Source: Macrostomum lignano
Taxonomy: Eukaryota
Assembly (NCBI GenBank): GCA_002269645.1
Contig: NIVC01003054.1
Location: 1 to 64,000, forward strand
Direction: 5' to 3'
Length of the DNA: 64,000 bases
In this document: positions 1-64,000 of the stretch, in pieces
How positions within the stretch are numbered: position 1 is the stretch's first letter
Layout: each line of letters opens with the position of its first letter
The notes under the pieces: model-generated
Database searches by the model: none
What the model saw: only the letters and a program-made list of their open reading frames with translations
What the model was told of the DNA's origin: nothing
Translations under genes and position numbers: made by a program

Positions 1-556
1 AGTGACACCGCGCAGAAACAACTGAATATCTGCACTGAAAATATTGTATTGTAGTAAAGTAGTATACTGAGTATTAAACACTCGTGCCTCCTCAGTTGTC
101 GCCAGGTTTGTCTTTGTCTTGATAATTCTTATGCGCCGGCGTTTCATGATGACTCAAATCTGATATGGAATCAGGTAAGATTCAAGAGAAGATGCAAAAC
201 GGGGACCGTTTTTACTCACTAATCTTCGCACCTATTACTGACACGTTTAATGATATAGAGTAAATGGTAAATATTAAAAAAACACAGTACATGGTTAAGA
301 CAAACAGCAGCCATTGAAACCAATTACATTTATTTGCACAGAAAAGTAAATTTTACAAAAAAATGATTGTGAGATTTCGAAAACTAATTAAACACAAAAT
401 TGTATCATAAGCACTATAAAATTGATAGCGGAATGCTGACCAGCTTTAACCAAAAACTTTGATTATTTATAATAAATTGAAGCTTTTCAAAATTCTAGCC
501 GTGTTTTCTGTTACTCTTTATACTACTTTTAGTAGAAATGTAAGAACATTGAAATG

Positions 557-808
557 CTAAGAAGCCAAGTCACCAGCTGCAGGCGGACTTGGCCAGCCAA
601 TCAGGCTGCTCACAATGCCAATTAAGTGTTGGCTGACTGTGTGATGCGGCAGAAACAGCCAGCTAGTATAGGCGGACATCAGTAGCAGCACAACTACAAG
701 ACAATTCAATGCAATTCGCTCGTACGGTTCCAGCATGTAGATAGAGGTTTCAACTAAGTACTTGAAGTAGAGCCGAGCGAATATATTGCCGGGCTCTGAC
801 TCCTTCAT
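557..808 (-). CDS. SPTSSA: Serine palmitoyltransferase small subunit (ssSPT), single coding exon, 83 aa
   Basis: YFKYLVETSIYMLEPYER...AYTSWLFLPHH matches the ssSPT family motif (human ssSPTa YYQYLLVTALYMLEPWER...YTGYVFMPQH). Start taken at accATG (808), 8 nt after an acceptor-like ctacag. A versus B paralogue not resolvable. Confidence 0.85.
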   Translation of the reverse strand: MKESEPGNIFARLYFKYLVETSIYMLEPYERIALNCLVVVLLLMSAYTSWLFLPHHTVSQHLIGIVSSLIGWPSPPAAGDLAS

Positions 809-1049
809 GGTGAATTCTGTAGCGCAGAAAATGCACATTTATTTTAAGTTTGTTGCGGATAAAACTAATTGATAATAAACCAACTCGAACTGATACACTT
901 AATTAATATGAGTACGAGTACGAATCTAAACACTAATTATCTAATTGCAAATTTTCCTGCTTGTGAAAGTGATCGACTATCTTAGATTTCGTTGATTTGA
1001 AATCTCGATTTTTTAGTTTACATGGACCTCGACTCTACTCTAGCTAAAC

Positions 1050-1304
1050 CAGGGTTGGCAAGATTTTTTAAATCAAGGGCCAGATAAAGAATTCAGCTCA
1101 TGGCTGCGGGCCAAGGAGAGGAGAGGGAAAGGAGAGGGAGAGATGAGAGGGGGAGAGGAGAGGGGAGAGGCAGAGGGTCGAAGGGAGAGAGAAGAGAGCT
1201 AAAAAGAGACAAACCTTGAGTGGGCCAGGTTGCTATTAAGAAGTTTCAAAGGACCCAAGGGCCAGATGGAGAGGTTTGCTGGCCCACATGTTTGCTGACC
1301 CCTG
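1050..1304. mobile_element. hAT-Charlie-like MITE, older copy with GA-rich interior
   Basis: Ends CAGGGTTGGCAA...TTGCTGACCCCTG. Subterminal sequence aligns with the 12647 copy. Flanks agctaaac / gtctaaat are a decayed 8-bp TSD. Confidence 0.7.
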
Positions 1305-3549
1305 GTCTAAATCAACTTGCCAAGGTCTAGCTAGCTCAGTAATATGTATATTATTTTCATAGAATTTGAAAGAGTCTTCATGGAATGCAGTGTAGAGTCC
1401 CAAATATCAAGAAAGACTATTTCCCCATCTGTATTTTAAACACACATTCAGTTTATCGATGGCTCAAAGCACATAGAGCAGGCATTGAATTTAGAAGGGC
1501 TAAGATTTGGGACATTGGGGGGAGCAAAAATGGCCTTCACTATGTACTAAAATAAATTAAAAAGTTGATAAAAGTTTACAATTATTTTTATGTATATATT
1601 AGAAAATAGAACTCAAAATAACAGTTCAAATTAAAAAAGGAATCTTCTTTATAACTTCAAGCAAAACTTATATTCAATAATATAATGGTTTTTTTAGCCT
1701 GGGGTGCAATGCAAACCAAAGTGGCTAGGGGTATCTATCCCTCAATCTTGCATTGACAAATGGGTTTAAGCCATAGGAGTCTATATGGAAACCACAAAAA
1801 ACAAGGGCCCACAGAATTGAAAGATCTATAAAGTCAAAGCACCTGCAATCTTAATGATTTTTTTATATTCTATTCCTTTTTAAAAATCATTTAATACACA
1901 ACAATTATAGTTGAAAAAGTATTAGTATATAAGACCAAGAGTTAGTAAAAAAGTGGCAGCTTCTAAATTGATAACAACTTTTATATAGCAAAACAATCAA
2001 AACTTTAGAAATGTTGCAAATAGCTACCAAAAATAAAGCATTAAATCTAATCACAAAGTGCAAACCAAACAAACAAACATAGGCTTTATTACCTTGATCA
2101 ATTTTCTTATAAATGTGATAAGATCAAACCAAGAACAATCAGTCTTAATTTTATACTTTAGCATCAATAGAAACATTGCATTGAAACCAACAAATAACCT
2201 AATTAATATATGTTACTAAAGGCCTTGTTGCTACTTTCCTACCTAGTTGCTAGTTTATTTACACTGTTTTATCTGCTGTTTGGCTCTCTTCATTTACCTT
2301 GTCTCAACCAATATAGTTCAAACCTCTATCTTTCTCTATTGATCTCTCACCTTTTCTTTCTTCTGATTGGTCAGTCTTTCACTATTCTCTAAGCCTTTCA
2401 TTCTCTCACCTGTCGCGTCGCGTACTCGACCCTCCCTTACTTTATGTCAGCAAACCCTCTCAGTTGAGCCTTCAACCCACCCCTTGCTAAACATAACAAT
2501 ACTGCTATAAATATAGAGTTCAGGGCTTCTAGCCTTTTCACTGATCATCTGAGTGGTAAAGTAGTGGCTACCTGCAGGCCAGTCTAGAAATGTAGTTGTT
2601 TGCTATTTTCTTGACAGGCCTATTTCAAATTTGGTTATCATCAATAGGGTCAACCTAACTTATTAGTTAATCAATGTCTCTTAACATTTGTTATCATAGA
2701 TAGCTAAAATTATAATTTTTAAGCTGTAACACTATACTTTCCTATAGATAGAAAATGATATAATGTAATACAAGTACTAAGCTTACTGAAAAAAAACTAT
2801 ACAAGAGCTATATAAAGCTTTTAAACTTATACTAGATAATGTAGCTAAAAAGCAAGCTTCTAGGAAGTAGCTATCAAGGGCTATTAACATAGGGTGCCTG
2901 GTTAATGTTGGTCCTCTAATGAATTAACAATGAAAAGGCCAATGCAAGGCTCTATTTAAGTAGATCAATTTAATGTTTTATACTTTTTATAACAGTCCAT
3001 CTAATGAAGTTAATCTGCCCCCTATCTTCAAGAAATAGGGTTGAGGACTTAAGGCTCTTACTAAAAAGAAGCTAAAAGGTAAATCTTTTGAAATGCATTA
3101 TAATATACATAATGATGATATTTTTCAAACTTTTCAATCATTTTGCTTGTAGTGACAATAGTCAGTTTGAAATATTTAACATTTCTTAGTTTATGATTCT
3201 AGCTTAGAAAGTAATAATTAATATTGAATAATGTACTAGTGCTATCCCTTTATAATAGTATACTCGAATGTTCTTTCAATGTAATAGCTATATATTCAAA
3301 TAATATTGTAACATTCCTTAGAAACTGAATCTATGCAAAACACTAAATAATGTTTGTTTTAATGCACGAAATAAATTGGGGAAATATTTTTTGTTATAAA
3401 TGTATCAGGAATTCAGGGGTATATATAGGAGCGGTTTTGCGGCAAATATACTCCAATTGTCTTTTACCTGTGAGCAATATTGCGAACAAAATAAGCAGTT
3501 CAATTTAAACCTTTCAAAGTCTTTTGAGTTGAATAGCGACTTATTCATT

Positions 3550-3990
3550 TGCAAAGTCTGAGAAACGATTCCAAGAGATTTGCTAAGAAAGGGAATAGGG
3601 GAATAATTTGCAGAAGTATTACAAGAGGCGCTGTGACCCTCTAGTCTCGGTAATGCCCGATTAGGACTATTCACTAATACATATACCAGTACTAGACCGC
3701 TCAGGCCATAAGCTACCAGAACGTTACCAGAAAGCTAGCCATAAGCTACCAGAATGCTACCAGAAACGCTACTAAGAATGCTACCCAGAAATATTTAAAT
3801 GCAATTCTAAGAAATAGTTAAGGAGTAAAAACAAGTATAATCAATATAACTGTAGTTGGCAAACAGGAATAACCCCTGTAACAACTTGATGGCAGTTAGT
3901 AAAGTTAGTTGGAGGACAGAAGAAAAAGCCTGTTACAACTTTGGTGGCATAATGGTAGAATTTTCATAGAGAGCCAAAAGGCCTGTCACA
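3550..3990. repeat. Dispersed repeat, copy A (inverted relative to 8630-9045)
   Basis: tggtggcataatggtagaattttcatagagagccaaaaggcctgt, acaggaataacccctgtaac and gcgctgtgaccctct each match the reverse complement of segments in 8630-9045. Confidence 0.7.
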
Positions 3991-5048
3991 ACTTAGTATC
4001 AGTGGTGGGATTAAAATTAATAAAGTAGGAGGTAAAACACCTGTCACAATAACAAATAACAATTAATAAAAACAATCAAAACAACATTCAACGTCACTAA
4101 TTACAAAGTAAATAGTTTTTTCAAAAAGAATGATAAACTAATGATTAAAGCATTATTAATAAATTAGCCCTACCTTAAAAAAACTTAAGTGCTTATCACT
4201 AAAGCTAGAAACTAAAGTGACTATTAGACAAAGTCTAATAATTTTTCCTAATCAAAACTTCAAGTGAAATTCTTTTTACAAGCTTTGTTACAAGTCAAAT
4301 TCTATAGACAAACAATCCTAGACTAGGATAGGCTAGACTAGACAAAAACTAGACTAGATAAAAAACTATATTAGATTAAACTAGACTACATTTTAAATCC
4401 AATTGGATTTGACTTCCAACCTTGGCAAGAAAACTTTTAAGTATTTAAAAACTTTTAAGATATATAGATGTTTCCTTTTAGTTTTATTATATATCCATTA
4501 ATACTGATGTTATTTACTGATATTGAAATTAATATTCTGGCAGACAAAATGACTGCATTTCATATTTTGGAAAATCTTGACAAGAAAAGCTTATATAGGT
4601 CAAAGCTCAAAAGCTCAAATTTCAAGTCAAAACTATCTTAGATTAGACTAGACTAGATTTTAAATCCAATTGGATTTGATTCAAAATTCCAACTAGAAAA
4701 ACCCTGCAGGAAAATCTTGATAAGAAAAGCTTACATGGGCAAACCTTGGCAAAAAAACTTCATGCAAAAAATCTCTTAGACCCAAGTTGACTAGGGCCTA
4801 CTCAATGCTTGGTTAGCTTGGATTGTTTGGAAATGCAATGTTAGACACCATTAAAAAATCTTAACTTGCATTAATGGTAAAAGTTTTATTTGGTTGGGGA
4901 GAAAGTTCCCGTGGTTTCTAGAACTTTCTGTCTAAGAACTTTCTGGAATATTCCAGAACCCGGCTGTGTGGGTATATATTGAGGGTGGGTATGTGTGATT
5001 CTAACATGCTATTTCAACCAAAGATATTACTCACTAGTCACCAGCATT

Positions 5049-6216
5049 ATGGATCTCTCTTGGGGCTATATTCGTGGTCTCCTGCTCTATGACTTCAAAT
5101 CTGGACTTGGCATTTGGTGTGGGTATGGTGTCTGAACGCACTACTCAGGACTGGTTTGAGCAGTTTCGCCAGGGAAATTTTAACCTCAAAGATTTGCCCT
5201 GGTTAGGTCATCCCTCCGAGGTTGATGATGACTGGCTGCGCACACTTGTAGAGGCTGACCCTTGGCAAACCACGCGTGAGTTAGCGCAAGTCCTTGATGT
5301 AGACCATAAAATGGTCACCAGTCATTTGCATCAGCTGGGCAAGGTGTACAAGCTGGCACAATGGGTACCCCACCAATTGTCAGATTGGAACAAGCAGTGC
5401 AGGGCAAAGGTGGCCACTTTTTTCCTCTCCTACAGGCGCACGCACAACTGGCTAAAGTCCATCGTTATGGGCGATGAAAAGTCGTGCCTGTATGTCAACA
5501 TCAAACGTTGACAATTATGGGTTGATGCTGACGCAATGCCTGAGCTGCAGCCAAAGGCCGGACTCCACCCACGCAAGGTCATGCTGTGCATGTGGTGGGA
5601 CTGCAAGGGCGTCATCTACTATGAACTGCTGCCACCCAACACATCAATTATGGCCGACCTATACTGCCAACAGCTGGACCGATTGGCTACCGCCATCGCA
5701 CAGAAGCGTCTAAACCATGGCCCGGTACGATTCCTCCATGATAACGCTCATCCATACACTGCTAAGGTGACTCACCAAAAGCTACTGGACCTTGGCTGGG
5801 AATTGGTGCCCTATCCACTGTATTCATCAGACTTGGCACCAAGTGACTATCACCTGTTTTTGTCTCTGGCCAATGCCTTGAACAACAAAACCTTTGCTGA
5901 TGATAAAGAGCTCAATAACTGGCTGAACAACTTTTTCACTTCAAAGCCAGAGAAATTTTACAGTGAAGGTATTATGAGTTTGCCTGAAAAATGGCAGAAG
6001 GTGATCCATACATGCGCAACCTTGGGAATCACTCGGCTGTTTCTATTGGCAACACACACATGTAAATTACTATTGGCTGAGAGCTATCACGTGACTACTA
6101 TTCTGTCCAATAGCAACTTACGTGTGTGTGTTGCCAATAGAAATGGCCGGGTGAATCCCTAGGTTGCGCCTAAGCATGAGGTGATCGATTGTGATGGTGA
6201 TTATTTTGTTTCTTAA
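5049..6216 (+). pseudogene. Mariner transposase pseudogene
   Basis: Motifs GDEK, KVMLCMWWD, HDNA and DLAPSDYHLF with 34 residues between D2 and D3. Lesions: N-terminal deletion/frameshift near 5110, in-frame TGA at 5509-5511, MITE insertion at 6007. Removing the MITE restores the typical C-terminus KWQKVIDCDGDYFVS*. Confidence 0.92.
6007..6178. mobile_element. 172-bp hairpin MITE with 8-bp TSD nested in the mariner
   Basis: Perfect TSD AGGTGATC (5999-6006, 6179-6186). Arms CATACATGCGCAACCTTGGGAATCACTCGGCTGTTTCTATTGGCAACACACAC and an imperfect reverse complement. P-like or hAT superfamily is inference. Confidence 0.85.
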
Positions 6217-8629
6217 TTGGCTTTTAGTTTTAAAAAACTCAGTTTGATAGAAAGTTCTAGAAACCGCAGGAACTTTCTCTTCAACCAAATAGCATTAAAA
6301 CAAAAATAATAATTTTTTAACTTTTATTTTTGTTAAGTTAACTGATAATCATTAATAAGCATTAATCCATTAAAGTTAACATATAAAATATAAAAAATCT
6401 TGCACTTTTTTCAAAATAGACTTCATAATTCATTGTCTGTTTTTCTATTTTTTTAGTAAAATATATAGACCTACAGAGGTCATTATCTAAGCAATTTACA
6501 AATAAAAAGTAAAAAATAATAATTTAAATATTTGCATGATCATTGTTATAAACAAAGAGATTAATTAGGCATTTAGATAAATTTAAATAAATTCAAATGC
6601 TAAAATAAATTTTAATTTAAATTTAAATAAGCTTTTCTTATTAGACTTATATTTTTGTTCTTTTTTTTTTTGCATCTTTGGTCATTGATATTGCCATTAA
6701 CATTAACATTAACAATAAATTTGTCATTAACTCACAAAATTATTAATGCAAATTTGTTCATCTGTTAGTTAAAAAATCTTAATGCTTATCAATGGATTAA
6801 TGCTTATTAATGGACTGGTGCCTAACACTTGGGAAATGTTATTTTTAGATTTGCTTGTACTTACATGTACCAACAAAATGAGTTTATTATTTTTACTATT
6901 ATAGGTATTTTAAGACTATACAGATGTTTCTGTTTAATATTTTTATATAGGCCTACACATTAATACTGATGTTGTATTTAAATTAATATTCTAGCCGACG
7001 AAATGACTGCATCATATTTTTGCAGACAAAAGAGTGCCGAGTGGCAGACGAACTGGCAGCAGACAAAACATCAGCTCACCAAAGACTATAAAATAAGTAA
7101 CCAAAGTAACTGGTTCCCTATCTATACTAGTAAGGTCAGGTGTAACTTGGTACCCTACCTAGGGAATATAAGAAAAGCATTTTAATAATAAGGAGGGTTA
7201 TAATAGTAGGATACAGAATGTTTCTAAAATATAGGGTGAATCTAGGATTATGGTGTTTATGCCTGGTGCACCTAAAATGAGTCTTGAAAAAAGGCACTAG
7301 TGCCAGAAATCTTACAGGAGCTTTTCTGGGGGAATAACGCATATATTTCAGATACATTAAAAATAATATCTACAGACTGATACTGATACATACATATATC
7401 AATATTAACTAACTAACTAATCAACGTCTTACGTCTTTGGTGGCGCGGTGGTACAGAACGTTGTAAAAAATCAAAATTTTCTATGAACGTTAAACTTTGA
7501 TATAGTGCCAATATTTACTTTAAGGTATAACGAACTATAATGTAAAGAACGAAAAACTGTTAGAGTAAGATTAGCAACGAGAAAACAAATAAAGTAGGGC
7601 CTATCATTCAACAATCCATTGATATAGAGTCCAGTATCTTAATAAAATATGTAAATGCTTTACAGAACGGACTCACAGCAAACAAAAAATAGGATCCTCC
7701 CATTGGCCATTGATTGGTGATTTTCGCATTGACACCATCGATGCGTACAATCTAGTACTCTAGTTGAGTAGTCCTTGTATCATAGTCGTACGTGTATTGT
7801 GCAAGGACTACTGTGCCTAAAATCATAATGCTCACTGAGCAAACATCATAGCATGTTCAAATGTTGGTGTTATGTCTACAAAAATATTTATGAAAATAAC
7901 AAAAACTTGCACTAGACCAGTGCTAGGCTTGTAGGGAGACTCTAGTGTAGTGAGATTTTGAAAGTTATTTTACTGTTTTTTTTTATTTAAATCTTGATGA
8001 ATCTAATTTTAAATATTTTTTGCCTGAAACAAGTAAAAAGATAGGGCCTACCTTATTTTTGAAAATTGATCAAGTTACAACACAAGTAGGCCCAATAAAA
8101 GTTATTAAAAAGTCAAAAGTTAAAACTTTTTAAGTTTTTGTATGCTTTTTTTACATTTTAATTATGCATCTTGTATCTTAAGCACTGTGATTGTTTTTTT
8201 ATAGCCTAAAAACATAATAAGAATACCTATGCTTCATTGCTTTTATTTTTTGAAGGGTATAATTTTTTTAAATGCCATATTTAGAGACATGGTGACTGTG
8301 TCTATAATCCAATATACTTATAAAAATGGCAGCCATGTCTTTAGTAGTGATTAGAACTTAGGTCTACTTTTAAATATAGCTAGGTCACCATGTCTAGGCC
8401 TTTAATAAATAATATTAGAGCTTAAAAACATTGCAGCCATATCTATATAACATAAAATGAATCTCACATAGGAGATAAACTGGCCATGCCAATGAAGTCT
8501 GCATAGTGTCAATGGTCATAGATCTTATTATTAATATTATAAGCCTAACTAAATGAGTTCATAGTTTATTAAGACTAAGACATAGAGAGTGGGTCATGTT
8601 CTTATTATAGAATCTATTAGGGCCTATCT

Positions 8630-9045
8630 ATACAACTGTAACAGGCCTTTTGGCTCTCTATGAGAATTCCACCGTTATGCCACCAAAAGCTGTCCCAGGG
8701 CTCTTATTTATTCTTTTGTTTAGCCTTACTTGCTGCCACCAAACTGTTGCAGGGGTTATTCCTTCTTGTTAATATTGCTAGTTATTACTTGCCTTTACTA
8801 GTAGCGTATGTACTATGTACTTCTATTGGTAGCGTCTGTACTTCTATTGGTAGCGTATGTACTTTTACTAGTAGCGTCTGTACTTCTATTGTACTTTCTG
8901 GCCTGAGCAGTCTTTTAGGCACTGTCTATCCTATTCCTATACTCCTCTAAAGGTATTATTCTCAGTCCTGGGCATTCCCGGGATCAGAGGGTCACAGCGC
9001 ACTTTGCTAGGTATTCTGCCCTGAGGCGGGTTTCTCAGACTCTAA
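8630..9045. repeat. Dispersed repeat, copy B (inverted relative to 3550-3990)
   Basis: Matching blocks listed under copy A. Confidence 0.7.
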
Positions 9046-9639
9046 GCCTGGATTTCTCTACCCTGTGGTAGGAATTCTGCCTCCTAAAGGTGGGTTACTA
9101 GACTCCTAAGTCTAGGATTTCTCGTTCTCTGAGAACGGACTGGACTCCCAATCTTGGGGCAACTCCTAAACTACTATCCACTACTCGAAATAAGTAACAC
9201 GAGCAAATACGAGCTCAAGGCTGATAGAATTTCTTCTCAAATGAGAGTATTAAAGTTGTTCAACGAGGAACAGGAAGTTAGCAAGTTGGTTTGCTAGGCT
9301 CTCAAATGGCCTCTATTTATAGTATATTTTTTTCTGTCATTTCAAACAAAAAGTAATATAAAGAATATAGAAAATATACAAAGTATACAAAATATTTGTG
9401 TAGTAAAACAAAATAATAGTTTTTTTTTTAATTTATACCTTTTCTAAGAAATGTAAACTACTAAAAGAAGAAGGCCTATTGCACAACATTGGAAATAACA
9501 GTAGATAATCTTAGAAATGAGAGGAAAGAGAGAAAGCAAGGAAAGAGTTGAGATAAGAGGGTATAGTAGAGTTAAGAGGAGAGAGGAAAGAAGATGGAAG
9601 TGTTAAGAGAGGAGAGTGAAGAATGAGAAGAAGGGAAAG

Positions 9640-9867
9640 CCTGGGTTTTTTGTGCAAATGGGTGCAAATAGCATCCTGGTCTTAAAAATCGCACGCTGAA
9701 TTTTGACTCAGGGTGCGAAAAGTGCACTAGAAGTTTTTGCAAGGATGTGATGCAGATTTCACAATTTTGTGTTATGGACATGCAGTGCATCCTGGTGTTA
9801 AAAATCGCACCTTGAAATCTAGCACAGGGTGTGAAATCGCACCTAAGTTATGGATAAAAAAACCTAG
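9640..9867. mobile_element. Candidate MITE inserted into a GA-rich tract
   Basis: Ends CCTGGGTTTTTT / AAAAAACCTAG, flanks agggaaag / agggagag (7 of 8 match), internal duplicated gcatcctggt.ttaaaaatcgcac. Confidence 0.45.
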
Positions 9868-10165
9868 AGGGAGAGAGAAGAGAAAGTAAAGAGCAAAGAG
9901 AAATGAGAAGAGATAAAAGAGGAGAAAGGAGAGATAAAAGAACAGATAGGAAAGAAGAGAGGAGAGAGAAAATAGAGAGAAAAAAGGAGAGAAGAAAGGA
10001 ATAGAGAAAGAAAAGAAGAGAGAAGAGATGAGATAAAAAAGATGAAAGAGAAGAGAGATGAGGGAGGATACAAGAGAAGAGGGGAGAAAGGAGAGAGGAG
10101 AAGAAAAGAAAAAAGAGAAGAGATGAGGAAAGACGAGGGATAAGAGAGAAGAAAGGAAACAGAAG
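9868..10165 (+). repeat. Purine (GA)-rich low-complexity tract, continuing the 9500-9640 tract
   Basis: Almost exclusively G and A. Confidence 0.85.
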
Positions 10166-12646
10166 AGAAGATAGTAGTTTTTAAGTATCTAAGGGATGTA
10201 GGAAGAGTCAGAGGCAGAGGCCAGAGTTTGCCAATACATGTTTTAAGAGTCAAATAGACATTGCCCGACATTCTGCACAACACCCCAGCCAACAATATTC
10301 AAATGTTTGCTTCAAATCCTAATTTTACATGAATGTAGGCCTACTCCATTTTATGTTTACCTCTATCCCACTAACTATTAACAAGTTTTTTTGAGTATGG
10401 ACTCAGATTTCAGAATACATGCAAAAATACCATAGGCCTAATTCTGGGATTGGAATTCCCCAGGTTAAAAATCTGCGGGTTTCAACAGCTTGTCTTTAAT
10501 AGTTTAACTTGGTTCTAGTTTTTTAGATGACCATGGCCCTGCCAGTGACAGCCATAGCTATAAACTATATACTACTACCACTACTACTACTACTATTTCT
10601 ACTACTAATACTACTACTACTACATAGTTGTCAGTTGACCATAGTGTACTCAGACTTACTTGGCCTCACTCAACTCAACTTGCCAATATATAGTACTCGT
10701 ATAGTCCTCTGACCTTTCCTATATCTACTATACATTATATATATATAATGTATAGTAGATATTATATATATATAGATTTTATATAGATTTTATATATATA
10801 TATTTGTATATATATATATAAAATTTAGAGATAAATATGATGGTGTGGCGGCCAGACTATGCGACCAGTAGCACCAATGCAGCCGCACTGAAAACCCCCC
10901 GCCAATCTCTATCTAGCTGAGGTGGGGTGGTGGCACACCACGCTAGCTGGCTCGCTAAGCCAGGGAGGTTGGCATAGCCAATCACGCCACGCCACATGTG
11001 TGCACCTCCCTTGGCACCTCAATAATCTTGCACTGTTTTCACTTGTATAAATATATGCGCAATGCAGTGCAACATCTTCACTGCCATTCCATCTATTGAA
11101 ACAAAAAGGCCTTCCGCCTCAATGGCACTGCTATTGTTTAGAAAGATACATTGGTTTTGCTAGTAATATTAGTAAGTAGTACATAGTACTATAGTAGTAG
11201 TAAGTACTGTTATGACAAAATTATTGAAATAATAGCAATGCACTATTGGAACACTAGGTGGCAGCAAAAAGGAAGCAAAGTACAATCATTCTTCATATAA
11301 CCATATTCAATAGCAAAAATCTTGACTTTTGATAAGAATTATATTGGTCAAAATATTTACTAACCTGTCTAGGACCTAAACTGTCTATGACCTACCCAAC
11401 TATCTATGACCCAAAATGGTCTGGTCCAAACTGTCAAAAACTCAAAAATTACTTGACTCAAGGTGAGCTACTCAACTCATAACAACAAAACTAGACTTAC
11501 TGCTTGACTCGACAAAAACTAATACTCGTCTAAATTCTAGTAGACATACCTATAAGCTCCAATTTTATAGGCCTAGACATGGCTGCTATTTCTATGAAAA
11601 GGTTGATATAGTTTGTTATCATCTATATAGAAGTCAGTGAAACATTTTTAAAATGTTTTTTCTTTATGACAAATTATAATTTTCTTTTTGTCCATTTTTA
11701 AAATATTTTTTAAAGTTATTCATTTGCAAAAATCATAACACTTATCATAGCCAAGCTATTTGTTTTATTAGGCCTAGCCTAACTTTCAAAATTCATTACT
11801 GTTTTAAAATGGCAAAACTTATTAAAAGGTAAGGCTAGACCCCTATAATTCATAAAGTGTTTTTATGGTTGGGTAAAGCAAGTGGGATTAAGCCATTTTT
11901 AATGGCTGAGCAACCTGCCTCACTGCCCCCTTTTTTATTGCCCCGACCTTGTACTTGTGCTTGTTTTTATGCGCTGTACATACATGCTCTGACTCAGCAT
12001 CCCTAATCCCAAGTGTGCATTTGTTTTATATATAGGTTGCTCAGCTCAATGCGAGAGGGCGCTGCTACCACTCAAAATTTGATATGAATAAAATTTTTCT
12101 AAAACCATCAAGTGGATCAAATTTTCTATAATGTGAAATTTAGATTTCAAAGTTTTGGCCTTATTTAACTTAAACAGATTATTGTAAATGCTTAAATTAT
12201 AAACTTAGAGAAATTTTAAGTCTTAGGAAATTTTAAATTGTGATGTGGCATGCTAATTCAATTTTGACATAATTAACTTCATGTTTAGGCACTTTAGGCC
12301 TATATTAATTGAATGTTATTTTTATATACATTTATATATCAATATTACAAAACAATTTGTCATTTTTTTATTTTATATTGCACCAATAAAAATTTTTATA
12401 ATAATGCCACCTCTGGAAAAATATTTTTCATTTACCCATTGAGGAAAGTCCTAGATATACTATTGCCTACAACTAATTATGAAGTGGTTTATATAGATAT
12501 TGTCTATAGGCATACTTGTATAGGCACTCATAATGTATAGACACTTTAATTTTAAAGCATCAAGCATATATATTTTGCCTTATGGCCTAGCTAAGATGCA
12601 AATTGCATTATATCCCCTAGCCAAATAATGTGCACAAGCTCTAAAC

Positions 12647-13235
12647 CAGGGGTTGGCAATTTTTTTATCCTAAGGTCCAGATGTAGAACTTGAAGCACAA
12701 CTGTAGGCTAGAGGAGGTGAGAGGAGAGGGAATAAAGAAGTGAGGAGAGGCGAGAAGGAAAGGAGAAGAAAGATAAAATAGGAGAGAAAAGGAGAGGAGA
12801 AAAGAAAAGAGAAGAGAGACAAGATATAACAGAAGATAGAATCAAGATATGACAGAAGATAGAATCAAGATATAACAGAAGATAGAATCAAGATATAACA
12901 GAAGATAGAATCAAGATATAACAGAAGAAAGAATCAAGATATAACAGATGATAGAATCAAGATATAACAGAAGATAGAATTAAGATATAACAGAAGATAG
13001 AAGCGAGATATAACAGAAGATAGAATCAAGATATAACAGAAGAAAGAATCAAGATATAACAGAAGATAGAATCAAGATATAACAAGATAGAAGCGAGATA
13101 TGGGAAGAGCACTAAGAAGCGATATAAACATTGAGTAGGCCAGATTGCTATTGTGAAGTTTCAAAGCACCCACAGGGCAGATACAGAGGCTTTGTGGGCC
13201 ACATGTGTCCACAAACTGGAGTTTGCCAACCCCTG
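12647..13235. mobile_element. hAT-Charlie-like MITE carrying an internal 23-bp minisatellite
   Basis: 13-bp perfect TIR CAGGGGTTGGCAA/TTGCCAACCCCTG and perfect 8-bp TSD CTCTAAAC (12639-12646, 13236-13243). The CAGGGG end and NTCTARAN target are typical of Charlie/MER58-type hATs. Confidence 0.92.
12820..13100 (-). repeat. 23-bp minisatellite, ~12 copies, reverse complement of the FIS1 intron array
   Basis: Unit AAGATATAACAGAAGATAGAATC. Confidence 0.95.
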
Positions 13236-13468
13236 CTCTAAACTAATATGAAACTTTGAAGTCTTGCTACCTACAAACAACAAAGAAGTTGCATTTATTA
13301 AAGACTATCATTGTGCTGACAATGCTTTTTTCCTAGATACAGAGGGCTTTTAAAATTCTGAAACATGTTTCAGTAGAAACATGTGTTTAAAATGCCTTTT
13401 TAAAATGAATTCTTCCCAGGCATAATCTGGACACAACAATGCACATTTATGCTGTTAAATAAAGGAAG

Positions 13469-16400
13469 ATGTGCAGCATTCTAGAAGACACAATATCAAC
13501 TGAAGACTTGGAGCGATGCCAACTTCAATATGAGAAAGAATCGGAGAAGCCGAGCAATCCGGAGGCTCTGGAGGCGGCCCAGTTTGCATACGCCTGGGGA
13601 CTAAGCAGGACGCGGCACAGGCCCAGCCTTCGCCTGGCCTGCCAGCTGCTGCAGAGCCTCTTTTTAGGCACCAAAGATGAAACTGCCAAGCGAGACTACT
13701 TGTACTACATTGCTGTGGCCAAGGTGGGGCAAGGCTAAGCATCTCATTTCATCTTATGCTAAAATGCATTTATTATCTGTTTCTTTATTTGTGCTACATC
13801 TGGCTTCTATCTTCTGTTATATCTTGATTCTATCTTCTGTTATATCTTGATCCTATCTTCTGTTATATCTTGATTCTATCTTCTGTTATATCTTGATTCT
13901 ATCTTCTGTTACATCTTGATTCTATCTTCTGTTATATCTTGATTCTATCTTCTGTTATATCTTGATTCTATCTTCTGTTACATCTTGATTCTATCTTCTG
14001 TTATATCTTGATTCTATCTTCTGTTATACCTTGTTTCTATCTTCTGTTATATCTTGATTCTATCTTCTGTTATATCTTGATTCTATCTTCTGTTATATCT
14101 TGATTCTATCTTCTGTTATATCTTGATTCTATCTTCTGTTATATCTTGATTCTATCTTCTGTTACATCTTGATTCTATCTTCTGTTATATCTTGATTCTA
14201 TCTTCTGTTATATCTTGATTCTATCTTCTGTTATATCTTGATTCTATCTTCTGTTATATCTTGATTCTATCTTCTGTTACATCTTGATTCTATCTTCTGT
14301 TATATCTTGATTCTATCTTCTGTTATATCTTGATTCTATCTTCTGTTATATCTTGATTCTATCTTCTGTTACATCTTGATTCTATCTTCTGTTATATCTT
14401 GATTCTATCTTCTGTTATACCTTGTTTCTATCTTCTGTTATATCTTGATTCTATCTTCTGTTATATCTTGATTCTATCTTCTGTTATATCTTGATTCTAT
14501 CTTCTGTTATATCTTGATTCTATCTTCTGTTATATCTTGACTATCTTCTGTTATACCTTGTTTCTATCTTCTGTTATATCTTGATTCTATCTTCTGTTAT
14601 ATCTTGACTATCTTCTGTTATACCTTGTTTCTATCTTCTGTTATATCTTGATTCTATCTTCTGTTATATCTTGATTCTATCTTCTGTTATATCTTGATTC
14701 TATCTTCTGTTATATCTTGATTCTATCTTCTGTTATATCTTGATTCTATCTTCTGTTATATCTTGATTCTATCTTCTGTTATATCTTGATTCTATCTTCT
14801 GTTATATCTTGATTCTATCTTCTGTTATATCTTGATTCTATCTTCTGTTATATCTTGATTCTATCTTCTGTTATATCTTGATTCTATCTTCTGTTATATC
14901 TTGATTCTATCTTCTGTTATATCTTGATTCTATCTTCTGTTATATCTTGATTCTATCTTCTGTTATATCTTGATTCTATCTTCTGTTATATCTTGATTCT
15001 ATCTTCTGTTATATCTTGATTCTATCTTCTGTTATATCTTGACTATCTTCTGTTATACCTTGTTTCTATCTTCTGTTATATCTTGATTCTATCTTCTGTT
15101 ATATCTTGATTCTATCTTCTGTTATATCTTGATTCTATCTTCTGTTATATCTTGATTCTATCTTCTGTTATATCTTGATTCTATCTTCTGTTATATCTTG
15201 ATTCTATCTTCTGTTATATCTTGATTCTATCTTCTGTTATATCTTGATTCTATCTTCTGTTATATCTTGATTCTATCTTCTGTTATATCTTGATTCTATC
15301 TTCTGTTATACCTTGTTTCTATCTTCTGTTATATCTTGATTCTATCTTCTGTTATATCTTGATTCTATCTTCTGTTATATCTTGATTCTATCTTCTGTTA
15401 TATCTTGATTCTATCTTCTGTTATATCTTGATTCTATCTTCTGTTATATCTTGATTCTATCTTTTGTTATATCTTGCTTCTATCTTCTGTTATATCTTGA
15501 TTCTATCTTCTGTTATATCTTGATTCTATCTTCTGTTATATCTTGCTTCTATCTTCTGTTATATCTTGCTTCTATCTTCTGTTATATCTTGATTCTATCT
15601 TCTGTTATATCTTGATTCTATCTTCTGTTATATCTTGATTCTATCTTCTGTTACATCTTGATTCTATCTTCTGTTATATCTTGATTCTATCTTCTGTTAT
15701 ATCTTGATTCTATCTTCTGTTATATCTTGATTCTATCTTCTGTTATATCTTGACTATCTTCTGTTATACCTTGTTTCTATCTTCTGTTATATCTTGATTC
15801 TATCTTCTGTTATATCTTGATTCTATCTTCTGTTATATCTTGATTCTATCTTCTGTTATATCTTGACTATCTTCTGTTATACCTTGTTTCTATCTTCTGT
15901 TATATCTTGATTCTATCTTCTGTTATATCTTGATTCTATCTTCTGTTATATCTTGATTCTATCTTCTGTTATATCTTGATTCTATCTTCTGTTATATCTT
16001 GATTCTATCTTCTGTTATATCTTGATTCTATCTTCTGTTATATCTTGATTCTATCTTCTGTTATATCTTGATTCTATCTTCTGTTATACCTTGTTTCTAT
16101 CTTCTGTTATATCTTGATTCTATCTTCTGTTATATCTTGATTCTATCTTCTGTTATATCTTGATTCTATCTTCTGTTATATCTTGATTCTATCTTCTGTT
16201 ATATCTTGATTCTATCTTCTGTTATATCTTGATTCTATCTTCTGTTATATCTTGATTCTATCTTCTGTTATATCTTGATTCTATCTTCTGTTATATCTTG
16301 ATTCTATCTTCTGTTATATCTTGATTCTATCTTCTGTTATACCTTGTTTCTATCTTCTGTTATATCTTGATTCTATCTTCTGTTATATCTTGATTCTATC

Positions 16401-17497
16401 TTCTGTTATATCTTGATTCTATCTTCTGTTATACCTTGATTCTATCTTCTGTTATATCTTGATTCTATCTTCTGTTATATCTTGATTCTATCTTCTGTTA
16501 TATCTTGATTCTATCTTCTGTTATATCTTGATTCTATCTTCTGTTATACCTTGTTTCTATCTTCTGTTATATCTTGATTCTGTCTTCTGTTATATCTTGA
16601 TTCTATCTTCTGTTATATCTTGATTCTATCTTCTGTTATATCTTGATTCTATCTTCTGTTATATCTTGATTCTATCTTCTGTTATATCTTGATTCTATCT
16701 TCTGTTATATCTTGATTCTATCTTCTGTTATATCTTGATTCTATCTTCTGTTATATCTTGATTCTATCTTCTGTTATACCTTGTTTCTATCTTCTGTTAT
16801 ATCTTGATTCTATCTTCTGTTATATCTTGATTCTATCTTCTGTTATACCTTGTTTCTATCTTCTGTTATATCTTGATTCTATCTTCTGTTATACCTTGTT
16901 TCTATCTTCTGTTATATCTTGATTCTATCTTCTGTTATATCTTGATTCTATCTTCTGTTATATCTTGATTCTATCTTCTGTTATATCTTGATTCTATCTT
17001 CTGTTATATCTTGATTCTATCTTCTGTTATATCTTGATTCTATCTTCTGTTATATCTTGATTCTATCTTCTGTTATACCTTGTTTCTATCTTCTGTTATA
17101 TCTTGATTCTATCTTCTGTTATATCTTGATTCTATCTTCTGTTATATCTTGATTCTATCTTCTGTTATATCTTGACTATCTTCTGTTATACCTTGTTTCT
17201 ATCTTCTGTTATATCTTGATTCTATCTTCTGTTATATCTTGATTCTATCTTCTGTTATACACCTCTTATTCCCAGGTGAAGCTGGCCGAATACGAGGACG
17301 CATTCGAGTACATTGACGGCATTCTGAAAGTGGAGCCGAACAATCACCAGGTCCGCCAGCTCCGGCAGGAGGCCGAGAAGCAGCGCAAACGCGACGGCAC
17401 CGTCGGCGTCGCCATCCTGGGTGGAGCGGCTGCCATTGTGGGCGTCGGCGCCGCCGTTGGAGCCGCCATCGGCATCGCCAAGCTGGCCAGGCGCTGA
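13469..17497 (+). CDS. FIS1: Mitochondrial/peroxisomal fission protein Fis1; join(13469..13723,17276..17497), 158 aa
   Basis: QFAYAWGL, RDYLYYIAVAK|VKLAEY, EPNNHQ and C-terminal TM DGTVGVAILGG plus basic tail match Fis1. Phase-0 GT-AG intron. Confidence 0.95.
13805..17259 (+). repeat. 23-bp minisatellite, ~150 copies, filling the FIS1 intron
   Basis: Unit TCTATCTTCTGTTATATCTTGAT with recurring variants (ACCTTGTTTC, ACATC, 1-nt deletions). Confidence 0.98.
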
Positions 17498-18247
17498 ACA
17501 GCAGGGCATCCAGGAGCGTCCGGGACTGTCGATTGCATCTCATGTAGCTATCGACTAGGATTCTCAGTTTTCAGTAAAAATTACAAATAAATCTTGTAAT
17601 AGATCCCACAGTTTAAAGGGTGTCAGATCCCACAATCAAAGTCTCGCAGATCCCAGCAGTTTTTGTGTCAGATTGTTATATTTTTAGATCATAAAATTTT
17701 GGTGTGGTGGATCCAGTCCACTATCTTAGCTTTATCTTAATGTCATTCATATTCAGGAGTCTAAAGATTTTGTCAGCAAATTTTTTCTCACAATGGGTAT
17801 TGGGTGTAATCTGTATGAATTGCTGCATAATTAATGTAATCTTATTTTTTAAAGTAATTTATTGCTTTTTAAAAGGCCTTTGTACTCTATTCATTGTACT
17901 CAGAATATTCAGAAAGTTGCGTGGGTTTGCAATCAAGTCATTTAAAAAAGTAGCTCGTAAAAATCATGAAAAGTATTAAAGTTGAGCTCTTTCAACTTTT
18001 TTTGACGCGATGGCGTTTTGAAGAAAAAAAGAATTTTTCAAGAAGTTAATCGATTGTACAGGAACTCTGTTTAAATATGTGGATTAATGTGTTTCAGTAC
18101 AATAAATTTTACATATTAGTGATCAAGTTTGACGTTTGATCTTTTTATTACTTATTTTATTTATTGGTTTGTATAATATAATTTAGCTTTAAATTTGAAT
18201 AATAAATGTTTACTAAGATTATTCTGAAAATTTAGTTAACTTCACCC

Positions 18248-18973
18248 AGAATCACCTAAGTGAATAGTGACCTTTCGCAGAATCACTAAGTGAATAGTGA
18301 CCGTTCACAGAATCACCCAAGTGAATAGTGACCTTTCGCAGAATCACTCAAGTGAACAGTGAGTGAACATTCACAGAATCACCCAAGTGAATAGTGACCT
18401 TTCGCAGAATCACCCAAGTGAACAGTGAGTGAACATTTACAGAATCACTCAGTGAATAGTGACCGTTCACAAAATCACCCAAGTGAATAGTGACCTTCAC
18501 AGAATCACCCAGTGAATAGTGAGTGAAAATTCACAGAATCACTCAGTGAATAGTGAGCGTTTACAGAATCACCCAGTGAATAGTGGCATTCACAGAATCA
18601 CCTAATGAATAGTAATTGTTCACAGAGTCACCCAAGTGAACACTGACCATTCACAGAATCACCCAGTGAATATTGACCATTCACAGTCACCCAAGTGAAT
18701 AGTGACCATTCACAGAGTCACCCAAGTGAATAGTGACCATTCACAGAGTCACCCAAGTGAATAGTGACCATTCACAGAGTCACCCAAGTGAATAGTGACC
18801 ATTCACAGAGTCACCCAAGTGAATAGTGACCATTCACAGAGTCACCCAAGTGAATAGTGACCATTCACAGAGTCACCCAAGTGAATAGTGACCATTCACA
18901 GAATCACCCAGTGAATAGTTACCATTCGAAAATTCATAGAAGAACCTTGTGAATGATGGCCGTTCACAGAATC
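18248..18973 (+). repeat. ~31-bp minisatellite between FIS1 and KIN17
   Basis: Unit CACAGAGTCACCCAAGTGAATAGTGACCATT, ending ~50 nt before the acceptor upstream of KIN17. Confidence 0.93.
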
Positions 18974-19074
18974 TGTTTAATCTTCAATGCGTTAACTATG
19001 CTTTAACTTCTGTCACGATTGCAGCCACTTACTAGATCGTTGCTGTCCAGGCAACAGCAGAAGCAGCAACAGCT

Positions 19075-21664
19075 ATGAGCAAGAAAGCGGAGGCCAACAC
19101 TCCCAAAGCGATCAGCAATCGCATCAAGGCCAAGGGCCTGCAGAAGCTGCGCTGGTACTGCGAGATGTGCCAGAAACAGTGCCGCGATGAGAACGGCTTC
19201 AAGTGCCACACAATGTCCGAGTCGCACCAGCGCCAACTGCTGCTTTTCGCCGAGACCCCCGAAAAGTACATTGAAGACTACAGCAAAGAGTTTCTGAAAG
19301 GCTATACGGATCTTCTCAGACGACAGTTTGGTTGTAAGCGGGTGCTGGCCAACTCGGTGTACCAGGAGTACATCAAGGATAGGAATCATGTTCACATGAA
19401 TGCCACTAAGTGAGTTTAGATGTCCAGTTCCACTTGATTTGGTTGGCGACTTGATGCCGCCTCATTCACCCACGTGATGCCGCCTCATTCACCACTTGGT
19501 GCCGCCTCATTCACCCACGTGATGCCGCCTCATTCACCCACTTGGTGCCGCCTCATTCACCCACTTGATGCCGCCTCATTTACCCACTTGGTGCTGTCTC
19601 ATTCACCCACGTGATGCCGCCTCATTCACCCACTTGATGCCGCCTCATTCACCCACTTGATGCCGCCTCATTCACTCTCGTGATGCCGCCTCATTCACCC
19701 AATTGATGCCGCCTCATTCACCCACGTGATGCCGCCTCATTCACCCAATTGATGCCGCCTCATTCACCCACGTGATGCCGCCTCATTCACCCACTTGATG
19801 CCGCCTCATTCACTCTCGTGATGCCGCCTCATTCACCCAATTGATGCCGCCTCATTCACCCACGTGATGCCGCCTCATTCACCCAATTGATGCCGCCTCA
19901 TTCACCCACGTGATGCCGCCTCATTCACCCACGTGATGCCGCCTCATTCACCCACTTGATGCCGCCTCATTCACCCACGTGATGCCGCCTCATTCACCCA
20001 CGTGATGCCGCCTTATTCACCCACGTGATGCCGCCTCATTCACCCTCGTGATGCCGCCTCATTCACCCACGTGATGCCGCCTCATTCACCCACTTGATGC
20101 CGCCTCATTCACCCACGTGATGCCGCCTCATTCACCCACTTGATGCCGCCTCATTCACCCACTTGATGCCGCCGCCTTCGCCCGTCCATCCGCAGGTGGC
20201 ACACCCTGACCGGCCTGGTGCAGTGGCTCGGCCGTGAAGGCATCTGCAAAGTGGACGAGACCGAACGCGGCTGGTACGTCCAGTACCTGGAGCGCGATCC
20301 CGAGCAGGAGCGCCGTCAGCGCGGCAAGGAGCGTCTCGAGCTGACAGACGCCGAGATGCAGCAGCGCCAAATTGACAGACAGATCGAATGGGGCCGCATG
20401 CGGGCCGCCGAGGCTGCCGCTGGAGACTCTGACGTCGACGGCGAATCTAACGGCCCGACCGAGCTGCTCCGGCCAGAGGGCGACGGCGACGACGGCGAGT
20501 CGCAGCAGCCAATTAAAATTAATCTTGCGTTGAAGCGGCCGGCGCCGGCTCCTGCGCTACAACCGCAGCAGAAGATAAAACCCGCGGCCACGCCAGCTGA
20601 GATTGGCGGCAATGCTTTGGCCAGGTAAGTTATTTTTTTTGCCTGTGTACATTGGAGAAGGGGTTGAGAGGTTTGGTCTGGCGTGTGTGTACATTGGTGA
20701 AGGCGTTTATGGCTTTAGTCTGGCGTGTGTATATTGGGGAAAGGGTTGAGGGGTTTGGTCTAGCGTGTGTGTACATTGGGGAAGGCGTTTATGGCTTTGG
20801 ACTGGCGTGTGTACATTGGGGAAAGGGTTGAGGGGTTTGGTCTGGCGTGTGTGTACATTGGGGAAGGGGTTGAGGGGTTTGTTCTGGCGTGTGTACATTG
20901 GCGAAGGGGTTGAAGGGTTTGGTCTGGCGTGTGTGTACATTGGGGAAGGGGTTGAGGGGTTTGTTCTGGCGTGTGTACATTGGCGAAGGGGTTGAGGGGT
21001 TTGTTCTGTCGTGTGTGTACATTGGGTAAGGGGTGGAGGGGTTTAGTCTTGCGCATTTGTGAATTCTGACTGGTCGAGGAGTCGATCTGAAGCATATTTA
21101 AGCCAGAAGCCATCATGAGCATTGCTTACTAATTAGTTAAACTTTTATTGTTCCTCTCCACACAGAGCCGAGCAAGAAGCAAAAAAACGCAGGAAGCAAG
21201 AACAACAAAAGCAGCAGCAGCTGCAGCAGCAAAAAAAGCCGCGTTCCGCTGTGGAGGAGCTGCGCGAAGAGCTGGAACGGGAGAAGTGTGCATCGATTCG
21301 GAGCTGGCTGTCTCCCGGCCTCGTGGTCCGCGTCGTCGACCCCGGCCGGCCGGACTGGCATCGGCGGAAGGCGACGGTCGAGTCGACAACGCCGCGCGGC
21401 GCCCGGCTCCGTTTCCTTGACGACGAACAAGCGGAGAAGCGCAGAGCCGAGGAGGTGGCCGAGTCCCGGCTGGAAACTGTGCTGCCCGCCCTGGGCGGCC
21501 GGGTTCGAGTTGTTCTGGGTTCGTTCAAAGGTCGCCTAGCAACGCTGCTGTCACTGCAGGAGGCCGACTATGCCTGCACTGTGCGGCTGGAGGACGGGCC
21601 GTACTCTGGCAAGACCGTGTCCGGGCTGGCCTATGAGCAGGTGTGCAAGCTGGCCGGCTTCTAG
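19075..21664 (+). CDS. KIN: DNA/RNA-binding protein KIN17; join(19075..19409,20196..20624,21166..21664), 420 aa
   Basis: KAISNRIKAKGLQKLRWYCEMCQKQCRDENGFKCH zinc finger, HMNATK|WHTL..WLGREG winged helix, C-terminal tandem KOW/SH3-like region. Both introns GT-AG phase 2. Confidence 0.96.
19449..20172 (+). repeat. 23-bp minisatellite, KIN17 intron 1
   Basis: Unit GATGCCGCCTCATTCACCCACGT, ~31 copies. Confidence 0.96.
20641..21050 (+). repeat. 38-40-bp G-rich minisatellite, KIN17 intron 2
   Basis: Unit GTGTACATTGGGGAAGGGGTTGAGGGGTTTGGTCTGGCGT. Confidence 0.95.
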
Positions 21665-21763
21665 TTCCCCTGTGCCGCTGGTGTCCCGCTCACGTGACTT
21701 TCTGTCTGGCCTTTATGTGACATTTTTAACTGATCACGTCACGTGGTCAGAGTGAATTTTTAT

Positions 21764-22150
21764 TGGTCACGTGACCTTCTAGCTGGCGAGTTTGTCAAGA
21801 ATCATATTAATCTACAAATGGTCACGTGACTTTCTAGCTGGTGTGTGTGACAAGAATCATTAATCTACAAATGGTCACGTGGCTTTCTAGCTGGCAAGTG
21901 TGTCAAGAATCATTAATCTACAAATGGTCACGTGGCTTTCTAGCTGGCAAGTGTGTCAAGAATCATTAATCTACGAATGGTCACGTGACTTTCTAGCTGA
22001 CGTGTGTGTCAAGAATCATATTAATCTACAAATGGTCACGTGACGTTCTAGCTGGTGTATGTGTCAAGAATCATATTAATCTACAAATGGTCACGTGATG
22101 TTCTAGCTGGTGTGTGTCAAGAATCATTAATCTACAAATGGTCACGTGAC
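21764..22150 (+). repeat. 51-55-bp tandem array with a GTCACGTGAC palindrome per unit, downstream of the KIN17 stop
   Basis: Eight units of GGTCACGTGACTTTCTAGCTGGTGTGTGTCAAGAATCATTAATCTACAAAT-like sequence. Confidence 0.95.
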
Positions 22151-23180
22151 ATTTAAAGTTGCCCTTAGTATTTACATAAAAATGTGTGACTTTATTTAAC
22201 TCTGTAAAAACTCGTGAAAAAAACAATTTTCACTTTGTTTGAATCTAATTTACTGAGCTATTTGCAGTAAGCTTTGTTAATAAATACAGGATTGCAGTGT
22301 AAACACGAGAACAACAGTACCATTTGGCATTTATATCAAAATTAATTGTACTTTTTGTCTTTCGTTTTCCGTTTTCATTTTTTATTTGTATGTTTAAATG
22401 AGCCACTGTCTGTTTACGTTTAATTTCGCCTTAGCAATGAATCATACTACTTTTAGTAATTTGGACAGGAAAAATAGAAAACCTTTAGTATGCCACCTAT
22501 AGCTACAACGATCTGATTTAATTATCATGAGAATTGTTCAAGATTCAGCTGTGGCTAAAATTATAATTCTCTTGTATTGTATAGCTATTTAGTGAATTAG
22601 GGAGTTAAATTACCCCTAAAGCAGTAAAACGATTATAAGCGCAGTTATTCTATTAATTGTACTATTAGTACAATTTTCTTTGCTACTAAATATTTGAGAA
22701 AAAACTTTTTGCTAGTTTTTATCTGCTCAACTCGCACTGGGTCATCAACCTCCCGCTGTTTCTTCTCTCTTTCTCTGCCTTGAAAAACGAGCTTGGAAGC
22801 GTGATGGCCATCCTATTTTTCGGAATGCTTTTCAATTGAAGCAGCTGAATGAGCGAGTGAGTTTAGAGAGAGAGAGAGAGGGGTGGGAGCTTCGTGCATA
22901 GGTAAACAGTTGAGCTGGCCTCGTCGAGTTTCGCTCCTATATATGCTGTAGTAAACGCAAGCAGTTGCTCATGATAAGTGTGTATATATAGTGCTTTACC
23001 TCGACACAAAAAACCACAGATCGAGTTCTCTGTGAAAACAGCAGGCCATTATTATTTGTCTTTTTTCCACAGCCACTCGTTCCAGTTGTTTTAATTTTGT
23101 GGCAAAGTAGATTTTGGGTTGAATTATCGAATGAAACTGTGCTTTCCGAAAACATAAGATTGATTGGTTCACGCGCAGTC

Positions 23181-26100
23181 ATGAGCTCGTTGAGTCGTCA
23201 GCAACAGCCGCAATACGATCATTTGGAACAGGATGCAGCAGCTGTGCCAAACAGCGCTTCCTCTCATGCACCAGCTGACGATGTGTTCGTCTTCTCTCCC
23301 GGTGGATTGCGTGTGAATGGGCTGTCAACTGGTGAGCATATTTTTTAATATGCATTTATGCATGCGTCTTATTTTACATATCACAGTGTTCTGCAGAATT
23401 CAACATTTTACGACGATGCATATATAGAACCTCTGTTAAATTTAAGGACCCCTTGAAAAGTCTAACCCAAATATGTAGTGCTAATCAATTTACACCCTGC
23501 AATTTCTGCGAAATTGTACATATGGATTTACAAGTACCATATAAGCATGCATACGTTATTGCATTGGCAACGTCATGATGACTAGAGGATGGGGAATCAA
23601 AGAAAAATAAAGTAGCATAATAAAAGTAGTTCCTTTAAAAAATGATGAGGTAAATTCCGCGGCCAAATAACTTCATGGACATCATGCTTGCTAAATAAAT
23701 TACAAACTCAACGCCCATTAATCTAAGCATGCTCTAAATGCATTGCCAACGATTTTAACGAAAAGAGATTTATCTAAACTTCTGGCTTTACAACAAAAGT
23801 TCAGTAACTTTTCTATACTTTTTAGTAATGATTATTGGCCTTATTGCCAGTACTAGTTGTTTAACTGATTAGTCTCTTCTCTCCGGACTGCGTCAGTATG
23901 ATTTTAAAATTGATAATTTACACGAAAATAAATTGTATAAGCCAGCTATTATCACATTCAGATTTACAATAGTTAGAAACTGATAAGACCACGGTCTTAT
24001 TTCCAATTTGTGCAATATTTTTAACTATAATTTGCAGTAATGGATGCATCTACAGCTAGTCAGGAAAATGCGGGTAAACAGCTAGACGATAGTGCTACTA
24101 GCCAAGGAATTAGTAAGTGCATTTAGTAGCAGACTTTCTTAAATTACAGAGAGTGAAATTCTACAATTTTATTGTCTATAACTTAACTGTAACTGTGACC
24201 TTAAGTTTCTTCTTTAGTTTGTTCATTCATACATGGTGTTGTCGTTTTTTATGCTTCTTTGGGTATAAGTTTGTTGAGGTGTGAGGTTTACAAATTGCAG
24301 TATTGTAAAAATTTTACCCTCTCATTTTGCTTGCTATGAGTATGTCAGTATGTGTGTATTGAGATAATATCCATAATAAATCGATCGGTTTAATTTACAT
24401 TTTTTAGAGTTCACCTTTGGTAAAGCCATTTTTTCTATAAAATGTATATATTATTTTAATTAAAATTCGAAAAAAATCATGAAAATTCTACTTGATTTGA
24501 TTAATTAAATTACCTAGCTAAGTAAATTAGTATTTAAATCTATTTAAAATAATTATTAATTTGAAAGCTGTTTGATCATATTTACAAAAAGCAATGCAAC
24601 AAATAAAGATAAGAATCATTAGATAATATTTTAATATTTAAGAATATATAACTAAGGTCTTAACTATTAAATAATTGATAACAAATAAATTCAAAGCAAT
24701 AATTTTGGCTAACAAAGAAAACACAACCTTAAATACCAGAAAGCATTTTTGTCAAAATGAAGTCATTGTGCTAAGTGGCCAATAGGCCATGGTCTCCCAT
24801 TAGCTAAAGCTAAAAAATTAGGCCATACTTTTTTGGCTTATAACTATGCAAAGTCTATTTTACAATATTGGATTGTAATACTTGTTATAGCTTGACCTCC
24901 TTCCCCTCAAAGATTTCTGGATCAACCCCTAGATTAATGATTTCATAAATTTATATTATTATATTCAAGCTTATAATTTCAATGTTTGGATTGATTAATA
25001 TATTCAAACTTGATTTTAAAAAAACTCATTTCTATCCAGTTTAATTGCTCTGAATATTAATTGACTTCAAGCACAAAAGATTAATAAACAAGTTTTTGCT
25101 TATATTATCAACTTGTTAAACAGATTAGCCTAGTAGAAATGTGTTTGACTTTTGCCTCAGGGTATGAGTTCCTATGCTTGACCATATTTATGTTTACATG
25201 TAATTGGCCTATAAGAGCCAACCCCAGATATATGCCTGACAATAGGGAAGTGAGGTTTAAAAATTCAATTTCCTTATAACCCTGACCATAGACGGCCTGC
25301 TCAGCCAGGAGAACAGCGAGCTGCGCGATCGGGTTGGCGATCTGGAACAGCGCGTGCAGTCCCAGGCTGACGAGCTGGTCTGCCTTCGCTCTGCTCTGTC
25401 GGACTGCCTCCGCCGTCTGGCCAGCGTGGAAACCAGCAAAGGTGGGTTCCCGCCAGCTGCACCCAATTATAATCGCCTGTCTGTAGCGCCCACCAACGCC
25501 AGCCTCACTTTGTCGCCGTCGGGTGCCGTGGCCACCAATTCGATGGGTGAGTTGCTGAACTGCATGAAATTCTCAGTTCGTGTGGAGCTGCTTGATGGGG
25601 CCCGTGTTGAGCTCATCTAATGGCTTTGTCTGTATTGTAATTCTCTAGTTCAATGGAAGGATTCACTTTCACATTAATATTGAGCCAATTGATCCCTCTC
25701 TCCTCCTCCCTATCCCTCTCTCCTCCTCCCTATCCCTCTCTTCTCCTCCCTATCCCTCTCTTCTCCTCCCTATCCCTCTCTCCTCCTCCCTATCCCTCTC
25801 TCCTCCTCCCTATCCCTCTCTTCTCCTCCCTATCCCTCTCTTCTCCTCCCTATCCCTCTCTCCTCCTCCCTATCCCTCTCTCCTCCTCCCTATCCCTCTC
25901 TCCTCCTCCCTATCCCTCTCTCCTCCTCCCTATCCCTCTCTCCTCCTCCCTATCCCTCTCTCCTCCTCCCTATCCCTCTATTCTCCTCCCTATCCCTCTA
26001 TTCTCCTCCCTATCCCTCTCTCCTCCTCCCTATCCCTCTCTTCTCCTCCCTATCCCTCTATTCTCCTCCCTATCCCTCTATTCTCCTCCCTATCCCTCTA

Positions 26101-29100
26101 TTCTCCTCCCTATCCCTCTCTCCTCCTCCCTATCCCTCTCTCCTCCTCCCTATCCCTCTCTCCTCCTCCCTATCCCTCTCTCCTCCTCCCTATCCCTCTA
26201 TTCTCCTCCCAATCCCTCTCTCCTCCTCCCAATCCCTCTCTCCTCCTCCCTATCCCTCTATTCTCCTCCCTATCCCTCTCTCCTCCTCCCTATCCCTCTC
26301 TCCGCCTCCCTATCCCTCTATTCTCCTCCCTATCCCTCTATTCTCCTCCCTATCCCTCTCTCCTCCTCCCTATCCCTCTCTTCTCCTCCCTATCCCTCTC
26401 TTCTCCTCCCTATCCCTCTCTCCTCCTCCCTATCCCTCTCTCCTCCTCCCTATCCCTCTATTCTCCTCCCTATCCCTCTATTCTCCTCCCTATCCCTCTC
26501 TCCTCCTCCCTATCCCTCTCTCCTCCTCCCTATCCCTCTCTCCTCCTCCCTATCCCTCTCTCCTCCTCCCTATCCCTCTATTCTCCTCCCTATCCCTCTA
26601 TTCTCCTCCCTATCCCTCTCTCCTCCTCCCTATCCCTCTCTCCTCCTCCCTATCCCTCTCTCCTCCTCCCTATCCCTCTATTCTCCTCCCAATCCCTCTC
26701 TCCTCCTCCCAATCCCTCTCTCCTCCTCCCTATCCCTCTATTCTCCTCCCTATCCCTCTCTCCTCCTCCCTATCCCTCTCTCCGCCTCCCTATCCCTCTC
26801 TCCTCCTCCCTATCCCTCTCTCCTCCTCCCTATCCCTCTCTACTCCTCCCTATCCCTCTCTCCTCCTCCCTATCCCTCTATTCTCCTCCCTATCCCTCTA
26901 TTCTCCTCCCTATCCCTCTCTCCTCCTCCCTATCCCTCTATTCTCCTCCCTATCCCTCTCTCCTCCTCCCTATCCCTCTATTCTCCTCCCTATCCCTCTC
27001 TCCTCCTCCCTATCCCTCTATTCTCCTCCCTATCCCTCTCTCCTCCTCCCTATCCCTCTCTCCTCCTCCCTATCCCTCTCTCCTCCTCCCTATCCCTCTC
27101 TCCTCCTCCCTATCCCTCTCTCCTCCTCCCTATCCCTCTCTCCTCCTCCCTATCCCTCTCTCCTCCTCCCTATCCCTCTCTCCTCCTCCCTATCCCTCTC
27201 TCCTCCTCCCTATCCCTCTCTCCTCCTCCCTATCCCTCTCTTCTCCTCCCTATCCCTCTCTCCTCCTCCCTATCCCTCTCTTCTCCTCCCTATCCCTCTC
27301 TCCTCCTCCCTATCCCTCTCTCCGCCTCCCTCTTCCTCTCTCAGCCTCCCTCTCTTTCTTCCTCTCTTCCTCTCCTTTTCCCTCTCCCTTTCTCCCTAGT
27401 CTTCACCTCTCCTACTCTCTTTCCTAGCTATAGATAGTTCCTAGAACATACTACTCAATAGTCACAGTTGAAGTAGTGGATAACGCACTTTCCATACTGG
27501 ACATTTGAATGACCGATCCAGTTATTAATTCCGCCAATCATAACTCAACCATTTTTTACAACCATTGTTCCATTTCAGCCGTCCAACTGCCTATCAAATT
27601 AGTGCCCTAACTTGTTGTTGTTGCCAATATTATTAGTTTTATATGTACTTTGATTTGCTAGCTTTGACTACTCTGCACTTTATCTGCATTTTGAGTTTTT
27701 GCAACCAATTATATTTATGTTGTAATTTTTAAATAATTTCCCGGTAAAGAAGTTTGGATTATTAAGCTGGCTTAATAAGAACAGGGTTGCTTTTCAATTG
27801 CTCCTAAAAGAAGGGAAACATTTGCGGTTCTTGATTTCCTCCTCTAAGCTGGAGGCGTCACTGCCAAGCCAATTATAAATTAATTTTCGGTATTGTGAAA
27901 TTATTTTCTATCTGTGGGGCTGCAGTGCTGTGCGAGCTTGCATGGCGGCTTTTTATTCTGTATGGGAGACTGACACAGGGCTGGTGGCAGGCACTGAAGG
28001 GTCAGGGCTGGTGGCAGGCACTGAAGGGTCAGGGCTGGTGGCAGGCACTGAAGGGTCAGGGCTGGTGGCAGGCACTGAAGGGTCAGGGCTGGTGGCAGGC
28101 ACTGAAGGGTCAGGGCTGGTGGCAGGCACTGAAGGGTCAGGGCTGGTGGCAGGCACTGAAGGGTCAGGGCTGGTGGCAGGCACTGAAGGGTCAGGGCTGG
28201 TGGCAGGCACTGAAGGGTCAGGGCTGGTGGCAGGCACTGAAGGGTCAGGGCTGGTGACAGGCACTGAAGGGTCAGGGCTGGTGACAGGCGCTGAAGGGTC
28301 AGGGCTGGTGACAGGCGCTGAAGGGTAGCAACAATCACTGTAAATGTGAGGTGCGCCAGAGGACCCCACAGCGGTCTCAGCAGCCCTCTCAAATCTCCGC
28401 AGCTGTGCACTCGGCAGCTTCGCCTAAGTCGGTAGGCGGAGCGGGAGCCGGCGCCAAGCACTCTGCCAGCGGCTCGGCGAAGCCAGGCCGGAAGCCGCAG
28501 TCGGCGCCGATGGTCCGCAAGCCGACCCGGTCGGACCAGCCGTCGCAGTCGTCCGCTTTGTCTTCGCCTTCCGGCGGTGGTCACAAATCAAGCAGCGGTG
28601 CCCATTCGACCGGTGTGGGCCCGGCGTCGCCTCGTCCGGGCGCCGGCGGTCGCGGCTCGTCTGTCCGAGGCTCAACAGAGCAGTCGCAGCAGCAGACGGC
28701 CTCTCACGGCTCAAGGTGAGGACTAGACAGATTTCTGCTTTAAACTTTTAAAGAAAAAATTCACTTTTTTTCTAGTCGAACTACTTTGAGTAGAAATATA
28801 AGCGTTTCTACGTTTTTAAGGAAAACGCATTTTTGCTTATCCAGCTACTGTGAGTAGAAATATAAACATTTATGCTTTATATTGTTTTGAGAAAAAATCC
28901 TGGGTTTTTACATTTATCTACTGTGAGTTGAGTAATTTGCAGTTTAAGTACTTTTTTAGTTGATCTTAACAAAGTTGAATTCCTTAAATTTTGAAGTAAC
29001 TTTGCTGCCCTATTCGTTCTGCCAGCCAGCAATTGTCGGTTCGAACCAATTCACTGCTATGCATACCCACTGTTGGCGGTTATGCTGGGAAATCGTTGGC

Positions 29101-32100
29101 TAAGCCGGTTGCTAAGCAACGGTTGGTAATATTTAGGATTGTCTGCTATACTCGTAGTGTAGATGCTTTAAAATTGCATTAGGACTCTTAATCGAGTTTA
29201 TTCTGGCGTAAAAATTATATAGTCAGTTTTCTGCAGATTTTTTATCAAATTCTGGCGTTGATTTCTAGTGATGCTTATTACAAGATTATTAATATTAATG
29301 ATTAGTTTGCACTTCTGGCATTTACGATTTTTAAGAACTTTATGGTGATTCATACATCATGATCTTTATGAAACTTGATGCTATTCAGTCTTCCTACTTC
29401 AGTACATTACCTTCAGGACCTTAATGATGCTTCAGGACCTTCATGATGCTTCAGGACCTTCATAGTGCTTCAGAACCTTCATGATGCTTCAGGACCTTCA
29501 TGATACTTCAGAACCTTCATGATACTTCAGGATCTTCATGATGCTTCAGGACCTTCATAATACTTCAGGACCTTCATGATACTTCAGGACCTTCATGATG
29601 CTTCAGGACCTTCATGATACTTCAGGACCTTCATGATACTTCAGGACCTTCATGATACTTCAGGACCTTCATGATGCTTCAGGACCTTCATGATGCTTCA
29701 GGACCTTCATGATGCTTCAGGATCTTCATGATACTTCAGGACCTTCATGATGCTTCAGGACCTTCATGATGCTTCAGGACCTTCATGATGCTTCAGGACC
29801 TTCATGATGCTTCAGGACCTTCATGATACTTCAGGACCTTCATGATACTTCAGGACCTTCATGATACTTCAGGACCTTCATGATGCTTCAGGACCTTCAT
29901 GATACTTCAGGACCTTCATGATACTTCAGGACCTTCATGATGCTTCAGGACCTTCATGATACTTCAGGATCTTCATGATACTTCAGGACCTTCATGATAC
30001 TTCAGGACCTTCATGATGCTTCAGGACCTTCATGATACTTCAGGATCTTCATGATGCTTTATCACATTCCAGAAATCAAAATCTCTTGAAATTTTTATAT
30101 GGTACTTCAAAATTATTAAATCCATATTATAAAATACTTACTTAATCCGTGCAAATTTTTTCGATCATCACTAACCTCAATTCCAACCAACCTTCAAACA
30201 AATTTCCAGCGTCAAGGAGTCGGTCTGGTCAAAAGGTGAGTACTTTTGTAAACACCAAAATGAAAAGAAAACTAATATTGTTACTAATAGTAGATACTAC
30301 AGTACATTTGCAGGTGGTTTTATTGTATCTGTATCAATTAATTTCTTATATTTCTACTATGAGTAGAGTACTTAATTCAATTTAATTATTTTTATTTTAT
30401 TCGTATGAAATTCTATTACTCTTACGTTGAGCATATAAAAAGCAAAACTTGAGCATTTTATTGTTCATTAAACTGCTACTCAACAAAAAACTATCAGAGG
30501 ACGGCGTCATCCGAATGCACCTGCGCGGCCGGCCTTTGAATCTGTACGCTCCATCGGATCTTGTTGAGCAGCTTCGCGACGTTCAACAAGTTGAGCCGGC
30601 CGAGCCACCCGCGGAGAAGCTCAAACTGGAGTGGGCCTACGGCTACCGCGGCCGGGACTGCCGCTCCAACTTGTACTCTCTGCCCACCGGCGAGATGGTC
30701 TACTTCATAGCCAGCGTGGTCGTGCTTCACAACGTTGAAGAGGGCATGCAGAGGCACTATACTGGCCACAATGACGACGTTAAATGCATTGCCGTTCATC
30801 CGGACAAGATCACTATAGCAACCGGACAGGTGGCCGGGCACGATAAAGCTCAGGGCAAGGTGAGGCTGGCTGCTAATAATATTTTTTGCGTTTGTTCTTT
30901 GTTCTTAATCGATTCTATACTGTATTTGTATGTTGTGGTTTTTCTTTGTAACAAGTGCTAAGCGACCTATTAAATTGCCCGAGGGTCGCCCTTATCTACC
31001 CGAGTGTCGCCCTTATCTACCTGAGAGTCGCCCTTATCTACCTGAGAGTCGCCCTTCCTGAGAGTCGCCCTTATCTACCCGAGTGTCGCCCATATCTACC
31101 TGAGAGTCGCCCTTATCTACCTGAGAGTCGCCCTTATCTACCTGAGAGTCGCCCTTCCTGAGAGTCGCCCTTATCTACCCGAGAGTCGCCCTTATCTACC
31201 TGAGAGTCGCCCTTCCTGAGAGTCGCCCTTATCTACCCAAGAGTCGCCTTTCCTGAGAGTCGCCCTTATCTACCTAAGAGTCGCCCTTATCTACCTGAGA
31301 ATCACCCTTATCTACCTGAGAGTCGCCCTACTTGAGAGTCGCCCTTATCTACCCGAGAGTCGCCCTTCCTGAGAGTCGCCCTTCCTGAGAGTCGCCCTTA
31401 TCTTCCTGAGAGTCGCCCTTATCTACCCGAGTGTCGCCCTTCCTGAGAGTCGCCCTTATCTTCCTGAGAGTCGCCCTTATCTACCAGAGAATCGCTCTTA
31501 TCTACCCGAGTGTCGCCCTTCCTGAGAGTCGCATTTCCTGAGAGTCGCCCTTCCTGAGAGTCGCCCTTATCTACCCGAGATTCGCCCTTCCTGAGAGTCG
31601 CCCTTATCTACTTATCTTATCTACTTATCTACTTATCTACCCGAGAGTCGCCCTTCCTGAGGGTCGCCCTTCATGAGAGTCGCCCTTCCTGAGAGTCGCC
31701 CTTATCTACCTGAGAGTCGCCTTTCCTGAGAGTCGCCCTTCCTGAGAGTCGCCCTTCTTGAGAGTCGCCCTTATCTACCTAAGAGTCGCCCTTATCTACC
31801 TGAGAATCACCCTTATCTACCTGAGAATCACCCTTATCTACCTGAGAATCACCCTTATCTACCTGAGAATCACCCTTATCTACCTGAGAGTCGCCCTACC
31901 TGAGAGTCGCCCTTATCTACGCGAGAGTCGCCCTTCCTGAGAGTCGCCCTTATCTACCTGAGAGTCGCCCTTATCTACCTGAGAATCACCCTTATCTACC
32001 TGAGAATCACCCTTATCTACCTGAGAGTCGCCCTACCTGAGAGTCGCCCTTATCTACGCGAGAGTCGCCCTTCCTGAGAGTCGCCCTTATCTACCTGAGA

Positions 32101-35100
32101 GTTGGGTTATCTAATTGAGAGTCGCCCTTATCTACCTGAGAATCGCCCTTATCTACCTGAGAGTCGCCCTACCTGAGAGTCGCCCTTATCTACGCGAGAG
32201 TCGCCCTTCCTGAGAGTCGCCCTTATCTACCTGAGAGTCGCCCTTCCTGAGAGTCGCCCTTCCTGAGAGTCGCCCTTATCTACCCGAGATTCACCCTTCC
32301 TGAGAGTCGCCCTTATCTACCTGAGACTCGCCCTTATCTACCCCAGAGTCGCCCCTATTTACCTTAAAGTCGCCCTTACCTACCTCAGAGTCGCCCTTAT
32401 CTACCTGAGAATCGCCCTTATCTACCTGAGAGTCGCCCTTATCTACTTCAGAGTCGCCCTTATCTACCCGAGACTCGCCCTTATATACCTGAGAAGCACC
32501 CCTCTATATCGACATTGACAAATAAATTTAGAGTTTAAAAAGCAGTTTTCTTATTTTTTTTCTGCTCAGAGTTTGGCATTCAGTTTGAGAAAGAAATTTG
32601 ACGCACTGAGCACCGCTTGGCAATGTTCGGTTTGTACCTTTAAGAATAGCAATTAACCATCTTAGCATCATGGAAATGTACCATCTTAGTAACTTGAAGT
32701 GTGCCTGCTTTGGAGTCTTTCTCTTCTAGCCAAAAAGAAGACAATCCAGCATGCTAAAGTTCTGAAAACATATTTTGAACTCTTAGGTTAGCCTAATCTT
32801 GCACAGAAAATTAGACATTTTACTTATCATATTTATAGCAGTCGCCTAGAGATGGCGCCGATATTGCTCTAGAGATGGCGCCGATATTGCCCTAGACATG
32901 GCACCGATATTGCCCTAGAGATGGCGCCGATATTGCTCTAGAGATGGCGCCGATATTGCCCTAGAGATGGCACCGATATTGCTCTAGACATGGCGCCGAT
33001 ATTGCTCTAGACATGGCGCCGATATTGCCCTAGACATGGCGCCGATATTGCCTTCACCGATATTGCTCTAGAGATGACGCCGATAGTGTCTTAGAGATGG
33101 CGCCGATATTGCCTTAAAGATGGCGCCGATAGTGTCTTAGAGATGACGCCGATATTGCCATAGAGATGGCGCCGATATTGCTCTAGAGATGACGCCGATA
33201 TTGCCCTAGAGATGGCGCCGATATTGCCTTAAAGATGGCGCCGATAGTGTCTTAGAGATGACGCCGATATTGCCATAGAGATGGCGCCGATATTGCTCTA
33301 GAGATGACGCCGATATTGCCCTAGAGATGGCGCCGATATTGCCTTAAAGATGGCGCCGATAGTGTCTTAGAGATGGCGCCGATATTGCTCTAGAGATGAC
33401 GCCGATATTGCCCTAGAGATGGCGCCGATATTGCCCTAGACATGGCGCCGATATTGCCCTAGACATGGCGCCGATATTGCCCTAGACATGGCGCCGATAT
33501 TGCTCTAGAGATGACGCCGATATTGCTCTAGAGATGACGCCGATATTGCTCTAGAGATGACGCCGATATTGCCCTAGACATGGCGCCGATATTGCCCTAG
33601 ACATGGCGCCGATATTGCCTTCGCCGATATTGCTCTAGAGATGACGCCGATAGTGTCTAAGAGATGGCACCGATAATGCTCTAGAGATGGCGCCGATATT
33701 GCCTTAAAGATGGCGCCGATAGTGTCTTAGAGATGACGCCGATATTGCCATAGAGATGGCGCCGATATTGCTCTAGAGCTGACGCCGATATTGCCCTAGA
33801 GATGGCGCCGATATTGCTCTAGAGATGGCGCCTATATTGCTCTAGAGATTGCGCCGATATTGCCCTAGAGATTGCGCCGATATTGCTCTAGAGATGGCGC
33901 CGATATTGTCTTAGAGATGGCGCTGATCTTTTCTTAGAGATGGCGCCGATATTGTCTTTGAGATGGCGCCGATATTGTCTAAGAGATGGCGCCGATCTTT
34001 TCTTAGAGATGGCGCCGATATTGCTCTAGAGATGGCGCCGATATTGCTCTAGAGATAGCTGATAACACCTGTGTATGCTCAGCGGTTCTGTAAAACCAGC
34101 ACCAAATATGCCAAAAGTTCGCACCGTCCTATAAAAAATATTTAGCCTTGTAAATAAACTCATTTTACTGAATTTGAAGCATGTAGTGTCTCAAATATTC
34201 GGATTCGTTTTTGCCATTTATAACTTATTCCATTGAGTCATTGGTGTGCTGATGCATTGAGTCATTGGTGTGCTGATGCATTGAGTCATTGGTGTGCTGA
34301 TGCATTGAGTCATTGGTGTGCTGATGCATTGAGTCATTGGTGTGCTGATTCATTGAGTCATTGGTGTGCTGATGCATTGAGTCATTGGTGTGCTGATGCA
34401 TTGAGTCATTGGTGTGCTGATGCATTGAGTCAATCCTTAATGTAATTATCAAGTGCGACTCTGATGTACAATACTTACCTAATGAGGCATCATACAATGA
34501 GACTCACCAACCCCTCAACAACTGCTCGGATTCCGGCAGCCACACGTCCGAGTGTGGAACAGCGTGGACCTGACCACCATGCACGTGCTCGGCCTCGGAG
34601 ACTTCGAGCGGGCCGTGTGCTGCTTGGCCTTCAGCCGAGCCGACGGCGGCAATTTTCTCTGCGCCGTAGACGAGTCCAACGAGCACATGATCTCCGTTTG
34701 GGACTGGCGCAAGCCGCACAAGCTGGCCGAGACAAAGACTTCTGGCGATCCTGTGCTGGCCTGCGAGTACCACCCGTTAGATAATGGCAGTATTGTGACC
34801 TGCGGCAAGAACCAGCTCACCTTCTGGACTATAGAGGGCGGTCAGCTGTCTAAGAAGAATGGAATTTTTGAGGTAGAACACAAAAGTCACGTGTTTCTTC
34901 TCGCTATGTTTGAGTTTTTGTTAGCCAATGAAATATTTGTACTTGAAGATCGATCGCATTAGCAGCCAATTGGAACAGTTCTAGCTCAGGGATGATTTCT
35001 CAGCCAATAGGAATGGTTCTAGCTCAAGGTCGACTTTCCAGCCAATAGGAACAGCTCTAGCTCAGGAATCATTTCTCAGCCAATAGGAACAGTTTTAGCT

Positions 35101-38047
35101 GAAGGTCGACTTCTCAGCCAATACAAACAGCTCTAACTCAAGGTCAATTTCTCAGCCAATAAGAACAGTTCTAGCTGAAGGTCGACTTCTCAGCCAATAG
35201 GAACAGTTCTAGCCCAGGGATGACTTCTCAGCCAATAGGAACAGTTCTAGGTAAGGTCGAGTTCCTAGCCAATAGAAACAGTTATGACTCGAGCGAGAAT
35301 AAATTGATAACTGCTTTAATAACCAATATTTCGCGCAGAAGCACGAGAAGCCAAAATTTGTTCTCTGCTTAACATTCGCACAAAATGGCGACTTGATCAC
35401 GGGCGACTCCAACGGCAACATCCTGGTCTGGGCCCGGGGCGGGAACAGAATCAGCCAGGGTGTCACTGGCGCTCACGAGGGCGGAATTTTTAGCCTGTGC
35501 GTGCTAAAGGACGACAACCTGGTGTCGGGCGGCAAGGACCGCCGCCTGGTGCAGTGGGACGCCACTTACAACCGAACTGGCTCGGAGGCTGCCATCCCCG
35601 AGCAGTACGGACCAATCAGGACTCTGTCACAGGGGCCCGGCAGTGTTGTACTGGTTGGCACCACTAGGAATTGCATTCTGCAGGTGAGTTCTGCTAGGAG
35701 TTTACACAATGGATTTACATGCTCATAATGGTGTGTTAGAAACAGGATGATGTTGGTAAACGGGATGGTGTTGGTGAATAAGATGGTGTTGGTGAATAGG
35801 ATGGTGTTGGTGAACGGAATGATGTTGGTGAACAGGATGGTGTTCGTGAACAGGATGATGTTGGTGAACAGGATGGTGTTGGTGAACAGGATGGTGTTGG
35901 TGAACAGGATAGTGTTGGTGAACAGGATAGTGTTGGTGAACAGGATGGTGTTCGTGAACAGGATGATGTTGGTGAACAGGATGGTGTTGGTGAACAGGAT
36001 GGTGTTGGTGAACAGGATAGTGTTGGTGAACAGGATAGTGTTGGTGAACAGGATAGTGTTGGTGAACAGGATAGTGTTGGTGAACAGGATAGTGTTGGTG
36101 AACAGGATGGTGTTGGTGAATAGGATGGTGTTGGTGAATAGGATGATGTTGGTGAACAGGATGGTGTTGGTGAACAGGATGGTGTTGGTGAACAGGATGG
36201 TGTTGGTGAACAGGATAGTGTTGGTGAACAGGATGGTGTTGGTGAATAGGATGATGTTGGTGAACAGGATGATGTTGGTGAATAGGATGGTGTTGGTGAA
36301 CAGGATGGTGTTGGTGAACATGGAAACTTTTATTTCTGAATTAAAGCATCCTATTGCTAAGGGTTGCGATCGATCGCCTTGCAGGGCTCCTTCAACCTGG
36401 ACTTCTCTCCCATTGTGGAGGGCCACGTCGAGGAGCTGTGGGGCCTGGCCTGCCACCCCAGCCAGCTGCAGTTCGCCACCTGCGCCTATGACAAATGGAT
36501 CTACCTGTGGGACGCGCTCACCCATCAGGTTGTGTGGAGCAAAGAGCTTAACGACCCGGCCCATTGTGCCTGCTTTCATCCCAGCGGCGAGACTCTGGCT
36601 GTGGGCTGCCAGACCGGCCGCTGGTACGTGCTGGATGCGCAGCGGCGCGACATTGTGGCTGTGCACACTGACGGCAATGAGCAGATTGAGTGCATGGAGT
36701 TCTCGCCCGGTGAGTGTTGCTGATGATAATTGGCGCTTATCTACCCCTATCCCTGCTGCTTTAATTGGCGCTTATCTACCCCCTATCCCTGCTGATTTAT
36801 TTGGCGCTTATCTACCCGCTATTCCTGCTGATTTAATTGGCGCTTATCTACCCCCTATCCCTGCTGATTTATTTGGCGCTTATCTACCCCCTATTCCTGC
36901 TGATTTAATTGGCGCTTATCTACCCCCCTATTCCTGCAGACTTAATTGGCGCTTATCTACCCCCTATTCCTGCTGATTTGATTGGCGCTTATCTACCCCC
37001 CTATTCCTGCTGACTTAATTGGCGCTTATCTACCCCCTATTCCTGCTAATTTGATTGGCGCTTATCTACCCCCCTATTCCTGCAGACTTAATTGGCGCTT
37101 ATCTACCCCCTATTCCTGCTGATTTGATTGGCGCTTATCTACCCCCCTATTCCTGCTGACTTAATTGGCGCTTATCTACCCCCTACTCCTGCTAATTTGA
37201 TTGGCGCTTATCTACCCCCTATTTTTGCTGATTTAATTGGCGCTTATCTACCCCCTATTCCTGCTGATTTGATTGGCGCTTATCTACCCCCATTCCTGCT
37301 TCAATTGGCGCTTATCTACCCCCTATTCATGCTGATTTGATTGGCGCTTATCTACCCCCTATTCCTGCTGACTTAATTGGCGCTTATCTACCCCTAATCC
37401 TGCTTCAATTGGCGCTTATCTACCCCCTATTCCTGCTTCAATTGGCGCTTATCTACCCCTATTCCTGCTTCAATTGGCGCTTATCTACTGCCCCCACCGC
37501 CTCGCCAGACGGCTCCATGCTCGCCCTGGGCTCCCGCGACAACTACCTGTACGTGTACACCTGCTCCGAGGCCGGCCGCAAGTACTCCCGTGTTGGCAAA
37601 TGCTGCGGCCATTCGTCATTCGTTACCCACCTGGACTGGTCGGTCGATGGTACCAGCCTGCGCTCGAACTCCGGCGACCATGAGCTGCTGTTCTGGACCG
37701 CCGCCAACTGCCGCCAGGTGCCCGCGGCGGCCACTTTGCGCGACGTGGCCTGGGCTACCCAGCGCTGCACCCTGACCTTCCACACTGCCGGAATCTGGCC
37801 GGAGGGAGCCGACGGCACCGATGTCAACGCGTGCGATCGGAACTCCGGCCACAGCCTGCTAGCCAGTGGAGACGACTTTGGCCAGGTGTGTCTGTTCAGG
37901 CATCCCTGCTATCAGGCCAAGTCGCGAAGCCACGCCTACGGCGGCCATTCGAGTCACGTGGCTAATGTGCGCTTCCTGCGCGACGACTCCAGGCTGCTGT
38001 CCGCTGGCGGGCGCGACTCCGCGGTGTTGCAGTGGGAGATTCTGTGA
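23181..38047 (+). CDS. EML: Echinoderm microtubule-associated protein-like (EML1-4 type); join(23181..23331,[24038..24112],25292..25546,28403..28715,30210..30235,30498..30859,34540..34872,35339..35683,36385..36709,37509..38047), 882 aa (907 with the optional exon)
   Basis: Trimerisation coil [30 protein letters not shown] motif MHLRGRP...[21 protein letters not shown]40 blades ending [15 protein letters not shown]. All splice phases join in frame. The two 5' exons are less certain. Confidence 0.93.
24038..24112 (+). CDS. Optional or alternative-first EML exon ([24 protein letters not shown])
   Basis: tttgcag acceptor, GTAAGT donor, 75 nt phase 1-1, ATG at 24040. LDDSATS resembles the LDDSISA segment preceding the coil in EML4. 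Confidence 0.6.
25692..27330 (+). repeat. 20-bp polypyrimidine minisatellite, EML intron
   Basis: Unit TATCCCTCTCTCCTCCTCCC, ~80 copies. Confidence 0.97.
27975..28325 (+). repeat. 27-bp minisatellite, EML intron
   Basis: Unit CAGGGCTGGTGGCAGGCACTGAAGGGT, ~13 copies. Confidence 0.96.
29410..30058 (+). repeat. 19-bp minisatellite, EML intron
   Basis: Unit TTCAGGACCTTCATGAT(G/A)C. Confidence 0.96.
30975..32495 (+). repeat. Mixed 21/16-bp minisatellite, EML intron
   Basis: Units CTGAGAGTCGCCCTTATCTAC and CCTGAGAGTCGCCCTT. Confidence 0.95.
32845..34058 (+). repeat. 23-bp CpG-containing minisatellite, EML intron
   Basis: Unit CTAGAGATGGCGCCGATATTGCC. Confidence 0.96.
34230..34431 (+). repeat. 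24-bp minisatellite, EML intron
   Basis: Unit CATTGAGTCATTGGTGTGCTGATG, ~8 copies. Confidence 0.95.
34962..35280 (+). repeat. 38-bp minisatellite with a CCAAT box, EML intron
   Basis: Unit CAGCCAATAGGAACAGTTCTAGCTCAAGGTCGACTTCT-like. Confidence 0.9.
35745..36322 (+). repeat. 18-bp minisatellite, EML intron
   Basis: Unit GATGGTGTTGGTGAACAG. Confidence 0.96.
36727..37495 (+). repeat. ~36-bp minisatellite, last EML intron
   Basis: Unit TTAATTGGCGCTTATCTACCCCCTATTCCTGCTGAT. Confidence 0.95.
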
Positions 38048-38124
38048 AAGCTGTCTGCATGGATGGCGTTTTGAGCATGTTCCGCGACTTTTATTGCTGT
38101 CAAGATTGCGTAAACAAGAGGTTC

Positions 38125-38815
38125 CTCGAGGTCGTTTTGACTGCATAGTCTCGGGAGTTCCCTCAAGGTCGTTTTGACTGCATAGAGTTCCCTCAAGGTC
38201 GTTTTGGACTTCATAGTCTAGGGAGTTCCTTCAAGGTCGTTTTGGACTTCATAGTCTCAGGAGTTCCCTCAAGGTCGTTTTGGACTTCATAGTCTCAGGA
38301 GTTCCCTCAAGGTCGTTTTGGACTTCATAGTCTAGGGAGTTCCCTCAAGGTCGTTTTGGACTTCATAGTCTAGGGAGTTCCCTCAAGGTCGTTTTGGACT
38401 TCATAGTCTCAGGAGTTCCCTCAAGGTCGTATTGGACTTTATAGTCTCAGGAGTTCCCTCAAGGTCGTTTTGGACTTCATAGTCTAGGGAGTTCCCTCAA
38501 GGTCGTTTTGGACTTCATAGTCTAGGGAGTTCTCTAAGGTCATTTTGACTGCATAGTCTCGGGAGTTCTCTCAAGGTTGTTTTGACTGCGCGAGTTCCGC
38601 AAGGTCATTTAGACTATATGGTCACGGGAGTTCCTTCAAGGGCGTTTTGCCTGCATAGATTTGGGAGTTCTTTCAAGGTCGTTTTGACTGCTTGATCTCG
38701 GGATTTGCCCAAGGTCATTTTGTTGCATGGTCTCAGGAGTTCCCTCAAGACGATCGAAGGTCCTCCCAAGGTTATTTTTACTGCGTTATCTAAGGAGTTC
38801 CTACAAGGTCGTTGT
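38125..38815 (+). repeat. 38-bp minisatellite starting ~80 nt after the EML stop
   Basis: Unit GGGAGTTCCCTCAAGGTCGTTTTGGACTTCATAGTCTA, decaying 3'. Confidence 0.94.
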
Positions 38816-40020
38816 AAAGATATTGTCCAGTGGCCCATTGTTTTTAGTGTTTCACTAACAGGTCACGTGATCCATCCTTTTTAATTTCACAAGCATCAAC
38901 AAAAAATTGCAACCAACGCTAGGTTTTTTGGTTTTGAAGCCGTTTAATGTGATTGTTTTAGTCTGATAGGTGTTTGCCGAGCAGATTTTCTGATTCAGTG
39001 AAGGTAAATACGCTTTGAGGATTTTCGACCTTCGTTTTTTCCATTGCAATATTGTTCAATGCGACTGTAGATTTTTATTTACATCTCCTCTGCTTTGTGT
39101 GTTTGTTTCGTCTAGACTGCTGTCCGAACCCTGAGCAACCGCTGTGGATATTTCGAATCTCAGAATAGTGCAGAAAAAATATAAATTCAAACATTTTGCT
39201 TTCTTAGCTACTTTGCCATATTAATTATATTAGTAGTATATGCATATACATCCTCTTTTTCAATAATAGCAACGAACATCCAAGTGAGACCTCTCGTGTT
39301 TTCCTCCTTGCCTTCGACTGTAATTTCTATGAAACAGCAATTTTTTCTAGTTAACCACTCAAACGAATTTTAGCCTCCTACTGTTAGTAGCACAATTGTG
39401 CGCTTGCGTCTACTTTACTTTGAAAGTTGTAAAATGCATAAAAATTAATAAAATTTTGTGCTGTTCTGTTTGTTTAAATATATAAAATCCGGAAAAAACG
39501 ATTTAGGAAATTTCCTAGAAAGCTTTGGCTTGCTTCGTCTGTCTCGGTGTGTTTTATCTGAAGCCTTGTGCCCAAATCTGCTGGTGATGTACTCTACACC
39601 GCATATACCATGCATAGAATACTTGTATTGTACTTATGTAGTTTATACTTTCCTAGAATTCCAATTAACTCTGCTTGATTCTCGAAATGCTACTGTTAGT
39701 AGCGACGATAAAATTTCATTTAGAAATGAAAACAAAACGATTTGATTTCCTCGATTTTTAAATAAAAGTGCAATAAATATTGTTTTTGTGTTTTTCAATT
39801 TTTTCTGTTGATTAAATTTTCATTCTAGTGAAGCTGTAGTTTTACCTTTGAAAATTGATTGTTTTAGTTAGACATTTTTATCGTGCATGCCATCATTTAT
39901 TAAGATTTTTACCCAAATAGTGCAATAATTTTACAACTTTTGTCAGTCAAGTTTTTATTCACCAATGTTTAGAATGTTTTGTCCACCCATATTGGTCACA
40001 CAAGTAATTTTATAGACTTA

Positions 40021-40021
40021 C

Positions 40022-40060
<39 letters not shown>

Positions 40061-40061
40061 G
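40021..40061 (+). repeat. (TCTG)n microsatellite
   Basis: About 10 TCTG units. Confidence 0.95.
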
Positions 40062-40344
40062 CTGAAGCCCTCTGAGTTACGATAAAATATAGCAACGCTT
40101 TAAGCTTCAATCATTATGATTATAAAAATGAAATTCCTACTACCAGACTGACTTCAATTGACTTTTTGTTCTTTGTCTACCAACTGCTGGTGTTTACCAA
40201 ATGTTAACTTTTAGCCTAATTATAAGAGTAATTGTGATTAAATGAGCACTTCTTATTGAGCTTAGCCATCGTTTATCAGTAAATCCTTGCCATAAATTAC
40301 ACCCCCAACCGGAACTTCTGAAGTCGTTTTATTATCTTACCGCT

Positions 40345-41045
40345 GAGAGAGTAATTAGAGCCACTTTACCAGCCCACTATCATAAAGGTGAGAGAGTAAT
40401 TAGAGCCACTTTACCAGCCCACTATCATAAAGGTGAGAGAGTAATTAGAGCCACTTTACCAGCCTCACTATCATAAAGGTGAGAGAGTAATTAGAGCCAC
40501 TTTACCAGCCCACTATCATAAAGGTGAGAGAATAATTAGAGCCACTTTACCAGCCTCACTATCATAAAGGTGGGAGAGTAATTAGAGCCACTTTACCAGC
40601 CCACTATCATAAAGGTGAGAGAGTAATTAGAGCCACTTTACCAGCCCACTATCATAAAGGTGAGAGAGTAATTAGAGCCACTTTACCAGCCTCACTATCA
40701 TAAAGGTGAGAGAGTAATTAGAGCCACTTTACCAGCCCACTATCATAAAGGTGAGAGAGTAATTAGAGCCACTTTACCAGCCTCACTATCATAAAGGTGA
40801 GAGAGTAATTAGAGCCACTTTACCAGCCCAATATCATAAAGGTGAGAGAGTAATTAGAGTCACTTTACCAGCCTCATTATCTTAAAAGGTGAGAGTGATT
40901 GGAGCCACTTAACCAGGTGAGTGTAATTACAGCCAACTAAACTGCCTCACTCTCATGGAGGTGAGGGAGTAATTAGAGCCGCTTTAATCGACCTCGTTAT
41001 ACCAAGGGTGAGAGTGATTTGAGCCACTTAACCAGCCTCGCTATC
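40345..41045 (+). repeat. 45-46-bp minisatellite upstream of the PhzF/PBLD gene
   Basis: Unit GGTGAGAGAGTAATTAGAGCCACTTTACCAGCCCACTATCATAAA, decaying 3'. Confidence 0.95.
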
Positions 41046-41154
41046 ATAAATCAGTGAAACAAAACATGCTTATCGATTAAAGCGGATTTCGTCACAAGGC
41101 TCTTGCTATGCTCAGCTGCTGCATGGATTCTGCTGCGCATTCCAGCCCGTAACC

Positions 41155-43743
41155 ATGGCAACTCAGCCAGCCGCTGACTACCCGTTCTACATCGTGGACG
41201 CTTTCACGAAGCGCCTCCGACGGGGGAACTCCGCGGCTGTGGTGCTCCTGACGCCTGAGCCGCTGCTCAGCGACTCCGACATGCAGTCCGTTGCCGCTGA
41301 GTTCAACCTGTCCGAGACCGCCTTCGTCTTCCTTGCCTCCGGCTCCGCTGCCCCCGACCGGCCCGTCCCGCTGCGCTGGTTCACTCCGGAGTGCGAAGTG
41401 GCGCTGTGCGGCCACGCCACCCTGGCCGCGGCCACCGCCGTGCACCTGCACCTGCGGGCCAGCGGCCGCGACTGCGACCGACTCGAGTTCGACACTATGA
41501 GCGGCCTGCTGCCAGTGACCAGGTGCTGGGGCCAGCTTGTTGTCGTGCGGTGTTGGTCTGTCTTTCGCTATGCTCTCCGCTGTACCCTCCACTTTCCCCT
41601 TCACTTTGTCCTCCGCTCCCTCCATTTCACCCTCCGCTCTACCCTCCATTCTACCCTCCACTCTACCCTCCATTCTAACCTCCATTCTACCCTCCGCTCT
41701 CCCTCCACTTTACCCTCCACTCTGCCCTCCATTCTCCCTCCACTCTACCCTCCACTCTGCCCTCCACTCTGCCCTCCACTCTACCCTCCACTCTGCCCTC
41801 CACTCTGCCCTCCACTCTACCCTCCACTCTGCCCTCCATTCTCCCTCCACTCTACCCTCCACTCTGCCCTCCACTCTGCCCTCCACTCTACCCTCCACTC
41901 TGCCCTCCACTCTGCCCTCCACTCTGCCCTCCACTCTACCCTCCGCTCTCCCTCCACTCTCCCCACTCTCCCTTCACTCTACCTCCACTCTACCTTCCAC
42001 TCTCCTTCCACTCTCCTTCCTCTCTACCCTCCACTCTACCCTCCACTCTACCCTCGGCTATACCCTCCACTCTACTCTTCGCTCTACCTCCACTCTACCT
42101 CCACTCTACCTTCCACTCTCCTTCCACTCTCCTTCCTCTCTACCCTCCACTCTACCCTCCATTCTACTCTCCACTCTACCCTCCATTCTATCCTCCATTC
42201 TACCCTCCGCTCTCCCTCCACTTTACCCTCCACTCTGCCCTCCATTCTCCCTCCGCTCTACCCTCCATTCTACCCTCCACTCTACCCTCCATTCTAACCT
42301 CCATTCTACCCTCCGCTCTCCCTCCACTTTACCCTCCACTCTGCCCTCCATTCTCCCTCCACTCTACCCTCCACTCTGCCCTCCACTCTGCCCTCCACTC
42401 TACCCTCCACTCTGCCCTCCACTCTGCCCTCCACTCTGCCCTCCACTCTACCCTCCGCTCTCCCTCCACTCTCCCCACTCTCCCTTCACTCTACCTCCAC
42501 TCTACCTTCCACTCTCCTTCCACTCTCCTTCCTCTCTACCCTCCACTCTACCCTCCACTCTACCCTCCACTCTACCCTCGGCTATACCCTCCACTCTACT
42601 CTTCGCTCTGCCCTTCACTCGGCCATTCACTCTTCCCTCCACTCTCCGCTCAACGCTTCGGTCTGGCCATCGCCGCACCGCACTCTTCACGTATGCGGAT
42701 GTTCAAATCCCAAAGTTCAGGCTTGTAATTTCTGAAAAAAGCCAGGACAGCAATGTACGCACCGTGTCATTTCGAGTCATTCCTATCCGGCTACCCCCCT
42801 CCCCCCGAAAAAATATGTGGCAGAGACGCCGCCACAGGGCAGTGGAGCCTGGACTTCCCGCTGGGCACCGTGGAGCCAATCGCGATGGGCGATCGAGACG
42901 CTTCGGCCGCACTGCTGGAGTCTGCTCTCGGCGACGAACTCGGAGTCAACTCCGTCCTGAGCCTGGCCCATTCGCCTGACCGGCAGAAGCTGCTCATTGA
43001 ACTGAAACCCGAGGCGCGTGACCAGTTTCTGCGGCTCCGGCCCGACACTGCCGCCATGGTGGCCGCGGCGCCAACAGGGCAGCGGATTCGCGGGGTGATT
43101 GTCACCGTCAGCGGCGAGGGGTTTCGAGAGCGGGATGGATATGGTGAATGATCCTTTTGAGGGACTGACAGTGTTGCGCATAGGGCGGTTATAGTGCCGG
43201 TCATAGTGTTGCTCATAGTTTCGGTCATAGTGTTGCTTATGGTGTCGGTCATAGTGTTGCTCATAGTGTCGGTCATAGTGTTGCTCATAGTGTCGGTCAT
43301 AGTGTCGGTCATGGGGTCAGTCAAAGTGTTGCTCATTCCTCATAGTATTTGTCAAAATTGCTCATAGTTTTTCTGATTGCATGGGTCACATGTTGCTCAT
43401 AGTTTTGCTAATATTGGCTCATAGCATCAGTCATACGTGCAGTGCCGTCTTTTACAAACCAAACAGCAACTCCCAAAATATTTCGCCAGACAGCGGAGAA
43501 TTCGACTTTCTGTCGCGCTACTTCGCTCCCTGGGTCGGCATCCCGGAGGACCCGGTGACCGGGGCTGCTCACACGGTTCTGGCGGCCTATTGGCGGGCCA
43601 AACTCGGCGGGCGGGACGAGATGCTGGCCAAGCAGTGCAGCCGGCGGGGCGGGGTGCTGCGGCTCCGTGTGGACGCCGGCCGTGGCCGGGTGGCGCTCAC
43701 CGGACACTCGGTTATGTCTGCGCACGGCCGGGTGGCGATATGA
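41155..43743 (+). CDS. PBLD: PhzF/PBLD-family isomerase; join(41155..41522,42824..43143,43490..43743), 313 aa
   Basis: [65 protein letters not shown] are PhzF/DAP-epimerase-fold hallmarks. The exon 2 donor (43143, GTGAAT) is the least certain boundary; a GC donor after 43113 is also in phase. Confidence 0.92.
41575..42655 (+). repeat. 12-bp C/T-rich minisatellite, PBLD intron 1
   Basis: Unit CTCT(A/G)CCCTCCA with larger duplicated blocks. Confidence 0.95.
43195..43335 (+). repeat. 12-bp minisatellite, PBLD intron 2
   Basis: Units TCATAGTGTTGC / TCATAGTGTCGG. Confidence 0.9.
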
Positions 43744-45201
43744 GGCGTACGGTTTCTTAGAAATGATTTGCTTATTAGAGTACATGTATAACATGCTACG
43801 CTCGTATTTCCAGGGAACTCTAATATCCATGAACATTTCTCTGTGAAACAATTTCTAAGACTGTTCACTTCTACTAACTATTATTAAGAAGCTGTCTACA
43901 CGATCATTCAAAATTAGTTACTTTCTTTAGATATCGACTATTTTTAGTTATTACATTTAAATACTCGTAATAACAAAAGACCAATAAATCAGAGTTTTGA
44001 AGGCCGTTAAAGAATGCGCTGTATATTAATCTGTTTTAGAGGTCAGCTAATCCTAAATATTAGAAATTTCTAGCTTTTAAATTTTCCTTTTTGAACATCC
44101 GAACTCTAATTTAAACTGTTAAAGCAGTCCATTTCAGGGTATACAATTATAGTGAGTTATGCTGTTTTGGCCCTGTTCCTTTGGTTTATGTTTTTAATCG
44201 CAATACAATTGCATGAGTGCTTTAAAATACAATTCATGGCTGTTCATACCCATAAATAAATTATACACCAACGTTTGATCTGACGCAAACCATTCCGGGC
44301 GAGTTAGAACTCTTAGTATTGTACCATTGTACTATAATAAATTAATTCCTTTGAATTGTTGGTAGGCGTCCCTTAAACAAGTAAATGTGCATGTACTAAC
44401 AGGATAAACGATCGAACACTAATATGGTGAATATACACTGGAAAGAATGCTGCGAAATCGTGCGCTGTGATGCTGCAACTCACTCGTGGAAATTTGAGCA
44501 TTTCTTTTCTTCAGACAGATGTAGTTGTAGTGAAACTACAACTTAACTTTGATTTGAATTGCAATACATTTTATGAGTTAACGACGAGAAGGCTTGGGCG
44601 AGAAACTTAACTGCGAGAAAGAACTGTAAAAGGAAATTAGTCTATGGTAATTTATGACAAACTGAGTTGCAAATAAAAAGTACAACAAAATACCCATATA
44701 GTGATAATAGAAAATCAACGAATTAGCTCCTGACGAAAAAATCTGGGTATATAATTCTATATTAATTTTTATTACCATCGTAAAAACTATCTGAGAGTTA
44801 CCACGTATGAATTCACTTTGGCCTTAAGGTATCATTCAAATCAATTACCAAATTTATTCATGCTTGTCTAGAGTCTTTATTCATGCTTTGCAGCTTTATA
44901 CGCTACGGTACGATATTGATTCGCTCAGTCAAAATTCACGCTTAAAAAATTCAGACGGGTTTGGATTAAAAACAGAAAAACAAAAATAACTGTTTTGTTT
45001 TTAAATGTTTAATAATCAGCACTCATCTAAGATTTAAGTTTTGTGAAGATAGTTTTAGTATGCTTTTTTTTCATTTATAAAACATTTTTTGCGACACGCC
45101 CACTTTTAGATCGATGGTGCCATATCTGGCGAAATTTTGATTTAACAAAAAAGTTGTTTATTCAGGCCCGTGTAGAATCAGTGTTAAAGCCTAAAGTCAT
45201 G

Positions 45202-45461
45202 GGGCCTTCTCATATTACCAATTCCAGAACCAGAATCGGTTCGGAATTCCAAGAAAAACAGCAGTATAACTATTAAACTCTGTTAATATTTGACTGCCTT
45301 AACAACCTAACTTAGCACAATTTTTCACTTTCTTCTTGGCGATTGTCATTCAATAATAAAAACTTTATAGCACGTATCTCCCTCTAGTTATGGAGACAAA
45401 AAGTTATACTTCACAAATTGGTTCTGGTTCTGGATCCAGAGCAAGCAATATGAAAAGGCCC
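45202..45461. mobile_element. Candidate Harbinger-like MITE
   Basis: GGGCCTTCTCATATT / AATATGAAAAGGCCC ends, inner CCAGAACCAGAA / TTCTGGTTCTGG pair, ATG on both flanks (possible 3-bp TSD, ambiguous because CATG is palindromic). Confidence 0.45.
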
Positions 45462-46847
45462 ATGTTTTTGTTTCGAACAATACATAGCAGGCAATTTATT
45501 AATATTTTTTATACTCTCAAAGAAATTTAAGACATACTGTTTTGACATTTATTTCGCCTATCACTAACACTATTATTTATTATTTCACTTGAATCTTGAT
45601 GCACTGCACTTGACTTATCGACTAACTGGAAGTCTAACTGGAATAATGGAATTGAAGCTCGCTGTACAGTACTCAGCAACTTGCAAACGATACAAATTAC
45701 TCGTCTTGTATCCGCATGTGTCTAATGGTTTGAAAACAATAATTTTAAGGCTAAGAAAACTGATGATCTGATATGGCTATGAGGGAGATTGAGCTTTAGC
45801 CTAAATAAGCCTCAGAAACATAGAACTTTATAATAATTCTTGCAATGTTGCCAGGCAAATTATTTATAGATATATTGAATTGACTTCATTTAAGGCCTAA
45901 TCCCACTTCTTAACTGCTTATATAAAGCAACAGTATTGAAATAGTTTTTTGTCAACATAATATTTAATAAGCCCTTTGTTTCTATGATTTTAGCAAAATT
46001 TATCTTTAAGATAGTGCTTTTCTGACATGCTTATACATTTATCTTGCCTATAGCATTGTAACTATTAGACTTTGATCCTTGGCCACTTTCCATAGTATAA
46101 AAAGTGGCCTTTAAGCCTTAAATTCTAATATATTTTTGTCCTTTGCCCTCATTAAGAATCTTAGTATATAGAATGATAAATTGTTTATTTAATTTGCCAC
46201 ATTTTTATCAGCTGGTAGACAAAATGACTTTTAAAAAGAATTTTTTTATATTTTAAAATTTTGTAAAACTTTTTATTGTAAGACTTGCAAATTATATAAA
46301 AATTTATAATGAGATAAATAAGATCATATTTTTAATAAATATAGATAAATATAAATAATGCATTATATTCTATTTGAATATCTAATAGGAAGACAATTTT
46401 GATTATAACTATCTAGTCAGTGTATTTTAATTGATGACTATGTTTCAATAATTGGATAGTTTATTATTTATTTATTCATTATTCATTTAATTGACAATTA
46501 ATATAAATTATTAATACTAAATTATAAATATATAAACAAAATAATCAGTTTAAAAAGACAGCTTTTCTTAAATTTGTTAGTATGAATTTTTTATTCTAAT
46601 ATTTTACCATTATTTAGACTGATCTAGATAAGTAGATAGGTATTGTCAATGTCTATTAGATAACATATTGCTGTCAAAATGTGTGACTTATTATAGTTAG
46701 CTTTTGTCTTTTTGAACTATTTTAATTATTTATTGTTTTTTAATATCAATAAAGTTTTAATATCTATAATTATTAAAAACAAACTTATTCTTTTGTAAAT
46801 TAGCATTAATTATTATAAAAATAAAGATTTTTGTTATGATTAGTAAT

Positions 46848-47154
46848 CATACATGCGCAACCTCTGAAATTATGCTGGCCAAGCAACTTAGTTTTGACCA
46901 AAAATGCAACTTTGTTTTGCAACTTATCTGCTTCTTTTTGCAACTTAGTTTGCTTCTTTTGCGACTTGTTTTTCTTTTGCTTCACCATTTTTACTTCCCT
47001 GAACTGCTTTTTTCTTTTTCTCTTTCCTCTTGCCTTTCTTTCTTGGTTCTTGTGTTTTCTGTTTTTGATCAACTCAAATTTGCAACTTACCACTGGTCAA
47101 CCACCATTTATGGTGGCTGGATCGGCTAGGTTGGCCAGCAGTTGCGCATGTATA
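46848..47154. mobile_element. 307-bp MITE, same terminus as the 6007 element, 110 bp upstream of the NPC1 ATG
   Basis: Ends CATACATGCGCAAC / GTTGCGCATGTATA, inner TGCTGGCCAA / TTGGCCAGCA, perfect 8-bp TSD TTAGTAAT (46840-46847, 47155-47162). Confidence 0.85.
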
Positions 47155-47264
47155 TTAGTAATGGATTTTAATCTAAGTTCTAAAGCACTAACCAATTTTA
47201 GTTTTTATGTTTCTTATGTTTATTAAAGTTGCTAGTTTTTATAACTATATGTTTCCTATTTCTG

Positions 47265-50200
47265 ATGAAAACCATTTTGACAATTAGTTTATTCCTTGCC
47301 ACCTCTGTTCAATTGGTAAGCTTTTCTTAAAATTTTATTTTGCTCTGACATATTTTAGTTTTTAGGCTGGTTATAACAAAATTTCATAAATTATCCATCT
47401 CAGATTGATACCAGTTGTGTTTGGCACAATGAATGCGGCCGGCATCCAGAAACAGGCAAGCCACTCAACTGCAAGTACAGTGGGCCACCCCAGCCTCTGA
47501 CCAACTCCAGTGCACTCAACACCCTGGCTCAACTGTGCCCAGAGATGCTGGACAGCCGCATGCGCGGACCAGATGGGCATCCGCAGCTGTGCTGCTCAGC
47601 CAGCCAGGTCCTGTCACTCAGCGCTGGCATCGGCAATGCTGGCATGCTGTTCAAGCGCTGCCCGAGCTGCTGGCGCAACTTCCGCACCCTCTACTGCCAG
47701 TACGCTTGCTCACCGCGGCAGCACGAGTTCCTGCGCGTAGTTGAGACCGACCCAGCTAGTAAGGGAGTGCTGCGAATTGACTACACAGTGAGTCGGCAGT
47801 TTGCCGAGGGCATGTTCAACAGCTGCAAAAGTGTCACAATGGGCAATGGCAAAGCTATCGGCAGTCTGTGCACCCCTGTGCCAGCTGAGGATTGCAAAGT
47901 CACGGATGTGTTCAACTTTCTGGGAAGTCCCGCCATAAACCCGTACGCACCGTTCGTGACTAAATTCCACGTCACAGACAACGCCTGCGCCGCTCAGGAC
48001 CAACCAGGCAGGACTCGACGGTCTGTTGATAGCGAATTTGACTTTGGCGACTTTGACTTTAATCCGGTGACGACTGCGCTGCCCCAGACCGCCGATGGTC
48101 GCAGTGGCGCCACTCCAACCAGCGTTGTTAGTAAAACTCCTGTCACCAATGCAGATTCCAGTGCTGGCAGTAACAAATCAACTGTGACAACACAAACCAC
48201 AATGACTACTAAGACAACCACTGCAGCTGACATGTGCGGCATGAACGCCAAGGTGGTGCCCTGCCAGACCGGATTCAACGGCCAGTCGGCCTGCTCCTGC
48301 ATCGACTGTCCGGCCGTGTGTTCCGCAGCTTCCGCCGGATTCGACAACGATTTGGCTGCACTGCAAAGCAGCGGCTCCTCCAACACCTGGCGAGTTCTCG
48401 GCATCAGCGTCTGGTACATCTGCCTGGCCATTGCCTATGCGGCCTTCATTGTGGCATTCGCCGCCTCCAACCTGTACTTCCACGTCTACTCGCCTCCGTC
48501 GAAAAAGTCCTCGTCTTCGCCGATGCGTCATCAGCGCGACGTTGTCGACGATGCCACCGCCGCAGCCGCCGTTGCCGTCGATAACGAACTGATCGTTGAT
48601 GATCCAGCCGATGCGGCGGCCGCCGAAGCTGCAGCCGCCTCCGCTGCGGCCACCTCGGACAGCTGTCCGAACGGCGTGACCTTCGGCATGACTTCGCCGA
48701 GCAGCCGGGAGTGCTTCCTGCCGCACCAGACCCACCAGCCGCTCAGCCGCTCCGAGGCCGCTCTGGTTGCTGGCGCCAAGTCGTCGAATTCTTCTTCATC
48801 ATCGTCTGGCGCCGAGTCCGAGAGGCTGTGCGCCGGCTTTGATCGGCGAATTGAATCCGTGTTTGCGGCCTGGGGTCGGGCGGTGGCCGGGCACCCCGTG
48901 CTGGTGCTCACACTTGGGTTGCTGGCCTGCCTGGGCCTCAGCTGCGGCATCATCCGCTTCCAGGTCACCACCGACCCTGTGGACCTGTGGAGCGCTCCAG
49001 ACAGCACTGCCAGGCAGCAGAAGGAGTACTTTGATGCGCACTTCGGGTGAGCCGCTGCGATATCACTGTGCGCCTTGCTCGCCAAATCCTCAGTTGCCGG
49101 GCCAGCCTCCCAGATCCTCAGTCGCTAGGCCAGCCTCCCAGATCCTCAGTTGCTAGGCCAGCCTCCCAGATCCTCAGTTGCTAGGCCAGCCTCCCAGATC
49201 CTCAGTTGCTAGGCCAGCCTCCCAGATCCTCAGTTGCTAGGCCAGCCTCCCAGATCCTCAGTTGCTAGGCCAGCCTCCCAGATCCTCAGTTGCTAGGCCA
49301 GCCTCCCAGATCCTGAGTTGCTAGGCCAGCCTCCCAGATCCTCAGTTGCTAGGCCAGCCTCCCAGATCCTCAGTTGCTAGGCCAGCCTCCCAGATCCTGA
49401 GTTGCTAGGCCAGCCTCCCAGATCCTCAGTTGCTAGGCCAGCCTCCCAGATCCTCAGTTGCTAGGCCAGCCTCCCAGATCCTCAGTTGCTAGGCCAGCCT
49501 CCCAGATCCTGAGTTGCTAGGCCAGCCTCCCAGATCCTCAGTTGCTAGGCCAGCCTCCCAGATCCTCAGTTGCTAGGCCAGCCTCCCAGATCCTGAGTTG
49601 CTAGGCCAGCCTCCCAGATCCTCAGTTGCTAGGCCAGCCTCCCAGATCCTCAGTTGCTAGGCCAGCCTCCCAGATCCTGAGTTGCTAGGCCAGCCTCCCA
49701 GATCCTGAGTTGCTAGGCCAGCCTCCCAGATCCTGAGTTGCTAGGCCAGCCTCCCAGATCCTGAGTTGCTAGGCCAGCCTCCCAGATCCTCAGTTGCTAG
49801 GCCAGCCTCCCAGATCCTGAGTTGCTAGGCCAGCCTCCCAGATCCTCAGTTGCTAGGCCAGCCTCCCAGATCCTGAGTTGCTAGGCCAGCCTCCCAGATC
49901 CTCAGTTGCTAGGCCAGCCTCCCAGATCCTCAGTTGCTAGGCCAGCCTCCCAGATCCTCAGTTGCTAGGCCAGCCTCCCAGATCCTGAGTTGCTAGGCCA
50001 GCCTCCCAGATCCTCAGTTGCTAGGCCAGCCTCCCAGATCCTCAGTTGCTAGGCCAGCCTCCCAGATCCTCAGTTGCTAGGCCAGCCTCCCAGATCCTGA
50101 GTTGCTAGGCCAGCCTCCCAGATCCTCAGTTGCTAGGCCAGCCTCCCAGATCCTGAGTTGCTAGGCCAGCCTCCCAGATCCTGAGTTGCTAGGCCAGCCT

Positions 50201-53200
50201 CCCAGATCCTCAGTTGCTAGGCCAGCCTCCCAGATCCTCAGTTGCTAGGCCAGCCTCCCAGATCCTCAGTTGCTAGGCCAGCCTCCCAGATCCTCAGTTG
50301 CTAGGCCAGCCTCCCAGATCCTCAGTTGCTAGGCCAGCCTCCCAGATCCTCAGTTGCTAGGCCAGCCTCCCAGATCCTGAGTTGCTAGGCCAGCCTCCCA
50401 GATCCTGAGTTGCTAGGCCAGCCTCCCAGATCCTCAGTTGCTAGGCCAGCCTCCCAGATCCTCAGTTGCTAGGCCAGCCTCCCAGATCCTCAGTTGCTAG
50501 GCCAGCCTCCCAGATCCTCAGTTGCCGGGCCGCAGCCTGATACTGTATCAGTTTGATTTTCCAATTGTAAAATATGATTATCTTATTAACCCACGCTTAT
50601 CAAAGCAATCATTGCATGCAAAATAAACACGGTGTGGGTATTTACTCAGCAACCAGCTATCAGTTATGTCATTTAGATTGATAAATTAGCCTTGATTGAA
50701 TAATTAGTTAGTTTGGTGACAATCAAGAGGAAGTGAATAGGTTAAATTTCATGCAGTTGTTTCAGTTAAAACTTATCGATTGCATTATGTTAACGGTAGC
50801 TTTGACAGCAGCTGGCCGCTGCAACTTATATGGGGTTGGTAGATCTGCACTGTCGCGCCATTTTATAAAGTCTATAAGCTTGTTTGAGTTATATTAAACA
50901 GTAAACCGCTTGACCGGGCACAGCTGTGTGCCCTTAACTCAGTCCTTGCGTGTACTTCACTCCTCCTATGTGTGTTTATTGACTATAATACTTTTAACAT
51001 TAGGTTATAATATTGTAAAGGAAAATATGCATACTACTGAGATGTGGCAAAGGGAATGAATGGATTAAATCAGATGAGAAGGATTTATCCTGATCTTCCC
51101 TTCTCTCTCCTTTCCCGTCCGTTCCCTTCCCTGTCCGTCTCTGGGCCGTTTCCCATAGCAACGCGCTAACCAAGGTCTTCTCTCTTGATGGGGAGAGTTC
51201 TATTTTTAGCTCCAGTTAGTTGTACACAAGCTTTCTGCGATTTTGGGATAGAGAGTGGGGCCGCTCTCTCCTGATGGCGTGATGCACTTTACGCCTCTCA
51301 TCTCAGCGCCTTTGTCAGCTGTGAGATTCGATTCTGGTCAGGGCTTTCCAGTCCAGATTCTCTTTTTCAGTAGTCCCTGGCTTAGAATGCAGGACAGGGG
51401 GGTCAGGCGTGTGAGTCATCGCTTGGCACCGAAGTGTGTCCGAATTTGGGGTTCTTCTGCGCCAACTTTTTAGTATTTTTCTCTTCACTAAATATGTTTA
51501 ATGAAGGTTGAGGGTGGGCGGGCTTTGTAGGCGGGTGGCCTGATGCTGGTTGCAAATAGTCCTGACCTTTTTTGAATTGTGCAGTGCGGGGGGGTCCTAC
51601 GCAAGGGTTGGATATTTTTATTTAGAAACTTGTATCATTCAACTTGTAAATTTTTATGCTAAATATTTTTTAAATTATCCTTGTTCTCACTCTTAGATTA
51701 CAAGTCTCACTCTTAGATTACAAATCTCATTCACAGATTGCAAATCTCTTTCCCAGATTACAAAATCTCATTCCCAGATTGCAAATCTTAGTCCCAGAGT
51801 AAAAATCTCACTGTCACATTAAAAATCTCACTCCCAGAATACAAATCTCACTTTTAGATTACAAATCTCACTCCCAGATTACAAATCTCACTCTTAGATT
51901 ACAAATCTCACTCTTAGATTACAAATCTCACTCCCAGATTACCAATCTCACTCTTAGATTACAAAATCTCACTCCCAGATTACAAATCTCTCTCTTAGAT
52001 TACAAATCTCACTCCCAGATTACAAATCTCACTCTTAGATTACAAATCTCACTCTTAGATTACAAATCTCACTCCCAGATTACCAATCTCACTCTTAGAT
52101 TACAAAATCTCACTCCCAGATTACAAATCTCTCTCCTAGATTACAAATCTCACTCTTAGATTACAAAATCAATTGTCAAACTTTCTTCAACAAACCGCCA
52201 GGCCGTTCTTCCGCACGGAGCAAGTGATCATCATCCCCAGGAACCAGAGCCCGGTGCCCATCAGTTCCTATGACTACTACGACTTGCCAAAGCACAAACA
52301 ACTTGGGCCAGCGCTGAGCAAAAGCTTTCTTAAACGGGTGCTACAGCTGCAGTTAGATGTAGTCAATCTGTCTGTGAAGAGTTCGCTTGGCACAGCGAAC
52401 ATCACCCTGTCGGATATCTGCTTCAAGCCGCTGGCTCCTGACTACACTACCTGCGCTGTGCAGAGTCCGCTCGGATATTTTCAGGTGCGTCTTTGTCACT
52501 CTCGATTGCAATAAAAGGGGTGACATTTTGAGATTGTCACTCTCGATTTGAGATTGTCACTCTCGATTTGAGATTGTCACTCTCGATTTGAAATTGTCAC
52601 TCTCGATTTGAAATTGTCACTCTCCATTTGAAATGGTCACTCTCCATTTGAAATGGTCGCTCTCGATTTGAGATTTTCACTCGATTTTAGATTGTCAGTC
52701 TCGATTTGGGATTTTCACTCTCGATTTGAGATTTTCACTCTCGATATGAGATTGTCACTCTCGATTTGAGATTGTCACTCTCGATTTGAAATTGTCACTC
52801 TCCGTTTGAAATGGTCACTCTCCATTTGAAATGGTCGCTCTCGATTTGAGATTTTCACTCGATTTGAGATTGTCAGTCTCGATTTGGGATTTTCACTTTC
52901 GATTTGAGATTTTCACTCTCGATATGAGATTGTCATTCTCGATTTGAGATTGTCACTCTCGATTTGAGATTGTCCCTCTCGATTTGAGATTGTCCCTCTC
53001 GATTTGAGATTGTCACTCTCGATTTGAGATTGTCACTTTCGGTCTGGGAGAGTCACTCTCGATTTGAGATTGTCACTCTCATTTTGAGATTGTCACTCTC
53101 GATTTGAGATTGTCACTTTCGGTCTGGGAGAGTCACTCTCGATTTGAGATTGTCACTCTCATTTTGAGATTGTCACTCTCGATTTGAGATTGTCACTCTC

Positions 53201-56200
53201 GATTTGAAATTGTCACTCTCGATTTGAGATTGTCACTCTCGATTTGAGATGATTGTCACTCTCGATTTGAGATTGCCACTCTCCATTTGAGATTGTCACT
53301 CTGGAGTGGGAAGGTGAGATTTCGGAGATTATATAATTATTGGTTATTATTTATTCATGCACTCGCAGTCCAACATGAGCCGCCTGATGCAAGTGAAATA
53401 TGACGAAGAGATGCTGGCCATGGACACGCACCTCATCGTTAGCGACTGGTGGATGCACATGTCCGCCTGCACCGACAATCCCATGGGACCGTCGTGCCTA
53501 TCCGAGTGGGGCGGCCCCATCAACCCCGCCGTAGTGTTTGGAGGCTACAATGGCTCGGAGTTTTTGAATGCTAGCGCGATTGTCCTGACTTTCTTGGTTA
53601 GCAACGACCCCGCTGTGAGGCAGAAGGCTATCGACTGGGAGGCCGGCTTCATGGAGGTCGTGCGGAGGTTGGTTTTGGGCTCTGGCGTGGGGAATGAGGG
53701 GCGTGAGAAATGCAGGCATGAAAAAGAACAGACAGATGAGAAAGAACAGACAGATGAGAAATGCAGGCATGAAAAAGAACAGACAGGTGAGAAATGCAGG
53801 CATGAGAAAGAACAGACAGATGAGAAATGCGGGCATGAGAAAGAACAGACAGATGAGAAATGCAGGCATGAGAAAGAACAGACAGGTGAGAAATGCAGGC
53901 ATGAGAAAGAACAGACCGATGAGAAATGCAGGCATGAGAAAGAACACAGGTGAGAAATACAGGCATGAGTAAGAACAGACAGGTGAGAAATGCAGGCATG
54001 AGAAAGAACAGACAGATGAGAAATGCAGGCATGAGAATCGGCCCCTCCAACCCGCAGACACGCCAGCTCTCACGAAGACCTGTGGGACATTCGCTACCGC
54101 AGCGAGCGCAGCATCCAGGATGAACTGGAGCGGGAGTCGCACTCGGATGTTCTGACCATCCTCATCAGCTATTTAGTGATGTTTGGCTATGTGACAGTCA
54201 CCCTAGGCCAGTACAAGTCCTGCTCAAGGGTTATGATAGATTTGAAAATCACTCTAGGCTTGGCCGGAGTTGTCATCGTACTGCTGGCCGTGTCTTCATC
54301 TCTGGGAGTCTGGAGTTTCCTGGGCTATCCGGCCACCCTCATCATAGTGGAGGTGGTGCCGTTCCTGGTGCTGGCAGTCGGGGTTGACAACATCTTCATC
54401 TTGGTGCAGGCCTATCAGCGGGACTACAGCGCCTGCACGGATTCGGTGGAGTCGCGCGTGGCTCGGGCTGTTGGCCGGGTCGGGCCCAGCATGCTGCTGT
54501 CCAGCGCTAGCGAGTCTGTTGCCTTCTTCTTCGGAGCTCTGACACCGATGCCAGCTGTCCGAGTGTTCGCCCTGTACGCTGGCATGGCTGTGCTGATTGA
54601 CTTCCTGCTGCAGATCAGCTGCTTTGTGGCTCTGCTCACTCTCGACTGCAAGCGACAGGCATCTGCCAGGTGAGTTGCTTTATTAGCTTGTCACAATGGC
54701 TAGCGACTGACCTCCTGCGCTGCCAGGCTCTTCGGGGTATTTATAGGGTGGGTATTTGTAGGGCTATTCTAGGGTATTTATAAAGGTATTCTAGGGGTAT
54801 TTATAGGGGTATTCTAGTGTATTTCTAGGGGTATTCTAGGGTATTTCTAGGGCTATTCTAGGGTATTTATAGGGGTATTCTAGGGTATTTATAGGTATTC
54901 TAGGGTATTTATAGGGGTATTCTAGGGTATTTGCAGGGGTATTCTAGGCTATTTATAGGAGTATTCTAGGGTATTTATAGGATTATTTGTAAATGTATTC
55001 TAGGGGTATTCTAGGGGACATTCTAGGTGTATTTCAAGGTATTCTGGAGTTATTCTAGGGATATTTCTTGGGGTTTTCTAGGTGTATTTGTAAGACATGT
55101 ATTCTAGGGATGCTTCTAGAAGTGGATGCAGAAGGGCAATGACCTAGGGGCTATTTCTAAGAAAAGCTACAGTCGATATTTCAGGGGTATGTTACAGGGG
55201 GGTATTTCAGGGGTATGTTACAGGGGGGTATTTCAGGGGTATGTTACATCGGGTATTTCTGGGGTATGTTACAGGGGTATTTCTGGGGTATATTACAGAG
55301 GGTATTTCTGGGGTATATTACAGGGGGTATTTCAGGAGTATGTTACAGGGGGGGTATTTCAGGGGTATGTTACAGGGGGGGGTATTTCAGGGGTATGTTA
55401 CAGGGGGGTATTTCAGGGGTTTGTTACATCGGGTATTTCTGGGGTATGTTACAGGGGTATTTCTGGCGTATATTACAGAGGGTATTTCAGGGGTATGTTA
55501 CAGGGGGTATATCTGGGTACATATTTGAGCTGGGTACTTTAGTAGGGTGCTGAGAAGGCATTACAGCGACAGCAAAAGGAATAATTTTGACTGATGCTAA
55601 TACATAATGTACATGATGCGATGCTCATCTCCAGATTCGACATGCTGTGCTGCCTGAGCAGCAAGTCGCAGCCCATGTCCAGCCGGCCCGAGGACAGCGC
55701 CACGGTGAAGTCGGAGAGCCGCGGCTTTCTATTCCAGCTGTTCAAGCGCCACCTGTCCCGCGTGCTGTTGTCCCCAGTCTGCCGACCAGTTGTTATCCTA
55801 GCATTTGTCAGCTGGGCATTCGTGTGCCTGGCTGCCATTCCGGGCATTCGCAGCGGCCTGGACCAGGAAATCAGCATGCCAGTAGACAGCTACATGATCG
55901 GATACTTTGATGGAGTGAAGAAATACCTGAGCGTCGGACCGCCCGTTTACTTTGTACTGGCTGGCCAGGGTATCGATTTCTCTCGGCCAGCTCACGCCAA
56001 GCTGGTGTGCGGCCGGGCCGGCTGTCCTCAGGACTCCATGATGAGCCGGTTGTCGCGGCTGTCCAAGCCCGACCGGCAGTCGGTGTCGTATCTGGCCACT
56101 CCGGCCAGCTCGTGGCTTGATGACTACGTGGACTGGCTCAGCCCGAGCGGCTCTGGCAGCGGGGTGCAGTGCTGCCGCTATCGAGCTGGGAAGCCGCATC

Positions 56201-57864
56201 AGTTCTGCCCAGCCTCCCTGGGCCCTCAGCCAGACTGCACCGGTTGCCAGGTGAACTTCACCACCAGCAGCAGCAGCTCCTGGCCGGATGCCAGCAGTTT
56301 CTATGGCTACCTGGACTTTTTCCTTCGCGACAATCCCGGAGTTGCCTGCGCCAAGGGAGGCCACGCCGCCTACGCCAACGCGGTGTCCCTGGAGCGGCAA
56401 TCGTCACAGCCTGGCAGTAGCAAAGTGTCCGCAGTGTCAGCCTCTCATTTCATGGCCTACCATTCTGTGCTGAGAACTGACTCCGACTTCACCAACGCTT
56501 ACCGATCGGCTGTCGCCATATCCGATGGCATCAATGCTAATTTCAAACGCCAGCTGGGTCGCGAGCCCGAGTTCAAGGTGTTCCCCTATAGCGTGTTCTA
56601 CGTGTTCTACGAGCAGTACCTGACTATTGCCAAGGATACGTTTACTAACTTGAGCATCTGCGCAGCTGCCATTGCCGTTGTGACTTTTGTCCTGCTAGGG
56701 CTGGATCTGTACGCTACCGTCATTATTATGCTCACTATTGGCCTCATACTCAACTCTATGTTAGGCCTGATGTACTTCTGGGATATCACCTTGAATGCCG
56801 TGTCTTTGGTTAATCTTGTCATGGTGAGTTTTGTTTGTGTTGCTTTTAGCTATGGATAAGGATGAGTGTGACCCAGGAGTAATATGAGACAGGTGAGATT
56901 AGCAGAGAGACAGGTGCGATTAGCGTAGAGACCAGTGAGATTCTCAGAGAGACAGGTAAGATTCTCAGAAGGACAGGTAACATTCGCAGAGAGACAGGTG
57001 AGATTCTCAGAGGGACAGGTGACATTCTCACAGAGACAGGTGACATTCTCAGAGAGATAGGTGACATTCTCAGAGAGACAGGTGAGAATTTCGGAGAGAG
57101 GTGAGATTACCAGAGAGACAGGTGAGATTTTTAGAGAGACAGATGAGATTCCCAGAGACAGGTGAAATTCTCGGAGAGAGGTGAGATTAGCAGAGAGACA
57201 GGTGAGATTAGAAGAAAGACAAGTGAGATTAGGAGAGAGACAGCTGAGATTCCCAGAAAGACAGGTGAGATTAGCAGAGAGACAGGTGAGATTCTCAGAG
57301 AGACAGGTGAGATTCTCAGAGAGAAAGATGAGATTAGGAGAGCGAAAGGTGAGATTAGGAGAGCGAAAGGTGAGATTAGGAGAGCGAAAGGTGAGATTAG
57401 GAGAGCGAAAGGTGGCATTATCAATGAAATGGTGGGATTATCAATGAGATGAGTGAGATTATCAATTAAATGGCAAGCCTTTAAAGGATTCCGAATTGCC
57501 ACTCGATCCGCAGGCGCTGGGCATCTCAGTGGAGTTCTGCTCCCACATGGTTCGCGCTTTCACCGTGTCCGAGGAGCCAACCAGGCTGCTGCGCGCTCGC
57601 GAGTGCTTCATCCACATGGGCAGCTCCGTGTTCTCCGGCATCACCCTCACCAAGCTGGGCGGCATTGTGGTGCTGGGCTTCGCCAAGTCCCAGCTGTTCC
57701 GCATCTTCTACTTCCGCATGTACCTGGGCATTGTGCTGTTCGGAGCGCTGCACGGCCTCGTGTTCCTGCCTGTGCTGCTCAGCTATGTTGGTGAGTGCGG
57801 ACAGGCAGACAGACGACAGACAGACAGACAGACGACAGACAGACACACAGACAGACAGACAGGC

Positions 57865-57905
<41 letters not shown>

Positions 57906-59753
57906 CACAGACAGACAGACGACAGACAGACAGGCAGACAGACAGACACACAGACAGACAGACACACAGACGACAGACAGACAGACAGACAGACAGACAG
58001 GCTGACAGACAGGCAGGCAGACAGACAGACAGACAGACAGACAGACACAGGCTTACAGACAAACAGATAGACAGACACATAGACAGAAACTAAGACACAC
58101 ACAGACACACAAGTTGCAGCTACGCAAAGCAGCTCCCAGAGGACACAATCGGTCAGGCTTCAATCTCCAAGCCAATCCATTTCATTAAAGTGCGCAGTGC
58201 CAGCCCTGCCGGCCCAGTTGCTGTCCGCCGCTCCGCTCGGCCTGTTGACAGGCGATGGGATTTTTTTATAAACTGCCTCGGGCTGGATAAACCAATTGAA
58301 TTTCTTTCCCATGGAATCCCCAAATGCGCTTATATTGGGAATTCTGGGAGATTAGGAAGAGAATTGCATTGCTGTGCTAGCGGCAAGGGAAGCGTGTGCT
58401 GTGTGGGATTTGATATCAGTAAGTTTTACTATCACACCATAGCAACTCTCCGCTCTGCCCCTTTCTGGTGTGTCACGTCCTTCTGGATTGCTAATAGTGG
58501 TGGGGTGCGTGTCATGGCTTGCTGTCCTTTAATGGCTTATTATTTCAATAGTAAACATATATTCATGGGCTAGAACTAATGATATTATGTATAGAGTTAA
58601 CTAATTGCTCGTGAAATCATTATTTTGGGATCATTGCAGATTGATGGGGATCATGGCAGATTGATGGGGATCATGGCAGACTGATGGGGATCATGGCAGA
58701 CTGATGGGGATCATGGCGGACTGATGGGGATTATGGTAGACTGATGGGGATCATGGCGGACTGATGGGGATCATGGTAGACTGATGGGGATCATGGCAGA
58801 CTGATGGGGATCATGGCAGACTGATGGGGATCATGGCAGACTGATGGGGATCATGGCGGACTGATGGGGATCATGGTAGACTGATGGGGATCATGGCAGA
58901 CTGATGGGGATCATGGCGGACTGATGGGGATCATGGTAGACTGATGGGGATCATGGCAGACTGATGGGGATCATGGCAGACTGATGGGGATCATGGCGGA
59001 CTGATGGGGATCATGGTAGACTGATGGGGATCATGGCAGACTGATAGGGATCATGGCAGACTGATGGGGATCATGGCAGACTGATGGGGATCATGGCGGA
59101 CTGATGGGGATCATGGTAGACTGATGGGGATCATGGCAGACTGATGGGGATCATGGCAGACTGATGGGGATCATGGCGGACTGATGGGGATCATGGCAGA
59201 CTGATGGGGATCATGGCAGACTGATGGGGATCATGGCAGACTGATGGGGATCATGGCAGACTGATGGGGATCATGGCGGACTGATGGGGATCATGGCAGA
59301 CTGATGGGGATCATGGCAGACTGATGGGGATCATGGCGGACTGATGGGGATCATGGTAGACTGATGGGGATCATGGCGGACTGATGGGGATCATGGCAGA
59401 CTGATGGGGATCATGGCAGACTGATGGGGATCATGGCAGACTGATGGGGATCATGGCGGACTGATGGGGATCATGGCAGACTGATGGGGATCATGGCAGA
59501 CTGATGGGGATCATGGCGGACTGATGGGGATCATGGCAGACTGATGGGGATCATGGCAGACTGATGGGGATCATGTCAGACTGATGGGGATCATGGCAGA
59601 CTTATAACCAACTGAAGCACGAACTGAATATTCCCGCACGCGCCCGATCCTTTCCCAGGCCCGTCCCTCCGCCGCAGGCAGCGGTCGCAGGCGGCGGTGA
59701 TCTTCGTTGGTGACGCGTCACCGCCAGCCAAGGAGCTGCTTGACGAAGTCTAG
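47265..59753 (+). CDS. NPC1: NPC intracellular cholesterol transporter 1; join(47265..47315,47404..49046,52202..52484,53369..53667,54058..54669,55635..56823,57514..57790,59659..59753), 1482 aa
   Basis: Signal-peptide exon [17 protein letters not shown] (phase 0), [43 protein letters not shown], sterol-sensing domain [40 protein letters not shown], tail ..KELLDEV*. All phases join. Exon 1 is inferred from splice signals and hydrophobicity. Confidence 0.95.
49085..50532 (+). repeat. 28-bp minisatellite, NPC1 intron 2
   Basis: Unit CTAGGCCAGCCTCCCAGATCCT(C/G)AGTTG, ~51 copies. Confidence 0.97.
51690..52170 (+). repeat. 20-bp minisatellite, 3' end of NPC1 intron 2
   Basis: Unit GATTACAAATCTCACTCTTA. 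Confidence 0.94.
52518..53302 (+). repeat. 20-bp minisatellite, NPC1 intron 3
   Basis: Unit GAGATTGTCACTCTCGATTT. Confidence 0.95.
53703..54036 (+). repeat. 33-bp minisatellite, NPC1 intron 4
   Basis: Unit GAGAAATGCAGGCATGAGAAAGAACAGACAG(A/G)T. Confidence 0.95.
54745..55520 (+). repeat. Two related G/T-rich degenerate arrays, NPC1 intron 5
   Basis: TATTCTAGGGGTATTTATAGGGG-like (54745-55060) and GGGGTATGTTACAGGGGGGTATTTCA-like (55178-55520). Confidence 0.88.
56878..57420 (+). repeat. 21-bp minisatellite, NPC1 intron 6
   Basis: Unit GAGACAGGTGAGATTCTCAGA. Confidence 0.94.
57800..58110 (+). repeat. (GACA)n microsatellite, NPC1 intron 7
   Basis: Imperfect GACA run beginning ~10 nt after the donor. 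Confidence 0.95.
58630..59602 (+). repeat. 20-bp minisatellite, NPC1 intron 7
   Basis: Unit GACTGATGGGGATCATGGCA, ~48 copies. Confidence 0.97.
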
Positions 59754-61393
59754 ATGAGTCATCGCTGACGTCATCAGTCTATATTGGGTTTTGACATGTG
59801 TAAAACTAATTAATAAACATGTTCAACTGGGTCTCCGGTGGTGATGTGTATTAGTAATACTATTATCATTATTATAATTTAATACAGTGTATTAATTAAT
59901 TAGAACTATCGATGAATCTCTGAATAAAACACTGCAAATGTCTTGGAATCTCTAAGCTTTACTATTATTTATTTTTATTATTTTTGTTTGTTTCAATTCA
60001 ATATGCCTGTCACAATTTGTTCAGTAATATTCTGTAACTCATGCAAGCATATATTGATACTGTTTAATTCTTACAGGTATATACGGATTACTGTAAGAAC
60101 TCATTCATATTCGGGTGTCTTTCTGTTTAGCGTTATTCGGCTATTAATATTACTATTGTCAATATTAGCAGTAGTAAATAATAATTAACAATTCTACTGT
60201 TCAATGCAACACATTTCGTGATCTGTGGGCTTAAGTTCTATATTTAAATGCAATTTTTTGTGCAAACTCACTTTTAATGCTTAAAATAAATGTTCTGTGC
60301 AATTTAATTGATGCTGCAGTTAGGGGTCACAGCTTATTTTTTTACTCAGTTCGTCTTCATTTTAAACTCCGATTTTCACATTTTTCAAGGTTGAAATTAT
60401 TTTTAAACAGCATCTTACAGCAGTGAAGTAAAAATAACTTGTGGTATCTTTGGTACTTTTTCAGAAATTATCTTAGAAATTGGCTTAAGGTATTTCTCAG
60501 AAATAGTCTTCGGGTGTTTCTTAAAAATTATTTCTGTTTCTTACAAATTATTTTTAATTGTTTCTTAGAAAATTTTTTGGGTGTTTCAGATTGATGAGAA
60601 AATTAAAGTGCTGAAAAAATTTATGCTTGAATAAACGTATCAGCAGAAATTGGAGTTTAATTTAACAGGGCTTCTGTCTTGTGCACTGCGCTAATGAATA
60701 TGACTGCGCTATATGTAAGTTTTTTTGTTGAAATATTTCCGGCTTTTAAAAAGTTAAGTATTATTGTTATTGCTATGATAAGCTGTATTTGTGTTGCCTG
60801 GCTGTCTGACTCTACAGCTGACAACATTTATCTTATTGTGAGCCCCCCTTTGTTTGTTTCTTTGTTTGTTACACCCAAGATAAACAGCTTTTTGAGCACA
60901 TTTTTGAAACAATCTTCTTTAAACTAAATTTCTTTCGAAATCAACACTTTATATTCCCGTAACGTGTGTGCTTTTGCCACCCGCTCTTTAATGTTTCATT
61001 ATTTGTTTGTCGTTTGTTACGTTTAAATCGTAATTTTTGTTGTTTTTTAGCCCGTAAAATGTTTGCGCTCAAAGTGTTTTCTTTTCAATTGCTTTGTTAT
61101 TTCTACAAGTCCGCATGCCCACCCCGCACCGAAATTCTTTATGAAAAACTTTATTAGACAGTTTGCCCTGTAGCTACACAATTTAGATTGCAAAATATTA
61201 AATATTGGTGTTGAACAATCCTTATCTAATAATAAAACAGCCGGGAATGAGCTTAGCTAGTGCTTAAGTCGCGAAACTCGATTTAAAAGCTCAAAAAAAT
61301 TCTACACGCAATTGCACGTGTTTTTACTTTTCTATTGGTTAACGCATTGAGCCAATTTTCTTGACTGCCTTTTTCTGGTGAAGTAAACCGTGT

Positions 61394-61950
61394 CCCTCAC
61401 CACCCCTCACTGCCTGCCCGACTCCACCCCTCACTCCCTGCCCCTCACCACCCCTCACTGCCTGCCCGACTCCACCCCTCACTCCCTGCCCCTCACCACC
61501 CCTCACTGCCTGCCCGACCCCACCCCTCACTCGCTGCCCCTCACCACCCCTCACTGCCTGCCCGACCCCACCCCTCACTCCCTGCCCCTCACCACCCCTC
61601 ACTCCCTGTCCCTCACCACCCCTCACTCCCTGTCCCTCACCACCCCTCACTCCCTGTCCCTCACCACCCCTCACTCCCTGCCCCTCACCACCCCTCACCA
61701 CCCCTCGCTCCCTGCCCCTCACCACCCCTTACCACCCCTCACCACCCCTCACTCCCTGCCCCTCACCAACCCTCGCTCCCTGCCCTTCCCCACCCCACCC
61801 CACTCCCTGCCCCTCACTACCCCTCACTCCCTGTCCCTCCCCACTCCTCACTCTCTGCCCTTCACCACCCCTCACTCCCTGCCCTTCCCCACCCCACCCC
61901 CACTCCCTGCCCCTCACCACCCCTCACTCCCTGTCCCTCCCCACTCCTCT
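61394..61950 (+). repeat. 24-bp C-rich minisatellite
   Basis: Unit CCTCACCACCCCTCACTCCCTG(C/T)C. Confidence 0.93.
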
Positions 61951-62419
61951 CATCCCTCGTTTTCCTTTCAGTCGAAAATTGAAAATGAATGTCACATCGA
62001 ACTCGAAAGGTCGCTGATCCAGTTCAGCACTCAAAGAAAACTATGCGGCAAAAGGCTTGAACAGAGGGCATAATATGGTTACTGTTCTATAGTTACATCA
62101 AATTTCTGTTCTGGTTGTCATTTTTCCGCGCAGAATAAACTAGAACCTCAGCATGCCCATGACTCTGAGAAAAAAAAACTGTTTCCGGACTAAATGATCA
62201 TATGAGCGTAATATTCAAGTCTGTTGTCAGAGTGTATTTGTGCAAATATTTATAGCAGAACTCTGTAAGCTAAGTACACAGGGAAATTCCAATGCAGCTG
62301 TGTGAAAGCTCGCATTTCCTATTAGCATACTAAACTGGTCACTGTTCGCCCTCAAAGTGCTTTCTGTCATGTTTACTGCAGGGGAACTGTGCTGCTTTTT
62401 ATAGAATTTGTCAGCATCT

Positions 62420-63090
62420 GGAGCTCTGTAGAGATTAGAGACATTGGGAGACCAGAGTGAGATGAGAGAGATTAGAGACATCGGGAGATCAGAGTGAGAG
62501 GAGAGAGATTAGAGTCAGGGATATCAGAATAAGATGAGAGAGATTAGAGACATTGGGAGACCAGAGTGAGAGGAGAGAGATTAGAGACATCGGGAGATCA
62601 GAGTGAGAGGAGAGAGATTAGAGACAGGGATATCAGAGTGAGAGGAGAGGGATTAGAGGCAGGGAGATCAGAGTGAGAGGAGAGAGATTAGAGGCAGGGA
62701 GACCAGAGTGAGGGGGAGTTTAGAGACATTGGGAGATCACAGTGAGAGGAGTGAGATTAGAGACATTGGGAGATCAGAGTGAGAGGAGTGAGATTAGAGA
62801 CATTGGGAGATCAGAGTGAGGGGGGAGATTAGAGACATTGGGAGATCAGAGTGAGGGGGGAGATTAGAGACATTGGGAGATCACAGTGAAAGGAGTGAGA
62901 TTAGAGACATTGGGAGATCAGAGTGAGAGGAGTGAGATTAGAGACATTGGGAGATCAGAGTGAGGGGGGAGATTAGAGACATTGGGAGATCAGAGTGAGG
63001 GGGGAGATTAGAGACATTGGGAGATCACAGTGAAAGGAGTGAGATTAGAGACATTGGGAGATCAGAGTGAGGGGGGAGATTAGAGAGACA
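62420..63090 (+). repeat. 35-37-bp purine-rich minisatellite
   Basis: Unit GATTAGAGACATTGGGAGATCAGAGTGAGAGGAGTGA-like. Confidence 0.93.
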
Positions 63091-63539
63091 TCAGCGCACA
63101 TGTAGTCGACTATTCGTCTCATAAAGACGTTCATTTTCTATAAATGAGTAACTGTGGTTACTCAGGCGTTAATTTGCCTGCCATTGCGTGCAGAACTCAA
63201 AGCCCCCAGCATTTCTTTAGAATCAGCAAGCCATACTCAAAGCGCAGGCAAAATAGAAGGAAAAGATAATGGGCGTCGTGACAGAACAAAGTTTTCATTG
63301 CCTTTGCTTCTGCTGTTGCCGGCCCTCAGCAACTATCTGTGAGCCGCGGAGAGTGCAGCAGCATGCAGTGCTCTGCTGCTGCCTTTCACTCCGCAGAGTT
63401 GAGTAGAATCAGTTTTTTGCATGGCATTATCTGAGAATCAGCTACACGCAAAGCCACACCTCTGTTGTTGCCGGATCTGATAAAGTACTTTGCTGCAAGG
63501 GAGTGGGCCAGGTTGGAGAGTGGGAAAAGAGAGGGCCGG

Positions 63540-64000
63540 GGACAGAGAGAGGAGATAAGAGAGGCAGATATGAGAGGAAGAAAAGAGAGTAGATAAGATA
63601 GGGAGATAAGAGAGGGAGATATGAGAGAGGGAGATAACAGAGGGAGATATGAGAGAGTTAGATATGAGAGAGGGAGATATGAGACAGCGCAGATGTGAGA
63701 GAGGGAGATGTGAGAGAGGGAGATAGCAGAGAGTGCAGATATGAGAGAGGGAGATAACAGAGGGAGATATGAGAGAGTTAGATATGAGAGAGGGAGATAT
63801 GAGAAAGCGCAGATATGAGAGAGGGAGATGTGAGAGAGGGAGATAGGAGAGAGTGCAGATATGAGAGAGGGAGATAACAGAGGGAGATATGAGAGAGTGA
63901 GATAACAGAGGGAGATAACAGAGGGAGATATGAGAGAGTTAGATATGAGAGAGGGAGATATGAGAAAGTGCAGATATGAGAGAGGGAGATATGAGAGAGG
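63540..64000 (+). repeat. GA-rich ~15-bp degenerate array running off the window
   Basis: GAGAGGGAGATATGA variants. Confidence 0.9.

Follow-up and report, generated by a model that had tools for sequence, protein, structure and literature searches.

A putatively disulfide-stapled hairpin probably expanded into a predicted-disordered loop with an RTRR motif in the N-terminal domain of an NPC1 paralogue of Macrostomum lignano

It was found that an 85-residue segment (47983–48237; all features are on the forward strand) interrupts the N-terminal domain of an NPC1 gene in the window, which is the stretch of 64,000 nucleotides analysed here (contig NIVC01003054.1 of Macrostomum lignano). The segment is in frame with NPC1_N sequence on either side. 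It probably represents a genuine expansion, specific to this lineage, of a surface hairpin within the N-terminal domain of one M. lignano NPC1 paralogue, and the resulting loop would be tolerated and is probably glycosylated; I give this reading a probability of roughly 60%. A preliminary description of the locus had reported an insert of ~80 aa with an RTRR site, an acidic/aromatic peptide, a Thr/Ser-rich part, and a cysteine at each end, and all of these are present.

The NPC1 gene is apparently intact. It has seven exons with ~4.4 kb of coding sequence, without stop codons or frameshifts, and all exon junctions are of the GT-AG type. The spliced conceptual protein is ~1476 aa long. By tblastn, the gene is colinear with full-length NPC1 proteins over residues ~24–1317, and Pfam also matched the sterol-sensing domain (PF12349, E=5e-52) and NPC1_MLD (PF22314). 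The order of the sterol-sensing, middle luminal, and C-terminal luminal domains is that of the NPC1/NPC1L1 family. Exon 1 is tentatively placed at 47110–47157 (MVAGSARLASSCACIL; donor GTAATG), which is the sole candidate with an ATG and a hydrophobic stretch whose donor phase fits the exon-2 acceptor. The candidate makes a poor signal peptide, which leaves the gene model uncertain at its 5′ end. Exon 2 (47404–49046; acceptor cag at 47401–47403, donor GG/GTGAGC at 49047) encodes the N-terminal domain, the insert, TM1, an expanded cytosolic loop, TM2, and the beginning of the middle luminal domain. TM1 (approximately 48400–48480) is a 26-residue hydrophobic stretch placed by homology with the human NPC1 topology. 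The cytosolic TM1–TM2 loop (approximately 48481–48900) is an Ala/Ser low-complexity expansion, ~90 aa longer than the human loop, with 15-nt repeats at 48607–48656. The middle luminal domain is also encoded by exon 3 (52202–52484) and exon 4 (53369–53667), the sterol-sensing domain by exon 5 (54058–54669), TM7–8 with the C-terminal luminal domain and TM9–11 by exon 6 (55635–56823), and the last TMs by exon 7 (57514–57790). The perfect donor G/GTGAGT at 57791 suggests one further short 3′ exon, which was not located.

The N-terminal domain of NPC1 is a sterol-binding module of high conservation, and exon 2 encodes a complete one (NPC1_N, PF16414, E=1.7e-50). The flanks of the insert align to human NPC1 residues 23–205 and then again over the C-x-C-x-x-C tail, an alignment that agrees with the earlier placement of the insert between human VFSD and PMNNATKGC. 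The domain matched PDB entry 3gkh in sequence (E=2.6e-26). Its AlphaFold2 (AF2) model has a pLDDT of >90 outside the insert, and Foldseek matched the model to the same structure (target TM-score 0.85, E=2e-19). Of the 20 cysteines, 18 occupy the conserved alignment positions of the family, and two are extra. The sterol-binding subdomain A (47404–47982, equivalent to human residues ~23–212; pLDDT >90) contains 13 of the conserved cysteines, while subdomain B (48238–48321, starting with GMNAKVVPC) contains the other five, equivalent to human C227, C238, C240, C243, and C247. Thus, the Pfam match, the PDB match, and the AF2 and Foldseek results all point to an NPC1_N domain with the conserved 18-Cys framework.

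The fold is the same as that of human NPC1 (PDB 3GKH; full length 3JD8 and 6W5R) and of the NPC1L1 N-terminal domain (3QNT), with the same 18 cysteines and, by homology, nine disulfides including the interdomain bond. The window protein also shares with human NPC1 the PF motif before strand β7 and the downstream architecture of TM1, middle luminal, sterol-sensing, and C-terminal domains. In contrast, human NPC1 has 8 residues (LPVHGMEP) where the window protein has 87, and it has no extra Cys pair, basic motif, or Ser/Thr tract at this site. Its Pro-rich linker to TM1 is a different 20-residue stretch in the window protein. The human disulfide C97:C238 presumably corresponds to C113:C254 of NPC1L1, given an offset of +16 between the two numberings, and both cysteines of its equivalent are present in the window protein. 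In the structure of the NPC1L1 N-terminal domain, nine disulfides are conserved, and the interdomain C113:C254 is the second link between domains A and B (PMC3078110); the conserved disulfide that the preliminary description had placed across the insertion site is thus supported.

The stretch from the PF motif to CxCxxC is 114 aa long in the window protein versus 19–48 aa (median 40) in 83 other N-terminal domains, and none of the 83 has a counterpart of the insert. The net insertion is ~79 aa relative to human NPC1 and 75 aa relative to an M. lignano paralogue. The insert proper (47989–48234, 82 residues) lies between the two extra cysteines, Cys195 at the proximal loop base (47986–47988; counted from the isoleucine at 47404) and Cys278 at the distal loop base (48235–48237). 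From its N-terminal side, the 85-residue segment contains RTRR/SV, an acidic/aromatic peptide of 11 residues (48028–48060), a 56-residue Ser/Thr/Pro tract (48061–48228), and DM-C. Structure prediction, which had been proposed as a check, gave a disordered insert in a confidently folded domain: the block-mean pLDDT falls from 79 (residues 191–200) to 48 (201–210), the values are <50 over residues 206–258, and they are back to 83–96 from the second extra cysteine onward. In the tract, Ser and Thr account for 24/56 residues and Ser, Thr, and Pro for 28/56 (50%), and there is one N-K-S sequon. Such richness within predicted disorder (pLDDT <50) is mucin-like (PTS), and no tandem repeat was found in 48061–48228, so that the repeat organisation of PTS sequences is lacking from this tract. 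Few glycan acceptors are present in the first third of the insert (Ser/Thr in 3 of 24 residues).

Positions 48032–48060 consist of 1.9 copies of a 15-nt unit, as found by Tandem Repeats Finder and a direct-repeat search. This tandem duplication, the GC3 of the insert (0.47 vs 0.68 and 0.77 in the flanks), and the second 15-nt-repeat expansion that exon 2 carries, in the cytosolic loop, support replication slippage. The duplication itself suggests that the acidic/aromatic peptide arose recently by slippage and is not conserved for a function. The peptide had been regarded as a new N-terminus to be exposed by cleavage; it is indeed present, but the duplication argues against a conserved function. 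No other copy of the insert was found by blastn in the window or at the paralogue locus, and an origin from a repeat or mobile element was dropped on this ground. The loss of an N-glycan sequon beside the insert was set aside as a change in a conserved feature, since a crude test found a sequon there in only 29 of 84 homologues.

With 83 other N-terminal domains compared, two extra cysteines between the PF motif and CxCxxC were found only in the window protein and in the M. lignano paralogue PAA85170.1 (BOX15_Mlig025683g3; P0002), which is 46–47% identical over the N-terminal domain. The paralogue reads EDQC-FTIDGKMH-CPMNESSVQC, with 8 residues only between the Cys pair. Its Cys214 is the equivalent of window Cys195 with an offset of one residue, and its Cys223 aligns with window Cys278. 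In the AF2 model of the paralogue (block pLDDT 95–97), strands 215–217 and 220–222 lie between the two cysteines, and the pair is confidently predicted to flank a tight β-hairpin. Judging from these sequences, the Cys pair is older than the insert. Since the pair encloses only 8 residues in the paralogue, the insert would be an expansion inside a disulfide-stapled hairpin. The hairpin register of the paralogue and the bridge residues adjoining both cysteines in the window model suggest that the two cysteines pair with each other. Both ends of the insert would then be pinned at one point, making a Cys-closed loop; the mucin-like stalk of the preliminary description has the wrong topology. Its proposal had also been made to depend on the Cys pair in close relatives, and the pair is kept in this paralogue, the sole close relative compared. 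Like the window gene, the paralogue has its N-terminal domain in a single exon and an intron after the signal peptide. Unlike the window gene, it has neither RTRR nor a Ser/Thr tract, and it keeps an N-E-S sequon where the window protein has N-A-K. Its gene model ends at the contig end and is frameshifted past the N-terminal domain. Exonisation of a paralogue intron was dropped as an origin of the insert, since no intron interrupts the paralogue at the corresponding site.

It may be that the ancestor of both M. lignano paralogues gained two cysteines at the base of a short hairpin after strand β7, at the transition from the sterol-binding subdomain A to subdomain B, which is small and rich in Cys. 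In the window gene, the 8-residue hairpin would then have been replaced by, or expanded into, ~82 low-complexity residues, at least partly via replication slippage. The predicted product is an intrinsically disordered loop, poor in glycan acceptors in its first third and mucin-like in its last two thirds. Since the loop base would be stapled and the A–B interdomain disulfide is conserved, the sterol-binding fold may be insulated from the insert. Most likely, the loop is a tolerated appendage, probably glycosylated, which contributes to the glycan coat of the lumen and hardly affects the transfer of sterol.

Is the insert really translated, and is the gene functional? It is very improbable that the segment, or part of it, is a cryptic or alternatively spliced intron, absent from a main mRNA that encodes a short paralogue-like loop. 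Such an intron would be consistent with the GC3 difference from the flanks, and one in-frame GT...AG pair does have a passable donor, giving a weak candidate of 96 nt inside the insert (TTA/GTAAAA at 48131 to CTGCAG/ at 48226). However, the 255 nt of the segment are open in the coding frame only (P about 0.027 by shuffles), and none of the 53 in-frame GT..AG pairs of at least 40 nt in 47940–48270 gives a consensus-like intron across the insert. Both ends of the segment are coding, fixed by Cys codons that match the paralogue pair, the GC content is 53% vs ~31% in the upstream intron, and the independent UniRef M. lignano gene model A0A1I8F8T8 starts within the insert. Splicing of the 96-nt candidate would take out part of the Thr-rich tract while RTRR and both cysteines stay. 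The check for a cryptic intron, suggested beforehand and made here at the nucleotide level, thus speaks against an intron spanning the insert but leaves this weak internal candidate. Still harder to credit is that the gene is a paralogue in decay, its insert a sign of relaxed constraint in a copy without function, or that the insert is an artefact of mis-assembly. The M. lignano genome contains many recent duplicates, which favours such an explanation, as do the weak exon-1/signal-peptide candidate and the scarcity of database models. Fragment P0001 is the sole database gene model matching the locus, and no M. lignano model was found over its N-terminal domain or exon 6. The whole exon-2 product was run through a word-indexed protein search, in which its low-complexity words saturated the candidates, and this fragment model was alone among the matches listed; the N-terminal domain with the insert gave zero matches, and exon 6 gave matches of at most 50% identity, none of them named M. 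lignano. Among 1.84 billion cluster representatives searched exhaustively with HMMER, the closest sequence was the 47%-identical paralogue. Queries for exact matches to P0001 and to the 501-aa ORF of the window gave no contig, and these searches together yielded no orthologue, homeologue, or transcript. Against decay or artefact stand the uninterrupted seven-exon reading frame with its canonical splice sites, the retention of 18/18 canonical cysteines in the N-terminal domain, and the E value of the sterol-sensing-domain exon (5e-52). Moreover, the UniRef model, despite substitutions and frameshifts elsewhere, agrees exactly with the window over the C-terminal end of the insert.

A more serious alternative to a tolerated loop concerns the RTRR motif (residues 203–206, 48010–48021; 48010–48027 with the following Ser-Val). 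It agrees with the furin/proprotein-convertase consensus R-X-[K/R]-R, with canonical Arg at P4, P2, and P1, Ser at P1′, and Val at P2′. The conceptual protein contains no other R-X-[KR]-R, and across 155 sequences of NPC1 homologues the frequency of the motif is 0.25 per 1000 aa, which predicts ~0.02 in 85 aa. RTRR is predicted to be exposed in a luminal, flexible region, the luminal placement of the N-terminal domain being by homology, and it should be accessible in view of the predicted disorder and few Ser/Thr residues. NPC1 passes through the trans-Golgi network; kexin/furin-type convertases are widespread in Metazoa, and no data on those of M. lignano were found in the literature. Furin cleavage to a disulfide-held two-chain form, as proposed in the preliminary description, is plausible, and the chains would be joined by the staple and by the interdomain bond (PMC3078110). 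Given the motif and the predicted disorder, a furin-like convertase or endolysosomal proteases may nick some molecules at RTRR, although this is somewhat doubtful. A single well-formed RTRR/SV in a glycan-poor, predicted-disordered part does have the look of a functional processing site and would count against a neutral loop. Nevertheless, it seems unlikely that RTRR is a bona fide selected site, cleaved in the trans-Golgi network or endosomes to give a functionally required disulfide-linked two-chain NPC1. The same low likelihood applies to what a required cleavage could do, such as opening a steric barrier beside the sterol pocket, as in the C-loop of Dispatched, or exposing a new N-terminus. 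The superfamily offers a precedent, since Dispatched (Disp1), a member of the RND/Patched superfamily, has a furin site in a flexible, unresolved luminal/extracellular loop of its first extracellular domain, its fragments stay joined after cleavage, and the uncleaved loop was proposed to be a steric or topological barrier (PMC8630017). However, the Dispatched site lies in ECD1 between TM1 and TM2, while the window site lies upstream of TM1 in the NPC1-specific N-terminal domain and not in a first extracellular domain of that type. The Dispatched fragments are non-covalently held, the cleavage has been shown by experiment, and the site is conserved, whereas the window site is known from its motif. 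Furin dependence has also been called unique to Dispatched among RND proteins (PMC8630017). A motif by itself is weak evidence, and the whole insert is absent from the paralogue, the sole close relative for comparison of RTRR. The would-be new N-terminus is a recent 15-nt tandem duplication, the low GC3 resembles that of young, weakly constrained sequence, and a second, apparently neutral low-complexity expansion lies in the same exon. It is more doubtful still that a furin-like convertase matures this Macrostomum NPC1 to two chains in which the sterol-binding subdomain is held by disulfides alone, the lineage-specific staple and the conserved interdomain bond, and opening of the loop is needed for normal sterol hand-off.

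Neither an insert in the NPC1 N-terminal domain nor convertase processing of NPC1 was found described in the literature. As it stands, the probable hairpin expansion is a lineage-specific curiosity, judged from the sequence and models of one paralogue of one species. A required cleavage, if real, would take proteolytic activation beyond Dispatched and into the NPC1 branch; an NPC1 matured in this way would be the second proteolytically activated Patched/RND member and the first in that branch. The window paralogue is a natural test of whether covalent continuity of subdomains A and B is needed. Flatworms are reportedly unable to make sterols (PMC11391042), and NPC1 paralogues are therefore central to their sterol acquisition. 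In related parasites, these paralogues are discussed as drug targets. They have no one-to-one correspondence with the vertebrate proteins NPC1 and NPC1L1 (PMC11391042). Flatworm NPC1 paralogues, among them NPC1A and NPC1B of cestodes, result from lineage-specific duplication and have disordered inserts relative to the human proteins (PMC11391042). The inserts of NPC1A and NPC1B are cytosolic, and no processing site has been proposed in them, while the window insert lies in the sterol-binding N-terminal domain. A eukaryotic NPC1 N-terminal-domain fragment encoded on a JGI metagenome contig (P0029) also bears a long insert of low complexity, acidic and rich in Ser/Thr, in the loop between β7 and subdomain B. 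This insert lacks a flanking Cys pair and a basic motif, and its sequence is unrelated to that of the window insert. Thus, this loop tolerates low-complexity inserts independently. The stapled, predicted-disordered loop of M. lignano marks a place where the N-terminal domain tolerates large insertions, which may be useful for tagging and engineering of NPC1.

It was found that exon 2 of an NPC1 gene (47404-49046, forward strand) contains, at 47983-48237, exactly the segment that a preliminary description had placed there, between two blocks that align with human NPC1. Exon 2 is a long open exon with a donor GG|GTGAGC, and its frame is open from 47377 until a stop shortly beyond that donor. In its product (residues counted from I47404), the NPC1_N domain (PF16414) covers residues 4-194 (Pfam, E=1.7e-50). 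A PDB sequence search aligned residues 4-187 with residues 23-205 of human NPC1 and found a second aligned block beyond the insert. The exons downstream of it cover the NPC1 middle luminal domain, the sterol-sensing domain (PF12349, E=5e-52), and the C-terminal half. When all exons are spliced at canonical GT-AG sites, the conceptual protein is uninterrupted and about 1476 residues long. Judged from its sequence, the gene looks functional. The sole close database match is UniRef A0A1I8F8T8 of M. lignano, a fragment model whose first residue lies inside the insert and whose remainder is near-identical to the window save for substitutions and frameshifts; from this match, the window belongs to M. 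lignano or a very close relative. A candidate 5′ exon with a weak signal peptide lies at 47110-47157. The last located exon runs on into a GACA-type microsatellite (DRQTDRQT..., 57790-57900). A short 3′ exon with the true C-terminal tail seems to be missing from the model, to judge by a perfect G|GTGAGT donor at 57791; no further NPC1 exon was found past this donor.

On the forward strand, the insert comprises a first extra Cys codon (47986-47988), the RTRR motif in coding sequence (48010-48021), and a second extra Cys codon (48235-48237). After the RTRR and acidic part, a tract of 56 residues with 24 Ser/Thr and 4 Pro is followed by D-M-C. The stretch between the conserved PF and CxCxxC motifs was compared across the top-scoring homologues that an exhaustive HMMER search gave. 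It is 114 residues in length in the window protein versus 19-48 (median 40) in 83 other domains. A single Cys is found in this stretch in 81 of the 84 domains, and three are found only in the window protein and its paralogue PAA85170.1. RTRR is the sole R-X-[KR]-R in the whole conceptual protein and among the 84 loops; the count of this pattern is 22 per 89,317 homologue residues, with about 0.02 expected by chance per 85 residues. The N-x-S/T sequon adjoining the loop, N-A-T in human NPC1, is N-A-K in the window (48241-48249) and N-E-S in the paralogue (residues 224-228), and a new N-K-S sequon lies within the insert at about 48172-48180. This change is of doubtful significance, since the old site is a sequon in just 29 of the 84 homologues.

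The paralogue PAA85170.1, the product of a second M. lignano NPC1-type gene, is the best match overall, with 46-47% identity over the domain. It was revealed by alignment that the extra Cys pair is common to both proteins. The paralogue reads PFDIKFSLEDQ-C-FTIDGKMH-C-PMNESSVQC, while the window protein has 82 residues between its Cys pair. The second extra Cys is aligned directly by BLASTP (278 in the window protein, 223 in the paralogue), and the first ones are at most one residue apart in position. In an AlphaFold2 model of the paralogue (47-sequence alignment), short strands at 215-217 and 220-222 flank a D-G turn in a block with a pLDDT of 95-97. Cys214 and Cys223 are thus predicted to be cross-strand neighbours at the base of a β-hairpin, with textbook disulfide geometry, and from this hairpin I infer that they pair. 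Since the paralogue has the pair around a predicted hairpin and no intron was found at the insert position in its genomic locus, the Cys pair probably predates the insert, which would be an expansion within the stapled hairpin. In human NPC1, alignment logic puts the equivalent positions in a short turn (LPV-HGM-EP), four residues from each other, a spacing consistent with insert ends that are adjacent in space. No orthologue, homeologue or transcript of the window gene was found by word-indexed protein searches or by an exhaustive HMMER search of representatives. Exact-product look-ups of A0A1I8F8T8 and of a 501-aa window ORF gave no match, and the same kind of look-up recovered the paralogue locus. 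The paralogue gene model changes frame after CSCSDCQAVCPKNQ (10001-11030 of its locus; GCA_002269645.1, NIVC01000342.1), and its TM1 (GIDGWYIVMAAIYVSFLVVFAAWNIYFF) is readable in a different frame; the cause may be an indel in the assembly or a genuine frameshift. At the contig end, about 1 kb past the frame switch, the locus stops.

In an AlphaFold2 model of the window domain (49-sequence alignment), pLDDT exceeds 90 nearly throughout, falls below 50 at insert residues 206-258, and is back by residues 271-280. Lone bridge or strand residues at 194 and 279-280 adjoin the extra cysteines, Cys195 and Cys278. Among known structures, the model was matched to 3gkh, the human N-terminal domain crystal structure (E=2e-19, target TM-score 0.85), and also to NPC1L1 and yeast NCR1. 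The insert is thus predicted to be a disordered loop, both ends of which leave the same point. Because of this, it could not raise the domain as a mucin-like stalk would, and the stalk of the preliminary description should be replaced by a stapled disordered loop.

Is the insert, in whole or in part, an intron? Within 47940-48270 I enumerated every in-frame GT...AG pair 40 nt or longer (53 pairs), and no insert-spanning pair had consensus-like signals. One pair is passable (48131-48226, 96 nt), but its splicing would shorten the Thr tract without touching RTRR or either Cys. Several features speak for coding sequence. Across the insert the coding frame is open, and it is the only open one of six over the 255 nt; same-base shuffles are open 2.7% of the time. 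In addition, the GC content of the insert is 53% versus about 31% in the upstream intron, the Cys codons at its ends match the paralogue, and the independent model A0A1I8F8T8 begins within it. As for its origin, a 15-nt unit that occurs twice at 48032-48060 (92-93% identity; Tandem Repeats Finder and a direct-repeat scan) encodes SEFDF and GDFDF. GC3 is lower in the insert (0.47) than in the exon sequence before it (0.68) and after it (0.77). A second low-complexity expansion in exon 2, also with 15-nt repeats, falls in the cytosolic TM1-TM2 loop, and no further copy of the insert was found in the window or the paralogue locus. A metagenomic NPC1 fragment has a different, unrelated acidic Ser/Thr-rich insert in the same loop. 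Taken together, these features suggest that low-complexity sequence grew by slippage at a site that tolerates insertions. Most likely, a Cys-stapled hairpin in one NPC1 paralogue has undergone a lineage-specific low-complexity expansion that is tolerated. A flatworm NPC1 comparison described lineage-specific paralogues with cytosolic inserts only, and summarised evidence for the absence of de novo sterol synthesis in platyhelminths, free-living species among them (PMC11391042). No description of an insert in the NPC1 N-terminal domain was found in the literature searched.

What would a cut in this expansion do? In NPC1L1, nine conserved disulfides constrain the fold of the N-terminal domain, which consists of domain A (residues 22-242) and domain B (residues 243-265), and the interdomain disulfide C113:C254 is a second A-B linkage (PMC3078110). 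The insert lies immediately before domain B. By an offset of +16, C113:C254 corresponds to C97:C238 of NPC1, the bond that the preliminary description had placed across this site, and both cysteines are present in the window protein. A cut would break the primary chain between domain A on one side and domain B with the membrane body on the other, and the parts would stay joined via the interdomain bond, plus the hairpin staple if formed. Thus, the earlier reasoning that the cut chains would remain disulfide-joined is sound. Furin-type cleavage at RTRR|SV is itself a plausible and reasonable hypothesis. The motif is canonical, occurs once in the protein, is rare across the family, and falls within the first third of the loop, which is predicted to be disordered and is poor in Ser/Thr (3 of 24 residues). 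Every NPC1 molecule passes the trans-Golgi network, which also counts in favour. Within the same superfamily, Dispatched is a precedent; its flexible loop must be cut by furin and is proposed to be a steric barrier when uncut, but furin dependence was called unique to Dispatched among RND proteins (PMC8630017). Moreover, the Dispatched site is in a different domain and its fragments are held non-covalently, unlike those expected here. On the other side, the peptide that would become the new N-terminus is the product of a young duplication, and the only relative, the paralogue, lacks the whole insert. In the literature searched, no convertase processing of NPC1 was described, and nothing on convertases of M. 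lignano was found. Some nicking at or near RTRR may occur, at rather less than even odds, and it is unlikely that such cleavage is a selected, functionally needed event.

Several other features were found in the window. The TM1-TM2 loop (48481-48900) exceeds that of human NPC1 by about 90 residues and is Ala/Ser low-complexity (AAAAVAVD...), with the 15-nt tandem repeats at 48607-48656. The linker from the last N-terminal-domain Cys to TM1 (48322-48400) is without the poly-proline stretch that human NPC1 has there. In the intron after exon 2, some 35 nt past the donor, there are 4.2 copies of a 28-nt unit (49082-49200, 94% matches). Over its first kilobase this intron has a GC content of about 61%, unlike the AT-rich upstream intron. 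The longest ORF (594 aa, 25653-27437) was rejected as a gene; it is a satellite of about 23 copies of a 25-residue (about 75-nt) unit. Two adjoining ORFs at 5074-6162, with a Mos1-type HTH (PF17906) and a partial DDE transposase domain (PF01359), look like a degraded mariner-family element. An exon at 20218-20628 encodes a KIN17 winged-helix-like domain (PF10357), and a PhzF/PBLD-like ORF lies at 41155-42297 (PF02567, E=1e-29). A multi-exon EML (echinoderm microtubule-associated protein-like) gene with the HELP motif and both EML β-propellers occupies about 30449-38047 on the forward strand.
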